From: Thermodesulfobacteriota bacterium
Lineage (GTDB): Bacteria; Desulfobacterota; Desulfobacteria; Desulfobacterales; C00003060
Reading direction: 5' to 3'
DNA: 64,000 nt
Assembly (NCBI GenBank): GCA_034189385.1
Contig: JAXHVD010000003.1
Span: 157,336-221,335, forward strand
The position numbers and the translations under genes were made by a program. The notes under the pieces were generated by a model. The model did not search any database, was not told the DNA's origin, and worked only from the letters and a program-made list of their open reading frames with translations. Positions 1-64,000 of the stretch are shown piece after piece; within the stretch, counting starts at the first letter, position 1, and each line of letters opens with the position of its first letter.

Positions 1-70
1 AAAACGCCTGCAATGAGAGGGCTTGCCGGTTCTGGGGTACCTTCTCTGGTGCGCCCTGGGTAAGAAGGCA

Positions 71-1117
71 GTGACACCCCTTAGAGACATTCACATCCCT
101 TCATGGTGGAAACACGCGGCAGAGAGAATTCTGAAAAAGCGCTGGCGGAAGATTCTCGTCGTAGGAGCATCGAATCGCGGCAAGAGCACGTACTGCCTGT
201 TTCTGTGCCGCACGCTGTGTGAAGCGGGCTTCCCGGTGGCCTTCGTGGATGCCGATGTGGGCCAGAAGAACGTGGGGCCTCCCGCCACCATTTCCCTTGC
301 CGTCCTCGAAGGGAAGAGGGATCTCTCAACGTGGCAGCCTGAAAGGCTTTATTTCGTGGGCAATACAAGTCCTGTGGGACGGATGCTTCCCATGATCGTG
401 GGGACGAGAAAGATGGTCGATGCGGCAGACACACCCTTCGTGGTGGTAGATACCACCGGCCTTGTCCATGGCCCAGGAAGGATTCTCAAGGCATACCAAA
501 TCGATTCAATCCAGCCGGATGCCGTTGTTTGCATTGAGCACCACCAGGAGCTTGAACCTCTCGTAAGATCCCATCCCACAGTGAACATCATCAGGATTGG
601 GGCATCCCGCCACGCCGTCTTGAAATCCCGTCAGGAGCGCGCGGCCGCGCGGGAACGGTCTTTCAGGGCCTATTTCAAGAGTGCAGGGGACGTGAACCTG
701 AAGATACCCGATGTCGTGTTTCAGCCCTTTTCCATCCTTGATGCGATCCAGATGACGGTCGATGGATCCCCATATGCTGAGGAATATCCAGACGGCATCA
801 TCGGTGTTTCAAAAAACAGGAAAGAGCTCTACCAATCCGACATGACGGGTCTACGGCCAGGTCTTGAGCAGAACCTCCTTTGCGGCGTTCTGGACGGCCG
901 AGGCCATGTAAAGGGGCTGGCGCTTCTTAACAAAATGGATCTCAGTCACCAGACGGTCTCCCTTTGCACTCCGGTGCCGGCAGGCAAGATCAAGGTGCTT
1001 CAGCAGGGAGATCTTTATCTCAACAGGGACGGAAAAGAGCTGGGATATGTAGCCCACCATCGGCCCCTGTCTTCTTCCTCACAAATACCGCCTCAGGACT
1101 CCTCTTCACCCCGTTGA
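71..1117 (+). CDS. Clp1/Grc3/Nol9-family polynucleotide 5'-hydroxyl kinase
   Basis: Walker A GASNRGKST, DADVGQ motif, VVDTTG; GTG at 71 after AAGAAGG (ORF track starts at 23, same frame). Confidence 0.8.
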   Translation: MTPLRDIHIPSWWKHAAERILKKRWRKILVVGASNRGKSTYCLFLCRTLCEAGFPVAFVDADVGQKNVGPPATISLAVLEGKRDLSTWQPERLYFVGNTSPVGRMLPMIVGTRKMVDAADTPFVVVDTTGLVHGPGRILKAYQIDSIQPDAVVCIEHHQELEPLVRSHPTVNIIRIGASRHAVLKSRQERAAARERSFRAYFKSAGDVNLKIPDVVFQPFSILDAIQMTVDGSPYAEEYPDGIIGVSKNRKELYQSDMTGLRPGLEQNLLCGVLDGRGHVKGLALLNKMDLSHQTVSLCTPVPAGKIKVLQQGDLYLNRDGKELGYVAHHRPLSSSSQIPPQDSSSPR

Positions 1118-1218
1118 CCATGACAGACAAACGACTCGGTATTCATTACCCAAGGCGCTCTCTGCATCCACACCACGGGTAGGGTACAACACTTCTTATT
1201 ACTGTATTTCGGCACGAA

Positions 1219-1238
1219 AAATACAGTCTTCACCCCAT
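1219..1238 (+). promoter_or_regulatory. Conserved upstream motif copy 1 (AAATACA-GTCTTC-ACCCCAT)
   Basis: One of five copies with identical spacing; extra TAC 22 bp upstream (1200). Confidence 0.7.
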
Positions 1239-1394
1239 TTACATCTGACCCCACAAACCATAATTTTCAACCTGTACGGTGGTTCACAAAGATAGAAGGG
1301 AGGGATGGAAGTACCTGAGTTGGGCATCAACAAGAGGCTTTGATGAAGGTGAATGGACGAGACAAGCAGTCAACAAACAGAGGAGAAGGGAAAA

Positions 1395-1706
1395 ATGGAC
1401 GTAAAAGACTATTGTGGTTCTATGAGCACGGAACTGATGGCTTGGAAGGCGAAAATGTACGACATCACGCGCAGACTGGACAAATTGGGAAGCGCGGATA
1501 AAGAAAAGGTGCTTTCGCAAGTGGAGGACATGCATATCCTTGTGACGGAAATGGGTGACAGAATCGATAAGCTCAACCGGGAATGCCCTTCCGAATGGAG
1601 CCCGGACAAGAATGCCATCGATAATGCCCATACAGACATGCGTGCCAAATACGAGAGCACCATGGAGTTCATCGGAAAGGCTGCTCCCGTATCAGTCCCC
1701 GGCTAA
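1395..1706 (+). CDS. Hypothetical helical/coiled-coil protein
   Basis: ORF 1353..1706; probable start MDVKDYC after purine-rich RBS; amphipathic helical pattern. Confidence 0.7.
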   Translation: MDVKDYCGSMSTELMAWKAKMYDITRRLDKLGSADKEKVLSQVEDMHILVTEMGDRIDKLNRECPSEWSPDKNAIDNAHTDMRAKYESTMEFIGKAAPVSVPG

Positions 1707-1758
1707 AAGAAGGGTCCTGAAAGGGGCGGACAGAGAGACAAAGGAGGGAGATGCATAC

Positions 1759-1821
1759 ATGAAGATCAAGAAGATAAGAAAGACTGCCAAAGGTCTGTGC
1801 AAGTGCAAGCGTTCCTGCTAG
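1759..1821 (+). CDS. Putative 20-aa basic Cys-rich peptide MKIKKIRKTAKGLCKCKRSC
   Basis: Strong RBS AAGGAGGGAG at 1741-1750, ATG 1759, TAG 1819-1821; lies before an intrinsic terminator. Confidence 0.45.
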   Translation: MKIKKIRKTAKGLCKCKRSC

Positions 1822-1919
1822 CATGTGTGGCTGTTGCCATAATACCTGTAAGTGCCTGAGATCGACAATTCATTAGAAGACGAGGTGGAAAGATTCTCGG
1901 GCCTCGACAAATGAACAGG

Positions 1920-1947
1920 GCGGAGTCCACAGGACTCCGCTTTTTTT
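1920..1947 (+). terminator. Intrinsic terminator
   Basis: GCGGAGTCC-ACA-GGACTCCGC followed by T7. Confidence 0.85.
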
Positions 1948-2096
1948 GTCCAATGCAACGACAGAGAAGGACTGACACCGTCTCGCTAACACGTCTATGT
2001 ATCCCCTTTTCCGTTTCTGAAGGATAGGGCTTAAACCTGAGACCCATTAGCTGTCTAGACGTTGGGACATACCCACACAGACCGAAGAGGTGGACC

Positions 2097-2504
2097 ATGA
2101 CCTTGTCCTTTTACCTGAAGTTGTATGTGCTCACGATACCGGTCTTCTTTGCCATCGACATCCTATGGCTCGGCATAGCAGCCAAAGACTTCTACCAAAA
2201 ACACCTGGGTTCCCTTTTTCGCCCCAAGGTGGACTGGACCGCCGCCATTGTTTTCTATCTTATCTTTATCGTTGGCATTCTGTTCTTCGCTGTTGTGCCG
2301 GCATTGGAAAGAGGCGCCTGGACGAGAGCGGTCATCTGGGGGGGGCTCTTTGGTTTCTTTACCTACGCGACCTATGACCTGACAAACCTTGCCACCTTAA
2401 AAGACTGGCCCGTGAAGGTGGTCGTGGTGGACATGATCTGGGGCATCTTCCTCTGCAGTACTGTTTCGGCCATCAGCTTTCACATCGGCAAATGGCTCGG
2501 TTGA
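2097..2504 (+). CDS. DUF2177 family membrane protein
   Basis: IDILWLG...FY, YATYDLTNLATLKDWP..VVVDMIWG motifs. Confidence 0.85.
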   Translation: MTLSFYLKLYVLTIPVFFAIDILWLGIAAKDFYQKHLGSLFRPKVDWTAAIVFYLIFIVGILFFAVVPALERGAWTRAVIWGGLFGFFTYATYDLTNLATLKDWPVKVVVVDMIWGIFLCSTVSAISFHIGKWLG

Positions 2505-2708
2505 CGACCCCTGTCTTTGGGGCAAGACGCATCCAGCCCTGCAGATGGTTGTGTGCCTATTCTTTATGCTTGGGCTATGGATCGTACCCGCTCCTCATGA
2601 CACATGGAGAGGATTGTCCAAGGGGCAGACGTCACAGCGGCCATGTTTGCCCTCGGGCTGGGTCAACACCGCATCAATAATAACCTTGACTCTCCTACTG
2701 GGGAATGG

Positions 2709-4139
2709 ATGACGGCCCATTTGCAACAACGCGAAGCAAATCCCCAAGCCCTCGAACAGCCTGTTTCATGGCCCAAAAGGCTGGCTTACGCTGCGCCAGC
2801 GTTCGCGCTGGCCGTCGTGGGCATTCCTGTTTACGTCTACATGCCCAAATTCTACATCGATGTAGTGGGCGTGCACATCACCGTTTTGGGTTATTTGGTC
2901 CTGGGCATGCGGGTTTTTGACGCTTTAACGGATCCCGCCATTGGCTTTCTATCGGACCGCACGAAGACACCCTTTGGCAGACGACGCCCCTTTATGGCCT
3001 TGGGATCCATCGCCTTGGCCGGGGCCATCTATCTGCTTTTCAACCCTCCCCACGGCTCCCCAACCTTTGAAACCGTGTGGTTCGGGATTCTCATGTTCGC
3101 CCTCTTTCTTTTCTGGACACTAGTGGTGGTCCCCTATGAATCCCTCGGCCCAGAGATCACCTTTGACTATCACGAAAGGACAACGCTCTTTAGTCTCAGA
3201 GACGGGGCCCTCATTGCTGGCACCCTGGTGGCTGCAAGCTCCCCGGCAGGCATCACCTATCTCTTTGATCTGCCAGGTGATGCCGCAGGAGAAAGGGCCA
3301 AGTTCTTCTGGATATCCCTTTGTTATGTGCCCCTTGTCATAGGGCTCTGCTGGTGGTGCGTTGTGGCCACTCAGGAGATGGAACAAGGGATTCCGAGCCC
3401 GTCGTTTCGCCTTGAAAAAGGCATGAAAACCATGGCTCGAAACCGTCCCTTCGTGATCCTCTTGGTATCTTACACGGTGAGTGCCTTTGGGAACAACCTG
3501 CCGGCCACCTTGATTCTCTTCTACGTGGAATATGTCCTCCAATCACAACAGGCCGATCTGTTTCTGCTTCTGTACTTTGTTGTTGGAATCCTGTTCCTTC
3601 CAGGGTGGATTCAGGTGTCTCACAAAATGGGCAAGAAGAGGGCCTGGATCCTCTCCATGGCCCTCAATACCGGGGCCTTTGTAGGGGTTTTCTTCCTGGG
3701 TCCCGGGGACGCTCACCTCTACGGTGTATTGGTGTGCCTCTCCGGTATTGGCTTTGGTGCGACCCTGGCGCTGCCGTCGGCCATGCAAGCAGACGTGATT
3801 GATTACGACGAACTGCTTTCCGGAAAAAGACGCGAGGGCCAGTATGTGGGATTCTGGTCTGTTTCCAAGAAGCTGGCCGCAGCGCTTGGCGTGGGCGCCG
3901 CTCTCGCCATCTTGGGCACGATGGGATATGAACCGGGAACGGAGCAATCGCCCAAAGTGATGCTGTCCCTTCGGGTACTGTATGCCTTGGTCCCCTCCCT
4001 GTGCAATCTGGCAGCCTTGCTCATTGCCTTGGCCTATCCTATCGATTTGCTTGCTCACGAAAAGATCAAACAGGCGATCGCCGAGAGAAAGTCGGGCCGT
4101 CCGGTGATCGATCCTATCAGGGAGAAACAATTGCCATGA
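2709..4139 (+). CDS. MFS transporter, GPH/MelB-like family
   Basis: ~12 hydrophobic segments; DALTDPAIGFLSDRTKTPFGRRRPF and ADVIDYDEL..GKRREG motifs; start uncertain (2604 or 2709). Confidence 0.85.
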   Translation: MTAHLQQREANPQALEQPVSWPKRLAYAAPAFALAVVGIPVYVYMPKFYIDVVGVHITVLGYLVLGMRVFDALTDPAIGFLSDRTKTPFGRRRPFMALGSIALAGAIYLLFNPPHGSPTFETVWFGILMFALFLFWTLVVVPYESLGPEITFDYHERTTLFSLRDGALIAGTLVAASSPAGITYLFDLPGDAAGERAKFFWISLCYVPLVIGLCWWCVVATQEMEQGIPSPSFRLEKGMKTMARNRPFVILLVSYTVSAFGNNLPATLILFYVEYVLQSQQADLFLLLYFVVGILFLPGWIQVSHKMGKKRAWILSMALNTGAFVGVFFLGPGDAHLYGVLVCLSGIGFGATLALPSAMQADVIDYDELLSGKRREGQYVGFWSVSKKLAAALGVGAALAILGTMGYEPGTEQSPKVMLSLRVLYALVPSLCNLAALLIALAYPIDLLAHEKIKQAIAERKSGRPVIDPIREKQLP

Positions 4140-4927
4140 ATCTGACGACACTTCTCTTGATAACGAACCTGACAGCGGCACTGGCCTACATGGCCTGCCT
4201 CTGGCCCGTGAGTCTCCTAAAAAAGGATGCGAGTATTGCAGACATTTTCTGGGGCCTCGGATTTGTGATGATCGCCTGGCTGAGTTTTTTTCTGACGGAT
4301 GGATATGTGGTGAGGAAAATGCTCATCGTCTCCCTTACGAGCATCTGGGGAATCCGCCTGTTTCTCCACATATTGCTGCGAAACAAGGGAAAAGGGGAAG
4401 ACCCCCGTTATGTGGCCATGCGAAAAAGCCGCGGCAAGAAGTTCTGGTGGGTCAGCCTGTTCACCGTTTTTCTCTTGCAAGGTTTCCTACTCTGGGTCGT
4501 CTCCATGCCCCTTCAGCTCGGTCAGTTGGCCCCCCTTCCCGCGGCATTCACGTGGCTGGATGGGCTCGGCCTCTTCATTTGGACGGTGGGATTCACCTTC
4601 GAAGCGGTCGGCGACTGGCAACTCGCTCGGTTTCTAAAGAACCCTGAAAACCGGGGATCTGTGATGAATAGAGGTCTTTGGGCTTACAGCAGACACCCCA
4701 ACTATTTTGGCGAATCATTGATCTGGTGGGGTGTATACGTCATCGCCTTAGCTGCGCCTGGAACCTTTTGGGGCATCATTGGTCCGGCAACCATCACGTT
4801 CCTTTTGTTGAAAGTATCGGGCGTGCCCATGCTTGAGGAAACCCTTCGGGAGCAGCCTGAATACAGGGCCTACATAGAGAAAACGAGCGCCTTCTTCCCC
4901 TGGTTTCCACGCAAAGACAAACCATGA
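4136..4927 (+). CDS. DUF1295 (steroid 5-alpha reductase-like) membrane protein
   Basis: GEDPRY, GDWQL, GLWAYSRHPNYFGE motifs; ATGA overlap with MFS stop. Confidence 0.9.
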   Translation: MNLTTLLLITNLTAALAYMACLWPVSLLKKDASIADIFWGLGFVMIAWLSFFLTDGYVVRKMLIVSLTSIWGIRLFLHILLRNKGKGEDPRYVAMRKSRGKKFWWVSLFTVFLLQGFLLWVVSMPLQLGQLAPLPAAFTWLDGLGLFIWTVGFTFEAVGDWQLARFLKNPENRGSVMNRGLWAYSRHPNYFGESLIWWGVYVIALAAPGTFWGIIGPATITFLLLKVSGVPMLEETLREQPEYRAYIEKTSAFFPWFPRKDKP

Positions 4928-5037
4928 AACATCTCATCGAATGGGCGGAGAAGGGGCTTCTGCCCGTTGGACACTGTGCCGTGGCCTCAACGGTGGCGCA
5001 TCTTTTTCATGGCCTGCGCCGAGCCGTGGGGGTTTGA
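4924..5037 (+). pseudogene. Truncated N-terminus of a probable CFA-like SAM-dependent methyltransferase
   Basis: ATGA-coupled to DUF1295 stop; [14 protein letters not shown] resembles the N-terminus of the methyltransferase often found after DUF1295, then similarity is lost and the frame stops after 37 codons. Confidence 0.45.
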
Positions 5038-5124
5038 AAAGGGTCAGCCATGGCTGGTGTCCCATTATCGGCTCCGCAAGGGATAGACAGGGCATCTAAA
5101 AGCGCCTCTGTAAAATCGGGAGGC

Positions 5125-6444
5125 TCATGTGCTTTTTCCGGAAGAAGGAGGCAGTTCGGGCAAAATGGGCGTGCTGCGACAAAACGGCTTTGCCATAAGC
5201 ATTTGCACATTGCCCAGATAGCGTTCTTCAAATCCCCCTTCGCAGTAACAAAGGTAATACTCCCACAGCCGGATAAAGGTATCAGAGTAGCCCAAGGCAC
5301 GGACCTGTTCGATATTTTCAAAGAAGCGCTGCCGCCATGCCCGCAGCGTTTTCGCATAGTGGGGGGTTAAATCCTCCAAGTGAACGACGCGCAGATCCGT
5401 GGAGCGCGCCACAGCCAGGCACATGGCGGTAAGGGACGGAATGCAGCTGCCAGGGAAGATATAGCGTTTGACGAAATCAACGGATCGCTTGTGCTGATCG
5501 TATACGGCATCTGCGATGGTGATGGCCTGAAGAAGCATCATGCCGTCTCTTTTCAAGAGCCTGCTGCAACACTGAAAAAAGGTCTCCAGAAATTGATGGC
5601 CAACCGCTTCGATCATCTCAATGGAAACCACTTTGTCATAGAGGCCCTCCAGATCGCGATAGTCTTTCAAAAGGAGGGTGACCCGGTCGCCCAATCCCTC
5701 GCCGTCAATGTATTCTTTGGCCCATTCGAATTGGGCGGGGGAAATGGTGGTGGTGGTGACCCGACAGCCGTAATGCTGGGCCGCATGCATGGCAAACCCG
5801 CCCCATCCGGTGCCGATCTCCAGGACATGATCAGAGGATTGTAGATCCAGTTTCAGGCAAATGCGGTCATATTTGGCCACGGAGGCCTCTCTGAGGGTGG
5901 ACGCCTCCGTTTCGAAAATCCCGCACGAATAGGTCATGGTATCATCCAAAAAGAGCTGGTAGAAATCGTTTCCCAGGTCGTAGTGTGCCACGATATTGGC
6001 CCTGCTCCCTGCCCTTGTATTTTTGTTGAGCCAGTGAAACCACTGATGTATGGGCTCCATGAACCGTCCCCATCCGCTATCCATCTTCTCAAAGATGTGG
6101 CGGTTTAGAACCATGATCCGTATGACCATGGTCAAGTCATCGGCGGACCAGTCGCCAGCCATGTAAGCCTCAGCCGCTCCGATGCTGCCGCCCCATAGGG
6201 CCCTTCGGTAAAAACGGGGGTGGTGGATCGTCACGACCGCACGAAGGGGAAAATCTTCTGAAGCCTTTCCAAAGGCAAGGCGCTCGCCATTATCCTCCAG
6301 GAGAAGCTCACCAATGTCCACATCCTCCAATAGGGCCATCACCATCCTTTTGGCCAGGCGATTCAGAGGCCCCCGGACTAAGGCATGAGGTGGAGCCGTT
6401 CTGTCCGTCTCCGCGGGAATGATGGATGTTCTCATGATGTTCAT
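5125..6444 (-). CDS. cfa: Cyclopropane-fatty-acyl-phospholipid synthase family methyltransferase (UfaM-like)
   Basis: HYDLGNDFY, MTYSC, VLEIGTGWG, SIEMIEAVG, YIFPG motifs. Confidence 0.9.
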   Translation of the reverse strand: MNIMRTSIIPAETDRTAPPHALVRGPLNRLAKRMVMALLEDVDIGELLLEDNGERLAFGKASEDFPLRAVVTIHHPRFYRRALWGGSIGAAEAYMAGDWSADDLTMVIRIMVLNRHIFEKMDSGWGRFMEPIHQWFHWLNKNTRAGSRANIVAHYDLGNDFYQLFLDDTMTYSCGIFETEASTLREASVAKYDRICLKLDLQSSDHVLEIGTGWGGFAMHAAQHYGCRVTTTTISPAQFEWAKEYIDGEGLGDRVTLLLKDYRDLEGLYDKVVSIEMIEAVGHQFLETFFQCCSRLLKRDGMMLLQAITIADAVYDQHKRSVDFVKRYIFPGSCIPSLTAMCLAVARSTDLRVVHLEDLTPHYAKTLRAWRQRFFENIEQVRALGYSDTFIRLWEYYLCYCEGGFEERYLGNVQMLMAKPFCRSTPILPELPPSSGKST

Positions 6445-7214
6445 GCCTCCTTGCCAGACAGTCGCTTGGCAGGATGCGTGTAAACCGGGGCCCCTTTCCA
6501 CTTGAGGCGAAGGGCCTGCCAGTATATCATGGCCACGACCTTCAATGTCATGGGGGGGTAGGACAGCAACACCCGTGCGAGGTTGTTGCTATTCAGCTCG
6601 CGCCGCTCCAAAGAGAGGGTGGCGTCAAAAAGCTTCTGCCTGACATCATGGAGGTTGAAATGAACCCGAATCTTCTGGTCCGGCTCCCGAAACCGCCAGT
6701 CATAATGCATCGCCATATCCATGAAAGGCGAAACGTGGAAACTTTTCACAAACCGAAACTGCTTCCATCCCTTCAGGCCATGTTCATTCGCGGATTCTCC
6801 TAAGACATAGCAATGTTCCTCACCCCATGGGGTGTTATGGACTTCAGCGACAATCGTCTCCACCTTATTCCCGGACCCATCGTAACAGTAGTAAAAGCTC
6901 ACAGGATTGAAGTTATGCCCAAAATACCTTAGGTGGGTCAGCAACCGAATGGGCCCGGAAGGACGCCCTCCGAGCTCCTCCTCCACAAGATCCCTTACCG
7001 CACGATCTAAGGGAAGGCGCGGGTCCCCCAAATGGTCCCTCCGACGGAAATAGGCTAGATTGGGTGTGCCCACAGACCAGAACAGACGGCCATCAAAAAC
7101 CCCGTCCAGTTCCGAAAGGTCCAGGTACACCATGAACAGCCTGTACCAAAAGGCGTTGGTCACCGGCCGGAAACGACGGTGGCGAACATGACCCTCGTAG
7201 ATGCAGCTCACCAT
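6441..7214 (-). CDS. DUF1365 family protein (UfaO-like)
   Basis: YEGHVRHRR, FNPVSFYYC, EVHNTPWGE, KSFHVSPFM, IYWQALRL. Confidence 0.9.
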   Translation of the reverse strand: MVSCIYEGHVRHRRFRPVTNAFWYRLFMVYLDLSELDGVFDGRLFWSVGTPNLAYFRRRDHLGDPRLPLDRAVRDLVEEELGGRPSGPIRLLTHLRYFGHNFNPVSFYYCYDGSGNKVETIVAEVHNTPWGEEHCYVLGESANEHGLKGWKQFRFVKSFHVSPFMDMAMHYDWRFREPDQKIRVHFNLHDVRQKLFDATLSLERRELNSNNLARVLLSYPPMTLKVVAMIYWQALRLKWKGAPVYTHPAKRLSGKEA

Positions 7215-7216
7215 GG

Positions 7217-8461
7217 CTAGAGCGTCTTTCCAAATGGCCGGCACACGGCAAGGGCGCTCTTCACACCGTCCTCGTGGAAGCCAAAACCCCAATAGGCCCC
7301 GCAAAAAGAGGTGCGATTGACGCCGTTGATCTCCTCATGACCCTCCTGCGCCTTCAGGCTCTGAGGAGTGTACACCGGATGATGATAGACCATCTGGTCA
7401 ATCACACGTGCGGGGTCGATTCCCCCTGGATAATTAAGCGATACACAAAACTCCACAGGGGCTTTCAGACTTTGCAGGATACTCATGTCGTAGGTGACCG
7501 CCACCCTGCCGGTGTGGGCCTTTGGCACATGGTAGTTCCAGCTCGCCCAGCACTCCCTCTTCTTGGGCAGTAACGTCTCATCGGTGTGAAGAACGGTCAC
7601 GTTCTCCTGATAGGGCATGGCGCTGAGAATGCGGGCCTCTTCTTCTGAAGGGTCGGCCAGCAACGCCAGGGCCTGGTCACTGTGGGTGGCCATGACCACG
7701 TGATCAAAATGCTCGGGACCACCCCCCCCATGGACTACCTCCACGCGGTCTTCATGACGCGTTACTCTTTTTACCGCACAGGAAAGGCGGATGCGGTCTC
7801 GAAACCCCCTGGTGAGCTCATGAACATAATTCCTGGACCCGCCCCTTATGACGAGCCACTGGGGTTGATCGGTCACGTTCAAAAACCCGTGGTTGTCAAA
7901 AAACCGGACAAAGAAACGGGCCGGAAAGTTCCAGAATTGATCAGGATCCGCAGACCAGATGGCCGCCCCCATGGGGATGATAAAGTCATGTATAAAGGCT
8001 TGGGAGTATCCCTCGGCCTTCAGATAGTCTCCCAAAGCCCTGTCATCTCCTCTCTCTCCAAGGATTTTTTTAGACCGCCTTCTAAAGCGGAAAATGTCCA
8101 ATACCATCCGGTAGAAGGCAGGCCGAAAGAGATTCTTCCTCTGGGCGAAAAGGCTATTCAATGAACTGGGGCTATACTCCAAGCCACTTGTTTCCGACGT
8201 GACGCTGAAACTCATCTTAGACGGCTGCCAGGCAACAGCTAAGCGCTTCAAGAGTTTCAGGAAATTTGGATAGGTCTTTTCATTGAAAACGATAAAACCG
8301 GTGTCCACGGCATAGGTTTTACCGGCCTTCTCCACATCCACGGTGTGCGTGTGGCCGCCCACATAGTCGTTGGCCTCAAAGACGGTGATCTCATGGTCCT
8401 CACAAAGAAGATAGGCGCACACCAATCCCGATATCCCTGAACCGATAATGGCAATCTTCAT
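7217..8461 (-). CDS. NAD/FAD-dependent oxidoreductase (UfaD-like)
   Basis: KIAIIGSGISG, GGHTHT, DTGFIVFNEKTYPNF, GAYWGFGFHEDG. Confidence 0.9.
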   Translation of the reverse strand: MKIAIIGSGISGLVCAYLLCEDHEITVFEANDYVGGHTHTVDVEKAGKTYAVDTGFIVFNEKTYPNFLKLLKRLAVAWQPSKMSFSVTSETSGLEYSPSSLNSLFAQRKNLFRPAFYRMVLDIFRFRRRSKKILGERGDDRALGDYLKAEGYSQAFIHDFIIPMGAAIWSADPDQFWNFPARFFVRFFDNHGFLNVTDQPQWLVIRGGSRNYVHELTRGFRDRIRLSCAVKRVTRHEDRVEVVHGGGGPEHFDHVVMATHSDQALALLADPSEEEARILSAMPYQENVTVLHTDETLLPKKRECWASWNYHVPKAHTGRVAVTYDMSILQSLKAPVEFCVSLNYPGGIDPARVIDQMVYHHPVYTPQSLKAQEGHEEINGVNRTSFCGAYWGFGFHEDGVKSALAVCRPFGKTL

Positions 8462-8503
8462 CTCTGACTACCAAAAAGCGCTGTGGGTAGAACCATCCCT
8501 TTA

Positions 8504-9500
8504 TTATCCCGTCCCCTCTTTAACACCAGGGGCTAGGGCAGGCTTGTATATGTGGTCAGGCACCGGCCTCAGGTCCCAAACCATGCCAAGAAAGGCCATG
8601 AGCCGGAGCAGATAGTACGTGATGTCGATCTCCCACCCAAAAAAAACCCTGACGGGCCGAAATGGCATAATGGTGATGGTTGTTGTGCCATCCCTCGCCC
8701 AAGGTGATAAGTGCCAGAAGGGCGTTGTCGCGACTTGTGTCCGGGGTGTCGTATCGTCTGTTGCCGATCATATGATCCAGCGAGTTGATCGTAAAGGTTC
8801 CGTGGAACAGGGCCACAGTAGAAATCAGAAAACCCCAGACAAACATCTGCGCACCGTCTGTATTTAGCTGCGGTTGGGTCTCTGCCATCATCTCACCCAG
8901 CGCAAAGAGGGATAGGGCCAGAATAAACGGAATCACGGTGTCAAACCGGTTGATCCAGACCAGCTCTGGAAACTTGAACCAGTCTTTCACATAGCGTTTT
9001 CTCGTGGGAAAATTTCGCCTGGAGGTTATCCAGCCCACGTGGCTCCACCAAAAGCCGTGCAGAGAAGGGGAATGAATGTCTGCCTCTTGGTCGGCAAACC
9101 GGTGGTGGTGGCGATGATGGGCCGCCCACCAGAGCGGCTCCCGCTGAACAGAGGCGTTTCCGGCCACCGCAAAGAGGAATTGCCAGAAGCGGTTGGTCTT
9201 AAAGGCACGATGGGAGAAATACCGGTGGTAGAATCCCGTGATGGCAAACATGCGTAACACATATAGCGCCAATGCCACCCCCACTGCAGTCCAGCTCCAT
9301 CCCACCACAAATACCAAGAGGCAAGATAGGTGCAGAAGTGCGAATGGGGCCACCCGCAACCAGTCTATACCGGAAGCACGTTCATCCTCTGTGGCCCCTG
9401 CACCTGCTTCAGAGTCGAACCATCGGACAATCGAAAGTAGGGCATCTGAGTGACTCGTCTTCTCTCTTCGTTTTGCCTGCCTGTTCATTTTACATTTCAA
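8504..9500 (-). CDS. Membrane fatty acid (delta-9-type) desaturase with an apparent 1-nt frameshift near the 3' end
   Basis: His boxes HRYFSH, HRHHH, HNNHH; conserved tail WEIDITYYLLRLMAFLGMVWDLR lies in another frame after the T8/GGG tract at ~8636-8646 and ends at 8504. Confidence 0.85.
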
Positions 9501-9545
9501 TAGACATATTTCGCAATAAGCGTAGCACTTGAACGGAAAAAATGA

Positions 9546-9565
9546 ATAGGGTCTTATGTGTATTT
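9546..9565 (-). promoter_or_regulatory. Conserved upstream motif copy 2 (AAATACA-CATAAG-ACCCTAT)
   Basis: Minus strand, upstream of the desaturase operon; second TAC 22 bp upstream (9582-9584). Confidence 0.65.
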
Positions 9566-9612
9566 AGGTGTCAAGAAGACCGTAATTTTTTTGCTTGGAA
9601 TGGCCGAAAAAA

Positions 9613-9628
9613 TGGCATATTGATAGCT
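9613..9628 (+). promoter_or_regulatory. Possible sigma-54 promoter
   Basis: TGGCATATTGATAGCT has GG-N10-GC spacing, upstream of DUF1499 gene. Confidence 0.35.
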
Positions 9629-9706
9629 GAAGCGGCTGCCTTTGTTAAATAAGGGAGGACCCGAAGGCTGAAACAGTCCGGTAATCGAAAACGCTTCATT
9701 TGCTGG

Positions 9707-10135
9707 ATGATAGGGATCTCTTTTATCCTGACGTTAGTGCAGTGTTCGGGAATCAGAAGTGACATGATAGGTATCCTTGACGGAAGGTTTAGCCCCTGTC
9801 CTGAATCGCCCAATTGCGTTTCTTCTCAAAGCGACGATCCATCACACTTCATTGAGCCCCTGGACTATGAAGGTTCATTGATGGCGTCTCGACAACATCT
9901 TCTAGACATCTTGAAGTCCATGCGTGGCGCAGAAGTGATCACTGAGACAGAAACCTACATCCACGCCACCTTTACGTCCCGCATCTTCCGGTTTGTAGAC
10001 GATGTGGAATTCTATTTTGTTCAGGATGTCCCCGTCATCCATGTGCGATCGGCTTCTCGGGTGGGCTATTCCGATCTGGGGGTGAATCGGAAAAGGGTTG
10101 AGAAAATCCGCAAAGCTTTTAGATCGTTAACGTGA
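9707..10135 (+). CDS. DUF1499 family protein
   Basis: PCPESPNCVSSQ, FRFVDDVEF, VRSASRVGYSDLGVNRKR. Confidence 0.9.
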   Translation: MIGISFILTLVQCSGIRSDMIGILDGRFSPCPESPNCVSSQSDDPSHFIEPLDYEGSLMASRQHLLDILKSMRGAEVITETETYIHATFTSRIFRFVDDVEFYFVQDVPVIHVRSASRVGYSDLGVNRKRVEKIRKAFRSLT

Positions 10136-10176
10136 CCTTTCCCCGTTCTCTCATCGCCATCCCACCTGCCTGTTTG

Positions 10177-11445
10177 TCAGACGCCCAAATCATGTATGAC
10201 GGCCTCGGCGGCCTTCCCTCCGGAATAGAGCGCCCATTGAATGGACGGGACATTCTGGTATTCTCCACACACGTAGACACCCTTCCTGACACGAGGATCG
10301 ACTCCCAGCGGATCAGGTGTGGGGGGGCTTTGTAGGGGCAGGCCGTGGGCGATGTAAAAGGTCTTCAACAGCCGCCAGATACGGGTTCTCTCTCCATACC
10401 AACGGGCCAGCTCTTCTCTTACATCTCTTTCAAGGGACTCTGCGTCTTCCACCGAGGCGTGGAGCACCGTCACCACGATCAAAGACTGCCCGCGCGGCGC
10501 ATAGGAGGGGGCCACATTGCTCACAACGCTCAAGTTGTTGATAAGACCGTCCCCGTCTCCATTGATCACCAGGAGCTTATCCCGAAGGGGAGGTTCTGAA
10601 GCGGCAAAATAGAGACAATGGACCCCGCATGACGGCCCTAAGACACCTGTCTGGAGCAGTCTGCTGGCCTGCGGGCCATTCGTAGCCACGACAACACCCC
10701 GACAGGGGATGCTTGGCCCCCCCTCAAGCTTGACCCAGCCTTCGCCCACGGCATCAACGACGGTGCCAACGCGAATAGACCCTTCAGGGATGTCTGCTGC
10801 CAACTGGGACGGAATGGCGGCCATGCCTTTTGCAGGCAGTGCTGCATCTCCGAGGGCCAGTATCTTGAAGACGAATTCAAAAACCCGGCTCGATGCGGAA
10901 ATGTTCGGGTCCAGGCATACGCCGCTGAAAAAAGGCCTGAAAAAGGTCTCTATCATTCTATCCGAAAAACCCTCTTTTCTAAGATAGTCCAGGGTCGGCA
11001 TCTCGGCACGGCAAAAAAGGACCCGCTCGTCCAGCCGCCGTATGCGGTTGACCAGCCGAACAAGGCGCCATTTGTCTCCCGGGGTTCCCACAGGCGATAG
11101 GAGCGTGTCCAAGGCGTACCGCGGGCATCTGAGAGGGTCTGCCACACGATAGAACCTTTTTCTGAAACGGATCACTGCTCCCGAGTCAAAGGCCCGGAGC
11201 CTCAACAGGGGGTAGTTGAGGGTCTTTTTGGCTTCCGAGTAGGCCCTCTGCAACACCTGAAAACCGTGGTCCAGGACAAAACCGTCTACCCGGTCTGTCT
11301 TCAGTCGCCCCCCAATTCTGTCACAAGCTTCCAGCACGGTAACCGAAAACCCTTCTTTGGAAAGCCTCCTGGCGCAGGCCAATCCCGCGAGCCCCGCACC
11401 GACCACAATCACATCATTGGCCAGTCTGGATTTCCTTGCCTCCAT
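10177..11445 (-). CDS. FAD-dependent oxidoreductase (amine oxidase/phytoene dehydrogenase-like)
   Basis: VIVVGAGLAGL, GGRLKTD..DGFVLDHGFQV, SIQWALYSG. Confidence 0.85.
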   Translation of the reverse strand: MEARKSRLANDVIVVGAGLAGLACARRLSKEGFSVTVLEACDRIGGRLKTDRVDGFVLDHGFQVLQRAYSEAKKTLNYPLLRLRAFDSGAVIRFRKRFYRVADPLRCPRYALDTLLSPVGTPGDKWRLVRLVNRIRRLDERVLFCRAEMPTLDYLRKEGFSDRMIETFFRPFFSGVCLDPNISASSRVFEFVFKILALGDAALPAKGMAAIPSQLAADIPEGSIRVGTVVDAVGEGWVKLEGGPSIPCRGVVVATNGPQASRLLQTGVLGPSCGVHCLYFAASEPPLRDKLLVINGDGDGLINNLSVVSNVAPSYAPRGQSLIVVTVLHASVEDAESLERDVREELARWYGERTRIWRLLKTFYIAHGLPLQSPPTPDPLGVDPRVRKGVYVCGEYQNVPSIQWALYSGGKAAEAVIHDLGV

Positions 11446-11502
11446 GTCTGCCTACCTTTCCTGTTTGAATGCAGTTCATAAAATACCCTATTGATCATAA
11501 AC

Positions 11503-11522
11503 AAATACACACTTTACCCCAT
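11503..11522 (+). promoter_or_regulatory. Conserved upstream motif copy 3 (AAATACA-CACTTT-ACCCCAT)
   Basis: Upstream of Sec-peroxiredoxin; AAATAC 22 bp upstream. Confidence 0.7.
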
Positions 11523-11605
11523 TGTGGCCACACAAATTCCATGATTTGAAGGAGAGGGAAATCTCGCATGGCCGGTGACCTTCCGGTGATAGAGAGGGGG
11601 GTGAG

Positions 11606-12124
11606 ATGAACAGATTCATACCGTTTATCAGCATACTACTCATGGCAATCACACCGTCTTTGGCATTGGGCCTCCATATCGGTGACACGGCCCCTGTATT
11701 CCAAGCCAGCTCTACAGAGGGAACAATCCGTCTCGTCGACTACCTGGGCAAGAAAAACGTCGTCCTGGCACTCTATTTTGCGGCTTTTACGTCTGTCTGA
11801 ACGGACGAGCTGATCGCTTTCCAGCGGGATCTGGAAAAATTCGAGCACGAAGATGCTATCATTTTGGGCGTAAGCAAAGATAGTATGAAAACAAGCAAAC
11901 GGTTTGCCAAGGAATACGGGATCGGTTTTCCTTTGATATCAGATAGCGACAAGAAAATCAGACGACTCTATGGAGGAGGGCGCGTTACCTATCTCATCGA
12001 CAAGAACGGCGTGATCAGATTCATTCAAAAGGGGGTCCCTGACAACAACCTGTTCCTGAAGGAATTGAAGAGACTACGTGACGCCAACATGGCCATTCAA
12101 GAAGGGGGCAGCACAACAGATTGA
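11606..12124 (+). CDS. Selenocysteine-containing peroxiredoxin (AhpC/TSA, BCP-like) with N-terminal signal-like segment
   Basis: ORFs 11606..11800 and 11864..12124 are in frame across TGA 11798-11800, giving FTSV-U-TDEL at the peroxidatic Cys position; hairpin TTTCCAG-CGGGAT-CTGGAAA just downstream. Confidence 0.9.
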
Positions 12125-12202
12125 AGCGCCCTGCAGCAAGCTGTTATGCAACGGGCTCTGTTGCGGTTCAACGGAAGCATACAAAGGGAGGTGACAAGCG
12201 AC

Positions 12203-12529
12203 ATGGAAGACGCCACTATCATACGCGTTTCTGCGCAAGAGGCAAAAGAGATGGTTGAGGCAGAATCAGGTCTGCTGGTCTGTGCCTATGATGACGAAGA
12301 CAAATTCAAGCGAAATCATCTATCAGGCGCGATATCGCTTGCCGAATTCAGATCAAGACTCACATCCATCCCCCGAGACCGAGAAATCGTCTTCTACTGT
12401 GCCTGACCCAAAGAAGCGAGTGCTGCCGGGCGCGCAGTGGAATACTTGAAGATGGGCTACGACAATGTGAAGGTCTTGGGTGGCGGTGTCACGGGCTGGA
12501 AAGAGGCGGGATATCCCATTGAGGATTAA
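12203..12529 (+). CDS. Selenocysteine-containing rhodanese-like protein
   Basis: IVFYCA-U(TGA 12404-12406)-PKEASAAGRA...GYDNVKVLGGGVTGWKEAGYP completes the rhodanese signature; GCTGC/GCAGT hairpin after TGA; RBS GGAGGTG. Confidence 0.9.
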
Positions 12530-12567
12530 CGAGACTTGGGAGCCACTAGAAGGCGAGATCACGCATC

Positions 12568-13002
12568 TTATTCGCCTTCTCCCGTAGCCGAAACGGCAGA
12601 AGGGATCTCATCCTCTAGCATGGCTGCAATGCGAACAATGGCCTGCCTGCAGACCACGACGTAAGGGGCACCGAATATTGGCACTTCAAATGTGAGGCGG
12701 CAGAGGCCTTGAGTGACCTCTTCAACCCGATGGCCCGTGGCACGAATGCCGAAGACTTCCCATGACCAGTACCTCTCATCTTTGAAATCCGTAATGACAA
12801 AGGGGACCCACAGACCCAAGGCGGTCTTCACAAGGCCCCGAGATCCCTTTCGAATCGGACGATCTGAACAACGTACCTGAACAACAGAAGGGCCCCATGC
12901 TGGCCAATGGGTCGTGTCCGTGAGGACGTCCCAAATGGCCCTGCGTGAAGCCCTCACGCAATGGCTAATCTCAATGTGGGGAAAGTTTATTTTCGTCTTC
13001 AT
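12568..13002 (-). CDS. SRPBCC/polyketide cyclase family protein
   Basis: IWDVLTDTTHWPAWGPSV motif and size. Confidence 0.75.
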   Translation of the reverse strand: MKTKINFPHIEISHCVRASRRAIWDVLTDTTHWPAWGPSVVQVRCSDRPIRKGSRGLVKTALGLWVPFVITDFKDERYWSWEVFGIRATGHRVEEVTQGLCRLTFEVPIFGAPYVVVCRQAIVRIAAMLEDEIPSAVSATGEGE

Positions 13003-13178
13003 GTCCGCTCAAAGGGGTGCTATCTACTGTGGTGTCTGAAAAGTGCCTGCAAGAAGCAGGGCGTCGCCATCAAGGCATCTTCCCGGCTTCATGAGCATCT
13101 CCGGGACATGACCGGAGCTTGTAGCCTGGGAACACGCATGCGTTTGAATGAGCCTACCAAAGGAGACAGCAGAATCCT

Positions 13179-13712
13179 ATGAAATACTGCAGCAACTGTG
13201 GCGCTCGGGTGACTGCTCGCATTCCCTCCGGGGATGATCGGCCCCGTTTTGTCTGTGACACCTGCCAGGTCATCCATTATGAAAACCCCAACATCGTCGT
13301 CGGGTCCATACCGGAACTTGACGACCGAATCCTTTTTTGTCGCCGTGCCATCAGACCACGTCTCGGAAAATGGACGATCCCTGCGGGCTATCTTGAAAAC
13401 GGGGAGACCCTTGTGGAGGCTGCTAAACGGGAGGCCTTTGAAGAGGCCAGAGCCAAGCTCACAGACCTGATGCCTTATGCATTACTCAACCTCACCTTTG
13501 TGAATCAGGTCTATGTCATCTTCCGCGGCCGTTTGACCGATCATGACTACCGGCCCGGCGCCGAGAGCTCAGAGGTTAAGTTGTTGGCAGAGCATGAGAT
13601 TCCTTGGGACGATCTGGCCTTTTCTTCCATACGGGAGGCCCTAAAACGGTACTTCATAGACCGCAGAAAGGGGACTTTTCCTCTCCATATGGCAGACATC
13701 CAGCCTGATTAA
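13179..13712 (+). CDS. Nudix hydrolase with N-terminal zinc ribbon
   Basis: CSNCG..CDTC; Nudix box GYLENGETLVEAAKREAFEEA. Confidence 0.9.
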   Translation: MKYCSNCGARVTARIPSGDDRPRFVCDTCQVIHYENPNIVVGSIPELDDRILFCRRAIRPRLGKWTIPAGYLENGETLVEAAKREAFEEARAKLTDLMPYALLNLTFVNQVYVIFRGRLTDHDYRPGAESSEVKLLAEHEIPWDDLAFSSIREALKRYFIDRRKGTFPLHMADIQPD

Positions 13713-13744
13713 TCAAAGGCCAAATTACTCCCTTTTTCAGTGCA

Positions 13745-13764
13745 AAATACAGTTTTTACCCCAT
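13745..13764 (+). promoter_or_regulatory. Conserved upstream motif copy 4 (AAATACA-GTTTTT-ACCCCAT)
   Basis: Upstream of the operon starting at 13861; AAATTAC 22 bp upstream. Confidence 0.7.
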
Positions 13765-13860
13765 ATGCCACCCCGGAGGTTCGTGCCATGCTCTCCCATG
13801 AGACGAAGTCTTAGATAGCAGGAAAAAAATTCCATACGATTGCCATGAGGAGGTGCTAAG

Positions 13861-14241
13861 ATGAATCTGAAAGACTACTTTGAACAGGCTAAAGGACTCG
13901 GGGCGCTTGCTACGGCAGATTCAGAGGGAAAGGTGGATGTGGCTGTCTATTCCCGGCCCCACGTGATGGATTCTGAGACCGTGGCCTTTGTTATGCGAGA
14001 TCGCCTGACCCATCATAACCTCCAGTCCAACCCCCATGCCGCTTATCTCTTCAAGGAAGCGGGGGAAAAATACGTTGGAAAGCGGCTTTTCTTAACCAAG
14101 ATTCGCGAAGAGCAGGATACTGATTTGGCTTACGAACTCAGGAGAAGAAAATACCCCGACGACAAAAAAGAACCGCTCTTCCTGGTCTTTTTTCGTATTG
14201 ACCAGATCCTGCCGCTTGTGGGTCCCGGAGACGGTGAGTAG
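13861..14241 (+). CDS. Pyridoxamine 5'-phosphate oxidase-like FMN-binding protein
   Basis: LATADSEGKVDVAVYSRPH, THHNLQSNPHA; RBS GGAGG. Confidence 0.8.
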   Translation: MNLKDYFEQAKGLGALATADSEGKVDVAVYSRPHVMDSETVAFVMRDRLTHHNLQSNPHAAYLFKEAGEKYVGKRLFLTKIREEQDTDLAYELRRRKYPDDKKEPLFLVFFRIDQILPLVGPGDGE

Positions 14242-14713
14242 GAGGCCATCATTGGGGCAGCGTTTCAGAGTCTTCTTTCACTTCCTGGCGTTGTCCCTCA
14301 TGTTGTCAAACTGCTCAGCAACTAAACCAGATGATTTGGGATGTACTGACGGCAGGCTATCTCCTTGTCCAGATTCACCGAATTGCGTCTCTTCGCAGAG
14401 TTCAGACAAGGCCCACTATATAGAGCCTCTTACCTATAGGGGAACGTTGACAGAGGCCAGGAAGGCCCTAGTGTCGGTGATTGCTCGATGGCCTCACAGT
14501 GAGATAGTCCAGGCGACGGATGACTATGTCCGTGCGGAGTTCACCTCCAGGTTCTTTGGTTTTGTCGATGACGTTGAGTTTTGCATGGATGATGATCTGA
14601 ACATGATTCATGTCCGATCGTCATCACGCGTGGGCTATTTTGATTTTGGGGTAAACAGAAAAAGGATTGAGCGCCTTCGAGCCAAGTTTGCGGCACCGAG
14701 AACAGAGGATTGA
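14198..14713 (+). CDS. DUF1499 family protein (second paralog)
   Basis: PCPDSPNCVSSQ, FGFVDDVEF, RSSSRVGYFDFGVNRKR; true start probably downstream of 14198. Confidence 0.85.
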   Translation: MTRSCRLWVPETVSRRPSLGQRFRVFFHFLALSLMLSNCSATKPDDLGCTDGRLSPCPDSPNCVSSQSSDKAHYIEPLTYRGTLTEARKALVSVIARWPHSEIVQATDDYVRAEFTSRFFGFVDDVEFCMDDDLNMIHVRSSSRVGYFDFGVNRKRIERLRAKFAAPRTED

Positions 14714-14716
14714 GAC

Positions 14717-15433
14717 ATGGCCAGAAAACCAAGTTACGAAGCGCTGCAACAGCGTGTCAAGGAATTGGAAAAGGAAGCCGGTGAGCGCCTTCGCATGGAG
14801 CGGGAGTTGCTCAAGCTCTCCCACGCGGTGAATCATAGTCCCAGTGCCATCATGATCACAGATGCTCATGGGATCATCGAATATGTGAATCCGAAATTCG
14901 TGGACATGACCGGTTTTACCGCCCAAGAAGTCCTGGGAAAGAATGCCGGGGATTTGGGTGAACAATCGGCTGAAGAAGAGGAGAAGATGTGGCAGGTCCT
15001 TAAGTCGGGCGGCGAGTGGCGAGGTGAATTTCTGAACAAAAAGAAAGATGGCAAACGTTACTGGGAACGGGCGTCCATTTCATCCATGAAGGACCCCGAC
15101 GGTGGGATTACCCATTACGTAAAGGTGGCTGAAGACATCACGGACCTCAAACGCGCACAACAGGAGTTAAGAGAGAGCCAGGAGGCGTTATATGAACATC
15201 AAAAGCGTCTAGGGATATTGAAATTCGCCAATGACATGGCCCTCCGGCTCATGCATGAGTTGCGAAATCCACTGGTATCGATTGGTGGCTTTTCTAAAAG
15301 GATTGCCGATGGTCACTATGGGGAAGATAACTTGACCAAATACACGAAAATCATATTCGAAGAGGCCAAGAAACTCGACCAGGCCGTCAGTGAGTTGCTT
15401 GTGCAACTAGAGACTACTGCCCACAAGGCATAG
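14717..15433 (+). CDS. PAS/PAC + HisKA protein lacking a HATPase domain
   Basis: PAS/PAC (IEYVNPKF...NKKKDGKRYW..EDIT), H-box HELRNPL, stop right after the DHp helices. Confidence 0.8.
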   Translation: MARKPSYEALQQRVKELEKEAGERLRMERELLKLSHAVNHSPSAIMITDAHGIIEYVNPKFVDMTGFTAQEVLGKNAGDLGEQSAEEEEKMWQVLKSGGEWRGEFLNKKKDGKRYWERASISSMKDPDGGITHYVKVAEDITDLKRAQQELRESQEALYEHQKRLGILKFANDMALRLMHELRNPLVSIGGFSKRIADGHYGEDNLTKYTKIIFEEAKKLDQAVSELLVQLETTAHKA

Positions 15434-15469
15434 GATCTCTTTACCTCCTTGCTGAAGGGACAATGCCCC

Positions 15470-16246
15470 ATGACTCCAGCTGTTTTTGTCTCCCATGGCA
15501 TGCCAGCCATTGCTGTCCAGCCAGAACCGACGCACTATTTTTTTCGGGAGCTTGGACAGACATTGGGTCGCCCTAAGGCTGTAGTCTGCGTTTCTGCCCA
15601 TTGGGAAGCAGTCCGCCCCCTTGTGACAGGCACAAGCGCGCCGCAGACGATACACGATTTCTCCGGGCCCCCCATTCTTTTCGAAAAAGACTATCCAGCG
15701 CCTGGCAACCCGGACCTCGCCCAGGATGCAGTGGCCTTGTTGACCCAGGCGGGCATTGATGCCGCCACCGATCCTTCCCGAGGCCTTGATCATGGCGTGT
15801 GGGTGCCACTCATACTCATGTATCCGGAAGCAGATATCCCCGTGGTGCAGATTTCCGTTCAGACAGAGCTCGATCCACAGCATCATCTGAAGCTGGGAAG
15901 GGCCCTGCAACCCCTCAGAGAAGGCGGGGTATTGGTTCTGGGAAGTGGTGGTGCCACCCACAACCTGCCGGAGATACACCAATACAGAGTTCACTCCCGC
16001 CCGGCAGAGTATGCTCTAGACTTCGACACCTGGCTGGAAGAGGCCATCCTCGGGGGCCGGGAGGATGCCCTGCTCAACTACAAAGAAGAGGGCCCTTCAG
16101 CCGCAAGGAACCATCCCTATCCTGCCGAGCACTTTTTGCCGCTCTTTGTCCCTCTCGGGGCTGCAGGGCAGGGGGCAACGGGCCGCTTACTCCACAAGGG
16201 ATTCATGTATGGCGTCCTATCCATGGCCGCCTATGCCTGGGATTGA
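15470..16246 (+). CDS. DODA/YgiD-type class III extradiol dioxygenase
   Basis: FVSHG, SAHW, RGLDHGVWVPL, GSGGATHNL, HP..EHFLPL. Confidence 0.9.
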   Translation: MTPAVFVSHGMPAIAVQPEPTHYFFRELGQTLGRPKAVVCVSAHWEAVRPLVTGTSAPQTIHDFSGPPILFEKDYPAPGNPDLAQDAVALLTQAGIDAATDPSRGLDHGVWVPLILMYPEADIPVVQISVQTELDPQHHLKLGRALQPLREGGVLVLGSGGATHNLPEIHQYRVHSRPAEYALDFDTWLEEAILGGREDALLNYKEEGPSAARNHPYPAEHFLPLFVPLGAAGQGATGRLLHKGFMYGVLSMAAYAWD

Positions 16247-16340
16247 CAGTGGGGCCATTGCGGGTTTTTCAGAATGCGTGTGATTCGATGAAGGCCAGGC
16301 GGCACACCATAGCGTAACGCATTGTGGACATGATGATTCC

Positions 16341-17738
16341 CTACGCACGAGGGCCGATGTCCCCCTCAGAAAGAGACCCAATCCGGCGCACGTACGTCTC
16401 AATGTCAAACTTGCGCCGAAGCCCTGCGGCGTTCATATACCTGACCTTGCCGAAGACGGGGCGCTCAGACCAGGCCCGATCGTGTTTGCCCAAACACCAC
16501 GCCACGCCGGCAAATCCGTTGGGGTCTCTTCCATCCAACTCGTACTTATTGTTCAAGTAGAGCGCCGTGCGAAAGGCTTCTTCCGGGGTTTTGCTCCACT
16601 CCAAGATCTTCTTTCCCCAGTACATCCGCATGTAGTTGTGCATCTTGCCCGTTATCACCATTTCCTGTTGCGCTGCGTTCCAGTATGGGTCGTGGGTGCG
16701 GGCCTGCTCCCACGCCTCCACATCGTATATGTACTCACGGTTGTCCTTTTCATGGGCCCTCAGGGTTTCTCTGGCCCAGCCCGGCAGTGCCTGGTACGCA
16801 TCATAGTGCGGGTTGTAGTAAACAAAGTTCATGCTCAATTCTCGCCGCACGATCAGCTCTTCAAGGTACGCCTCTTTTGCTCCTTTTGGCTTGCCTCTTG
16901 CCCGGCGCACCTCGAGGCCAATCTCAACGGGAGAGATCTGCCCGAAATGGAGATACGGACTCATGTGTGAGCCATAGTCTGTACTGGGGTCGTTCCTGCG
17001 GTCCGCGTAGTATTTCAGCTTTTCCTTGATGAAGAGGTGGAGCAGCCCCATGGCCTCCTTTCTCCCGCCAGAGAAGGTCTCCACCGGAGAGACGCTTCGG
17101 TCCAGAGTGAGTCCACGGAGCGCCCCTTTCACGTCTTCCACATCCAGGCCCTCGTATGAAAGACCCAGGGAGTCTTTCTCCACAGGGGTTGATTTTAGGG
17201 AAACCAGATAGCGTTTCAGGTGCTTCTGAATCCGCGGCCGCAAGATGGCTGCAGTATAGGCCTCCTTTTCAGAAGCCACGGCAACAGGAACAACCACGTC
17301 GCTTTCCACTTGGACCACCAGACACGGGGCGTGGTCAGCCACGTGACGGCGCCACCCCTTCTGAATCCTAAGATACCCCCTGTCGGTCACCACCATGGAG
17401 GCGTCTTTGGAAAACTGGACGGCTGCAAGCTCGGGCGAGTCACGAAGGGCTACAAACTGAATGCCCCGCTGGTAGAGTCCTTCATGAACCTCCCGGAGCC
17501 CCTGAAGCATAAAGGCGTAGTGTCTCTCATTGGCCTCAGGAAAACGGTCGGTGATGCCGAAAAGAACGACGACCGGCCGCCTCAGTCCATTGGCTTGTCC
17601 GATGGCATACTCTAAGGCGTGGTTGAAGACCACTCTTTGAGAGGCCTGCATCCAGTAGAGGACATAGCGCCCCTTTTGGATGGGGCGATCATTCAATGGT
17701 TCCACCCGTTCCCGTTGAATCATGAGGCCCCCTGTCAC
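16341..17738 (-). CDS. phr: Class II CPD DNA photolyase
   Basis: VLYWM, SPYLHFGQIS, EELIVRREL, GKMHNYMRMYWGKKILEW, DGRDPNG. Confidence 0.95.
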   Translation of the reverse strand: MTGGLMIQRERVEPLNDRPIQKGRYVLYWMQASQRVVFNHALEYAIGQANGLRRPVVVLFGITDRFPEANERHYAFMLQGLREVHEGLYQRGIQFVALRDSPELAAVQFSKDASMVVTDRGYLRIQKGWRRHVADHAPCLVVQVESDVVVPVAVASEKEAYTAAILRPRIQKHLKRYLVSLKSTPVEKDSLGLSYEGLDVEDVKGALRGLTLDRSVSPVETFSGGRKEAMGLLHLFIKEKLKYYADRRNDPSTDYGSHMSPYLHFGQISPVEIGLEVRRARGKPKGAKEAYLEELIVRRELSMNFVYYNPHYDAYQALPGWARETLRAHEKDNREYIYDVEAWEQARTHDPYWNAAQQEMVITGKMHNYMRMYWGKKILEWSKTPEEAFRTALYLNNKYELDGRDPNGFAGVAWCLGKHDRAWSERPVFGKVRYMNAAGLRRKFDIETYVRRIGSLSEGDIGPRA

Positions 17739-17741
17739 GGA

Positions 17742-19295
17742 TCAGGACATCTTCTCTTGCAGACCTTTCGCCTGAGCGCGAATGGCCTGCTGCCTTTCTC
17801 TTGACAACCTGTCAAGGTTCCTAAACTGCAACCCCATTCGTGGGTTCTTTCTCAGGAACGTCTGGTGACGCATCAGGAAATCCCAATACAACGTGGTAAA
17901 GGGACAGGCAGCCTTAGACACCGCCTGCGATGGATCATAGGGACAAGCCGTGCAGTAATTGCTCATGCGCTGAATGTATTTTCCCGTGGCCACGTAAGGC
18001 TTTGAAGCCATGATACCGCCGTCTGCAAACTGTGACATCCCCAGGGTGTTGGGCAGCTCCACCCATTCCACGGCATCCACGTAGACCGCTAGATACCACT
18101 TGTGCACCTCTTGCGGCTTCACGCCCAAAAGGAGGGCAAAGAGGCCTGTCACCATCAATCTCTGGATGTGATGGGCGTAACCGTACGAGAGGGTCTGCCC
18201 GATGGTCTCTCGAAGACAAAGCATGTCCGTCTCCCCAGTCCAATAAAACCGAGGCAACGGCGCCTGTGCATCTAACCGGTTCAGGTCTCCGTATTCCGGC
18301 ATGAAGTGCCAGTATATCCCCCGAACGTATTCTCGCCATCCCAGAATCTGTCTGACGAAACCCTCTGCGGCATTCAACGGGGCGCGGCCCTCCTCATGGG
18401 CCCTTTCCGCTGCAGCCAAGACTTTTCTGGGATCGATCAGTTTCAGATTCAAGGAGGAAGACAGCCGCGAATGGAAGAGATAGGGACTGCCGGCCCACAT
18501 GGCGTCCTGGTACAGCCCAAATGCGGGCAGGCGGTTTTCCACAAAGTCTGAAAGGGCTTGAGACGCCTGGCGTGGTGTCACGGGCCAGTCAAAATGTGCC
18601 AGACTCCCCGGGTGCCCCGAAAACCGTTTCTCTACAAGCTTCTTGACTTCTCGGGTGGTCTTGTCCGGCCGGAAGGATCTAGGTGGAGAGACTCTTCCCG
18701 GGCCTTCTTTACCGAATGGCTGCCGATTCTCTGCGTCGTAGTTCCATTTGCCTCCCAGGGGCCCATCGCCGTCCATGAGGATGCCGGTTTTACGACGCAT
18801 CTTTCGGTAAAAAAACTCCATTCTCAATTGCTTGCGCTCACCTGCATACTCAGAAAACGTCTGGCCTGTAGAAAAGAAGTGTCGATCCGACCGCATCTCT
18901 ATGGGTAACCCTTTAGTCTTTGCCGCTTCCACCAGGGCCTGTTTCACCCTCCATTCCCCAGGCTCTGCCAGAATCAGCCTCTGGGGGTTGAGGCTTGCGA
19001 TGGCGGCTTTCAGTGCCAACGAAAAGGTTTCGCGGTTCTCTGGACCGTCTAGCTGGCTGTAGTGGACCGTCATACCCTTTCGCCGAAGGGCATCCCGAAA
19101 GTGCCTCATGGCGCTCAAAAATAGGGTGATGCGGGCCTTGTGTGACCATACATAGATGGATTCCTCTGGGATCTCCGCCATCCACACGGCATCATCAGCG
19201 GCATTGAATCCGTCAAAGGCCGAGGAGTCCGAATTGAGTTGATCGCCCAGCACCAAGATGAGATGGCGGGGCTTTTTGCGAGGATCGTAGGACAT
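17742..19295 (-). CDS. FeS-BCP cryptochrome/(6-4) photolyase (Agrobacterium PhrB/CryB-like)
   Basis: LVLGDQL, GGKWNYDAENR, RQILGWREY, YAHHIQRLM, KPY..GKYI.RMSNYC..C, CPFTTLYW. Confidence 0.92.
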   Translation of the reverse strand: MSYDPRKKPRHLILVLGDQLNSDSSAFDGFNAADDAVWMAEIPEESIYVWSHKARITLFLSAMRHFRDALRRKGMTVHYSQLDGPENRETFSLALKAAIASLNPQRLILAEPGEWRVKQALVEAAKTKGLPIEMRSDRHFFSTGQTFSEYAGERKQLRMEFFYRKMRRKTGILMDGDGPLGGKWNYDAENRQPFGKEGPGRVSPPRSFRPDKTTREVKKLVEKRFSGHPGSLAHFDWPVTPRQASQALSDFVENRLPAFGLYQDAMWAGSPYLFHSRLSSSLNLKLIDPRKVLAAAERAHEEGRAPLNAAEGFVRQILGWREYVRGIYWHFMPEYGDLNRLDAQAPLPRFYWTGETDMLCLRETIGQTLSYGYAHHIQRLMVTGLFALLLGVKPQEVHKWYLAVYVDAVEWVELPNTLGMSQFADGGIMASKPYVATGKYIQRMSNYCTACPYDPSQAVSKAACPFTTLYWDFLMRHQTFLRKNPRMGLQFRNLDRLSRERQQAIRAQAKGLQEKMS

Positions 19296-19749
19296 GAAAC
19301 CCGATCATTCTCTCAATCGTTGGTAACGTTCAAAACTTGCGGAAAAGGCCTTAAGCAGGCAGTTAGAGGGATAGGGATGATCGCTTAACGCAGGCATACA
19401 GCCATTGCCATCTGCACCAATGGCATAGGCTACCTAAAGGCATTGGATGCCGAAGAGACGTGATTATCCCTATCCCGAAGTCGGTTGTCCAGAAATCCAC
19501 TAAGTCAACACTTTTGAACGTTACTCAATCGTTGCTAAACAATGGTGCCCCAAGGGGCGGGGCCTATCCTCTGTCCCACATACAAAGGCCCGTCTTTCAG
19601 GCACAGAATCAGCCCCTTCGTTTCCTTCTCCTAGTCGGTTGACACTGCAAACCAACTTATAGCAGAATATGACCAAGACAAACAGGGATGATGCCGCAAA
19701 CGCGGGCGTGATTGGAAAGGCCAGGACCGGGATCTGGGGGTTTTTCGCC

Positions 19750-20235
19750 ATGAATACAGAATCGGACGCTCAGACAGACCAATACGACAAGGAGCAAGGG
19801 CTGAAAGCGCGCCTTAAGGCCCTCTTTTCGTCTCAGAGATTTGCCGTTCTTGCCACGCAAAAAGACGGTCAGCCATCTACCAACCTGGTGGCCTTTGCCG
19901 CCACAGATGATCTCAGGCAATTGCTCTTTGTTACCCCCCGGGCCACCCGCAAATTTGCCAACCTTGCCAGTGACGCCCACGTTGCTATCATGATAGACAA
20001 CCGGCAAAACCTGGTTTCAGACCTCCGTGACGCCATGGCCGTCACGGCCACAGGGGCGGCTGAGGTGGTGGTGGGCCCTGAAAAAGAGGCCCTATTGGGG
20101 TTGTACCTCTCCAAACACCCGTTTTTGGAAACATTTGCAAGGGCCCCCTCTTGCGCTCTCTTGAAGATCTCCGTTAAGACCTACGACATTGCAGGAGCAT
20201 TCCAAAACGTGATGGAGCTGAAGATGATGCCATGA
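19750..20235 (+). CDS. Pyridoxamine 5'-phosphate oxidase family protein
   Basis: FAVLAT..GQP..NLVAF, TPRATRKFANL; start uncertain (19669 or 19750). Confidence 0.8.
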   Translation: MNTESDAQTDQYDKEQGLKARLKALFSSQRFAVLATQKDGQPSTNLVAFAATDDLRQLLFVTPRATRKFANLASDAHVAIMIDNRQNLVSDLRDAMAVTATGAAEVVVGPEKEALLGLYLSKHPFLETFARAPSCALLKISVKTYDIAGAFQNVMELKMMP

Positions 20236-22412
20236 GTCTCGTCCTCGCCCTTCATGAAATCCGTAACGAGCACAGGCCTCTTGTAGGCGGAAAAGGCTTT
20301 GCCCTGGCTGCCCTGGTTCAAAGAACCATGGCAGTCCCGGAAGCCCTCTGTGTCACCACCCAAGCCTACCACCAGTACCTTTCCAGCGGAGGGCTTCGTG
20401 ACCGGATCGGCATGGAATTGAACCGGAAACCCTTCCAGGAGATGAGGTGGGAAGAACTATGGGATGCCGCTTTACGCGTCCAGAACCTCTTCCTGCAGAC
20501 GCCTTTTTCCAAAGAGCTCTACGAGGCCATTTGTATGCCTATTGCCGAGATCTTTGGGGACAAAGCAGTAGTAGTGAGATCATCTGCCCTGGGAGAAGAT
20601 ACGGCCCAGAGTTCTTTTGCGGGTCTGCACGAATCGTACGTCAACGTCAGAGGCACAGAGGCTATTTTGGACCACATACGGCTCGTTTGGGCCTCCCTCT
20701 GGTCGGACCGCGCCCTGCTGTATCGACAGGAATTGAACCTACAGGTTGAAAAGAGCGCCATGGCCGTGGTGATTCAGGAAATTCTAGTGGGAGAACGATC
20801 AGGTGTCGTCTTTGGCAAGGACCCCAACGATCCGTCACAGACGGTCATCGAGGCCGTGTATGGATTGAATCAAGGGCTGGTCGATGGGACCGTCGAGCCT
20901 GACAGGTGGATTCTGGATCGCCAGAGCGGGCGGCTCATCTCTCATGTGCCTGCCAGCAGAAAAAAGGCTATGGTCCCTGTCCCCGGGGGCCTTCTCCTTG
21001 ATGCATTGCAGCCTGACAAGGCCGATTGCCCACCCCTTGACCAGGAGGAGATGGCCAGGGTCTTTGAACTCTCACGGAAGACAGAAGAGGTCTTTGACGC
21101 TCCCCAAGACGTGGAGTGGACCTTTGGCAAAGATGTACTCTATGTCCTTCAGTCACGTCCTGTCGCGTCGCCCCTGTCAACGGCTCATGACGACAAGAGG
21201 CCATGGTATCTCAGCTTGAAGAAGAGCTTTGAAACCTTAAAGGGCCTTCGCAAGACGATCGAGGCCGAGTTGATACCGCAGATGCACCAAGAAGGGCGAA
21301 CCCTTGCCGCGTCCGATCTGGATCAGCTATCAGACGTTGAGCTCGCAAAGGAAATCGAGCTCAGAAGAAGCATCTACCAGAAGTGGGCACGAATCTACGA
21401 AGAGGCGTTCATCCCCATGGCCCACGGCATTCGGCTCTTTGGGCAGGTTTATAACAACACGGTCCGCCCGTCAGATCCCTATGAATTCATGACCCTTCTG
21501 GGAGCCACGGAGATGGTCAGCCTCAGACGCAATGGCATGCTTGATGACCTGGCAGCAATGATCCGATCGAACCCCAAGCTGGCGGAGCGCTTAAGAAACG
21601 GCGATCTCTCTGTTGATGATGACGCCTTCCATGCTGGCCTTCGAGATTTCGCAGACGAATTCACCGATCTGTCGTGCGGTACCGATCAATGCGTCAGTGG
21701 CCAACACGCCATCGCGAAGCTTCTCCTTGAAATGGCCGGTCGTCCCTCTCTGAGACAGGCTGTTCCAAAGAAGGACTTCCAGGGCCTTAAGGATGCGTTC
21801 TTGTCTCGTTTTCAGGCCAATCAACGCTCCTATGCTGAAGAGCTTCTTGATCTTGGACGGGCCAGCTACCGCTTGAGAGATGATGACAATATCTACTTAG
21901 GCCAGGTCAGAGCTCAAATGGACCGAGCAGTGAGCGAGGGACGGAATCGGGTAAAAAGCACAAACAAGACAGAGGGTCGTGCGTCCGCCGCCCACAGCCT
22001 TGCAAAGGCCTTAAAGACCCACGACCTTCTCTTTCAGACCCACCTCTCACCTGTTTCTGAAAAAGCAGGGCTTCAAACCACGGTCAGGCAAATCGTGGGA
22101 CAACCGGCAGGACCTGGAATTGGAAAAGGCCCGGCGCGGGTGATTGCTGACCCGTCTGATTTGATGGATTTTCAAGCCGGAGAGATCCTGGTATGCGATG
22201 CACTGGATCCAACCATGACCTTTGTCGTCCCTCTGTCAGAAGGAATCGTGGAACGCCGGGGCGGCATGTTGATCCACGGCGCCATTATTGCCAGAGAATA
22301 CGGGCTCCCATGCGTTACCGGGATCCCTGAAGCGGCCTCGGTCATCAAGAACGGTGAGCAACTTACTGTCGATGGCTATCTGGGCATTGTCACCATCCAT
22401 CGTGAAGCATAA
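20232..22412 (+). CDS. PEP-utilizing dikinase-like enzyme (PPDK_N ATP-grasp + phospho-His swivel domain)
   Basis: VGGKG, VRSSALGED..SFAGLHES, QDVEW..LQSRP, GGMLIHGAIIAREYGLP; ATGA overlap with upstream gene. Confidence 0.85.
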   Translation: MSLVLALHEIRNEHRPLVGGKGFALAALVQRTMAVPEALCVTTQAYHQYLSSGGLRDRIGMELNRKPFQEMRWEELWDAALRVQNLFLQTPFSKELYEAICMPIAEIFGDKAVVVRSSALGEDTAQSSFAGLHESYVNVRGTEAILDHIRLVWASLWSDRALLYRQELNLQVEKSAMAVVIQEILVGERSGVVFGKDPNDPSQTVIEAVYGLNQGLVDGTVEPDRWILDRQSGRLISHVPASRKKAMVPVPGGLLLDALQPDKADCPPLDQEEMARVFELSRKTEEVFDAPQDVEWTFGKDVLYVLQSRPVASPLSTAHDDKRPWYLSLKKSFETLKGLRKTIEAELIPQMHQEGRTLAASDLDQLSDVELAKEIELRRSIYQKWARIYEEAFIPMAHGIRLFGQVYNNTVRPSDPYEFMTLLGATEMVSLRRNGMLDDLAAMIRSNPKLAERLRNGDLSVDDDAFHAGLRDFADEFTDLSCGTDQCVSGQHAIAKLLLEMAGRPSLRQAVPKKDFQGLKDAFLSRFQANQRSYAEELLDLGRASYRLRDDDNIYLGQVRAQMDRAVSEGRNRVKSTNKTEGRASAAHSLAKALKTHDLLFQTHLSPVSEKAGLQTTVRQIVGQPAGPGIGKGPARVIADPSDLMDFQAGEILVCDALDPTMTFVVPLSEGIVERRGGMLIHGAIIAREYGLPCVTGIPEAASVIKNGEQLTVDGYLGIVTIHREA

Positions 22413-22453
22413 ACGCACCTGTCTTTGCCGGTTGCCATTGGGGACCAATATCG

Positions 22454-22978
22454 TTGACGTCTTCTTTTCACCATACTCTTTTTCTTGCAGACCATCCCGT
22501 GGCCCGACCTAGGAGCCAGCCCTTATTGGCGGCCTGTAAAAAGAAAGGAAGAGTGACAGAAGGTAGACTGTTTTTTCTTGTCGTCGTCTTGGCCCTGGCC
22601 TTCGCAGGATATGCAATGACGGTCTGCTCCTCTGAAAAAGAACCTGTCGCCGCGTCTGTTCTCCCCGAAGAAGGGTCGCCCGCGGGCGCCGAGACGGGGA
22701 GAGAGTATATGAAGATGGACGTTGAAGAGATGGATCTACTGGACTTCATTAAGGCCATAAGCGACATCACCGGAAAAGACTTCCTTGTGAGTCCAAGAGT
22801 CACAGGCAAGGTGCGCGGGGAGGCTCTCAGGAAGATTCCTGTAGATGAAGCATACCAGGTCTTTCAAGCAGTGTTAGAGGTCCACGGCTTTACCACGGTG
22901 CCGGCAGGGAGCATTGTCAAGATCGTGCCCGCCTCAGAGGCTCGGGGAAAAGCAGTCGACACACAACAGGCCCGCTGA
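22454..22978 (+). CDS. Membrane-anchored protein with a secretin (GspD) N0-like domain only
   Basis: TM segment then MDLLDFIKAISDITGKDFLVSPRVTGKV...AYQVFQAVLEVHGFTTVPAGSIVKIVP; start uncertain. Confidence 0.65.
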   Translation: MTSSFHHTLFLADHPVARPRSQPLLAACKKKGRVTEGRLFFLVVVLALAFAGYAMTVCSSEKEPVAASVLPEEGSPAGAETGREYMKMDVEEMDLLDFIKAISDITGKDFLVSPRVTGKVRGEALRKIPVDEAYQVFQAVLEVHGFTTVPAGSIVKIVPASEARGKAVDTQQAR

Positions 22979-23311
22979 CATCCAGAAGATCGTCGTTAGG
23001 GCATCCTTTTCAGGGCCACCCAAATAGGACCACGGGCACTTGCGCTGACATGGACTGATGGGTCACTGCCTTAAGGGGACACTGCGAAGTAGTCATTCAA
23101 TCAAGCGCTTCTTCGTTGAGGAGAACAATCCCCATCGTGTCGATGGAGTCCCATATGGACCGGCTGTTGCCCAAAGGGATATGTCTTCGACGGGTTCATG
23201 GAGTCCCTTGTCGCCCCCTTTCCGTCCCTTGTTAGGCCATCACCGCTTCGTTGGATCATTTCACACGGTCGTGCTCTTGACAAACCCCAGGCCGGTACAT
23301 AGCTTCCATTA

Positions 23312-23338
23312 GATAATTGAGAAACAGTTTCAATAATC
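23312..23338. promoter_or_regulatory. Fur-family-like imperfect palindrome
   Basis: GATAATTGAGAAACAGTTTCAATAATC ~30 bp before the TPR gene. Confidence 0.45.
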
Positions 23339-23366
23339 GGCCCCCAGGCCAGTCTCATGGAAGGGG

Positions 23367-23864
23367 GTGAAGAGCATGACAGAACAAACAACAACTGCAA
23401 CAGGAACCCTTGAAGAAGGGATGTCTGCATTCACAAAGGGGAAGTTCAACGAGAGTATATGTGACCTTTCAAAAGCCATCAGGCTCGACCCCAACAAAGA
23501 AGTCGCCTACCTCACCCGTGGGGTTGCATATATGAAGACGGACAGACCAAACCTGGCCATAGATGATTTTGACAAGGCCATCGAACTCAACCCGGGCCAT
23601 CGGCGGGCGTATCACCTTAGAGGCCATGCGCACTACGTCATGGGAAACAGGAAAAGAGCTTTACAAGATTTTGGCAAGGCGATCGAACTAGATCCCGAAT
23701 ATGGAGCCGCCTATTTGAGCAGGGCAAATCTCCACACCGAGCTGGGACACGGCGAAAAGGCCGGGCAAGATATGGAGATGGCCCTTCTCCTTACAGAAAA
23801 GAATATGGGAACCTTTGCAAACGAAAACAACGTCTTGAGATGCAAGCACCGGGCTGGAGGCTGA
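23367..23864 (+). CDS. Tetratricopeptide repeat protein
   Basis: Repeated AY..RG.AY...A..DF.KAIEL.P units. Confidence 0.9.
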   Translation: MKSMTEQTTTATGTLEEGMSAFTKGKFNESICDLSKAIRLDPNKEVAYLTRGVAYMKTDRPNLAIDDFDKAIELNPGHRRAYHLRGHAHYVMGNRKRALQDFGKAIELDPEYGAAYLSRANLHTELGHGEKAGQDMEMALLLTEKNMGTFANENNVLRCKHRAGG

Positions 23865-23915
23865 AGGCATCGTGGGAAAAACTGAGAGGCGAGAAATAAA
23901 ATAGGAAAGAGACGA

Positions 23916-24380
23916 TTATCTCTGATCTGCCACTTCCATGATGTGTCTGAAGACATCGGCCAGGGTGACGACGCCCACGAGTCTGTCATCCTTCATCACA
24001 GGCATCTGCTTGATTTTTCTAAGGGTCAAGATCGAACCAGCCTTTAAAATGCTGGTCTCCTGATCCAGTGTCATGGCAGGAGCGCCCATCACTTCTCTGA
24101 CCTTTATCTTCTTTACCTTTTCGATTCTATTCTGAATATAACCAAGATCCGACAAGTGCTTCTCGTCCTTATATATGTCAGGATACCTGGGGAGGACAGA
24201 CCTGAATATATCCGCTCTGGTAATCACCCCGACGACACGATGATCATGGACCACAGGGGCCCCATTGATGTCGTGCTCCTGTAATAAGCGTCCACATTCT
24301 TCTATGGTTAAATCTTCCTCCACCGTAATCACAGGAGACTTCATAATCTCGTCTATTTTCATTGTCCCTTTCCTTCCCAA
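23916..24380 (-). CDS. CBS-domain pair protein
   Basis: IMKSPVITV..INGAPVV..VGVIT; VM..P..QMPV..LVGVVT. Confidence 0.9.
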   Translation of the reverse strand: MGRKGTMKIDEIMKSPVITVEEDLTIEECGRLLQEHDINGAPVVHDHRVVGVITRADIFRSVLPRYPDIYKDEKHLSDLGYIQNRIEKVKKIKVREVMGAPAMTLDQETSILKAGSILTLRKIKQMPVMKDDRLVGVVTLADVFRHIMEVADQR

Positions 24381-24483
24381 TCGCTGTCAGTGACTGGAGA
24401 CGCTCCAAAAACCCAGAACCTATTCTCACAAAGACACGGTTGCTTTTCAAAGGCACGGTATGTGCACTTGGTGGCAGCCTGGG

Positions 24484-25716
24484 TCAACGAGAGGCCGCAT
24501 CGCTTTTAAAGGCATCGACGTTCTCTATGTGCGCTTCTTCCTCGGTGATGGTCGTAAGGGGCGGATCATCAGCGATATCCATCCCCGGCACGTAATCAAA
24601 GACTCCCGTAAGCTCCCTGTTTACCATCTGGTAGAGCCTGGTCAGGGGAATTTCCATAGGACACACATCTTGACACTGCCCGCAATTGACACAGGAGTCT
24701 GCCACATGAGCCAATCTGATTAAAGGAAACATGATATGGGGCGGCGTTTCTCCAGCTTGCACAAGATCTCTTGATGGCTCCAGGTAACAGTCCTGACAGT
24801 AACAGATGGGACACACATCCCTGCAACCAAAGCACTTGATGCACCTGTCAAGATATCTTAGCCAGTATTGCAATCGATCCTCGTAGGGAAGCCATCTTAG
24901 GACATCCAGGTCCTTTTCTTGCCAGGTCTGGGCCAATTCAACGGCCTCTTGGTCTTCTTGTTCCCTTTCCTTTAAGGCTTCCTGATCAGGCGGCTCCGCG
25001 TGAAGGGCACCCGCTTCCAAGGCCTCTTCCATCAGGTTGGAGCCTTTCTCCGAGCATACTTCTATGAACGTAGCCTGTTGGCCCTTTGTGCCCCACTTGC
25101 CACAAGCCAGATCAGCCATCCGAGGAATATTGAAGGCGCACCGCCTACAATTTTCTCTTCTGCCATATCCCTGTTCCTCTAGCTCCTTTAGATCCCTTTC
25201 TTTTTTGCTCCCATCTGCGAGCGTGATGACAAGTTTTTTTGAATCAAGCTCCTCGCCCACCACGTCCTCAGGGTTGACCTGATATGCCTCTGAAATCATT
25301 CTTCTGGCAACGCCTGGCATCAATGTGCCCGTGCAGTTCAGGCCTATTAAGAGGAGATTCTCGGTATTGATTTGTCTCCTTTTCGCTAGCTCTATGATGG
25401 CACGGCAGTCACAGGGCTTGCAGGTCACTGCCACCTTCAGGTCTTGGGCACCGTTTAGATACTCCCTTATCTCTTTGGCTACATTCACTGGAGCAACGTG
25501 CAGGGTCCCAGCACAGGTGATGACTTCGTCGGGATTCGATATGAGAGACACCACTCCATCATATCTGTTTCCATCTCTTTTTCGGACCGCCAATACGGCA
25601 TCTACAATCTTACGCTCAAGGGCAAACTTCAGCAACGCAGTGACTGCACCACCTGATGCGCCCTTAGACCGAATTTGCTCGTCAGTGGACCAAGCAAGAT
25701 ACATGTCGCCTTTCAT
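24484..25716 (-). CDS. fdhB: Formate dehydrogenase beta subunit, FrhB/FdhB type with C-terminal 2x[4Fe-4S]
   Basis: SGGAVTALL, KPCD, IGLNC.G, RRENCRRC, ADLACGKWG, CIKCFGCRDVCP, CVNCGQCQDVCP. Confidence 0.85.
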   Translation of the reverse strand: MKGDMYLAWSTDEQIRSKGASGGAVTALLKFALERKIVDAVLAVRKRDGNRYDGVVSLISNPDEVITCAGTLHVAPVNVAKEIREYLNGAQDLKVAVTCKPCDCRAIIELAKRRQINTENLLLIGLNCTGTLMPGVARRMISEAYQVNPEDVVGEELDSKKLVITLADGSKKERDLKELEEQGYGRRENCRRCAFNIPRMADLACGKWGTKGQQATFIEVCSEKGSNLMEEALEAGALHAEPPDQEALKEREQEDQEAVELAQTWQEKDLDVLRWLPYEDRLQYWLRYLDRCIKCFGCRDVCPICYCQDCYLEPSRDLVQAGETPPHIMFPLIRLAHVADSCVNCGQCQDVCPMEIPLTRLYQMVNRELTGVFDYVPGMDIADDPPLTTITEEEAHIENVDAFKSDAASR

Positions 25717-27746
25717 TATGATACCTTCTCTACCTTCACTGCACAGAACTTGAACTCCGGCATCTTAGACGGAGGGCCTGCACAGGGTCCTGTCAAGACG
25801 TTTGGTGCGCATTCTGAAAAATGCCAAGGCACAAATATCAGGCCTTTCCTAATGTCTTCTGTTACCCTAGCCACTGTCTCTATCGTGCCTCTTCTGGATG
25901 TTAATCTCACCTGGTCTCCGTCTTGTATGGAGAGGGCCTGGGCATCTTCAGGGTTTATCTCTGCAAATCCATGGGGCAGCTCATTGTTCAGGCGCCCAGT
26001 TCGTCTGGTCATGGTGCCTGAATGAAAATGGAATATCACCCTGCCATTTGTGAATATGTAAGGATACTCCTCATCTGGCACCTCCAAAGGGGGAGTGTAT
26101 TCTGCAACCTGGAATTGTGCAAGACCGTCTGCGGTGGGGAATTTGCCAACAAACATGACCTCCGTCCCAGGATGATCCTCTGTGGGGCATGGCCATTGAA
26201 TGCCGCTGGGATTTTTGAGCCTTTCATAGGTAATCCCCTTGTATTGAGGCACACATTTCCTGATTTCCTCAAAAATATCAGCCGGGCTCTGAAAACCAAA
26301 GGCCGCCTCAAAACCCATCCTCTTTCCCAATTCACAGAAAATGTCCCAATCCGGTCTTGCATCACCCGGCGGCGCCACGGCCTTGTAGAGCCTCTGAACC
26401 CTTCTATCTACCCCGGTCATGGTCCCGTCCTTTTCCACGGACGTCGCTGCAGGGAGCACAATGTCAGCCATTTTTGCCGTTTCTGTCATAAAGATATCCT
26501 GGACGACCAAGAAATCTTTGCTTTTCAGGGCCTGCCTGACGCTTGTCGTATCTGGCGCAGCCGACATGGGATTCGCCCCCACGATGTATAAGACTCTGCA
26601 TTTTCCCACCATGTCCATGTAAGTCATTCCAGGGGTTGAAGGCAGATCCTTGACTCCCCAGAGGTCTTCAAAACGCCTGGCTGTTTCCTCATTCACCTTT
26701 TGAAATCCAGGGTAGAAAACTGGCAAGGGCCCCATGTCCCCAAAGCCCTCACCATTGGCATGACCCCTCAGGGGGTTTACGCCAGTACCCGGCCTTCCAT
26801 AGTTTCCCGTCATGAGTGCCAAGTCCACCAAAGCCCTGATGTTCTCTATGCCTGCACCATGCTGGGCAATGCCTGCATTGTATAAGATACAGGCTTTTTC
26901 GGCCTTCCCGTACATGAGTGCCGCCTCTTTGATCACATCAAGGGGGATCTCCGTGATGCGCTCTATTTCACGCAGATCCAGACTCTGCAAATAGCTCTTC
27001 AGGTCCTCAAATCCTTTTGTCCTCTCTTCTATGAACCCTTTATCCTCTAGCCCCTCATCCAAGATGAGCTTCATCATGCCGTTGACCAGGGCATTGTCCG
27101 TCGCAGGGTAGATCTGCAAGTACAGGTCTGCAAGGTTTCGAGCCGTGATCGTCCTTCGGGGATCTGCAACGATCACCTTGGCCCCTTTACGCTTTGCCCG
27201 TATGATCCTGCGGGCAATGATGGGATAGGTTTCCTGGAGGTTGGGACCGGCCACAAAGATGCAATCCGCCTGCTCAATACTGATAGTGGACGTTGGCATC
27301 ACGCCTGAGCCCACTGTGGAAAGCAAGGCGGGCACTGAGGTAGAATGGCAGAACCTGGAGGCATTATCCATGTTGTTTGTCTTCTTAACGACCCTGACAA
27401 ACTTCTGAATGACATAGAGATCTTCGTTTGTACACTTTGCAGAATTGATGAAGCCCACCTCATCGGAAGCCGTGCTGCCCAATTTGTCTGCGATCACCGA
27501 AAGGGCAGCATCCCAGGAGGTCTCCGCAAAGACACCGTCTCGTTTTACTAACGGCCTTACCAGCCTTTGATCACTCGTTGAACAGGCATGGGCGTTTCTT
27601 CCTTTCTGGCAGTTTTTGCCCTCACATACGGGATGCCCCTTCCACGGCTCCATGCCCACCAACTCGCCGTCTTTTACTACCAAGTAGATGCCACATCCGC
27701 AGCCGCAGTAAGGGCAAATAGTCGGTACGTGTTCAATGGATGTCAT
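25716..27746 (-). CDS. fdhA: Mo/W-bis-PGD formate dehydrogenase-like alpha subunit (Cys ligand)
   Basis: CPYCGCGC...C.KG cluster, SRFCH active-site loop, PLRGH, QDIFMTETA..ADIVLPA, PEFKFCAVKV. Confidence 0.85.
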   Translation of the reverse strand: MTSIEHVPTICPYCGCGCGIYLVVKDGELVGMEPWKGHPVCEGKNCQKGRNAHACSTSDQRLVRPLVKRDGVFAETSWDAALSVIADKLGSTASDEVGFINSAKCTNEDLYVIQKFVRVVKKTNNMDNASRFCHSTSVPALLSTVGSGVMPTSTISIEQADCIFVAGPNLQETYPIIARRIIRAKRKGAKVIVADPRRTITARNLADLYLQIYPATDNALVNGMMKLILDEGLEDKGFIEERTKGFEDLKSYLQSLDLREIERITEIPLDVIKEAALMYGKAEKACILYNAGIAQHGAGIENIRALVDLALMTGNYGRPGTGVNPLRGHANGEGFGDMGPLPVFYPGFQKVNEETARRFEDLWGVKDLPSTPGMTYMDMVGKCRVLYIVGANPMSAAPDTTSVRQALKSKDFLVVQDIFMTETAKMADIVLPAATSVEKDGTMTGVDRRVQRLYKAVAPPGDARPDWDIFCELGKRMGFEAAFGFQSPADIFEEIRKCVPQYKGITYERLKNPSGIQWPCPTEDHPGTEVMFVGKFPTADGLAQFQVAEYTPPLEVPDEEYPYIFTNGRVIFHFHSGTMTRRTGRLNNELPHGFAEINPEDAQALSIQDGDQVRLTSRRGTIETVARVTEDIRKGLIFVPWHFSECAPNVLTGPCAGPPSKMPEFKFCAVKVEKVS

Positions 27747-28179
27747 GAGCGCCTTCTCTCTCTATCCTTTGTGACAGAGGGTTTGGTCCAATGCCTCTTG
27801 CCTCTTCTACAAAGTCCCTGACCAATTGCGCAAATTGCGGACCCTCCGATGCGGATACCCAGGCCAGGCGCAATCTGGCCGGATCGATACCCACACATTC
27901 CAGCAATTTCTTCGTCATCAAGACCCGTCTTCTTACGTGCAGATTACCTTCCAGGTAATGACATTCACCCGGATGTCATCCCCCCACAAGCACGGCATCT
28001 ATGCCCTGAGTCAGTGCCTCCAAAATCATGACAGGATCAATTCTCCCAGTACACATGACCCGGATCACCCGGATGTTGGGGGGATATTGGAACCTGGAAA
28101 CGCCAGCCAGATCGGCTCCGGCGTAAGAACACCAGTTGCACAGAAAGGCTATTAATTTGGGTTCAAATGAACTTGACAT
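27733..28179 (-). CDS. mvhD: MvhD/FlpD [2Fe-2S] subunit, selenocysteine-containing
   Basis: [23 protein letters not shown](TGA 27976-27978)-HPGECHY; ORFs 27976..28212 and 27733..27921 in frame; hairpin ATTACC-TGGAA-GGTAAT. Confidence 0.92.
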
Positions 28180-28284
28180 TGTCAGAAACCCCCGTCTTTC
28201 TCCTAAGGCCATGTAGAATAGGCTGAAAGGTGGACCTTGAAGAAGGGAACGTTTTTTCTGCTGCTTTTGGATTTCAGCTTTTCT

Positions 28285-31200
28285 CTAAACAACAGCATGA
28301 ATTTGTGCCCTGATTTGATGTTGACTAAAATGACACATATCAACGGCTTTTGACGGACAGCTCGCAGCACAAAGGCCGCAACCCTTACAGGATGCAGTAA
28401 TGTTTTCAGCCTTCATTTCACCATGAAGCTCCACTAGGTGGATGGCATCGAAGGGACACACCCTTTCACAGATGCCGCATCCATTGCACATATCCGTATT
28501 CACCACAGATACAATGGGCTCGATCTCCACTGCATCTTTCATTAAGATATTTGCAGCCCGGGCAGCAGCGGCTTTGGCCTGGGCAATAGACTCCTCAATC
28601 GGTTTAGGATATTGACAAAGCCCTGCCAAGAACAGGCCTTGAGTGGCAAAATCAACGGGCCTGAGCTTCATATGGGCCTCCAAGAAGAAGCCTTCTTCGG
28701 TGGTGGACACTTTATAGAGTTTGGAAAGGGCCATGTTGTCATTTGGTAAAATGGCAGTGGCAAGGCAGATCATGTCTGGAAGGATTTCAAGGGGTCTTTG
28801 CAACACGTGGTCCGTAATCCTCAGCTTGAGTCTGCCATTTTTCCTCTCAACCGTAGGTTCATTTCCCAGGTTGTAGCGAATGAACAGCACGCCTTTGGCT
28901 CTGGCCTCTGTGTACAACTCCTCCCTGTCCCCAAAGGTCCTGATATCCCGATAGAGGATATATATACGCATATGGGGATTGAGCCGTTTCAGGGCCAACG
29001 CACTGACCATAGAATGGGTGCAGCAAACCTTACTACAATAGGGTCTTTCAGGTATTCTGGATCCTACGCACTGGATGAAGACAACGCTCTTGGCGTTGCT
29101 GATCCGTTTACTACGGCCCACGATCTCTTGATCAAGTTCCAGGGGCAGCAATACATCTGGGTCTCTTCCATATAGATATTCCCTGGGCTTATAGGGTTTG
29201 CCGCCAGTCGTCATGATGACTGCCCCGTGCTGCAATTCTGTCTCTTTGCCCTCCTCGTCAAGGAGCGTGGAGGAAAACCCTCCCACAAAACCAGAGGCGT
29301 CCTTGATGGTTGTCCGAAGCCAAAGAGTGATCAATGGATGCTCACGGACCTTTTTGATGAGGTCTTCTACATAAGCCCTTATATCTTCGCCTTTATAGGT
29401 GGTGTCAAGATGGAGGGCCTGACCGCCCAGTCTATTCTCTTTTTCGACGAGATCGGTCTTGAACCCTTGCTCAGCCAGACTTAAAGCGCTCACCATGCCT
29501 GCCACGCCCCCACCGATCACCAACCCCTGGTGGTTGACCGGTACAGATATGTCCGCCAGCGGCCTGATGAGCCTTGCCTTGGCCACAGCCATTCTGACGA
29601 GGTCTTTGGCCTTTTTGGTAGCTGCATCCGGCTGTTCCATGTGGACCCAGGAGCATTGATCACGGATATTTGCCATCTCAAAGGTGTATTTATTCAAACC
29701 GGCCTCGCGGAGTGTTTCTCTAAACAGGGGCTCATGGGTCCTTGGCGTGCAGGAGGCAACGACCACCCGGTTAAGGTCATATTCTTTGATGTGTTCCCTT
29801 ATCCTGTTTTGGGTATCCTGGGAGCAGGTGAAAAGATTTCTATCTGCTACGACGACATTGGGAAGGGTCCGCGCATATTCAGTGACTTCAGGGACGTTGA
29901 CCACGCCCCCAATATTGATCCCTCAATGGCAAACAAAGACGCCTATGCGCGGTTCCTGACCAAGGATCTCTTTTTCAACAGGATACTCCTTTTTCTTCAC
30001 CAGCGTATTTCTTGCCGGCGCCAGGAGGCCCATGGCAGAATCGGCTGCAGCACTCGCCTCCATGACCGTACCTGGGATGTCCTTTGGTCCTTGAAATGCT
30101 CCGCACACATAGACCCCTGGCCTTGAAGTCTCTACAGGAGAAAGGCACTGCGTCTTTGCAAAAAGGTGGTTATCCAGCTCTATATGGAGCCGCTCAGCCA
30201 AAGCTTCAGCCTTGGCAGGAGGCATGAGGCCAATGGAAAGGACCACCATGTCAAATACTTCCTCTTTCCTCTCGCCTGTTTCACTGGCATAGACCAGCTT
30301 GAGGTCCCCACTGTCTGCCACGGGCTCTATGGAGTGTATCCTTGACCTGATAAACCGGACACCAAATTCATCCTTGGCCCGGTTATAGTACTTCTCAAAA
30401 TCTTTGCCGTAGGTCCGCATATCCATGAAGAAGATGGCTGTATCTAATGGCAACGAGCTGTGTTCCTTGGAAATGACGGCCTCTTTGATGGCGTACATGC
30501 AGCACACAGCAGAGCAGTACCCTTGGTCACATTGGTTTATATTCCTTGAACCCACACATTGAAGCCAAGCGATCTTTTTCGGTTCTTTTTCGTCAGACGG
30601 GCGCACAAGGTGGGCCTTGTAAGGACCGGAGGCACTCAGAATACGCTCGAATTCCATGCTCGTGACCACGTTGGGAAAGCGGCCATGCTGATAGAGATCA
30701 TCGCCTGAAGGATCGTATGGCTCAAAACCTGGGGCCAGGATGATGGACCCAACATTTAGTTCGACTGTTTCATCTTCTTGAGAGTGATCGATGGCATCAG
30801 CAGCGCAAAACGCAGTACATATCTTGCATCCACCGGTCTTGAAGTGCATGCAGTATTCACGGTCGATTGCCGGCGCCTTTGGCACGGCCTGAGGATAGGG
30901 GATGTACACCGGTTTTCGTCCGATAAGCCCCATGTCATACTCAGAGGGAATAGGTTCAACGGTATGTTTGGTAATATCTTTTAGCTTGATGTGGCCAGTG
31001 GGACAAACCGACGCGCAAGCTCCGCAGGCCATACACAGTTCGGTCTGAATATGGAAAGGGGTATCCACTCTCATATCCACACCCCTGCCGGTCAGGGTGA
31101 TGGCACTGTTTCCCATCCTCTCGCAAACACGGACACAAAGACCGCAGAGGATGCAATCATCGTCCCTCTTCTTAAACCGCGGTTCCTTGATCCCATATCG

Positions 31201-31521
31201 CGCTGCCAGCTCCTTGACCGTAGGCACGTTCGGACAACGAGCAAGGAGGAGTTCCACGATCAGTTTTCGCCCCTCATGGACTGCATCGGTCTCCGTGCGA
31301 ACCTCCATCCCTTCCTTGATGGGGTAGTTACATGCCGTGACGAAATTGGTCTTACGGCCATCAAAAACCTCCACCGTACAAAGACGACACATCCCCGCAG
31401 GCCCAAGGGCCTTATGGTAGCATAAGGTGGGAATCTCGACCCCGTATCGTTCGGCCACCTGAAGGATGTATTCTCCTTCTTCTCCCTGGACGTCTTTTCC
31501 ATTCAGCTTAAAATGTACCAT
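28285..31521 (-). CDS. hdrA: NuoG/HydA-N-terminal FeS domain fused to tandem HdrA (lacking first FAD-binding N-terminus), selenocysteine-containing
   Basis: IPTLC..G.CRLC.VE..TAC and CILCGLCVRVC, then YIPYPQAVP, QCVGSR..YCS.VCC; VFVCH-U(TGA 29923-29925)-GINIGG; ANIRDQCSWVH; GGGVAG; hairpin GGGGCGT-GGTCA-ACGTCCC. Confidence 0.9.
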
Positions 31522-31641
31522 GGATTACTCCCTGTTAACGCGCTGTTGCCCAAATCGCTTTTCGCTTTGGCTAAAACCTTTTTTGACAAATCTAAAGCTC
31601 ACTCCAGGCGATGTCAAAACTCGCCCTTTTGGCTCTGCAAC

Positions 31642-33543
31642 TCATTCTATACAGATGGCGTTGAACTTACAGGCATTGTAACAGATGCCGCACTTGATGC
31701 ATTTCTCCTGGTCTATGTGATGGCATTTCTTCTTTTCACCGGTGATGGCCTCCTGCGGACATTTGAGTGCGCAGAGATGACAGCCGTTACACAGAGCTTC
31801 ATCAACTTCGTAATGAAAAAGGGCCTTGCAGACACCTGCGGGGCACTTCTGATCCTTGATGTGGGCCTCGTACTCATCTCGGAAATAGAGGAGCGTCGTT
31901 AACACCGGATTGGGGGCTGTTTTGCCTAGTCCGCACAGGGAAAACCTCTTGATCATGGCAGCCAGCTCCTGAAGGAGTCTGATGTCGCCCTCCCGGCCCT
32001 TTCCCTCGCAGATATCACCCAGGATTTCTGCCATCTGGGTAATCCCTTCACGGCAGGGCGTGCATTGACCACATGATTCGTTCTTGAGAAAATCCAGGAA
32101 GTATTTTGCAATGTTGACCATGCAGGTGTCCTGGTCCATGACGATCATACCGCCCGAGCCCATGATCGAGCCAAGCTCGCTGAGCTTCTGGTAGTCTACC
32201 GGGGTATCGAGGTACTGTTCAGGGATGCAGCCACCGGAAGGCCCCCCTGTCTGAACAGCCTTGAATGCCTTTTTCTTCGGAATGCCGCCGCCTATATCAA
32301 AGACGATCTCTCGCAAGGAAATGCCCATGGGGACTTCTACCAAGCCGGTATTTTTCACCTTCCCCACGAGGCTAAAGACCTTCGTCCCTTTGCTGTGCTC
32401 CGTGCCGATGTTGCCGTACCACTGGGCACCCTTTAAGAGGATCACCGGGACATTGGCATAGGTCTCAACGTTATTCAGGTTGGTTGGTTTTTCCCTGAAC
32501 CCTTTTTCCACAGTATGCACATATTTGGCCCTGGGTCTTCCCACTTGACCTTCCAACGAAGCCATCAAGGCCGTTGATTCACCACAAATAAAGGCCCCTG
32601 CCCCAGTGGAGATCTTGATGCGGAAACCAAAATCAGTCCCCCCTATATGGTCACCAAGCAACCCATAGGCCTCTGCCTGCTTGATGGCTGTGACCAGGCG
32701 CTTAACCGCCAACGGGTATTCATGCCGCACATAAATGAAGCCTTGATGGGAGCCAATGGCCCGTGCTGCAATCAACATCCCTTCCAGGACACTGTGGGGG
32801 TCGCCTTCCAGAATACTCCTATCCATGTAGGCGCCCGGGTCGCCTTCATCGGCATTGCAGATGATATATCTCTCACCCTTCAGTCTTGCACAACTTTCCC
32901 ATTTTATTCCTGTTGGAAAGCCAGCACCACCGCGACCCCTTAACCCCGATTCCTTGATGGTCTTAATAATCTCAGGGGGGTCGCCTTCCAACAGGCATCG
33001 CATAAAGGCTAGGTACCCGCCTTTGGCGATGTACTCTTCGATGCTATCGGGGTCAATATAGCCACAATTGCGCAAGGCGATTTTTGTCTGTTTACTGTAA
33101 AAGGGGACATCCTCCAAGAAGGGGATCCCCTCGATGGGTGCTGTCTCGGCAAGGGGGTTTTCCATGTCTTCTTCTAATAGGGAACGAGGATCGCGCATTT
33201 GGGCTAGGATCCACTTTTTATTGAAATCGCCTTGGATGTAGCCTTCAATGGCGTCTAGGATCTTCTCCTTGGAAAGGTGCCTGTAAACCACTCTCGGCCG
33301 CCCCTTTCCGAAGATTTCGACCAAGGGTTCTTCCTGACAGAAACCCAGACAACCGGTCTTGTGGATCTCAATGCCAGGGTCCTCTGGAAATGCCTCTAAG
33401 GCCTTTTCAAAGGAGGCCTTTGCACCGGCTGCGATGCCACAGGAGGCCATTCCTATGTTCACCGCGATGCCTTCTGGGTGGTATAGCCTGTTGCTGTAGT
33501 CCTGCCTGATCTCTTCCAGGTCTTTAATAGACCCCACTTGCAT
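31642..33543 (-). CDS. NuoF/HydB-like NADH-binding flavoprotein with N-terminal [2Fe-2S] and C-terminal 2x[4Fe-4S]
   Basis: GRGGAGFPTG, CNADEGDPGAYMDR, GAGAFICGE, ESCGQCTPCREG, SLCGLG, HIKDQKCPAGVC, two CxxCxxCxxxC. Confidence 0.92.
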   Translation of the reverse strand: MQVGSIKDLEEIRQDYSNRLYHPEGIAVNIGMASCGIAAGAKASFEKALEAFPEDPGIEIHKTGCLGFCQEEPLVEIFGKGRPRVVYRHLSKEKILDAIEGYIQGDFNKKWILAQMRDPRSLLEEDMENPLAETAPIEGIPFLEDVPFYSKQTKIALRNCGYIDPDSIEEYIAKGGYLAFMRCLLEGDPPEIIKTIKESGLRGRGGAGFPTGIKWESCARLKGERYIICNADEGDPGAYMDRSILEGDPHSVLEGMLIAARAIGSHQGFIYVRHEYPLAVKRLVTAIKQAEAYGLLGDHIGGTDFGFRIKISTGAGAFICGESTALMASLEGQVGRPRAKYVHTVEKGFREKPTNLNNVETYANVPVILLKGAQWYGNIGTEHSKGTKVFSLVGKVKNTGLVEVPMGISLREIVFDIGGGIPKKKAFKAVQTGGPSGGCIPEQYLDTPVDYQKLSELGSIMGSGGMIVMDQDTCMVNIAKYFLDFLKNESCGQCTPCREGITQMAEILGDICEGKGREGDIRLLQELAAMIKRFSLCGLGKTAPNPVLTTLLYFRDEYEAHIKDQKCPAGVCKALFHYEVDEALCNGCHLCALKCPQEAITGEKKKCHHIDQEKCIKCGICYNACKFNAICIE

Positions 33544-33556
33544 CGCCTGAAACCCC

Positions 33557-34054
33557 TTAGTGATATTCATCCAACACCTTTTGTATGTTTTCCTGGCTGA
33601 CCCGGCTATAGACGTCTTCATTGATCTTGACGACTGGTCCAAGACTACAGCATCCAATGCAGCGCACAGGCTCGAGAGTGAAGCGCATATCTTCCGTTGT
33701 TTCTCTGGCGCCCACATGGAGAATCTCCTGGATCCTTTCCCACAGCCTTGCCCCGCCCCTTACATGGCAGGCCGTCCCCAGACAGACAGAGATGATGTTT
33801 CTGCCTTTGGGGACCAGACTGAAGCTGCTGTAGAACGTACCGACAGCATAGATGAGACTGATCGGCACCCCTATCTTCTCAGAAAGATAGGTCAAAGATG
33901 CCTGGGGCAAGTGGTTATACTGACGCTGAATGGCCTGGAGAATCATGATAAGATTCTCTTTGTCGTCGTGGAATTCCTCATCTATGATCCGATCAAGTTC
34001 CATGTAATCGATCTCAACGGTTTGCTCCATCGTAGATAGCGCTATGTCAGTCAT
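33557..34054 (-). CDS. NuoE/HydC-like [2Fe-2S] subunit
   Basis: VCLGTACHVRG, VRCIGCCSLGP. Confidence 0.92.
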   Translation of the reverse strand: MTDIALSTMEQTVEIDYMELDRIIDEEFHDDKENLIMILQAIQRQYNHLPQASLTYLSEKIGVPISLIYAVGTFYSSFSLVPKGRNIISVCLGTACHVRGGARLWERIQEILHVGARETTEDMRFTLEPVRCIGCCSLGPVVKINEDVYSRVSQENIQKVLDEYH

Positions 34055-34285
34055 ATAGGTGTCTCCCTCACAGGAAAAAGGTCTATTCCCTAGGTGTTGA
34101 GAATAATTAGAAATGGCGTACTCGAGGGTGGACTGCAGGTTATTGAAAACTCACCCCTGGCTCCATGGATAACGAGCAACAGGAAGGCCTATTTGTTTTC
34201 CGTGCACTTCTCTTTCCAAGACTCCGATACGCCATACGCGACGTTTGCCCGTTGGCGAGTCCTTGTGGACTCGCAACACCAAGAC

Positions 34286-34687
34286 TTATCCATCCATAAC
34301 CGCTTGATTGGTCACCGGGCAGTTCTCCACACAAAGGCCGCACCCAATACAACGGCTCAAGTCGATACTCCGGGCGCGCTTCTTCACCTTTACTCTGAAA
34401 TTGCCAGCAGAGCCATCCACCGATTCGATGTCGGCATAGGTGATGATTTCGATATTCAGGTGGCGACCGCATTCCACCAACTTTGGCGACATGATACACA
34501 TGGAACAGTCATTGGTGGGGTATGTCTTATCTAGTTGGGACATCTTGCCGCCAATGGCTGGCGTATCTTCAAGTAGATAGACATAAAAGCCAGCATCGGC
34601 GAGATCAAGGGCAGCTTGGATGCCACCGATGCCACCACCTACCACCAACACGGCACCGACTTTGTCTTCTTGTTGAGACGTTGCCAT
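34286..34687 (-). CDS. Stand-alone HdrA N-terminal module (FAD-binding motif + one [4Fe-4S] motif)
   Basis: VLVVGGGIGGIQAALDLAD, GGKMSQLDKTYPTNDCSMC, CIGCGLCVENCP then TAA. Confidence 0.88.
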   Translation of the reverse strand: MATSQQEDKVGAVLVVGGGIGGIQAALDLADAGFYVYLLEDTPAIGGKMSQLDKTYPTNDCSMCIMSPKLVECGRHLNIEIITYADIESVDGSAGNFRVKVKKRARSIDLSRCIGCGLCVENCPVTNQAVMDG

Positions 34688-35000
34688 CTACCCTCTCTTT
34701 GGGCCCTTGTTTCCTTGAACCATGGACATGTTGGCACACCATAGGGACAGGGTGCCTTGCCGGGCCCGACGCCCTCGTTGTTTTTGGTATATGCTCATAA
34801 CACCCCGTTAACCACTTTGCGCTCATCTTGTCAAGGGGTTTTTGTGACACGTGGCCCCACTTCAAGGGGGTTGCAGGGCCCTGTCCAGTGCAGGAATCGT
34901 TGAAACCAACAATAGAAGAAACCCCTTTTGTGATGGCTTGGCCCGACGCTTTCACGGGGCTTGAAGCGTCGTCACTTGCCAGGCGATGGGACGCAGCCTT

Positions 35001-36044
35001 TCACATGGGCTTGACGTGGGATAGTCTCTCGCTCATGTTCTGTTCATAGAACTGCGTGGGCTGAAGCTCTTCATACTCGTTCCTTGAGGCGAGGTATTTC
35101 CGTATATCCAGGCAGAGGTGACATTTGGAAACGTAACCTTTGCTTTTCTCTCCATAACCCCTTTCTAAGGCAAAAGAAAACAGCCCTCTCATGTCTTCAT
35201 GGACCAAATAGTTCAAGACAGGGCGGTTTTCCAGATCGAGTCCCTCTCTGAGGAGGCGATCCAACTCAAACCAACTCCCTAAGGAGATCCCGCCGCAGTA
35301 GCCGGGCATGAGATTGCCGTAATTGTCAAAATGGTTGTGCCAGTTGCGCAGCATCGTTGGCTGGCAGGGCACGCGAAAGAACCCTTTGGCCCGGTAGCTG
35401 GGGTAAAGGTCCTTTAATTGATAGGCAGCGCGGCCCATTAGAAAAAGCTCCACCCTGTGGGACACCGACTCCCCGCCGGTGAGGTTTTGATAGTCCTCAA
35501 TGGAAAGCCTGCCCCTAATGCCCAGCTTTTTAAAAAGACGATAATACTCCAGCTGATAGACGATCACATCGGCCCCAAAGACCTCCAGGCTGATTTGAAT
35601 GCACCGGTCTGTTCTTTCAAAGGGGACATACTCGGCATAGTAAGGATTTACCGAGATCAAGATCCCCCTGAGCCCCTTTTCCTTGAGGGCCTGGAGCCGT
35701 TCCCGCGTCAGGTCGTCGCTCTTGCACCAGAAGCAGTTTGTTTCCACAAACGTGGACGGGATCTTCAATGCTGCTGCAATCTCAACGGCCTTCAGCAACA
35801 GCTCAACATTTAAGAAAGGCTCTCCACCTGTGAAATGGAGCCCGTGGTTCAAGCTCATATGTCGCCGACCCTGTGGGCTGGGTTTGATCACCTTGGCCAG
35901 CTGGGGAAGAGATTGTTCCAGCTGCTCCACCGTTATCCAATCGGGGGTCCATTTCGGCGAGCAGGCGTACATGCAGTGGCGGCAGGAAGCAGGGCACTTG
36001 TAGGAAAGGATCAGGCCGCCGGAGATGGGAGGAGGTATTTTCAT
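35001..36044 (-). CDS. Radical SAM protein
   Basis: CPASCRHC, FTGGEPF, VETN, C-terminal CHLC. Confidence 0.88.
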   Translation of the reverse strand: MKIPPPISGGLILSYKCPASCRHCMYACSPKWTPDWITVEQLEQSLPQLAKVIKPSPQGRRHMSLNHGLHFTGGEPFLNVELLLKAVEIAAALKIPSTFVETNCFWCKSDDLTRERLQALKEKGLRGILISVNPYYAEYVPFERTDRCIQISLEVFGADVIVYQLEYYRLFKKLGIRGRLSIEDYQNLTGGESVSHRVELFLMGRAAYQLKDLYPSYRAKGFFRVPCQPTMLRNWHNHFDNYGNLMPGYCGGISLGSWFELDRLLREGLDLENRPVLNYLVHEDMRGLFSFALERGYGEKSKGYVSKCHLCLDIRKYLASRNEYEELQPTQFYEQNMSERLSHVKPM

Positions 36045-36047
36045 CCC

Positions 36048-36455
36048 TCAAAACGCTTTATAGATCCGCGCAAGGGGATGTCCCTGGGCCTGGATGGTCA
36101 GATCGTTGAAATAGCCGTAGGGTGTTTGAAAGGCTTGGTAGCCGGCAGTCTCCAAGCGTTGCTGGGCCCTGTCGAAAAGGGCTTTAGCGTCTTCGGGGCC
36201 GGCCTTATCGTCTCCCAGATGGGTAAAGGAGTGCAGGATAATGATCGTTGTCTCCCATTTTCTCGCAAGCCATTTCGCGTTCTTCACCAGTTTGGTTTCT
36301 GCAGCATTTTTGCCTTCCACATCTTTCGGCTCCACGTGAATGAATGCCACCACCGCTTTTTTTTGGAGATCTGCTGCGGCATCTGGAGCGTCATCCAACG
36401 TTTTCATGGCCGGGTTCCATGCAAAGGTGTCGCAATACCAAAAGAGGACTCTCAT
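36048..36455 (-). CDS. Free-standing archaeal-type threonyl-tRNA synthetase editing domain
   Basis: VVAFIHVEPKD, LHSFTHL, PYGYF....GHPLARIYK. Confidence 0.8.
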   Translation of the reverse strand: MRVLFWYCDTFAWNPAMKTLDDAPDAAADLQKKAVVAFIHVEPKDVEGKNAAETKLVKNAKWLARKWETTIIILHSFTHLGDDKAGPEDAKALFDRAQQRLETAGYQAFQTPYGYFNDLTIQAQGHPLARIYKAF

Positions 36456-36481
36456 CTCTTCTCCCTACAGGCAGGCTTTTT

Positions 36482-37144
36482 CTATGGCAATGGCCTGCCG
36501 CAATGTCTGCACACTTCAGCCTCTTTCTCAATGACCTCCGCACAAAAGGGACACTCTCTGGTCTCGTTGATGTCGTGAATCCTATTGATTCCCTGGCGCA
36601 CTTGGGCGACAATCCGCTCATCGTGAAATGTGAAGTCCAGCATCGGTTCGATGGCCTCGGCAAGGCCCAATTCTCCAATGAGGGCAGCGGCGCGCATGCG
36701 GACCTTATAGTAAAGGTCCCGGTCAAAGAGACTGGACAGGAGGCCCTTTAGATCGGCCGCCCCGAAAAGCTCCAGCAGCCGTTGAACGGCGGGATCATCG
36801 TCGGTGCCTCTCGCCTTATCCACCGCGATGTCGGCCTCATCGATGATGCCCCACTGGTTGGACGAATAGACGGCCCTGGCCGCTGTCCGGTCCGAATCTG
36901 GATAACAGATGCACCGGTAAGAACAGGGCCGGCCGTAAGTCTCTTGCATGTGGTCCCAGCCCTCTGCATAGAGGGGGCATGCGTCGTTGCCGCAGATAAA
37001 GAGGTACGGAGACCCCCATCGGCCACCGTTTACGAAACCGGACTGCCCACAGGCCATAATCTTCATCTCTTGTCCGCAATAAGGACAGACCGGCCTGTCT
37101 GAAAAAATCATCTTCTCATAGACATCAGCTTTGGTAAGGACCAT
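36482..37144 (-). CDS. Zinc-ribbon/HEAT-like hypothetical protein
   Basis: CPYCG, C..D.C, SYRC, HEAT-like VRMRAAALIGEL, C-terminal CPFCAE...CRHCG. Confidence 0.7.
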   Translation of the reverse strand: MVLTKADVYEKMIFSDRPVCPYCGQEMKIMACGQSGFVNGGRWGSPYLFICGNDACPLYAEGWDHMQETYGRPCSYRCICYPDSDRTAARAVYSSNQWGIIDEADIAVDKARGTDDDPAVQRLLELFGAADLKGLLSSLFDRDLYYKVRMRAAALIGELGLAEAIEPMLDFTFHDERIVAQVRQGINRIHDINETRECPFCAEVIEKEAEVCRHCGRPLP

Positions 37145-37285
37145 TAGTATGACACTCCTTCCTCTCTTTCCACACGATGACATCTCGTTGAGCAGTTGAC
37201 GACAGCCCACATGCATGGCCACTCTTTGAGCCCGAAAGGGGCCTATGCACAGCCTGGAGCAGAACTGAGACATGTGCCTGTCCCA

Positions 37286-38104
37286 TCACCTCACCGTGGC
37301 GGTGGCTGTGTCATCAAAAGGATTTGTTCTCATGGCAAGCGAAAAGAGATAGGGATAATTCTCTTTCAGGTATTTCATGTAGTCTAACCAATGCCGGACT
37401 AAAAGCGCGTAAACCCTTCTCACATCTCCGGCCAGATGGGCGACGTCACTGCTGAGCAAATGGGCAAGATCTTCTCTGTGCATCAACTCGTCTTTTAAGT
37501 GGAAAATGGCCCGGAGGAGTTTTGTAAAGGACTCACTTTCGAGCAGGACCGGATTTTCCAAGAGCCTCAGCAAGAGGTCCTTTTGTCTACCCAGGAAGTT
37601 CCGCAATCTTTCAAGATCAAGCTTTTCCGGGTCAATACTGTAATCATAATGAGTGAGACGTTGGCTTGCGGCCGAAAAATCTTTCTCTGACCAGTTTCCA
37701 GACACGACTAACGCCGCCTTGGTCGTGTCCGGATTACGATCACACCTTGAGAAGTCCGCCAAGAGTCTATTGCCGATTTCACTGAAGAATAGCCCTGAAA
37801 CCATGTTCAGCTTTTGATCCCTGAGTGTCTGCTCCCGCCTGTTGAGCATGATCTCAGTCGCACTGGCGATGACCCCCAGGAAGGTCCCCACCCCTGCCAC
37901 AATCAACACGATGGCAAGTCCCTTGCCGACCGGTGTTGCAGGATGGATGTCGCCGTAGCCCACCGTCGCTACAGTGACAAGGCTGAAATAGAGGGCGTCT
38001 CCGGGTGACAATCCCTCTGTCAGCGAAAAGCCCACAGTGCCTAACGCCAGCACTGCCACCGTGAGAAGGAGAAAAACGCGAAGTCGGAATGACGCTTGGC
38101 CCAT
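37286..38104 (-). CDS. Potassium channel family protein (2TM pore)
   Basis: ALYFSLVTVATVGYGDI selectivity filter. Confidence 0.88.
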   Translation of the reverse strand: MGQASFRLRVFLLLTVAVLALGTVGFSLTEGLSPGDALYFSLVTVATVGYGDIHPATPVGKGLAIVLIVAGVGTFLGVIASATEIMLNRREQTLRDQKLNMVSGLFFSEIGNRLLADFSRCDRNPDTTKAALVVSGNWSEKDFSAASQRLTHYDYSIDPEKLDLERLRNFLGRQKDLLLRLLENPVLLESESFTKLLRAIFHLKDELMHREDLAHLLSSDVAHLAGDVRRVYALLVRHWLDYMKYLKENYPYLFSLAMRTNPFDDTATATVR

Positions 38105-38148
38105 CAACACCTCACCTCTTTCAAGGAGCAGCACCTCAGCAGATGCCG

Positions 38149-38865
38149 TTAGCCTCCAAAGACCCTTTTCAGAAGATCCGTCACCCTGTCTGCCGGGTTT
38201 GCTCTAATCTTCTTCTCTTCCTGTCCCAGCATGTAAAAAAGGCCGTGCAGGGCCTTATCGGTCACGTAGTGGTCGAGGTCCAGCGATTCTGATTTCATGA
38301 AGGGCAATGATGTATACTGATGCATCATCTCTTTATAGGAGCGGGTGACACCCACGTCGTTCATGGTTGATGACACTATGGGTTTAAATGTCTCATATAT
38401 CGCGCCAGATGTCTTTGCCTTGAAATAGTCGGTGGCGGCAGTAGCACCGCCATCCAGAATACCCCTGGCATCTGCCAGCGTCATCTCCTTGATGGCAGAG
38501 CCAAAGATAGATGCCGCCTCAGGAGCGGCCATCTCCGCTGCTCGGTTCATGCTCGCGACAAAGTTCTCAACCTGCTGTTCATATCCCACCTTTCCAAGGA
38601 TATCGGCCACTTTCTCTATCTTCTCCGGCATGAGTATCTTAATGGCCTCGTTGCCAAGGTAGCCGTCCACTTGAGAGACGGACCTCACGGCCTTTTCCGT
38701 CCCAATGGAAAGGGCTTCTTTAAGGCCCGATACGATCGTATCCTCATCTAGGGGCTGATTTGCAGACAGGCCCACCTGTTCCTTAATGGTGTCAAAAAGC
38801 CCTGCATCGGCACCGGTACAAAGGGATACCAATAACACCATCACCAAAAAGGATACGCTTCTCAT
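38149..38865 (-). CDS. DUF4197 family exported protein
   Basis: Signal peptide; GLKEALSIG, MNRAAE.A, ATDYF, EEKKIRANP. Confidence 0.88.
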   Translation of the reverse strand: MRSVSFLVMVLLVSLCTGADAGLFDTIKEQVGLSANQPLDEDTIVSGLKEALSIGTEKAVRSVSQVDGYLGNEAIKILMPEKIEKVADILGKVGYEQQVENFVASMNRAAEMAAPEAASIFGSAIKEMTLADARGILDGGATAATDYFKAKTSGAIYETFKPIVSSTMNDVGVTRSYKEMMHQYTSLPFMKSESLDLDHYVTDKALHGLFYMLGQEEKKIRANPADRVTDLLKRVFGG

Positions 38866-39081
38866 GTTAGCCTCCTTCCAAGCTAAGGTTCTTCCCTTGG
38901 ACGGGACATGGCTCCTTTCAAGGGGCTACGCGGAACCGGTGGTGCTCATCCCTTCAGCAACCCTAGGATTTATCAAAAAATGGTTCAAAACAAGAAAAAA
39001 GAGACGAGGACAACAGCCCCTTTGCAGGCGCCCATGCCTGTTCCCCTTAGTAGCCAATGGACTGCCAGGGGTTCCCGGCAC

Positions 39082-39393
39082 CTAGATGACTTTTCGCCCC
39101 AGGTGCGTCTTTTCATCTTCGACGCATCTTTCCAGCACATAGAGTCTGATCTTTCGACTTCTAGGAAACTCCTTTTTTATAAGTCGCTTCAACAGTTTTT
39201 TAAGCTTTTCTGGCCTTACCCGAAAACGCTCCTTGAAAAAGCCGTTTTCAATGACCAGCAGATCGTCTTCGCCCAGTTTGGCGATCATGACGGACCTGTT
39301 GCGTTTGTAAGTCCGCAGGTCCAGGCAGTGGGAAACGGGCAACCTCTTTAGCCGTTCGCACACCGTGTCCATGATGGTTGTCTTATCAATCAT
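39082..39393 (-). CDS. Basic hypothetical protein
   Basis: Clean ORF; LRTYKRNRSV, IENGF, EFPRSRKIR. Confidence 0.65.
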   Translation of the reverse strand: MIDKTTIMDTVCERLKRLPVSHCLDLRTYKRNRSVMIAKLGEDDLLVIENGFFKERFRVRPEKLKKLLKRLIKKEFPRSRKIRLYVLERCVEDEKTHLGRKVI

Positions 39394-39815
39394 GGCACCT
39401 GAACACCCCGCTTACGGGATACATCCAAAACGATGCGGCTGATCTTTTCAGGATCTTTCTTAAAGCCCATCCCCTCTCCATATGGTGATCATACATGAAC
39501 ATCTTTCCCACTTAGTCAACGAAAAACCTCCACAAAGAAACCTGGCGTTCCATGAAAGCCGCCCTCATGCTTCAATATTAATAAACATTTATCCCTAGAA
39601 TGCCCTAAAGCGCCTGTCACCCACCTAGCAAGTTCGGCAAAGCCCCCAGGGCCAGATCTAGGCTTATGACAGGTGGTTGATCCGCTATGGAGACAAGACC
39701 CCCACAAGCAGGGTTCTCTTTCCACCATCATGGTCAAGGTAGCCAAAAAGAGCCTTTTATATTACCATCACGTGAGACCTGATCCCATGATCCGCCTGCA
39801 GACAGGGTGGGCCAC

Positions 39816-40745
39816 ATGACCAAAGAAAAAGGAATCGCCTGGCTAAGAATCATGAGGTTGCAGTTTTACCCCATGACCTTTATCGCCTACAGCCTTGGAG
39901 CGGCTCTGGCGGCCGGCAACGGCCTGCATTTTCGTGCTGATCTTTACGTGTTGGGCTATGGATATCTCTTCCTGCTCGAGTTGTGTACGATCCTTACCAA
40001 CGAACTATACGACCTTCCAACAGATCGAATCAACCGCAACGCCAGTCCCTTTAATGGCGGTTCCAGGGTCTTGGTGGAAGAGAAGCTTGCCCCCAAAGAG
40101 GTGAGGACGGCCTTGGGTCTGCTCTTCTGTCTCCTTGTTGCTTGTGGCCTTCTTCTTCTCCTTTCATGCCCCCTGTCTTCAAGAGCCGCTGCTACGGTCC
40201 TCTTGATAGCAGGCATCTTCTTAGGATTAGGATACACCATGCCACCCCTCCAGTTTTGCTACAAAGGGGTGGGCGAATTGGTCGTTGCTCTCACACACAG
40301 TCCCTACGTCATTGTCTGCGGTTTTGTATTGCAGTCCGGCTCCTGGGCCAACCCCACGCCTTGGATCCTGAGCCTTCCACTCTCCCTTGCCGTACTGGCC
40401 GCCATCACCCTGGCAGGGATTCCAGACCATCAGGCCGACAAGAAGGCCTTGAAGTATACATTGTCTGTGGTTTTTGGAGAGCAGGCCGCCTGCCTTCTGG
40501 CCATCATCTTTGCCACCCTTGCCGTCGGAGCAGGCACGCTCCTGTGGCATCTTCAGATGCTGGGACGTTTAGGGGGCCTGCTGGTGTTCGTGGCGACCCC
40601 TCACTGGATGATTCTTGTCATCGCCACGTCCGTGTTCATGAAATCAGGAGAATATGACAGGAGAATAGACGGAATCATGGGGATCGCGCTTTCCTATATC
40701 CTCTGGTTCGGCATTATTCCGTTAGTAGCCTCTCTGAGAAGCTAG
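39816..40745 (+). CDS. UbiA-family prenyltransferase (MenA-like)
   Basis: NELYD..TD..N...PFNGGSRVL, GYT.PP, IPDHQADK. Confidence 0.85.
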   Translation: MTKEKGIAWLRIMRLQFYPMTFIAYSLGAALAAGNGLHFRADLYVLGYGYLFLLELCTILTNELYDLPTDRINRNASPFNGGSRVLVEEKLAPKEVRTALGLLFCLLVACGLLLLLSCPLSSRAAATVLLIAGIFLGLGYTMPPLQFCYKGVGELVVALTHSPYVIVCGFVLQSGSWANPTPWILSLPLSLAVLAAITLAGIPDHQADKKALKYTLSVVFGEQAACLLAIIFATLAVGAGTLLWHLQMLGRLGGLLVFVATPHWMILVIATSVFMKSGEYDRRIDGIMGIALSYILWFGIIPLVASLRS

Positions 40746-40836
40746 GCCGCCTGTGGCCCATTGTGCTATTACTTACACGACCTCCTGCCACCTGGATGCA
40801 CGATCCTATCCAAAAAATACTGTCCAATTCTTTTGA

Positions 40837-40856
40837 AAATACAGCCATAACCCCAT
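40837..40856 (+). promoter_or_regulatory. Conserved upstream motif copy 5 (AAATACA-GCCATA-ACCCCAT)
   Basis: Upstream of usp gene; AAATAC 22 bp upstream. Confidence 0.7.
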
Positions 40857-41003
40857 ATACGAACCCCATTTTCCTGCCTATATTCTGGACAAATGATGGG
40901 ATCTGAAGACCCCGGCGCCACTGCCGTGGGAACAAGCCGATACAACGGGACCTGAGGGATTGATCGGCAAAAGGATCGTGTATCCCATCGAAGGGGGTGA
41001 AAA

Positions 41004-41453
41004 ATGATGGACATCAAGAAGATCTTATGGCCAACGGACTTTTCTGAGAATTCAAATGCGGCTCTCGATTATGTGTTGTCTCTTACCACAAAGTATGGTG
41101 CAGAGATCTACCTGCTATACGTGGCAGAAGACCTCACGGACTATCGCGAATGGTATGGTGAACTGGGATCAGACCATGCCCAGAAGATTCGAGATTGGGA
41201 GATTCCCAAAGCGGAAAAGGCCATGGAGAGTATTTGCCGAACGGAGTTGAAGGGATGCCCCATGTTTCACAGACTGGTCGTCGTGGGTGATCCCGCACAA
41301 AAGATCCTAGAGACGGCAAAGCAGGAAGAGATAGACGTCATCGTCATGGCAACACTTGGAAGGAGCGGACAGTTTCAAATCGGTAGCGTCACCGACAAGA
41401 TAGTCAAGAATTCTCCAGTTCCCGTTTGGACGGTCCGGCCCATCAAACGTTAA
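41004..41453 (+). CDS. Universal stress protein
   Basis: KILWPTDFS, GDPA..I, IVMATLGRSG...GSVTDKIVKNSPVPV. Confidence 0.92.
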   Translation: MMDIKKILWPTDFSENSNAALDYVLSLTTKYGAEIYLLYVAEDLTDYREWYGELGSDHAQKIRDWEIPKAEKAMESICRTELKGCPMFHRLVVVGDPAQKILETAKQEEIDVIVMATLGRSGQFQIGSVTDKIVKNSPVPVWTVRPIKR

Positions 41454-41502
41454 GAGGTTCCCTCGGCCAAGTCACGGGCAAGGGGGCAAGAGAGGGCCCT
41501 TC

Positions 41503-43029
41503 TTAGCCGGTAGCGACCATGGCGAAGAAAGGAGGGCCGACGCTCTCCGTATACGCTGAAAGACCGTCCGATAGCCCAGGACAACTCAGACCATGCTCCT
41601 GTCCTTTCCTGTGCTGAGAATCGTCCATGGATGCAATCTGAGATGATCTCTTGTACGTGGAAATGGGGCCTTCCTCTTTTTTAGGACCGGATGGATGAGA
41701 AGCCCCTTGACGCACAGCCAAGAGGGCATATTTGGCCTTTACGACATGAAACCCTGGCTCCTCATGGAGGGCTTTGATATAGAGATTTGACAAGTACCAC
41801 CTTCCGTCGTATCTTGCGATCCTTCTAAAAACGCTCCCGTGGGCTGCCACCATCATGTCAAAGGCCTCTTTGCTCATGCCCAGAGCTGATGGGGCATCCT
41901 CCATTGGTGTAAAGCCGTGGCTTGCCTTCTTATATTCTTCTTTGTCATGAGACGGTACCGTGAGAATCCGTTTTTCGTAGGTATTGTCTTCATCTCTGAT
42001 CAGTTTTTCAACCAAGCATGATTTCAGCACTGAGATGAGTTCTGCTATTTTCGTGGGAATAACGGATTTTGGAAGGGATGCCAATTTGATTTCTGTCATC
42101 TTACCGATGAGGGCATGGCAATCTTCTTTGATCTTCTGCGCCCGCCAAGTGGCTATTCGTCTGAGCCTTGATTTTTCGTAATGACTGATACTTCTGCCTA
42201 GATACCTCTTTGTACCCTTTGCGCCATATGCGCTCAGGAAGTCCAGCTCATCTTTCACCTCAGAAATCAGGGTCATCCCCTCTCTTCTCCCGCAAATCTC
42301 CTCGAGGAGCCTTTCCATGGCCACCTTGGAACCAGAAAGCGATGTCCGCCGTACCTTTTCTCTGAGGTGTAGAATGTGACGATACCGCTCCTTGGATATG
42401 GTTTTCAGTGTGCCAGATTCATAACGACCGATCCGTTGCTTTAGCAAGCTCGAGGGCCTGATCTTCATGACCCGCTGCAGGTACAGCAATGCCGGCTTTG
42501 CTGTTTCGTAAGGGACTCTCTCCTCGTGGCCGCTCTGATCGAGTTCTTCAATCCACGTCTTTATCTCTCGTCGCTGAAGACCTTGATCAAAGAATTTCTT
42601 CTCCATCTTCTTCTCTACCCGCTTTTCAATGGTCCTTACCCTTCCAGAGAAGATCCTGGAATCGGCCCGCTTGATCTTCTTGCCGGGGTAGAAGTCTTCA
42701 TAAAGGTCTTTCTTCTTGGCATGATGGTTCAGAAACTGCCACAACCGGACCATCGCGCGAAAATAGGACCCATCGACCCTTCTTATCTGCCGGTCCGGCG
42801 GTTTTTCCCCAAATATGCTCTCATAGTCCTGCGCAGAGATGGATTTGATCCTACGATGGGCCAGATTATATACCAAGCTGTATGGCAGTTGCCTTTCACG
42901 CGCAAATTGAGACACCGTGCCCTTAAACATATCCACAACGAAACGACTGAACATCTCTTCCGTTAAGTGGACTCTGAATTGATCAGACCCTTTTGTGAAA
43001 TCCATGGACTTATCCTCCATACCAGTCAT
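41503..43029 (-). CDS. Large basic hypothetical protein with several HTH-like segments
   Basis: Long open frame (track ORF extends to 43308); Lys/Arg-rich; repeated XRE-like segments. Confidence 0.65.
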   Translation of the reverse strand: MTGMEDKSMDFTKGSDQFRVHLTEEMFSRFVVDMFKGTVSQFARERQLPYSLVYNLAHRRIKSISAQDYESIFGEKPPDRQIRRVDGSYFRAMVRLWQFLNHHAKKKDLYEDFYPGKKIKRADSRIFSGRVRTIEKRVEKKMEKKFFDQGLQRREIKTWIEELDQSGHEERVPYETAKPALLYLQRVMKIRPSSLLKQRIGRYESGTLKTISKERYRHILHLREKVRRTSLSGSKVAMERLLEEICGRREGMTLISEVKDELDFLSAYGAKGTKRYLGRSISHYEKSRLRRIATWRAQKIKEDCHALIGKMTEIKLASLPKSVIPTKIAELISVLKSCLVEKLIRDEDNTYEKRILTVPSHDKEEYKKASHGFTPMEDAPSALGMSKEAFDMMVAAHGSVFRRIARYDGRWYLSNLYIKALHEEPGFHVVKAKYALLAVRQGASHPSGPKKEEGPISTYKRSSQIASMDDSQHRKGQEHGLSCPGLSDGLSAYTESVGPPFFAMVATG

Positions 43030-43405
43030 GCAACGCTCTGCTGACCCCCCCCTCGTTGCCGCCGATGGGCGGCCACAAGGTCTTCCTGCCCATGACGTCA
43101 TGGCGCCCTTGGCCTGGTCAAGCTCCTCATGAGGGCATAGTAAAAGGGCGCCACTAGAACAGGAAGGGCCTGAAGCGGAATGCTTTTCTAGGTGCAACCT
43201 TGGGTGCAGCGCTCTATTAATGCATAGACGTCGCCCACGTTTTGGAATCAGAGCAAGACGTGCAACTGGTCCTTTTGAATGGGCCCTGTGTACATGCTCT
43301 GCTCCCAAAATGGCGTTGCCCCTTAAACCTGGTTTATGGGAAGCACGTCACATGAGCAAAGACCTTGTCTTGTGTGCCCATGGGCATGGGCACCTGGCTC
43401 CATGT

Positions 43406-43603
43406 CTACAGTTCCTCCCAATGGATACACTCCACGGGACAGGTTTCCATGGCCTCTTCAATCAGGTCCTCGGGACCTCCTTCTGGCTTGATGACTTCTG
43501 CCTGTTCAGTCTCTTCATCTAGTCTAAACACCTCAGCGCAAATCTCTTCGCAAGACCCACATCCAATGCATTCATCTTCATCTATAATCACCCTTCGAGC
43601 CAT
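43406..43603 (-). CDS. Single-cluster ferredoxin
   Basis: CIGCGSCEEIC...CPVECI, acidic, 65 aa. Confidence 0.92.
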   Translation of the reverse strand: MARRVIIDEDECIGCGSCEEICAEVFRLDEETEQAEVIKPEGGPEDLIEEAMETCPVECIHWEEL

Positions 43604-43969
43604 GGGATTCTCCTTTTTTCTAAAATCAAACTACGCACTACAATGAATGAGCATTTCAATCACCTCAGAAACGCCACACCTACCACTACCCCAATATAAC
43701 CATAGAATGGCATCAATCAAGGTGGTGGATTCAAATCTGAAGGGCACCACTGCGTGCACAAAGGACACGACATGCAGCCCCGCGGCCACATTCCTTTTAG
43801 CCATTGATGGTAAGGTCTCATGTTCAAAGATCTTGCCAAATCCACGGGCGGACCGGAGGGGCCCCCGATCTATCAAAGACCTCGAGCATTTGACAAAAGG
43901 TGCCTCCTTTGATAGTTCCTGAGGTCGTTACCGTCACCTCCTTATAGCTGTTGGCTCTTTTTTTGGGGG

Positions 43970-43998
43970 CCTCCTTCTGCTATCAGGAGGTTTTTTTT
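43970..43998 (+). terminator. Intrinsic terminator-like hairpin
   Basis: CCTCCT-N9-AGGAGG followed by T8. Confidence 0.7.
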
Positions 43999-44202
43999 CA
44001 AGGCTGTGGTAGATCTTCTTTTTACTACTGCCTGCCATATGATTACTCCTTGCCATATGATGCAACGCTGGCGCAAGAGGGACAACCCTGGCACAGGCCA
44101 AACCTGCCTTGTGAGAATGGACCCGCCCTGCAGCAAGCTGCGGGCAAGGCCCTTGCATCACCAGATCATCAAGGGTTCAAAGGGGTATGAAAGGAGCACA
44201 CA

Positions 44203-46131
44203 TTGGCCCTAGAGCATCTGTTTTCTCCCATCAAGCTCGGGACCATGACGGTCAAGAACCGTCTTGTCATGCCTCCCATGAGTCTCAATTTCGGCGTAGA
44301 CCAAGATGGATGCGTGACGGAACAGCATTGGGAGTATCTGGCAGCAAGGGCCAAGGGGGGCGCCGGCATGATCGTGGTCGGAGGCGGTGCAGTCCATCCC
44401 TCGGGACTTGATCTTCCCCGCATGCCTCGCCTCTGGTCTGATCGTTTCATTGAAGCCCTTCGCAAGATGACCGAAAGGATACATGCCTTTGACACCACCT
44501 TCGGCATGCAACTTCTCCACGGCGGCCGCCAGGCCTATCTGAGTGAAAAAGTGGCTCCTTCTCCCATCCCCGCCCTTGCCGTGGTAAAGGGTGTTCCCAG
44601 AGAGTTGACTCGAGACGAGATCAGGGAATTAGTAGTTGCCTATGGGGATGCGGCCTTGAGATGCAAACGGGCAGGGTTCGATTTTGTGGAGATACACGGC
44701 GCCCACGGCTATCTGATCACAGAGTTTCTGGCAGAAAACTCCAATCTCAGGCAGGATGCCTATGGGGGCTCCTTTGAAAACCGCACACGCTTTTTGAGGG
44801 AGATCATAAGAGATATTCAGACCAAGGTGGGGCCCGGATATCCCGTGGGCGTTAGAATCAATGGTGCGGACTATGTGGAAGGGGGATGGACCGTCGAAGA
44901 CGCCAAGAGGCTTGCCCCCGTTGTAGAAGGGCTGGGCGTTCATTGGCTCCATGTCTCTGCCGGCGTGTATGGCTCCATGCCGGTCACCATTCCCTCCATG
45001 TATGCCGATCATGCCTGCTTTGTCCATCTGGCCGAGGAAGTAAAAAGGACCGTCACCATCCCTGTCATCGCCGTTGGCCGGATCAAGGATCCGCAACTGG
45101 CCAATCGCATCATCAGGCAGGGACGGGCAGACATGGTGGCCATGGGGCGGGCTCTTCTGGCCGATCCGGAATTGCCCAAAAAGGGCTATGAAGGCCGCCT
45201 GGCAGACATCAGGCCCTGTATCGGATGCTGCAAGGGGTGTATTGAAAGGGCCCTGGCCCTTGAAGAAGGAACCTGCGTGGTGAACCCTGAAGTGGGGCGA
45301 GAATACCTTCTTAGGAAGAAAGAAGACATGGTCGCACCCAGGAGAATCCTTGTGGTTGGTGCAGGCCCTGCAGGGCTGGCAGTGGCAAGGATGGCTGCCC
45401 TTCGCGGCCACGAGGTCCTGGTCCTGGAAGAGAACAGCCAACCAGGGGGAATGGCCAGGCTCGCCTCTATTCCCCCAGGGCGTTCAGAGGTCATGGAAAT
45501 CATCGAATACTACCTTCGGGAGTTGGATCGACTCAACGTAGAGGTTTGCTTCGACTGGATGCTGGACAAGGAAGGCATTGCTGCCATAAAACCGGACGTT
45601 GGCATCATCACAACGGGGAGTTTACCTGAGATTCCCCAGGTTGCAGGGCTTTTTGACACTGCCATGGCCCTTCACACCGTTACAGATGTGCTTCAGTTCC
45701 ATGGGACTCCAGACCATCGGACAGTCGTGCTGGGCGGGAATATGGCAGCCCTTCAGGTAGCGGATTTTTTGGCTGAAAAGGGAAGGGAGGTTTTTGTCCT
45801 GCACCGTGGCCATCATTTTGCAGAACAGATGGCACCCAATGACAGGACCTATCTCATGGAACGCCTGAAACGACCCGGCGTTCAGCTCTTTAAAGGCGTG
45901 ACCATAGAAGCATTCCTGGAAAAGGGGATTCGTTTCCTGTGGAAGGGGAGGGTGCAGCAATTGGACATGGTCACGGACATCATCCTCTCAGAAGGCATGC
46001 GCTCCAACAGGAAAGCCGCAGAATGGTTTAAAGAGGCCAATATAGAGGTCCATACCATAGGCGATGCAAAGGCCCCCAGAACCCTTCTTGATGCCTTGGC
46101 TGAAGCCGATGAACTGGGCCGGGCCTTGTGA
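44203..46131 (+). CDS. NADH:flavin oxidoreductase (OYE/2,4-dienoyl-CoA reductase-like)
   Basis: KNRLVMPPM, EIHGAHGYL, YGGSFENR, CIGC..GC, VVGAGPAG. Confidence 0.92.
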   Translation: MALEHLFSPIKLGTMTVKNRLVMPPMSLNFGVDQDGCVTEQHWEYLAARAKGGAGMIVVGGGAVHPSGLDLPRMPRLWSDRFIEALRKMTERIHAFDTTFGMQLLHGGRQAYLSEKVAPSPIPALAVVKGVPRELTRDEIRELVVAYGDAALRCKRAGFDFVEIHGAHGYLITEFLAENSNLRQDAYGGSFENRTRFLREIIRDIQTKVGPGYPVGVRINGADYVEGGWTVEDAKRLAPVVEGLGVHWLHVSAGVYGSMPVTIPSMYADHACFVHLAEEVKRTVTIPVIAVGRIKDPQLANRIIRQGRADMVAMGRALLADPELPKKGYEGRLADIRPCIGCCKGCIERALALEEGTCVVNPEVGREYLLRKKEDMVAPRRILVVGAGPAGLAVARMAALRGHEVLVLEENSQPGGMARLASIPPGRSEVMEIIEYYLRELDRLNVEVCFDWMLDKEGIAAIKPDVGIITTGSLPEIPQVAGLFDTAMALHTVTDVLQFHGTPDHRTVVLGGNMAALQVADFLAEKGREVFVLHRGHHFAEQMAPNDRTYLMERLKRPGVQLFKGVTIEAFLEKGIRFLWKGRVQQLDMVTDIILSEGMRSNRKAAEWFKEANIEVHTIGDAKAPRTLLDALAEADELGRAL

Positions 46132-46365
46132 ACAGAGTCATGGATAGAATCCCGAACTGGCCCTGAGTCTCCGCCTCCCTCTTCGTGGCATGTCGCACAT
46201 GGTTCAAGATGACGGCGAAGCCCGCTTGCCTCCGACCCCGCCATAGACCTTAAGCGAACCTGACGGGATCTGGACATTTAAAGATCCATGCTTACCATAG
46301 GAAAATAGCGTGCCTTAGGTGTTTGTATGCAGTCCACCACAGGATGATGGACTGGGGAGACAGCC

Positions 46366-47400
46366 GTGGATTCCATCACCCAAATCGCGTTAGGTGCCGC
46401 TGTTGGCGAGGCCACACTGGGCCGGCAAGTGGGAAGACGTGCATGGTTGTGGGGCGCCCTCTGTGGGCTCTTTCCAGACCTGGACATACTTTTTCCATTC
46501 AGCGATCCCGTCAAGGCCTTTACCTATCACAGGGGCCCCAGCCACTCCCTCTTTGTCCTCGTGGCCCTGACACCGCTCTTTGTCTGGTCCATACGCAAGT
46601 GCCACCCCGAAACGGCCCCATACAGAAACCGTTGGTATGCCTTGGTCTTTTTGGCCTTTACAACGCACGTTCTGCTCGATTGCCTCACGGTCTATGGGAC
46701 ACAGATCTTCTGGCCTATTGCCACGCCGCCTGCCATGTGGTCCACCATCTTCATCATCGATCCTCTCTACTCCGCCCCCTTGTTCTTTGGGGTCCTGGCG
46801 GCCCTTGTCTCCTCGCGCAAGAGGTCCTGGGGGCACCTCGCCAACACGGTCTGTATCGTCGTAAGCGCTGTCTACCTCTTATGGACCGTGGGCGCAAAGA
46901 CCTACGTGACAGGCCTTGCACAGGCCTCTTTAAGACGACAAGAGGTGAGCTACGAGAAAATGCTGACCATCCCTTCTCCGTTCAACACCTTGTTGTGGCG
47001 CGTCCTGGCCATGGATGACAAGGGATACTACGAAGGGTTCTATTCCCTCTTTGATCAGAGCAGGGATGTCCAGATGACCCATTACGCCAGCCATGGCAAC
47101 CTCCTTGAAGACGTGGCCGATCACTGGCCCGTCAAACGGTTACAGTGGTTCACCCACGGTTTCTATGCTGTGGCGCGGTCTGTCGATGACATCATCATCA
47201 AGGACCTCAGAATGGGGATGGAGCCTTTCTATGTGTTTCAGTTCAAGGTGGGAGCCGTCGGCAACGGCCATGCCAACCCCACCAGGAACAGACAGGTCAT
47301 GGATGAACGGGGTTGGGACCAACTGCGGTGGGTCTGGCAGCGCATATGGAAAGAGGACCCTGCCGTCAGGGGCAGGGAGCACCAAGAGGGCCTCAGGTGA
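46366..47400 (+). CDS. Membrane metal-dependent hydrolase (YdjM/DUF457-like)
   Basis: MDSITQ..LG, PDLD, HRGPSHS, THVLLD..T.YGT. Confidence 0.88.
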   Translation: MDSITQIALGAAVGEATLGRQVGRRAWLWGALCGLFPDLDILFPFSDPVKAFTYHRGPSHSLFVLVALTPLFVWSIRKCHPETAPYRNRWYALVFLAFTTHVLLDCLTVYGTQIFWPIATPPAMWSTIFIIDPLYSAPLFFGVLAALVSSRKRSWGHLANTVCIVVSAVYLLWTVGAKTYVTGLAQASLRRQEVSYEKMLTIPSPFNTLLWRVLAMDDKGYYEGFYSLFDQSRDVQMTHYASHGNLLEDVADHWPVKRLQWFTHGFYAVARSVDDIIIKDLRMGMEPFYVFQFKVGAVGNGHANPTRNRQVMDERGWDQLRWVWQRIWKEDPAVRGREHQEGLR

Positions 47401-48407
47401 CTCTGGTGGGATGATACTTCTTGATTTGGCAGGCCTGATGTGAGCCGCATGTGGCACAACCCCTTGGATGGGTGCGACAACCTGCTGAAAAACCGTATGC
47501 ACCAGCTAGTCGGGCACCTGGAAGTACGTACCGGTCCCACAGGGGCGTTGGCAAATGGACTGGCGTTGCTGAAATGTTTGGATGGCCGGACCAGTAGACA
47601 CTTTCCAGGCCGGCATCCTTGGCCATTTTCACACAACGCTGCATGAGCCTTGTCGTTGCACCGGGGTGGCTCTCCAATACGAAGTTTGGTCTAAAAGCCA
47701 GAAAACAGACGGGCAAAGACCGATCAATGCCGGCAATGAAATCGGTTAACGGCTCGATCTCCCCTTCTGTGAGCTCCGGGATGACGACGATTCTGTATTC
47801 CCAGAGTTTGTCCCTTGCATCTCTTCCGATATGCTCGGCATTTCTGAGGATCGGCCTGGACGATGCCCCGGTCAGGGCCAGGTGGACCTCGTCATAATAG
47901 GCCTTCAGATCATAGGTGATGGATGTGGCAAAGGCGAGGACCCTCTCCAGGCTTTTACCCGTTGGTGTCCACATTCACCTTCGCAGCTGACGCCATGCCC
48001 CTGGCTTCTTCAACGACCTGTTCAATATAGGGGAGATGAATGGTCGGTTCCCCACCTGAAAAGGATATCCTGTCGGCCCCTATGAGTCTTGCTGCAAAGG
48101 AGTCAAGGCCCTTTAAGGATGCTTCAGCCAGTGTGTTGGGCTCTTCATACCCTCTTTGGTCGTACCCGCTGTCTGGGTACTGAGAGGTTGTCCAGCTTTG
48201 ACACTGCAGGCACTTGAGATTGCAGCCAGCCATGAATACCGTGTAGCTCGGCGGGGGCGCCATATGGAGGTGGGCGGCGCCTAAAACGGGCATGGTCATC
48301 TTGCACACCCCTGTCTCTCCTGCCAATCTGTTCACCCGGCATCGATGTTCGCAAAGCTCACAATTTTCGAACTCCTGAAGAGCATCCAGGTTGGTCACCT
48401 CCGTCAC
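47393..48407 (-). pseudogene. PFL-activase-like radical SAM protein, frameshifted
   Basis: CELCEHRC, GCNLKCLQCQS, SGGEPT, DTNG then TAA at 47955; continuation SLERVL..ITYDLKA in another frame. Confidence 0.75.
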
Positions 48408-48518
48408 CTCCTCTCTTTAAGGGATACCGGTTTCATCTTTGCTGGTCTCCCAGGCCCTCCCAACACCCGGCCGGAGGGATCCCTTTTGGTTGTGACCACA
48501 GGCGACCCGTCTCTTCGC

Positions 48519-49106
48519 CTATGACCCTTCCAGTTTTTTCCGGATCAACTCAATCAGATCATCGGGGGTCTTATTTCTGAGAATCTCGTTGAACTGGCTG
48601 CGGTAGTTCTTAATGAGACTGACGCCTTCGATGACCACGTCGTAGACTCTCCACTGTCCCTTTTCCTGGATGACCCTGTAGACCATGGATATGGGCTCGG
48701 TTTCCGTGATGATTCTGCCTTCCACGTCTGCATAATGGTCCGACTTGATCTTCTCCTTTTCAAAGATCACTTTCTCATCTTTGTAGGAGAGGATTCTATC
48801 CATGTAAACCTCTGCCAGCAATCTGCTGAACAGATCTGTGAATGTGTGGCGCTGATTCGGATCCAACTTTCGCCACCCCCGTCCCAGGGTCCTTTTGGAA
48901 AGCTCCGGAAAATCAAACATGGTCTGTACCATGGTCCAGATCTTCTCCTCCTTGGTTTTCCGCTCAAGTGCTGGGTCCTGCAATACACCCAGCACCTGAT
49001 GGACGTGGCCCTCCATTGTCTCAAGAGGCGTTGCTGAAACGGCCGGTATGGCCCAAAACAAGAAGACGGCAGCGACTGCCTGGATCCCCAGTTTTGCCTT
49101 GCCCAT
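48519..49106 (-). CDS. mlaC: MlaC/Ttg2D phospholipid-binding protein
   Basis: FDF..LS..TLG..W, WRVYDVVIEGVSLIKNYRSQF. Confidence 0.9.
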   Translation of the reverse strand: MGKAKLGIQAVAAVFLFWAIPAVSATPLETMEGHVHQVLGVLQDPALERKTKEEKIWTMVQTMFDFPELSKRTLGRGWRKLDPNQRHTFTDLFSRLLAEVYMDRILSYKDEKVIFEKEKIKSDHYADVEGRIITETEPISMVYRVIQEKGQWRVYDVVIEGVSLIKNYRSQFNEILRNKTPDDLIELIRKKLEGS

Positions 49107-49127
49107 GATCTGCTCCTTCGCCTTCCT

Positions 49128-49583
49128 CTATTCTTCTTTCACTTCCCCAAAAGCAAACCGGCCGATGAGATCGCTGATATTCACCGGTGGCTGGGTGTCC
49201 AGAATCGTATCTCCTGCCTTCAACGGGGAGAGGGCCCCCCCGGGATCGATGTTCAAGAACCTGTCTCCGATCAATCCGGCTGTCTCAATGGAGGCCACGG
49301 CGTCTCCATAGATCTTGATATCCTTTCGAATCTGAAGTTCCACCACGATCACCTGCTGGTCCTGATCCATGCGAAACCCTTCCACTTTGCCCACTTCCAT
49401 ACCGAGCATCTCTACCACATTACCGACCTGCAAGCCTGAGACAGAACTGAATTCTGCATAGAGCCGATAGGTATCTTTTCCGAAAATAGAGACGTTACCA
49501 AACTGAACGGTGATGTATCCCAGGCATGCCAGCCCAAAGATCACAAAGATGCCAACAAGGAGCTCATGGGTATACTTTTTCAT
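49128..49583 (-). CDS. mlaD: MlaD MCE-domain protein
   Basis: ELLVGIFV, F..VSGL..G..V...G..VGKV, ASIETAGLIGD. Confidence 0.9.
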   Translation of the reverse strand: MKKYTHELLVGIFVIFGLACLGYITVQFGNVSIFGKDTYRLYAEFSSVSGLQVGNVVEMLGMEVGKVEGFRMDQDQQVIVVELQIRKDIKIYGDAVASIETAGLIGDRFLNIDPGGALSPLKAGDTILDTQPPVNISDLIGRFAFGEVKEE

Positions 49584-50832
49584 TAACCGTTACCTCCCGG
49601 CTTTCGCACCGAAACTGTGCAATCGTTGTTCCTTCAGAGTGGGCCGTATCGATCACCGTGTTCACATCATCGTCCGACGTTCCTTCTGCCAAGCCTGCCG
49701 AAATGGCAAACTCGAAACACTCTTTCTCCAAGAGGCGGGCATCGGACCGGATATCCGTCATCCCCTGTGTCTTCAAGTCTCTCACAAAGGCATCCAAAAT
49801 GCTTCTTGCCTCTTTCAGATCGGAAAATGGCAGCACCGTGACAAACTGGTTGCTGAACAGACGCGATGAAAAACCACCCACGACCCCAAAATGTTCATTA
49901 ATATACTTACTCAAGGCCTTGACAACCTTCTGGGCAGCCACATGTCCTACGTTTCCTTCGATCCTTTCCCAATCGTCCAGAGAAAACACGGCCACTGCAA
50001 AGCGATCATTGAACCCGTCTCGTTTCAGCGTTTTTTGGTACCGAACCCTGAAGTTTCGTCTGGAATAGAGGCCGGTGAGATGTTCCTGCAGGCCCTCAAG
50101 GCTTTGTATAAACTCGTCGACGTATGGATGCTCAAAGTCATCCAGCGCCTCCGGTGTCCCCTGGAAAACGATTTTTCCTCCATCCAGGACCAAGAGGCGG
50201 TTTGAAATGAAAAAGACATCTGGGATGTCATGACTGATCAGAACGGCGGTAAATCCATATTTTCGCTGGTACTCGGAGATCATGCCCAAGATGGCATTCC
50301 GCCGAACAGGGTCTTGGCCCGTCGTGGGTTCATCAAAGAGCACGATCTTCGGTCCCGTCACCAGGGCCCGGCTCAGGGCCACCCGCTTTTGCATCCCGCC
50401 AGAAAGCTGGGCAGGGTATTTGTCGGCCACCCTTGTCAGTTCCGCTTGCTCGATCCTCTCCATGACCCTTTGCCGGATCTCTCTCTTATGCATGTTTGTC
50501 GTCTCCTGCAAAGGCAACGCCACGTTTTCAAAAACCGTCAAGGAATCGAACAGGGCGCTGTTTTGAAACATGTAACTGATCTGGCTCACATAGGCGTTCC
50601 ACTCGCCTTTCTTCATCTTGTCGATGTTTTTGCCTTCAAACAGAATGGTCCCTTCGTCGGGCCTCAGAAGTCCAATGATGTGCTTGAGGAGCACACTTTT
50701 TCCAGCACCACTCTTGCCGATAATGGTGGTCACCTGGCCCTCACTGATTTCCAGATTCACCTTGTCGAGGACGGTGTGGTCTCCGAAACGTTTGGTCACA
50801 TCTTTGAATGCGATCATCGGCGCGTTCATCAT
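49564..50832 (-). CDS. mlaF: MlaF ABC ATPase fused to a degenerate GGDEF-like domain
   Basis: GKSGAGKS, LSGGMQKRVAL, FDEPTTGQDP; C-terminal LTGLYSRR...GH...RLFSNQF...ISAGLA. Confidence 0.85.
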   Translation of the reverse strand: MMNAPMIAFKDVTKRFGDHTVLDKVNLEISEGQVTTIIGKSGAGKSVLLKHIIGLLRPDEGTILFEGKNIDKMKKGEWNAYVSQISYMFQNSALFDSLTVFENVALPLQETTNMHKREIRQRVMERIEQAELTRVADKYPAQLSGGMQKRVALSRALVTGPKIVLFDEPTTGQDPVRRNAILGMISEYQRKYGFTAVLISHDIPDVFFISNRLLVLDGGKIVFQGTPEALDDFEHPYVDEFIQSLEGLQEHLTGLYSRRNFRVRYQKTLKRDGFNDRFAVAVFSLDDWERIEGNVGHVAAQKVVKALSKYINEHFGVVGGFSSRLFSNQFVTVLPFSDLKEARSILDAFVRDLKTQGMTDIRSDARLLEKECFEFAISAGLAEGTSDDDVNTVIDTAHSEGTTIAQFRCESREVTVNEKVYP

Positions 50833-50836
50833 TCCA

Positions 50837-51652
50837 TCACAACAATAAAGAGGTCACCACATAGTCTGCCACGAGAATGAAGACACAAGACAAAACCACT
50901 GCAGCAGTCGTGGAAAGCCCCACCCCCTTGGCCCCGGCGCTATCAGTGCGCATATGGGTGAAGTACCCTTCAAAGCAACAGATGGTGGATACAAGGACAG
51001 CAAAAACCAGGGACTTGATCGTCCCCCCGTTGATGTCCGACATCTCCACACCGGACCGGACCCCATGAAAAAAGGTCCCGTCATCGAGCCCCAGCAGCAG
51101 GACTGAGGAGATATATCCCCCCACGATACCGGTGATGTCAAATACGGCCGTCAGCAATGGAAAGCTGACCAAGGCCGCCGCCACCCGGGGGCTTACCAGA
51201 AAACGGAGTGGGTCAATGCGCATAGTGGTCAATGCATCAATCTGCTCAGAGACGCGCTGCATGCCGATTTCGGCCGTCATGGACGAACCGGCCCGGGCCG
51301 TGATCATGATGGCCGCCAAGACCGGGCCCAATTCCCTGATCAGAGAAAGGGCCAGCACAGATCCCAAGGCCCCTTGTGAGCCCACCTGGATCAGGGTGTG
51401 ATAGAGCTGGAGCCCCAAGACCATCCCCGTGAAAAGACCCACCAAGATGACAATATTCGTAGACCTGGCCCCAATGAAATAGACCTGTTCCAAAATGGGC
51501 GCCACCTGCTTGGGATGAAAGATGCGAACCAAGGCTTGAAAAAGGAAAATAGCAGCCGCGCCCATCTCTGCAATGAGCCCCATCACTTTCTGGCCCAGAC
51601 AGGCAACCGGGGCTGTCAGGGACTTTCTCTGTGTCATCCATTCTCTTTCCAT
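50837..51652 (-). CDS. mlaE: MlaE ABC permease
   Basis: RELGPVL...RAGSSMTAEIG..RVSEQIDAL..M. Confidence 0.92.
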   Translation of the reverse strand: MEREWMTQRKSLTAPVACLGQKVMGLIAEMGAAAIFLFQALVRIFHPKQVAPILEQVYFIGARSTNIVILVGLFTGMVLGLQLYHTLIQVGSQGALGSVLALSLIRELGPVLAAIMITARAGSSMTAEIGMQRVSEQIDALTTMRIDPLRFLVSPRVAAALVSFPLLTAVFDITGIVGGYISSVLLLGLDDGTFFHGVRSGVEMSDINGGTIKSLVFAVLVSTICCFEGYFTHMRTDSAGAKGVGLSTTAAVVLSCVFILVADYVVTSLLL

Positions 51653-51772
51653 AGGGCCATCCTTTTCGAATTCATCTGGGGCATCATTGAGATTGAATAC
51701 CCACCGAGGGACCGTGGCCTCAACCCGCTGCCAGGACCCCTCTTTGTCAAGCCGTCTGGAGATAGCGTGCCG

Positions 51773-52837
51773 TCACGCGCCCATCTCCTGCTTTTCATCC
51801 AGAAAGTGGCACACCGCTGGTCCATACCGCTGTTCACACAAGATGCGCTCGTCTTTTTCCTTCACGTATCCCTCTTCTCCGATGATGGGATGAAATTTCA
51901 ATTGAGGCGAATATTTGCTATTGGGGACCCTTCGACCTAGGGCTTCGGCCATGGCCCGCAGATGATGGGGCGCCGTTCCACAACACCCTCCAATATAGTT
52001 GATACCCATGGCTTGTGCCTTGCGTGCATAGTCCGCCATCTCGATACGGGTGAGAACAAATGGGTCCATTTCAAGAGGAAAGGCAAGATGACCGTGGAAT
52101 TGCTGGACTTGAAAATAGGGGGCTTCTTCAGAACATCGATAGGCCACAGGCTGCGTGGCCACGAAACTGGACACCGCCTGGCGCAGTCTAGCGGCAAGAG
52201 GGAGCATGCGCTCTGGGTCTCGAAAGCAATTCAGGCCCACGATTTCTGCCCCGGCTCCTTCAAGCTCCTGAAAGGCGTCTTCCAAGGTCACGTCATCTGC
52301 CGTGCGGTCTCGATACTTAAACCCAAGGGTAATCATAGCAGGCTTTCCCACTGCCTGAATGGCCTCCAGGGCAAGCTTGGCTTCACCCAGATATTCCAGC
52401 GTTTCAGCTATGAAAAAATCCACACCATAGGGCAACTGATGTTCTATTTGCTGATCGAATTGACGTCGGGTTTCTTTATGGGAGCCTGGATCTTCAGGAT
52501 CATAGACCCAGGTGTTGGCCAGATTTCCGGCCACCAGACAACCGTATTCGTCTGCCACCTCGCGGGCAATGCCCACGGCAGCGGAGTTGATCTCGGCCAG
52601 CACACCCTTTTTGCCGATCTGTTTTAACTTTTCTTCATGGGCATAGTAGGTGAGGGCTTGTAGGACCTGTGCCCCGGCCCGGGCAAAATCCCGTTGGAGC
52701 TGTTTCAGGGCTTCTGGATGCTCGATGGAAACCTCCGGCGTGAAAGGTCCGGCGCTCACATATCCCCTGCGCTCTAACTCAAACAAGGCCCCTCCATCGC
52801 CAAGCACAATGTCTTCTTTCAACCACTGCAAAATCAC
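51773..52837 (-). CDS. Homocysteine S-methyltransferase family (BHMT-like)
   Basis: LGDGG..FELERRGY, F.RAGA, GLNC, YIGGCCG. Confidence 0.9.
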   Translation of the reverse strand: MILQWLKEDIVLGDGGALFELERRGYVSAGPFTPEVSIEHPEALKQLQRDFARAGAQVLQALTYYAHEEKLKQIGKKGVLAEINSAAVGIAREVADEYGCLVAGNLANTWVYDPEDPGSHKETRRQFDQQIEHQLPYGVDFFIAETLEYLGEAKLALEAIQAVGKPAMITLGFKYRDRTADDVTLEDAFQELEGAGAEIVGLNCFRDPERMLPLAARLRQAVSSFVATQPVAYRCSEEAPYFQVQQFHGHLAFPLEMDPFVLTRIEMADYARKAQAMGINYIGGCCGTAPHHLRAMAEALGRRVPNSKYSPQLKFHPIIGEEGYVKEKDERILCEQRYGPAVCHFLDEKQEMGA

Positions 52838-53140
52838 TGCATCGCCTCCTCCGCTTACAACACCCTTTCCTATTGAATCAGCAGTGACAGGTTCTTCTTG
52901 TGGGCACTAAAACCTTAAAGGCCCCAAGCACAGGCATCTTTTGATACAGTGCATGGAGCCTTTATCCGTCCCATAGGGTTTCCCTTTTCAAAGTGCTCTC
53001 TCTGGCGATGAGGCACACCGAATGACCAAGGACTATACACCCTATCCACAGGAACCGTCAAGGTCAGACCGCATCACGATAGCGATACCAGGCACTTTCT
53101 CATTCCATCCCACCTCTGTGGGCAATACACGCCTTGACCC

Positions 53141-53465
53141 TTTGGCAGTGCCAAGGAGTTGCTGACGTTAGGTGGCTTCTCTTTGTGCAACTCGTAGCGG
53201 CAAAGATTGCTAAAAAGCGATTCCCAAGATATCCAAAAACGGAAACGCTGAGCTTCGCTACGCCCTATATCAGGCAGCATACGTGGCTTCTACTCACAAC
53301 AGGCACTTCATCGTCTACTTCAACAAGCTTGTGCACGGCAGAGAACGTGAACGTGGGATCAGAACCAAAATGAGAGTCAAACTGGCGGCCAAAATGCTTG
53401 TTGTTGCCTGGACCCTTATGAAGAGACAGGAGGCCTTTGATCCAGATTATCTGAATATGAACTAA
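53141..53465 (+). pseudogene. IS110-family transposase C-terminal remnant
   Basis: RSGK-D-C-stop-KAIPKISKNGNAELRYALYQAA...KLAAKMLVVAWTLMK; internal stop and upstream frameshift; N-terminal RuvC domain absent. Confidence 0.75.
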
Positions 53466-53816
53466 AGAGTTTTGTCATTTTCGGCGAGATAGCCCCATCA
53501 AGGGCCTTGAGGCATAAGACCTCGGGCGGGACAATACTGGGCCGGCTCCTGCCCGCCGTCTTTTTGGCGGGACTGAACTTCAGAAACTGGATTAGGAATG
53601 ATGGGTGATCCTGACATGGGGTATGCCCAATAAACGTAACGTGTTTCTGAGCTTGTGGAATGGATCAAGTGTTGAGCTCATCAAAAGGCGAGAGCTTCCG
53701 CCGAGAAACTGGATCTATTAAACGACAGGTGTAGTGCGCCCTAAAAGACTCTGACAGCTTGATTTGCTGGAATCCTTAAGGCCGTTTTTTCACTTGACGG
53801 GAGAAATATAGGATGT
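53466..53816 (+). mobile_element. IS110/IS1111-type right non-coding end (candidate bridge/seek RNA region)
   Basis: ~350 nt ORF-free tract after tnp with hairpins (CCCGCC..GGCGGG; GAGCTC..GAGCTT), ending CTTGACGGGAGAAATATAGGATGT. Confidence 0.5.
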
Positions 53817-53858
53817 CCCGCACATTCCGTAAAACCGGTGACAACAAAATCGTGACAA

Positions 53859-54152
53859 TCAGGCCACCGCAACCTCTCCAAACCTTTCAACCTCAGGGGG
53901 TTTTTGCTGGGCATGCCAGAGATCCAACTTCGCCTGCATGTATAGCCAGCTTTCAGGGGAGGTCCTTGTTGCTTTGCCTATCCTGACTGCCATCTCCGGA
54001 CTCATTGACGCTTTACAATTGACCAGGGCCGACAAGGTCTTTCGCGTAACTCCCAAGCGTTTTGCAGCCTCCGTTACCGTCAAGCCAAGAGGCTTTATAA
54101 CATCTTCCCGTAAGACTTCTCCGGGATGGGTAGGTCTCCTGCGTCTGTTCAT
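53859..54152 (-). CDS. higA: HigA antitoxin (XRE HTH)
   Basis: PTHPGEVLRE, TEAAKRLGVTR, SPEMA.R, W..MQ...DLW. Confidence 0.92.
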   Translation of the reverse strand: MNRRRRPTHPGEVLREDVIKPLGLTVTEAAKRLGVTRKTLSALVNCKASMSPEMAVRIGKATRTSPESWLYMQAKLDLWHAQQKPPEVERFGEVAVA

Positions 54153-54168
54153 TTGAAACCCTCCAACG

Positions 54169-54447
54169 TTAGTGATAATCTCGATAATCCACGGCCACGG
54201 CATCAGGACCGTCGAATTGAAAGGTGACGCGCCAATTGCCGGTAACCCAAACCGACCAGATTCCCTTTTCCTTCCCCGAAAGCTCATGCAATCTGTAACC
54301 GGGTAAATTCATGTCTTGAGGTCCTGCCGATGCATCTAGACGGTCCAACACTCGGGCCAGTTTGGCTGCATGTTTCGGGTTTATCCCACGTCGGTCGTCT
54401 TTGTGAAAAAGCTTTTCCAAGCCCTTGTGTTTGAAAGATCTAATCAT
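54169..54447 (-). CDS. higB: HigB/RelE-family toxin
   Basis: MIRSFKHKGL, PGYRLHEL.G...WSV.VTGNWRVTF.F, DYH. Confidence 0.92.
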   Translation of the reverse strand: MIRSFKHKGLEKLFHKDDRRGINPKHAAKLARVLDRLDASAGPQDMNLPGYRLHELSGKEKGIWSVWVTGNWRVTFQFDGPDAVAVDYRDYH

Positions 54448-54461
54448 CTCTACACGGGGAC

Positions 54462-54490
54462 ATCATAATGTGTAACCCGCAACGTGTCAA
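54462..54490 (-). promoter_or_regulatory. Sigma-70 promoter of higBA
   Basis: TTGACA-17 nt-TATGAT on minus strand. Confidence 0.8.
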
Positions 54491-54609
54491 GTGTCAGTCA
54501 CAAATGACATCCCCTGGGGACAGATAGAGGATACGCTGCTAATATCAAGAGCTAAAAGCGTTACGTCGCCCTATGGAAAATCCGGGTAGATTTCTAAAGA
54601 AAAGGGCTC

Positions 54610-54705
54610 CCCGCTTCTCCCCTCTGCGCTTTTCCAGTCCCTGACTTCTGACTCCTGACTCCCGCACCTTGCGCCCCATGCCGTAGGCCTTTCCTCTCGT
54701 CCCTC
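54610..54705 (+). repeat. Pyrimidine-rich modular repeat R1
   Basis: CTGACTT/CTGACTC heptamers; 38-bp block 54667-54704 matches 58531-58568 with 1 mismatch. Confidence 0.8.
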
Positions 54706-54792
54706 ATCGGCCGAAACTGCAAAACTCAAGGATCTCCCTCAAATCACCTTGGGCAGATGACGTGACCACCGCAAAACCGAACTCTTCAAGAG

Positions 54793-54993
54793 GAGACCTT
54801 TGCAGAACTCTTTCGAACGGTAATTGTGAGCTATTTGGGGTACCCATTTGGCCACAGCGAGCGGCCCACACTAGTGGGCAAATCGCAAACTGTTTGAGGC
54901 CCTTAGGCCGAGTTTTTGCGATTTAGCGAGCAAGGCTAAAAATGGGTCAAATCGCTCACAGAATAAAGTGAGAAAGGGTTCTGCAAAGGTCTC
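54793..54993. mobile_element. 201-bp MITE-like element
   Basis: Perfect 16-bp TIR GAGACCTTTGCAGAAC/GTTCTGCAAAGGTCTC, flanking AAGAG direct repeat, nested internal inverted repeats, no ORF. Confidence 0.85.
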
Positions 54994-55272
54994 AAGAGTA
55001 GGGAGCTTCTTGGATCTCCGGATAGGAATTGTCATGCTATGGCAAGAGGCCACTGACGAACAAAATGGGGGCATCTCTACTCCCAGCAACCCCATTTCCT
55101 AAAGGCCATTCCTTATGCTTGACCGAAAACGCCATTTTCAATACATTGCCCCTGTAAGAAGGCCTTGTCTCTATGCAGCCGCAACAGGCGGTCCTAGCGG
55201 TAAACCCACAGTCTAGGTCGTGGGATTTTAGTTTCTAATCCTTTCACCCTGTGCTTGGAAGAGCTGTCACCC

Positions 55273-57993
55273 ATGCCCGTTTTGTTTAAGGAATCTTGGC
55301 ACCATCTTGAGATAGACGAAATCGCCCGGACGCTTGAAACCGATCCCAGCAGAGGCCTCACCGAGGAAGAGGTGTTGTCCCGGCGCAAGGCCTTTGGGGA
55401 AAACACCCTTACTCAAAAAACGGGGCAGGGACCGATCATCCGTTTTCTGCTTCAGTTTAACCAGCCGCTGGTGATCATTCTCCTGGTGGCAGCCGTGGTG
55501 ACCCTGTTTCTGCGGGAATGGGTCGAGGCCGGGGTCATCTTCGGGGTCATCCTCATCAATGCCGTCATCGGCTTCATCCAGGAATCCAAGGCCCTTAAGG
55601 CCATCGACGCCCTGGCCCGGGCTATGGTGAGCAACGCCGTGGTTCAGAGGGCGGGCAGACGGCAAAAGGTCCCGGCCCAGGAGCTTGTGCCAGGAGAGGT
55701 CATCTTTTTGCAATCGGGCGATAAGGTCCCGGCTGATGTGCGCCTCTTCGACATCCGGGAGCTCCGGATCGACGAAAGCACCCTTACAGGGGAGAGCCTT
55801 CCAGTTCAAAAGGAGGATGGGGTGCTCCCTGAAAAAACCGTCCTCTCGGACCGCAGAAACATGGGCTACTCTTCCACCCTTGTGAGCCATGGAGTCTGCA
55901 AAGGTGTGGTCATCGCCACAGGCGACTATACTGAGATCGGTCGCATTAACGAGATGATTTCCTCGGCCGAGGTCCTGGCCACGCCCCTGACCCTCAAGAT
56001 TGAACACTTTAGCAAGATACTGCTCTATGTGATCATGGCCCTGGCAGCCGTCACCTTTGTGGTGGGATATCTGCGGGGCCAGCAATGGGTAGACATGTTC
56101 CTGGCCTCTGTGGCCCTTGCCGTAGGTGCCATACCCGAGGGACTGCCAGCGGCCATGACCATTACCCTGGCCATCGGGGTTTCGCGCATGGCCAAACGGC
56201 ATGCCATCATCCGAAAGCTTCCGGCGGTGGAGACCCTGGGGAGCACGAGGGTGATCTGCTCGGACAAAACCGGGACCCTCACGCAGAACCAGATGACCGT
56301 CACCGAACTGTGTGCCGGCGGGTTTCTCTACGCTGTCTCGGGCGTTGGTTACGCCCCCAAGGGCGACATCACGCCCAGCAACAAAGGACCCGATGTGGCC
56401 GCCAACTCAGCCTTGATCGAGCTTCTCAAGGCAGGAGCCCTCTGCAATGATTCTACAGTAAAGCAGAGGGGCGAGGCCTTTACCGTTGAAGGGGACCCCA
56501 CAGAAGGGGCCCTCATCACCTGTGCGTCAAAGGCCGGAATCTTTTTAGAAGCCCTGCACCAGGAGATGCCGCGTATAGACAGCATCCCCTTTGAGTCTGC
56601 CCGCCAGTACATGGCGACCCTCCATGACCAGGGCCCGGGGAAATCCAGGGTCATCTATGTGAAGGGCTCCATCGAAAGCCTTTGTTTAGAGTGCAGCACC
56701 CTTTTGGATGCTTCCGGTGAAATCGATGTGGCCCAAGCCCGGGAGATCCATGACAGGGTGGAAAGCATGGCCAACGACGGGCTCAGGGTCCTGGCCTTTT
56801 CCCGCAAAGAGGTTCCGGCTGAGACGGTGCGCATTTCTCATGAGGACCTTGCTGAGGGACTCGTTTTTGTGGGGCTCCAGGGGATGATCGATCCGCCAAG
56901 GCCGGAGGCCCTGGAGGCCATAGGAGTTTGCCAAAAGGCGGGCATTCTGGTCAAGATGATCACTGGCGATCACGCCGGCACTGCTGCGGCCATTTCCCGC
57001 CAGCTGGGGCTGTGTGGCGAGTCCTGTTCCGTGCACACACGGGAAGTCCTTACGGGGCGCGATCTCTCTGAACTTGGAGATGAGACATTGGTGGATATCG
57101 CGGAGAAGACCGCTGTATTTGCTCGGGTGTCGCCGGAACAGAAGCTCCGGTTGGTCGAGGCCCTTCAGAAACGCGATCACGTGGTGGCCATGACCGGGGA
57201 CGGGGTGAATGACGCGCCAGCGCTCAAACAGGCCAATATCGGCGTTGCCATGGGCATCGCGGGCACCGATGTCTCCAAGGAGGCAGCCGACATGGTGCTC
57301 ACCGACGACAACTTCTCCACGATCAAGGCTGCGGTGGAGGAGGGGCGCGGGGTCTTCGACAACCTCACCAAGTTCATCACCTGGACCCTGCCGACGAACG
57401 GTGGCGAGGCCCTCGTCATTATGTTGGCCATCTTCCTGGGCGTGGCCCTTCCCATCCTCCCCTTGCAGATTCTCTGGATCAACATGACCACGGCGCTGCT
57501 GTTGGGGCTCACCCTGGCCTTCGAGCCCAAGGAGCCCGGGATCATGACCCGTCAGCCCCGGGATTCGAAGGAGCCGATCCTCAACCATGCGCTCATTTTC
57601 AGGATCGTGCTGGTGAGCCTCCTGTTGCTGATCGGGGCCTTTGGGCTTTTTCAAATCGAAATGCATGCTTCGGGCAACGAAGACGTGGCCCGGACCATGG
57701 CGGTCAATACCTTTGTCTTCGGCGAGATGTTCTATCTGTTCAACTGCCGTTCCCTCTCCCGGTCTCCGGTGCAACTGGGGTTCTTTTCCAATCGCTGGTT
57801 GTGGGGAGGCGTCGTTGTCATGGCAGCGCTTCAGGCCCTCTTCACCTATGCTCCCGTTTTAAATGGCATTTTTCGAACTCAGCCCATGGGAATCGGACAC
57901 TGGGCAATGGTCCTGGGATACAGCGCATTGATGAGTTGGATCGTGGCCATGGAAAAGCTGGCACGGCGCAGGCAGCAGAGAAAACGCCGGTGA
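55273..57993 (+). CDS. P-type IIA (Ca2+-like) cation-transporting ATPase
   Basis: LTGES, IPEGL, DKTGTLT, TGDH, GDGVNDAPAL, QILWIN. Confidence 0.95.
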   Translation: MPVLFKESWHHLEIDEIARTLETDPSRGLTEEEVLSRRKAFGENTLTQKTGQGPIIRFLLQFNQPLVIILLVAAVVTLFLREWVEAGVIFGVILINAVIGFIQESKALKAIDALARAMVSNAVVQRAGRRQKVPAQELVPGEVIFLQSGDKVPADVRLFDIRELRIDESTLTGESLPVQKEDGVLPEKTVLSDRRNMGYSSTLVSHGVCKGVVIATGDYTEIGRINEMISSAEVLATPLTLKIEHFSKILLYVIMALAAVTFVVGYLRGQQWVDMFLASVALAVGAIPEGLPAAMTITLAIGVSRMAKRHAIIRKLPAVETLGSTRVICSDKTGTLTQNQMTVTELCAGGFLYAVSGVGYAPKGDITPSNKGPDVAANSALIELLKAGALCNDSTVKQRGEAFTVEGDPTEGALITCASKAGIFLEALHQEMPRIDSIPFESARQYMATLHDQGPGKSRVIYVKGSIESLCLECSTLLDASGEIDVAQAREIHDRVESMANDGLRVLAFSRKEVPAETVRISHEDLAEGLVFVGLQGMIDPPRPEALEAIGVCQKAGILVKMITGDHAGTAAAISRQLGLCGESCSVHTREVLTGRDLSELGDETLVDIAEKTAVFARVSPEQKLRLVEALQKRDHVVAMTGDGVNDAPALKQANIGVAMGIAGTDVSKEAADMVLTDDNFSTIKAAVEEGRGVFDNLTKFITWTLPTNGGEALVIMLAIFLGVALPILPLQILWINMTTALLLGLTLAFEPKEPGIMTRQPRDSKEPILNHALIFRIVLVSLLLLIGAFGLFQIEMHASGNEDVARTMAVNTFVFGEMFYLFNCRSLSRSPVQLGFFSNRWLWGGVVVMAALQALFTYAPVLNGIFRTQPMGIGHWAMVLGYSALMSWIVAMEKLARRRQQRKRR

Positions 57994-58036
57994 CATAGTT
58001 TAAATAACTGAAACTTTTGGCCTTTTAAATAGTTGC

Positions 58037-58255
58037 CTATTCATCGCACGGTATGCCTTCTTTCAATGCCCTGACTTTCAATGCGTTGAGGTCTTTCTTG
58101 GTAATTCGGATGTTCATCCGTTGGTCTTTGATGAATGTTCCGCTGGCGATCTCCCTTGCAGCCTTAATCTCCTCCTCCAGATTCTCCACTGACTGCCACT
58201 CGCCCTTCTCCACGGATTCTGATAACGCTTTTTCTTCTTTGTCCACGATGATCAT
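58037..58255 (-). pseudogene. CopG/BrnA-like antitoxin, C-terminally truncated, no adjacent toxin
   Basis: EKGEWQSV...KDQRMNIRI...LK.RA.KEGIP then CDE-stop where this family typically continues YQTL. Confidence 0.6.
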
Positions 58256-58336
58256 TCTATTTCTCCTTGTGCAAATACAACTTATTGTAATTTCAGCTGA
58301 GAGACAATATCAATCACCAGGACCTCATGGCCTTCA

Positions 58337-58633
58337 TTCCTGATCCCTGATCTCCATCTCCTTATGCCTTAAGCCTTATGCCTTGAGCCCTATGCCCCTC
58401 TTGCAATCCCTCTCCCCGATTCTTCCCATTCACCGGCTCCCCGGTTCCCCTCGTCTCTCTTCCGTCGTCCGTCGTCTGCCGTCCTTTTCTCTCTTTGCTG
58501 ATCCCTGACTCCTGCACTCTGCGCCTTACGCCTTGCGCCCCATGCCGTACGCCTTTCCTCTCGTCCCTGGTCCTTCTCTCTCTGCTGATCCCCGATCCCT
58601 GACTTCTGACTCCTCATTCTTTGCCCTAACACC
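58337..58633 (+). repeat. Pyrimidine-rich modular repeat R2
   Basis: GCCTTAT/GCCTTAC, CCGTCGT and CTGACTC units; blocks shared with R1 and R3. Confidence 0.85.
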
Positions 58634-58817
58634 ATCTCCAGAACCCCTCATCTCAAGTCCGGCTAGTCAAGACGCCCCCAAATATCTTCAAGATGTGGCA
58701 GCCGATTCCAAAAAAAGTTTTGACTTTTTCATAAAAAGCAATTATTGAAAATAAATAATTACATAGGATGAAAAGTCGCCAGAACCGCAGTCGCCAAGGC
58801 GGAAAGGGGCGTCACCC

Positions 58818-59939
58818 GTGCCGAATCCATTCACATTGCGCTTCATTCCCCCCCGGTCTCCTTTCTGTGACCGGGGCGAGGAGCTTCGTGAACTTGCCTC
58901 TCACGCAAAGAACAAGGCCAATGTGGTCTTGTTTTCCCCCCGCAGGTACGGCAAGACTTCCCTGGTAAAGCAGGTGCAGGCAGGACTCAAGAAGGAAGGG
59001 TTCTTCACCTTCTACATCGATCTTTTCATGGTTACGTCTGTAAACGATCTTGCTGAAAGGATCGCCAAAGCGGTCTATGCCGTGTTGCACCACCATGAGT
59101 CCCTTCTCAAGAAAGGAGGGAGATTCCTTAAAACCTTCAAGACCTTCCGGCCGGTATTCAAACCCTCTGCCGAAGGCGGCATCTCCCTGACGATAGAGCC
59201 GAGTTCCCTGTCACTCTCCGGCATGGACCTGCTCGACAAGGTGCTGGAGGAGTTGGGGATCTTTATCGGCCAGGAGCCGGCCCCGGCTCATATCGTCTTC
59301 GATGAATTCCAGGAGGTCACAGAGCTGAAGAAGGCCCCTGTGGAAGGGGTTCTCAGAAAACACATCCAGGCACATCAGGCCTCGTACTTCTTTGTGGGCA
59401 GCAGGAGAAGGGTCCTTCTCGATATCTTCAGCCAGAGGAAGCGGCCTTTCTATCAAAGCGCCATCATGTATCCCCTCCAGGCCTTACCCCACGGCGAGCT
59501 CACGGCCTTCTTGGTCAGCCAATTCAAAAGGGGTAAAAAGCAGTGCTCCAAGAAGATGGCTGAAAGGATCGCAACCAGGGTTTTTCAGTATCCCTATTAC
59601 GCCCAGGCCCTCGCCTACAACGTCTATGAGGTGTGCGGCAAGACAGTAACCAAAGGAGATATTGAAACCGCCTTTGAAAAACTGCTGGCATCGGAAAGGT
59701 ACGGATATGAAGCCATCGTCCAGGGGATAACCGGCCCTCAGATCGCCCTGCTGCGCGCCCTGGCCGCCGAGCCAGATTCAAAGATCCTCTCCACCGACTT
59801 CATGGTCCGGCACAAGCTCTCTTTGGGAGGGATTCAATATGCGCAGAAGAAGCTGGAGGCCCTCGATTTGATCGAAAAGCACAAGGGCGGTTGGCGTGTT
59901 GTGGATCCGGTCTTTGGCTGCTGGCTTTCCAGATACTAG
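58818..59939 (+). CDS. Archaeal-type AAA+ ATPase with C-terminal winged-helix-like region
   Basis: NPF...FCDR..EL, SPRRYGKTSL, VFDEFQE, GS, PFY, DPVF..WL. Confidence 0.85.
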   Translation: MPNPFTLRFIPPRSPFCDRGEELRELASHAKNKANVVLFSPRRYGKTSLVKQVQAGLKKEGFFTFYIDLFMVTSVNDLAERIAKAVYAVLHHHESLLKKGGRFLKTFKTFRPVFKPSAEGGISLTIEPSSLSLSGMDLLDKVLEELGIFIGQEPAPAHIVFDEFQEVTELKKAPVEGVLRKHIQAHQASYFFVGSRRRVLLDIFSQRKRPFYQSAIMYPLQALPHGELTAFLVSQFKRGKKQCSKKMAERIATRVFQYPYYAQALAYNVYEVCGKTVTKGDIETAFEKLLASERYGYEAIVQGITGPQIALLRALAAEPDSKILSTDFMVRHKLSLGGIQYAQKKLEALDLIEKHKGGWRVVDPVFGCWLSRY

Positions 59940-59964
59940 ATCTAGTCTGACTTCTTAATAGCTC

Positions 59965-60235
59965 ACGCCTTATGCCCTGAGCCCTATGCCTCTCTTGTAA
60001 TCCCTTGTCACCGATCCTCCGTCTCTCCCTTTTCCCTCTTCCTTGCCGTCGTCCGTCGTCATTCTCTCTCCTAATCCTCGTTTCCCCGACTCTGCCTTTC
60101 CCCCTGTCCTCCGTCGTCTGTCGTCCTTTTCTCTCTCTGCTGATCCCTGACTCCTGACTTCTGACTCCTGCACCTTACGCCCTAAGTCTCAACGTTCCGC
60201 CTAAAACCTAACACCTGTAACTTAACACTGTCTCC
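59965..60235 (+). repeat. Pyrimidine-rich modular repeat R3
   Basis: 60111-60156 matches 58469-58514 (2 mismatches); block at 59968 matches block at 58374. Confidence 0.85.
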
Positions 60236-60242
60236 ACAACCC

Positions 60243-60266
60243 CTTAACGGGAGAAATATAGGATGT
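60243..60266 (+). repeat. Second copy of the putative IS110 right-end 24-mer
   Basis: CTTAACGGGAGAAATATAGGATGT vs CTTGACGGGAGAAATATAGGATGT at 53793-53816. Confidence 0.8.
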
Positions 60267-60302
60267 ATCTCAAATCCAAAGGGCAGGGTCCCTAAGAATG
60301 GT

Positions 60303-60728
60303 TCAGGGCGACTTGCGTTCGGCCCTCATCTCCACCACCACGTGGCCCCATCCACCACATGCCGGCCCCACATCAAAACAGCCGGTGCGATTGAACATGA
60401 CTTCATTGGGGTCCCTGCCATTCATCAGGTTTTCAAAGAAGGCATTGATGAGAACGGTGAGATTTGGCATGAGGAAGGCACATACCCGGGTGGGCGCTTC
60501 CCGTGTCAGGAGATTGCCAGCGTAGTCAAAGATCAGTTTCTGGCCCTTCACGTGGCCTGAATTGCATCCCTTGGACTCAACCACCTCTGCCACGAGCCGA
60601 TACTTGCCTGCTTCAGCCACATTTCCAAAGAGGCGCTGGAATCTGGGGTTCTTCTTTATGTCGGCGAATTCATCATCATTGAGCCTTAAGCGTCTTTGAA
60701 GGATTTTGGTCAGCCTTTCTGTGTCCAT
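60303..60728 (-). CDS. Cys/His-containing hypothetical protein (TIGR04076-like)
   Basis: AEVVESKGCNSGH..G, VC..L.P, GCFDVG..CGGWGHVVVE. Confidence 0.65.
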   Translation of the reverse strand: MDTERLTKILQRRLRLNDDEFADIKKNPRFQRLFGNVAEAGKYRLVAEVVESKGCNSGHVKGQKLIFDYAGNLLTREAPTRVCAFLMPNLTVLINAFFENLMNGRDPNEVMFNRTGCFDVGPACGGWGHVVVEMRAERKSP

Positions 60729-60985
60729 GTCTACTCCCTCTTTTGAAACTCTTCACTCTGCTTCATCCATGAACTCATTCCGTCAGGATTTTGTATCTGC
60801 CTGAATCGATCAAGTCCTTTACAACGACTTTGAGTTTTACCTGTATTATATCAAGGTGCCGGACTTGGTCCGGCCCACAAGAGACAACGTAGCAACTTAA
60901 GAGCGTGCCACAACAACACACAATAACACAACAATAACACCTGAGACTGGTCCCATCCTCACGTTTCCCATCTCCTATCGCTCCT

Positions 60986-62281
60986 TCATTCTCCGGTAGC
61001 GCCCTTTATTTCTTCCATGATCGACCAATGTCGCCAGAACGGGAGAATGGTCAATGTCAAGTCTCCCATTTGTTCAACTCTTTCCTCAGCCCCGGAAACG
61101 ATGAAACACCGGCTGCACTGGAAGCGTCTGCCGAATCTTACCAGGGGTTTTATATCGCCTGTTTTGATCTTTTCCCTTATCTTGATCTCAACGGGCACTA
61201 TGGTGCCGGCGCGATCTATAACCAAATCAACTTCTTCTTTCTGGGGTGAGCGGTAAAAGAAGCGTGCCTCAAATAGGTCGGCAAAATAGCCCTCCAGGAG
61301 TCTATGGAAGCCAGGTTCATCTGCCCTCAGGGCTGAGGTAAATCCAGTGTTGGAGAGATAGAGGCGCTTCAGTTTCTTTTCACTGGTCAGCTTGTTGCTT
61401 GAAAAGTTGTACAGCTTTGTGACGAGCAGTGAATAGGCGAGATAGGAGACATAGCCGGAGATCGTCCGTTGGTCCACTTTGAGGTCGTTGGCTAGATTCT
61501 TGTAATCCAGATACATGCCGGGGATGTCTGCAGTGATTTCAAGCAAGCGAAATAGGAGTTGAGGGCGGGTGATGGGAAAAGACTCTGGAATGTCTCTGAA
61601 GATTACACGTTCAAGCAGGCTTTCTCTAAAGTATTTCTTAAGGACAAGGTCTTCGAAATCTGCGGCTTCGATGAATCCACCTTTCTTCACATACTCTCGG
61701 AACATGTTTATGATTTCTAGTTTGTACAGATCTTCTCTTGTCTTGTCGATGGACACCCCCTTGAACTCCAGAAACTCATCAAAGGTGAAGGGCTTTATGG
61801 AGAATTCAAAAAAGCGGCCTGCCAGGCTTTCCTTGGTCTCCTTCTTTAGGATGAGAGCCGCAGACCCCGACAAGACGATCTTGAGGTTCGGGTATTGGTC
61901 ATATAGGAGCTTCACCTTGTTGAACCAATCGTCCAGTTTTTGAATCTCATCCAAAAAGAGATACACCCGGCCTTCTTCATCCAACCTGTGTTTCAGGACA
62001 TCCTGCTGGTATGTCTCAAGTAGTTGGTCCAGGCTGAGGGACTGTTGGTCAAATGAGAAATACAATATGCAAAGCGGGTTGACCTTTCTTCTTGTAAGCA
62101 GGTCGTCAATGAGCTGGTACATGAGAGTCGTCTTTCCAGCCCGTCTCAGTCCAAAGAGCACGAGGATCTGTCTGTAATCAAGGAATGAGGCTATTTGACC
62201 AAAAACGTGGCGTTTTTGCCCAACCTGCCCTCGTGGAACCCTCGCGGTCCTCCACCAAGGGTTGAATGCGTAGACGTGCAT
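60986..62281 (-). CDS. AAA_14 ATPase with DUF4143 and C-terminal PD-(D/E)xK-like motif
   Basis: NPWW, GLRRAGKTT, FLDEIQ, SGS, ESLAGR, GGF, KRLY..NTG, EVDLV...PVEIK. Confidence 0.9.
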   Translation of the reverse strand: MHVYAFNPWWRTARVPRGQVGQKRHVFGQIASFLDYRQILVLFGLRRAGKTTLMYQLIDDLLTRRKVNPLCILYFSFDQQSLSLDQLLETYQQDVLKHRLDEEGRVYLFLDEIQKLDDWFNKVKLLYDQYPNLKIVLSGSAALILKKETKESLAGRFFEFSIKPFTFDEFLEFKGVSIDKTREDLYKLEIINMFREYVKKGGFIEAADFEDLVLKKYFRESLLERVIFRDIPESFPITRPQLLFRLLEITADIPGMYLDYKNLANDLKVDQRTISGYVSYLAYSLLVTKLYNFSSNKLTSEKKLKRLYLSNTGFTSALRADEPGFHRLLEGYFADLFEARFFYRSPQKEEVDLVIDRAGTIVPVEIKIREKIKTGDIKPLVRFGRRFQCSRCFIVSGAEERVEQMGDLTLTILPFWRHWSIMEEIKGATGE

Positions 62282-62549
62282 ACTATTACCTTCTAATGTA
62301 ACTATTTTTAAAATGTAATTACATTATAATGCTATTGACGTCATGTCAACCCGCTTTTCCTGTGTCCAAGGGGCATGGAGGCCACACCTTGATTTCTGAT
62401 TGAAAGTTGAAAGGGATTGTTCCCAGTGGTGGCGGAAGTGGTATTGGCAAGCTAAACTTTCAATATCATTGGCTTATAATGTGAAGTGGCCGAGATGGCT
62501 GGCCATTGGGTTCCGATAGGTGGGTATTCGAAGGTAGGGTTCCGAAATC

Positions 62550-62795
62550 CTACGCCTTCTTCTTTCTACTTACGCCTTGCTCCTCCTCCGCCCTCCGTCG
62601 TCTCTATCCCTTCGTCCCCGATTCTCCGCCTCCCCTTTTCGCCTTTCTTGTCTTCGCTTCTCCCCCTATGCCTTGCGCCTCATGCCTTACGCCTTTTGCC
62701 TTTCTTGCCTTCCGTCCTCCGCCCTCCGTCGTCTCTATCCCCTCGTCCCCGTTTCCCCGACTCCCCCTTTCCCCCTCTCTGCTTTCTCCCCCCCA
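62550..62795 (+). repeat. Pyrimidine-rich modular repeat R4
   Basis: Internal 37-bp duplication 62584-62620 / 62715-62751; GCCTT(A/G)C and CCGTCGT units. Confidence 0.85.
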
Positions 62796-62985
62796 AAAGG
62801 GTCTTCTAAGCCGTGAAACCACCCCATTTCTGAGTCTTCACTGTGTTATATTCACTGGTTCGCTTGGTCCGACCCGCAAACTTCAAACCAATTTTGTGTA
62901 TAATCAGGAAGATAACCGGCTTCGCTACGCTTGCACCCAGGCTTCTTTGCTTGACTTTCGGGCCTTGCTGTCCGATAATATTATT

Positions 62986-63543
62986 ATGATCATAACCTAC
63001 CAAAGAGAAAAGCTAATAAATGCAGTTATTTATTTTGCTGCCCACACCAGGTATTGCGGCAAAACGAAACTGCTCAAGCTTTTGTACTTTCTTGACTTTT
63101 TCCACTTCAAACAGACGGGCAAGTCCGTAACCGGCCTGGACTATTTTGCCTGGCAGATGGGGCCAGTCCCGAAAGATTTGTTTGAAGAACTTTCCGGCCC
63201 GATGAAGCCTGATATGAAGGCCGCCATACACGATCTGCCCGAAGAAGGCTTTCAGCAGATCAAACCTAAAAAGAGGTTCGACCCCCAGTATTTTTCAAAA
63301 AAGGAAATGAAGTTGCTCGACGAGCTCTCCTTTGTCTTCAACGACGCAAAGGCGGATGCCATGGTCGAGTCCACCCATCTTAAAAACGAACCATGGGACA
63401 GGACGCTTAAAGAGAAAGGTGAGTTTCAAAAAATCGACTACATGCTTGCTATCGATAGCGAAGTCGTCAGCCTACCCTACGATGAGGCCAGGGAGCGTCT
63501 GGAAGAACGCTCAGAGATGATGAAGATATTTGGAGCGAGGTAA
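62986..63543 (+). CDS. Panacea (DUF4065/SocA-like) antitoxin
   Basis: KL..AVIYF...GKTKLLKLLYFLDF.HF..TG..TGL.Y.A..MGPVP, STH...PW; ATG 62986. Confidence 0.85.
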   Translation: MIITYQREKLINAVIYFAAHTRYCGKTKLLKLLYFLDFFHFKQTGKSVTGLDYFAWQMGPVPKDLFEELSGPMKPDMKAAIHDLPEEGFQQIKPKKRFDPQYFSKKEMKLLDELSFVFNDAKADAMVESTHLKNEPWDRTLKEKGEFQKIDYMLAIDSEVVSLPYDEARERLEERSEMMKIFGAR

Positions 63544-63990
63544 TTGCAGACCCGAGGGGCCATCTACCATCACAGGCAGTTGGTCTTTCACAACGGATTT
63601 GTCGGCAAAAAATATCTTATTCTTTTAAACACCCCAGGCAAGAACGAGCCTTACCTCTTCGTCAAAACCACGTCTCAAAAAAAGGACAAGGCCACAACGC
63701 CAGGATGTATCAAAAAACGCAGCCTGTTCTTTATCCCTGCCGGCAAAACGTTTTTCAAGCTTGATACCTGGGTACAGCTCTTCGAGATCTATGCCATCCC
63801 GGCCGAGGATATCGACACAAACAAAGACATCACCGTTGAAGGAAGCCTTGGCGTTAAGATGATCGACGATATCGTCAACTGCCTTTTTGAGGCCGAAGAA
63901 GAGAACATCTCCCCAATACACAAGAACCCATTGCGGCGGCCGTTTCAAGAGTCCTTGCTGAAACTCAAAGAAAAGTTTGGCAAAAGCTGA
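63544..63990 (+). CDS. Putative toxin, PemK/MazF-like fold
   Basis: Abuts Panacea stop; RG.IY...KKYLILL...FVKTTSQ...DTWVQL..I...GSL pattern recalls PemK/MazF. Confidence 0.55.
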   Translation: MQTRGAIYHHRQLVFHNGFVGKKYLILLNTPGKNEPYLFVKTTSQKKDKATTPGCIKKRSLFFIPAGKTFFKLDTWVQLFEIYAIPAEDIDTNKDITVEGSLGVKMIDDIVNCLFEAEEENISPIHKNPLRRPFQESLLKLKEKFGKS

Positions 63991-64000
63991 TAAACAGCAG

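What the first reader, a model, noticed from the sequence alone, without database searches (positions are those of the whole stretch)
24484..34687. HdrA split in two by an inserted NuoE-NuoF-NuoG module, linked to Sec-MvhD and FdhAB, without hdrBC
Seen: minus-strand order hdrA-N (133 aa: GGGIGG FAD motif, DKTYPTNDC, ends just after CIGCGLCVENCP) - nuoE - nuoF - a 1078-aa protein starting with NuoG/HydA-type FeS domains whose last CxxCxxCxxxCP continues straight into the rest of HdrA (SEYDMGL..RKPVYIPYPQAVP) plus a second HdrA unit - mvhD - fdhA - fdhB. Both junctions fall in the ferredoxin insertion of HdrA. Known: HdrL proteins of sulfate reducers carry an NADH-binding domain fused into HdrA; HydABC-type NuoEFG modules and HdrA are two separate flavin-bifurcation architectures; MvhD links FdhAB to HdrA in methanogens. 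The NuoF has HydB-like extras (N-terminal 2Fe-2S, H-x4-CP-x2-C region, C-terminal 2x[4Fe-4S]). Inference: a formate/CO2-NAD(H)-ferredoxin complex that joins two bifurcation-type modules, with one HdrA FAD site assembled from two polypeptides.
Basis: partly seen in the sequence, partly recalled or inferred. Interest (0 to 1): 0.8.

Follow-up and report, generated by a model that had tools for sequence, protein, structure and literature searches.

The report
Split HdrA wired to NADH module
In this sulfate-reducing bacterium the gene for the energy-coupling flavoprotein HdrA is cut in two around three genes of a second energy-coupling (NADH/ferredoxin) module, a conserved layout that likely builds one formate-fed enzyme in which the two modules would work in series, an arrangement nobody seems to have tested.

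Summary
A 133-aa HdrA head, nuoE, nuoF and a 1078-aa NuoG::HdrA-HdrA chain (full length only with UGA533 read as selenocysteine) precede Sec-mvhD and fdhAB.

It is no artefact. A second copy lies in the same genome. The order holds in 53 of 58 informative loci, and the head gene is under purifying selection (median dN/dS 0.06). Relatives carry the head fused to NuoE (23 loci) or to the large chain.

NuoEFG has the cofactor ligands of a Bfu (HydABC-type) module. The split HdrA unit keeps the bifurcation residues (104/104); the second unit mostly does not. BfuA sits in HdrA's low-potential exit domain.

Best reading (about 0.5): formate electrons are split at HdrA, and the low-potential branch is split again by Bfu to NAD+ and ferredoxin. 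The high-potential acceptor is unknown, as hdrBC is not in this operon.

Class II benzoyl-CoA reductase already couples both modules, but with Bfu on the input side. Fdh is a minority partner; Flx-, Mvh-, MetVF- and HdrBC-linked versions occur. Ten paper searches found no description. This scan reported the same layout before in other genomes. New variant of a known kind.

The parts
34286..34687 (-). hdrA-N, 133 aa: N-terminal half of the first HdrA FAD domain (GxGxxG), Cys61/Cys64 pair (= Cys194/Cys197 of 5odc_A), and first CxxCxxCxxxCP of the inserted ferredoxin
   Evidence: conservation
34055..34285 (-). 231-nt spacer between hdrA-N and nuoE; probably non-coding. In other lineages these two genes are one ORF
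   Evidence: in frame, one internal TGA; 1-2 nt insertions in other strains; no excess promoter or terminator hits
33557..34054 (-). nuoE / bfuC, 165 aa, [2Fe-2S] thioredoxin-like subunit
31642..33543 (-). nuoF / bfuB, 633 aa: FMN/NAD(H) site; ligands for B1, B2 (C474, C512, H561, C567, C572), B3/B4; three-Cys N-terminal domain
   Evidence: ligand definition in PMC9304861
30970..31521 (-). BfuA (NuoG-like) domain of the large chain, about residues 1-184: [2Fe-2S] plus its own 2x[4Fe-4S]; no His-ligated A3 motif
   Evidence: (9mqx_A)
29962..30969 (-). Rest of HdrA unit 1, about residues 185-520: second half of the inserted ferredoxin, E292 and K346 (= E356 and K409), HA4-type cysteines C322, C336, C340, C341
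28285..29961 (-). HdrA unit 2, about residues 521-1078: N-terminal FeS domain with Sec533 (TGA at 29923-29925), second FAD domain lacking the Cys pair, the inserted ferredoxin and the Lys; C-terminal 2x[4Fe-4S]
27733..28179 (-). mvhD, 148 aa, Sec at codon 68 (GG-U-HPGECH)
25716..27746 (-). fdhA, 676 aa, Cys-type formate dehydrogenase alpha subunit (TIGR01591 over cut-off)
24484..25716 (-). fdhB, 410 aa, FrhB/FdhB-type subunit closest to FdhB of the methanogen Fdh-Hdr-Fmd complex (7bkb_E)

Best explanation
The operon encodes a tandem HdrA split inside its inserted ferredoxin by a nuoE-nuoF-nuoG (Bfu) cassette; its seven proteins likely form one soluble complex in which formate electrons would be bifurcated first at the two-chain HdrA FAD and then again by the Bfu module. 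Shown by sequence: the split, its conservation, the cofactor ligands, and the position of BfuA in the inserted ferredoxin. Inferred steps: (1) The 133-aa head docks on the large chain. It completes the first FAD domain, supplies the Cys61/Cys64 pair and supplies half of the inserted 2x[4Fe-4S] ferredoxin. (2) FdhAB passes electrons through the C-terminal ferredoxin of unit 2 and MvhD to that FAD, as in methanogen Fdh-Hdr. (3) The low-potential electron goes by the Cys pair, the N-terminal cluster of unit 2 and the inserted ferredoxin into BfuA, and BfuBC divides these electrons between NAD+ and ferredoxin. (4) The high-potential electron leaves by the HA4-type cluster to an HdrBC-type partner encoded elsewhere, probably towards DsrC; this is the weakest step. 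The same core takes other partners at MvhD in other genomes.
For: One complex: natural fusions join the head to NuoE (10 of 10 distant-class loci from 9 genomes; 13 of 13 metagenome loci where the head was visible upstream, among 35 examined) or to the large chain (L041, L042; P0269). The order hdrA-N, nuoE, nuoF, fusion holds in 53 of 58 loci with enough upstream DNA. In the five genomes searched where the head is not adjacent, head and nuoE lie together elsewhere. Median dN/dS of the head is 0.061, maximum 0.21, over 996 unsaturated pairs of 2145. An AlphaFold2 model of the natural single-chain form (L041, residues 1-806) superposes on HdrA cores with TM 0.87 by target (8rvu_a, 8rwn_A) and 0.91 (6tjr_A, rmsd 2.9) across the insertion. 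This rests on likeness to solved structures. Which FAD bifurcates: unit 1 keeps K346 and E292 in 104 of 104 homologs; unit 2 has Lys in 21 of 104, Glu in 12 of 104, and the TxDCxxC pair in 0 of 104. K409/E356 is the proposed signature (PMC12054007). BamE shows the same division of labour. Sec sits at the Cys197 position in 58 of 60 heads, the residue implicated in the FAD-to-cluster relay (PMC13518236; PMC9012536). The inserted ferredoxin is the low-potential exit of HdrA. Type 2 BfuA takes electrons in at its A4 cluster (PMC9304861). NuoF's best solved relatives are bifurcating BfuB subunits, and all five B2 ligands are present. FdhAB are closest to methanogen Hdr-linked FdhAB.
Against: No biochemical, proteomic or RNA data. 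No high-potential outlet is encoded in this operon, and 29 of 40 loci with both flanks have no hdrB or hdrC hit nearby. A fusion point does not prove the electron path. The model has pLDDT below 50 at the Cys pair (43-66) and the ferredoxin motifs (284-316, 334-368), so it does not show cluster pairing or distances (mean pLDDT 72, pTM 0.57). The model is of a relative, not of the window's two chains. In the only solved Bfu+HdrA complex the Bfu module is the input. The B5 site has three cysteines, not four. Direction (formate oxidation or CO2 reduction) cannot be read from sequence, and the genome has a Wood-Ljungdahl acetyl-CoA synthase gene.
Confidence: 0.5

Rival explanations
1. Same complex, but only the Bfu module bifurcates. 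HdrA-MvhD is a relay between FdhAB and BfuA, giving a reversible formate / NADH + ferredoxin enzyme like Fdh-Bfu, possibly reducing CO2 for the Wood-Ljungdahl pathway.
For: No hdrBC in the operon, and none near 29 of 40 loci. Formate (-420 mV) lies between NAD and ferredoxin in the table of PMC9304861, so no third acceptor is needed. The genome has cdhC/acsB.
Against: K346, E292 and all four HA4-type cysteines are invariant in 104 of 104 homologs, hard to explain for a plain wire. Versions with an NAD(P)H-type Flx module at MvhD would be a near-futile NADH-to-NADH loop without a third partner. 11 of 40 loci do carry hdrB or hdrC.
Confidence: 0.25
2. BCRII-like wiring. Bfu confurcates NADH and reduced ferredoxin as the input, BfuA reaches the MvhD/C-terminal ferredoxin arm in space despite where it is fused, and HdrA bifurcation then drives CO2 reduction at FdhAB with a separate high-potential acceptor.
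For: This is the order proposed from the structure of class II benzoyl-CoA reductase, whose BamE has the same tandem layout. CO2 reduction would profit from low-potential electrons.
Against: BfuA is covalently placed in the inserted ferredoxin, the output side in BCRII and in methanogens. MvhD here is 148 aa and lacks the more than 100 extra residues with which BamF binds BamI. fdhAB follow mvhD directly and are of the type found in the methanogen Fdh-Hdr complex; their docking on the MvhD side is recalled, not tested here.
Confidence: 0.15
3. The parts work as two or more separate complexes (a Bfu trimer and an HdrA-MvhD-Fdh unit), or the first FAD site is empty and the head is only structural.
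For: In some genomes head and nuoE lie more than 20 kb from the large gene or on another contig. A single-chain form without nuoE-nuoF between its parts exists.
Against: BfuA is part of the HdrA chain, and BfuC is fused to the head in 23 loci, so the modules are covalently interlocked. The FAD motif and Cys pair are conserved.
Confidence: 0.08
4. Artefact or decay: a misassembly, or an hdrA pseudogene fragment left by an insertion.
For: The assembly is a fragmented metagenome bin (64 contigs), and no long read spans the operon.
Against: A second copy at 51% identity in the same genome; dozens of genomes; purifying selection and no internal TAA/TAG in 69 head genes; contigs from another study bridge the head/nuoE junction.
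Confidence: 0.02

Closest known systems
Class II benzoyl-CoA reductase Bam[(BC)2DEFGHI]2 of Geobacter metallireducens (bioRxiv 10.64898/2026.04.10.717634, parts 1-4 of 8 read; Bam-Bfu in PMC9304861)
   Same: A Bfu module (BamGHI) plus a fused HdrA dimer (BamE) with a bifurcating FAD in unit 1 (Lys280, Cys59-Cys62) and a non-bifurcating FAD in unit 2, plus a Sec-containing MvhD homolog (BamF).
   Different: BamI and BamE are separate subunits, and the paper describes BamE as one subunit. BamI feeds the C-terminal ferredoxin/BamF input, and the inserted ferredoxin is the output to BamBC. Here BfuA is fused into the inserted ferredoxin, the bifurcating FAD domain is split over two genes, MvhD is short and followed by FdhAB, and there is no BamB, BamC or BamD in the operon.
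Bfu family, Type 2 (Wor-Bfu 9mqx, FdhFeFe-Bfu) and NiFe-Bfu 7t2r (Schut et al. 2022, PMC9304861)
   Same: BfuB and BfuC cofactor ligands; BfuA with A1, A2, A4 and no A3.
   Different: BfuA carries an HdrA body as its C-terminal domain, as in Type 1 enzymes. No such HdrA-fused type appears in the sections read (4 part 1, 5 parts 1-2, 6 part 1).
Methanogen Fdh-MvhD-HdrABC(-Fmd) complex (PDB 7bkb, 9t1s, 5odc)
   Same: FdhA, FrhB-type FdhB, MvhD, and HdrA with K409/E356, C194/C197 and HA4 ligands; the inserted ferredoxin is the dock for a low-potential partner.
   Different: An asymmetric tandem HdrA instead of a homodimer; no hdrBC in the operon; Bfu instead of polyferredoxin/Fmd at the exit; cofG not found over cut-off in this 90%-complete genome.
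HdrL of Desulfobacterium autotrophicum (PMC2702500) and type III HdrA (PMC12054007)
   Same: An NAD(H)-binding module inserted at HdrA's inserted ferredoxin; hdrL loci lie next to mvhD and some next to fdhB/fdhA.
   Different: There the insert is a single GltD-like domain within one chain. Here it is a three-gene Bfu cassette that breaks the gene in two.
FlxABCD-HdrABC and MetFV-HdrABC-MvhD (as described in PMC6491731, PMC10553843, PMC5736913, PMC7325909; passages)
   Same: The same partner modules occur beside the split core in other genomes.
   Different: Those complexes have an unsplit HdrA and, as described, no Bfu module.

Membership tests
Bfu family (BfuABC) | BfuB with FMN-binding, SLBB, NADH-4Fe4S and Fer4 domains | tested here: met
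   (SLBB hit E=1.3e-4, under its cut-off); best PDB hit 7t2r_B, E=2e-214
Bfu family (BfuABC) | Five B2 ligands including the His that non-bifurcating homologs lack | tested here: met
   C474, C512, H561, C567, C572 align with 7t2r_B. The H-x5-CP-x3-C spelling is in 61 of 78 cassette NuoF; 17 of the 18 exceptions printed keep His and both Cys with another residue for Pro (a set of 81 ORFs)
Bfu family (BfuABC) | B3/B4 C-terminal 2x[4Fe-4S] and B1 | tested here: met
   present in the window; C-terminal pair in 76 of 78 and B1 motif in 78 of 78 relatives
Bfu family (BfuABC) | B5 N-terminal [2Fe-2S] | tested here: inconclusive
   three Cys (C35, C65, C69), the same pattern as the N-termini of 8oh5_B and 9bov_B in the alignments; the cluster itself was not checked
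Bfu family (BfuABC) | BfuC with C1 [2Fe-2S] | tested here: met
   PF01257, E=1.7e-45; four Cys in the sequence
Bfu Type 2 | BfuA with A1, A2, A4 and lacking A3 | tested here: met
   His-ligated motif absent in 44 of 44 fused BfuA; best BfuA-type PDB hit 9mqx_A
Bfu family (BfuABC) | Coupled NAD+ and ferredoxin reduction by a third substrate | not testable with these tools
   needs an enzyme assay
HdrA-type bifurcating module | K409 and E356 at the FAD | tested here: met
   unit 1: K346 and E292 in 104 of 104; unit 2 of the window has Val and Asp, and Lys occurs there in 21 of 104 homologs
HdrA-type bifurcating module | C194/C197 pair and an N-terminal FeS domain on the partner unit | tested here: met
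   C61/C64 in the 133-aa chain; N-terminal domain only in unit 2; this complementarity is described in PMC9012536
HdrA-type bifurcating module | HA4 cluster ligands | tested here: met
   C322, C336, C340, C341 in 104 of 104
HdrABC complex | hdrB and hdrC encoded with hdrA | tested here: not met
   absent from this operon; HdrB-type genes at C62:93955 and C23:36754
Class II benzoyl-CoA reductase | BamB tungsten subunit, BamC and BamD in the cluster | tested here: not met
   none among the ORFs of window 18000-42000
Class II benzoyl-CoA reductase | Separate BamI, whole BamE, extended BamF | tested here: not met
   BfuA fused to HdrA, HdrA split, MvhD 148 aa
HdrL / type III HdrA | GltD-like domain inserted within one HdrA chain | tested here: not met
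   no GltD domain in the window's HdrA parts (the same proteins form the panel); the second copy carries GltD on NuoF instead
Formate dehydrogenase alpha subunit | TIGR01591 over cut-off; Cys/Sec-His and Arg at the active site | tested here: met
   771 bits against cut-off 666; RFCHS aligns with RLXHS and PLRG with PLRG of 9t1s_L; the roles of these residues are recalled
F420-dependent FdhAB | Host makes F420 | tested here: inconclusive
   cofG not found over cut-off in a 90%-complete genome; only this one family was searched

The most novel reading that the evidence does not exclude
A widespread, unstudied redox platform in anaerobes in which two unrelated electron-bifurcating machines are nested at gene level and run in series, bifurcation upon bifurcation, the reverse order of class II benzoyl-CoA reductase. 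HdrA's low-potential output feeds a Bfu module, so that two high-potential reductions can pay for one ferredoxin reduction. Formate, H2, NADH, methylene-THF or HdrBC modules are swapped around a fixed core whose bifurcating FAD site, Cys/Sec relay and exit ferredoxin are each completed by a 15-kDa chain.
Probability: 0.45. Interest if true: 0.82.

Novelty: new variant of a known kind. Interest (0 to 1): 0.64.

Why it matters
Only one enzyme with two different bifurcation modules has been characterised; its authors write that such coexistence had not been reported before. This layout would be a second way to chain them, with opposite wiring, and it is common in Desulfobacterota. Serial wiring would let a cell reduce ferredoxin when the gap between donor and acceptor is too small for a single bifurcation. 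An example is NADH with a roughly -200 mV acceptor (my arithmetic; that potential is recalled). This bears on how sulfate reducers and syntrophs balance NADH, ferredoxin and DsrC. The natural split also offers a handle on an open mechanistic question, the role of the Cys194/Sec197 pair (PMC13518236 calls it unresolved): that pair sits on a small, separately expressible chain. In most genomes the head gene holds a mid-gene UGA and reads as two fragments under the standard code, which may be why the architecture has been overlooked.

Tried and rejected
Misassembly and pseudogene: rejected.

Coding remnant in the 231-nt gap: it is in frame with one internal TGA, but other strains have 1-2 nt insertions there and its length varies between relatives (30 nt in L058, about 300 nt in L038). 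Treated as non-coding.

SECIS folding: a hairpin follows both UGA codons, but z-scores were -0.01 and -0.83, so this is not used as evidence. The promoter/terminator scan was at chance level.

Expression: no RNA holder listed; no evidence either way.

The VIA-align comparison was also unavailable; Foldseek was used. The AlphaFold2 model did not resolve cluster pairing. Two alignments (A4, A5) misplaced the BfuA region and were dropped; A6 (36 rows) was used.

The BfuA tree (58 rows, 180 columns) places the single-chain form inside the split group, so it is probably derived. It does not settle whether the fusion arose once or twice, because stand-alone BfuA rows interleave with weak support.

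A first motif count for unit 2 Lys was unreliable and was replaced by column counts. A first Sec count looked at the wrong cysteine and was replaced.

The A-x-M / Phe signature of bifurcating HydB is recalled from the literature, not read here. The window has it, but I give it little weight.

HdrL and class II BCR membership: rejected (see tests).

Literature: ten searches found no description of this split. Appel et al. 2021 (BBA Bioenerg 1862:148379) was seen only in reference lists and could mention it.

Full report
1. Observation. The large gene reads as 532 + 539 aa under table 11 and as 1078 aa with TGA533 as Sec; mvhD has a TGA at codon 68. The genome (G000, 4.13 Mb, 64 contigs, 90% complete) has tRNA-Sec, selA, dsrA and cdhC/acsB. 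It is a Sec-using sulfate reducer with a Wood-Ljungdahl marker gene. The nearest named relatives are Desulfobacterales C00003060 and Desulfobacteraceae Eth-SRB2 bins. Family scans give HdrA pieces, NuoE, NuoF, FdhA and FrhB-type FdhB.

2. It is not an artefact. The same genome has a second copy on C62: hdrC, hdrB, hdrA-N (166 aa), nuoE, nuoF fused to a GltD-like domain, about 10 kb of two-component genes, the fusion (51% identical), mvhD, metV and metF. The full NuoG-HdrA junction was found in 17 of 40 related genomes. It was also found in 15 of 400 genomes drawn from the phylum (three further matches were partial, and only six candidates per genome were scored, so this is a lower bound). Contigs of run X1 (possibly the source) and of run X2 (another study) bridge the head-nuoE junction; X1 also bridges the NuoG-HdrA junction; no piece spans the operon.

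3. The layout is conserved. Of the best 80 loci from the genome collection, 58 have at least 3.3 kb upstream, and 53 of these show hdrA-N, nuoE, nuoF, fusion. Of the five misses, L125 has the head by BLAST. The genomes of L081, L100 and L119 carry head and nuoE together elsewhere, as do G029 and G010; L115 was not searched under its own handle. All 60 heads found keep the CxxCxxCxxxCP, and the stand-alone heads stop 6-19 residues later. All of the best 119 short homologs in the protein collection end within 30 residues of that motif (the search was limited to 73-233 aa). Over 108 codons, 67 of 69 heads have the same length and none has an internal TAA or TAG. Median dN/dS is 0.061 (maximum 0.21) in 996 unsaturated pairs out of 2145. 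Loci are related and not independent samples.

4. Natural fusions tie the parts together. In a more distant class (44-49% identity), all 10 loci from 9 genomes have the head fused in frame to NuoE. So do all 13 metagenome loci in which the head was visible upstream, among 35 examined. Two genomes of the window's genus have a single 1228-aa chain, head + BfuA + HdrA-HdrA; it nests inside the split group in the tree, and a second, distant single-chain form exists (P0269). The simplest history (inferred) is an in-frame insertion of bfuC-bfuB-bfuA into hdrA that left head::BfuC and BfuA::body, followed by fission of head and BfuC in the window's lineage. Among the best 150 clusters at 50% identity, 25 carry the junction. 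Members are labelled Ca. Sumerlaeota, WOR-3 and Fidelibacterota, and an atlas cluster is mostly Chloroflexota. These are database labels; gene order was checked only in the unnamed metagenome loci.

5. Anatomy of the HdrA part. Head residues 13-126 correspond to 5odc_A 146-259, so C61/C64 are C194/C197. Unit 1 keeps E292 and K346 (E356, K409) and the four HA4 cysteines in 104 of 104 homologs. Unit 2 has Lys at that position in 21, Glu in 12, and the Cys pair in none. Unit 2 alone has the N-terminal FeS domain and the C-terminal ferredoxin. This complementarity is known for tandem HdrA (PMC9012536), and BamE has a bifurcating first and a non-bifurcating second FAD. So the FAD built from two chains is the likely bifurcating one. 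The ferredoxin motif before the HdrA body is followed by TGH in 116 of 119 fusions, as in many stand-alone BfuA, whereas the head's motif is followed by V, as in HdrA. BfuA therefore has its own complete 2x[4Fe-4S], and the HdrA inserted ferredoxin is probably shared between the two chains. Sec occupies the C197 position in 58 of 60 heads; the window has Cys there and Sec in unit 2's N-terminal domain. No locus had both among the 60 where both sites were readable. An AlphaFold2 model of the single-chain relative (pLDDT 72, pTM 0.57) matches HdrA cores across the insertion (TM 0.87-0.91 by target). It is unreliable at the Cys pair and the ferredoxins and rests on likeness to solved structures.

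6. The inserted module is a Bfu. NuoF's best solved relatives are NiFe-BfuB, NfnB, StnB and HydB. The five B2 ligands defined in PMC9304861 are present, as are B1 and B3/B4; B5 has three cysteines. BfuA lacks the A3 motif in 44 of 44, as in Type 2 enzymes, which take electrons in at A4.

7. Partners vary. Among 40 loci with both flanks, 22 have mvhD followed by a roughly 315-aa FrhB-like gene (one more with hdrBC upstream). In most such loci AsrA- and AsrB-like genes follow, which I read as an Flx-type module (name recalled). Two have mvhD-fdhAB, 11 have an hdrB or hdrC hit beside the cassette, one has mvhD only and four have none of these. MetVF and Mvh-type hydrogenase genes occur in other loci (the hydrogenase genes were recognised by eye, not by a family scan). 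The window's FdhAB are closest to those of methanogen Fdh-Hdr complexes; cofG was not found over cut-off.

8. Mechanism (inferred). In methanogens and in BCRII the inserted ferredoxin is the low-potential exit and MvhD/BamF is the entry. Here FdhAB follow mvhD, and BfuA is fused at the exit. The most direct reading is formate to MvhD to the split FAD; the low branch goes into BfuA and on to NAD+ and ferredoxin, and the high branch goes through HA4 to an HdrBC-type partner made from another locus (HdrB-type genes exist). I give this 0.5. The relay reading gets 0.25, the BCRII-like reading 0.15, separate complexes 0.08 and artefact 0.02. That the genes form one complex with a two-chain FAD domain is about 0.9.

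9. Comparison with what is known. BCRII already couples Bfu and tandem HdrA, as separate subunits and with Bfu as input. HdrL and type III HdrA insert a GltD domain at the same place but within one chain. The operon is neither, so it is a new variant of a known kind. Ten searches returned no paper describing the split; the library lacks most subscription papers.

10. What I read. bioRxiv 10.64898/2026.04.10.717634: parts 1-4 of 8 (abstract, results, conclusion, start of methods); its extended data and supplements were not seen. PMC9304861: abstract, section 4 part 1, section 5 parts 1-2, section 6 part 1, passages, and one supplementary file of 8,449 characters searched with no hits, so its clade table may not have been searched. 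PMC13518236: passages and section 10. PMC10553843: passages and a supplement search (files 13-17 not searched; its S10 figure of HdrA neighbourhoods could not be seen and may show this locus type). Passages only: PMC5736913, PMC7325909, PMC2702500, PMC11829005, PMC9012536, 10.1101/2024.09.26.615249, PMC6491731, PMC12054007, PMC13101534, PMC5109826, PMC11237513. Appel 2021 and the HydB signature paper were not read.

11. Earlier notes of this scan report the same layout in at least seven other genomes and for the second copy of this genome, mostly with BCRII as closest match. I had reached that reading and found the preprint before looking; they are not independent support.

12. Verdict. Real, conserved and apparently undescribed, but with a close conceptual precedent and no activity data. 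Interest 0.64.

Noticed in passing
L001:5312-10920 and L002:4965-13293 (G000:C62:93311-117292): Second split copy in the same genome: hdrC-hdrB-hdrA-N-nuoE-nuoF::GltD, about 10 kb of sigma-54 two-component genes, then the fusion, mvhD, metV, metF and two further HdrA-like genes.
   Followed up: partly
window 29923-29925 and 34496-34498; loci L038-L136: Selenocysteine sits either at the Cys197 position of the head (53 loci) or in the N-terminal FeS domain of unit 2 (3 loci, including the window), or at neither (4); never both among 60 readable loci.
   Followed up: partly
L133:8814-12263 (L135:5922-9371 has the same length): A 1149-aa HdrA with a response-regulator receiver domain at residues 192-301, just after the ferredoxin motifs; another insert at the same hot spot.
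   Followed up: no
L084:9947-13849; L041:1877-2878: One fusion protein (1300 aa) ends in a GcvH-like domain, and GcvH-like genes lie beside six cassettes.
   Followed up: no
L143:1489-2352, L144:1489-2355: A short stand-alone hdrA-N placed after mvhD and not followed by nuoE, suggesting another kind of split HdrA.
   Followed up: no
L133:5202-7037, L135, L189, L210, L221, L223: Versions in which BfuA is fused to a single, non-tandem HdrA body of about 585-611 aa; L211 and L223 have N-terminal FeS domain + head + NuoE in one ORF.
   Followed up: partly
L058:17083-20429: In a close relative a second nuoE-nuoF and a stand-alone nuoG follow fdhB directly.
   Followed up: no
window 35001-36455: A radical SAM gene and a stand-alone threonyl-tRNA synthetase editing-domain gene lie just upstream on the same strand; no link to the operon was tested.
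   Followed up: no
window 16341-19295: Adjacent photolyase and photolyase-related genes in a sulfate reducer.
   Followed up: no
window 5125-9500: Cluster of cyclopropane fatty acid synthase, flavin amine oxidase and fatty acid desaturase genes.
   Followed up: no
window 20232-22412: Dikinase-like gene with ATP-binding and mobile His domains but no pyruvate-binding domain hit at the threshold used.
   Followed up: no
window 62506-63990: SocA/Panacea antitoxin-like gene next to a 148-aa ORF with no Pfam hit; possible toxin-antitoxin pair.
   Followed up: no
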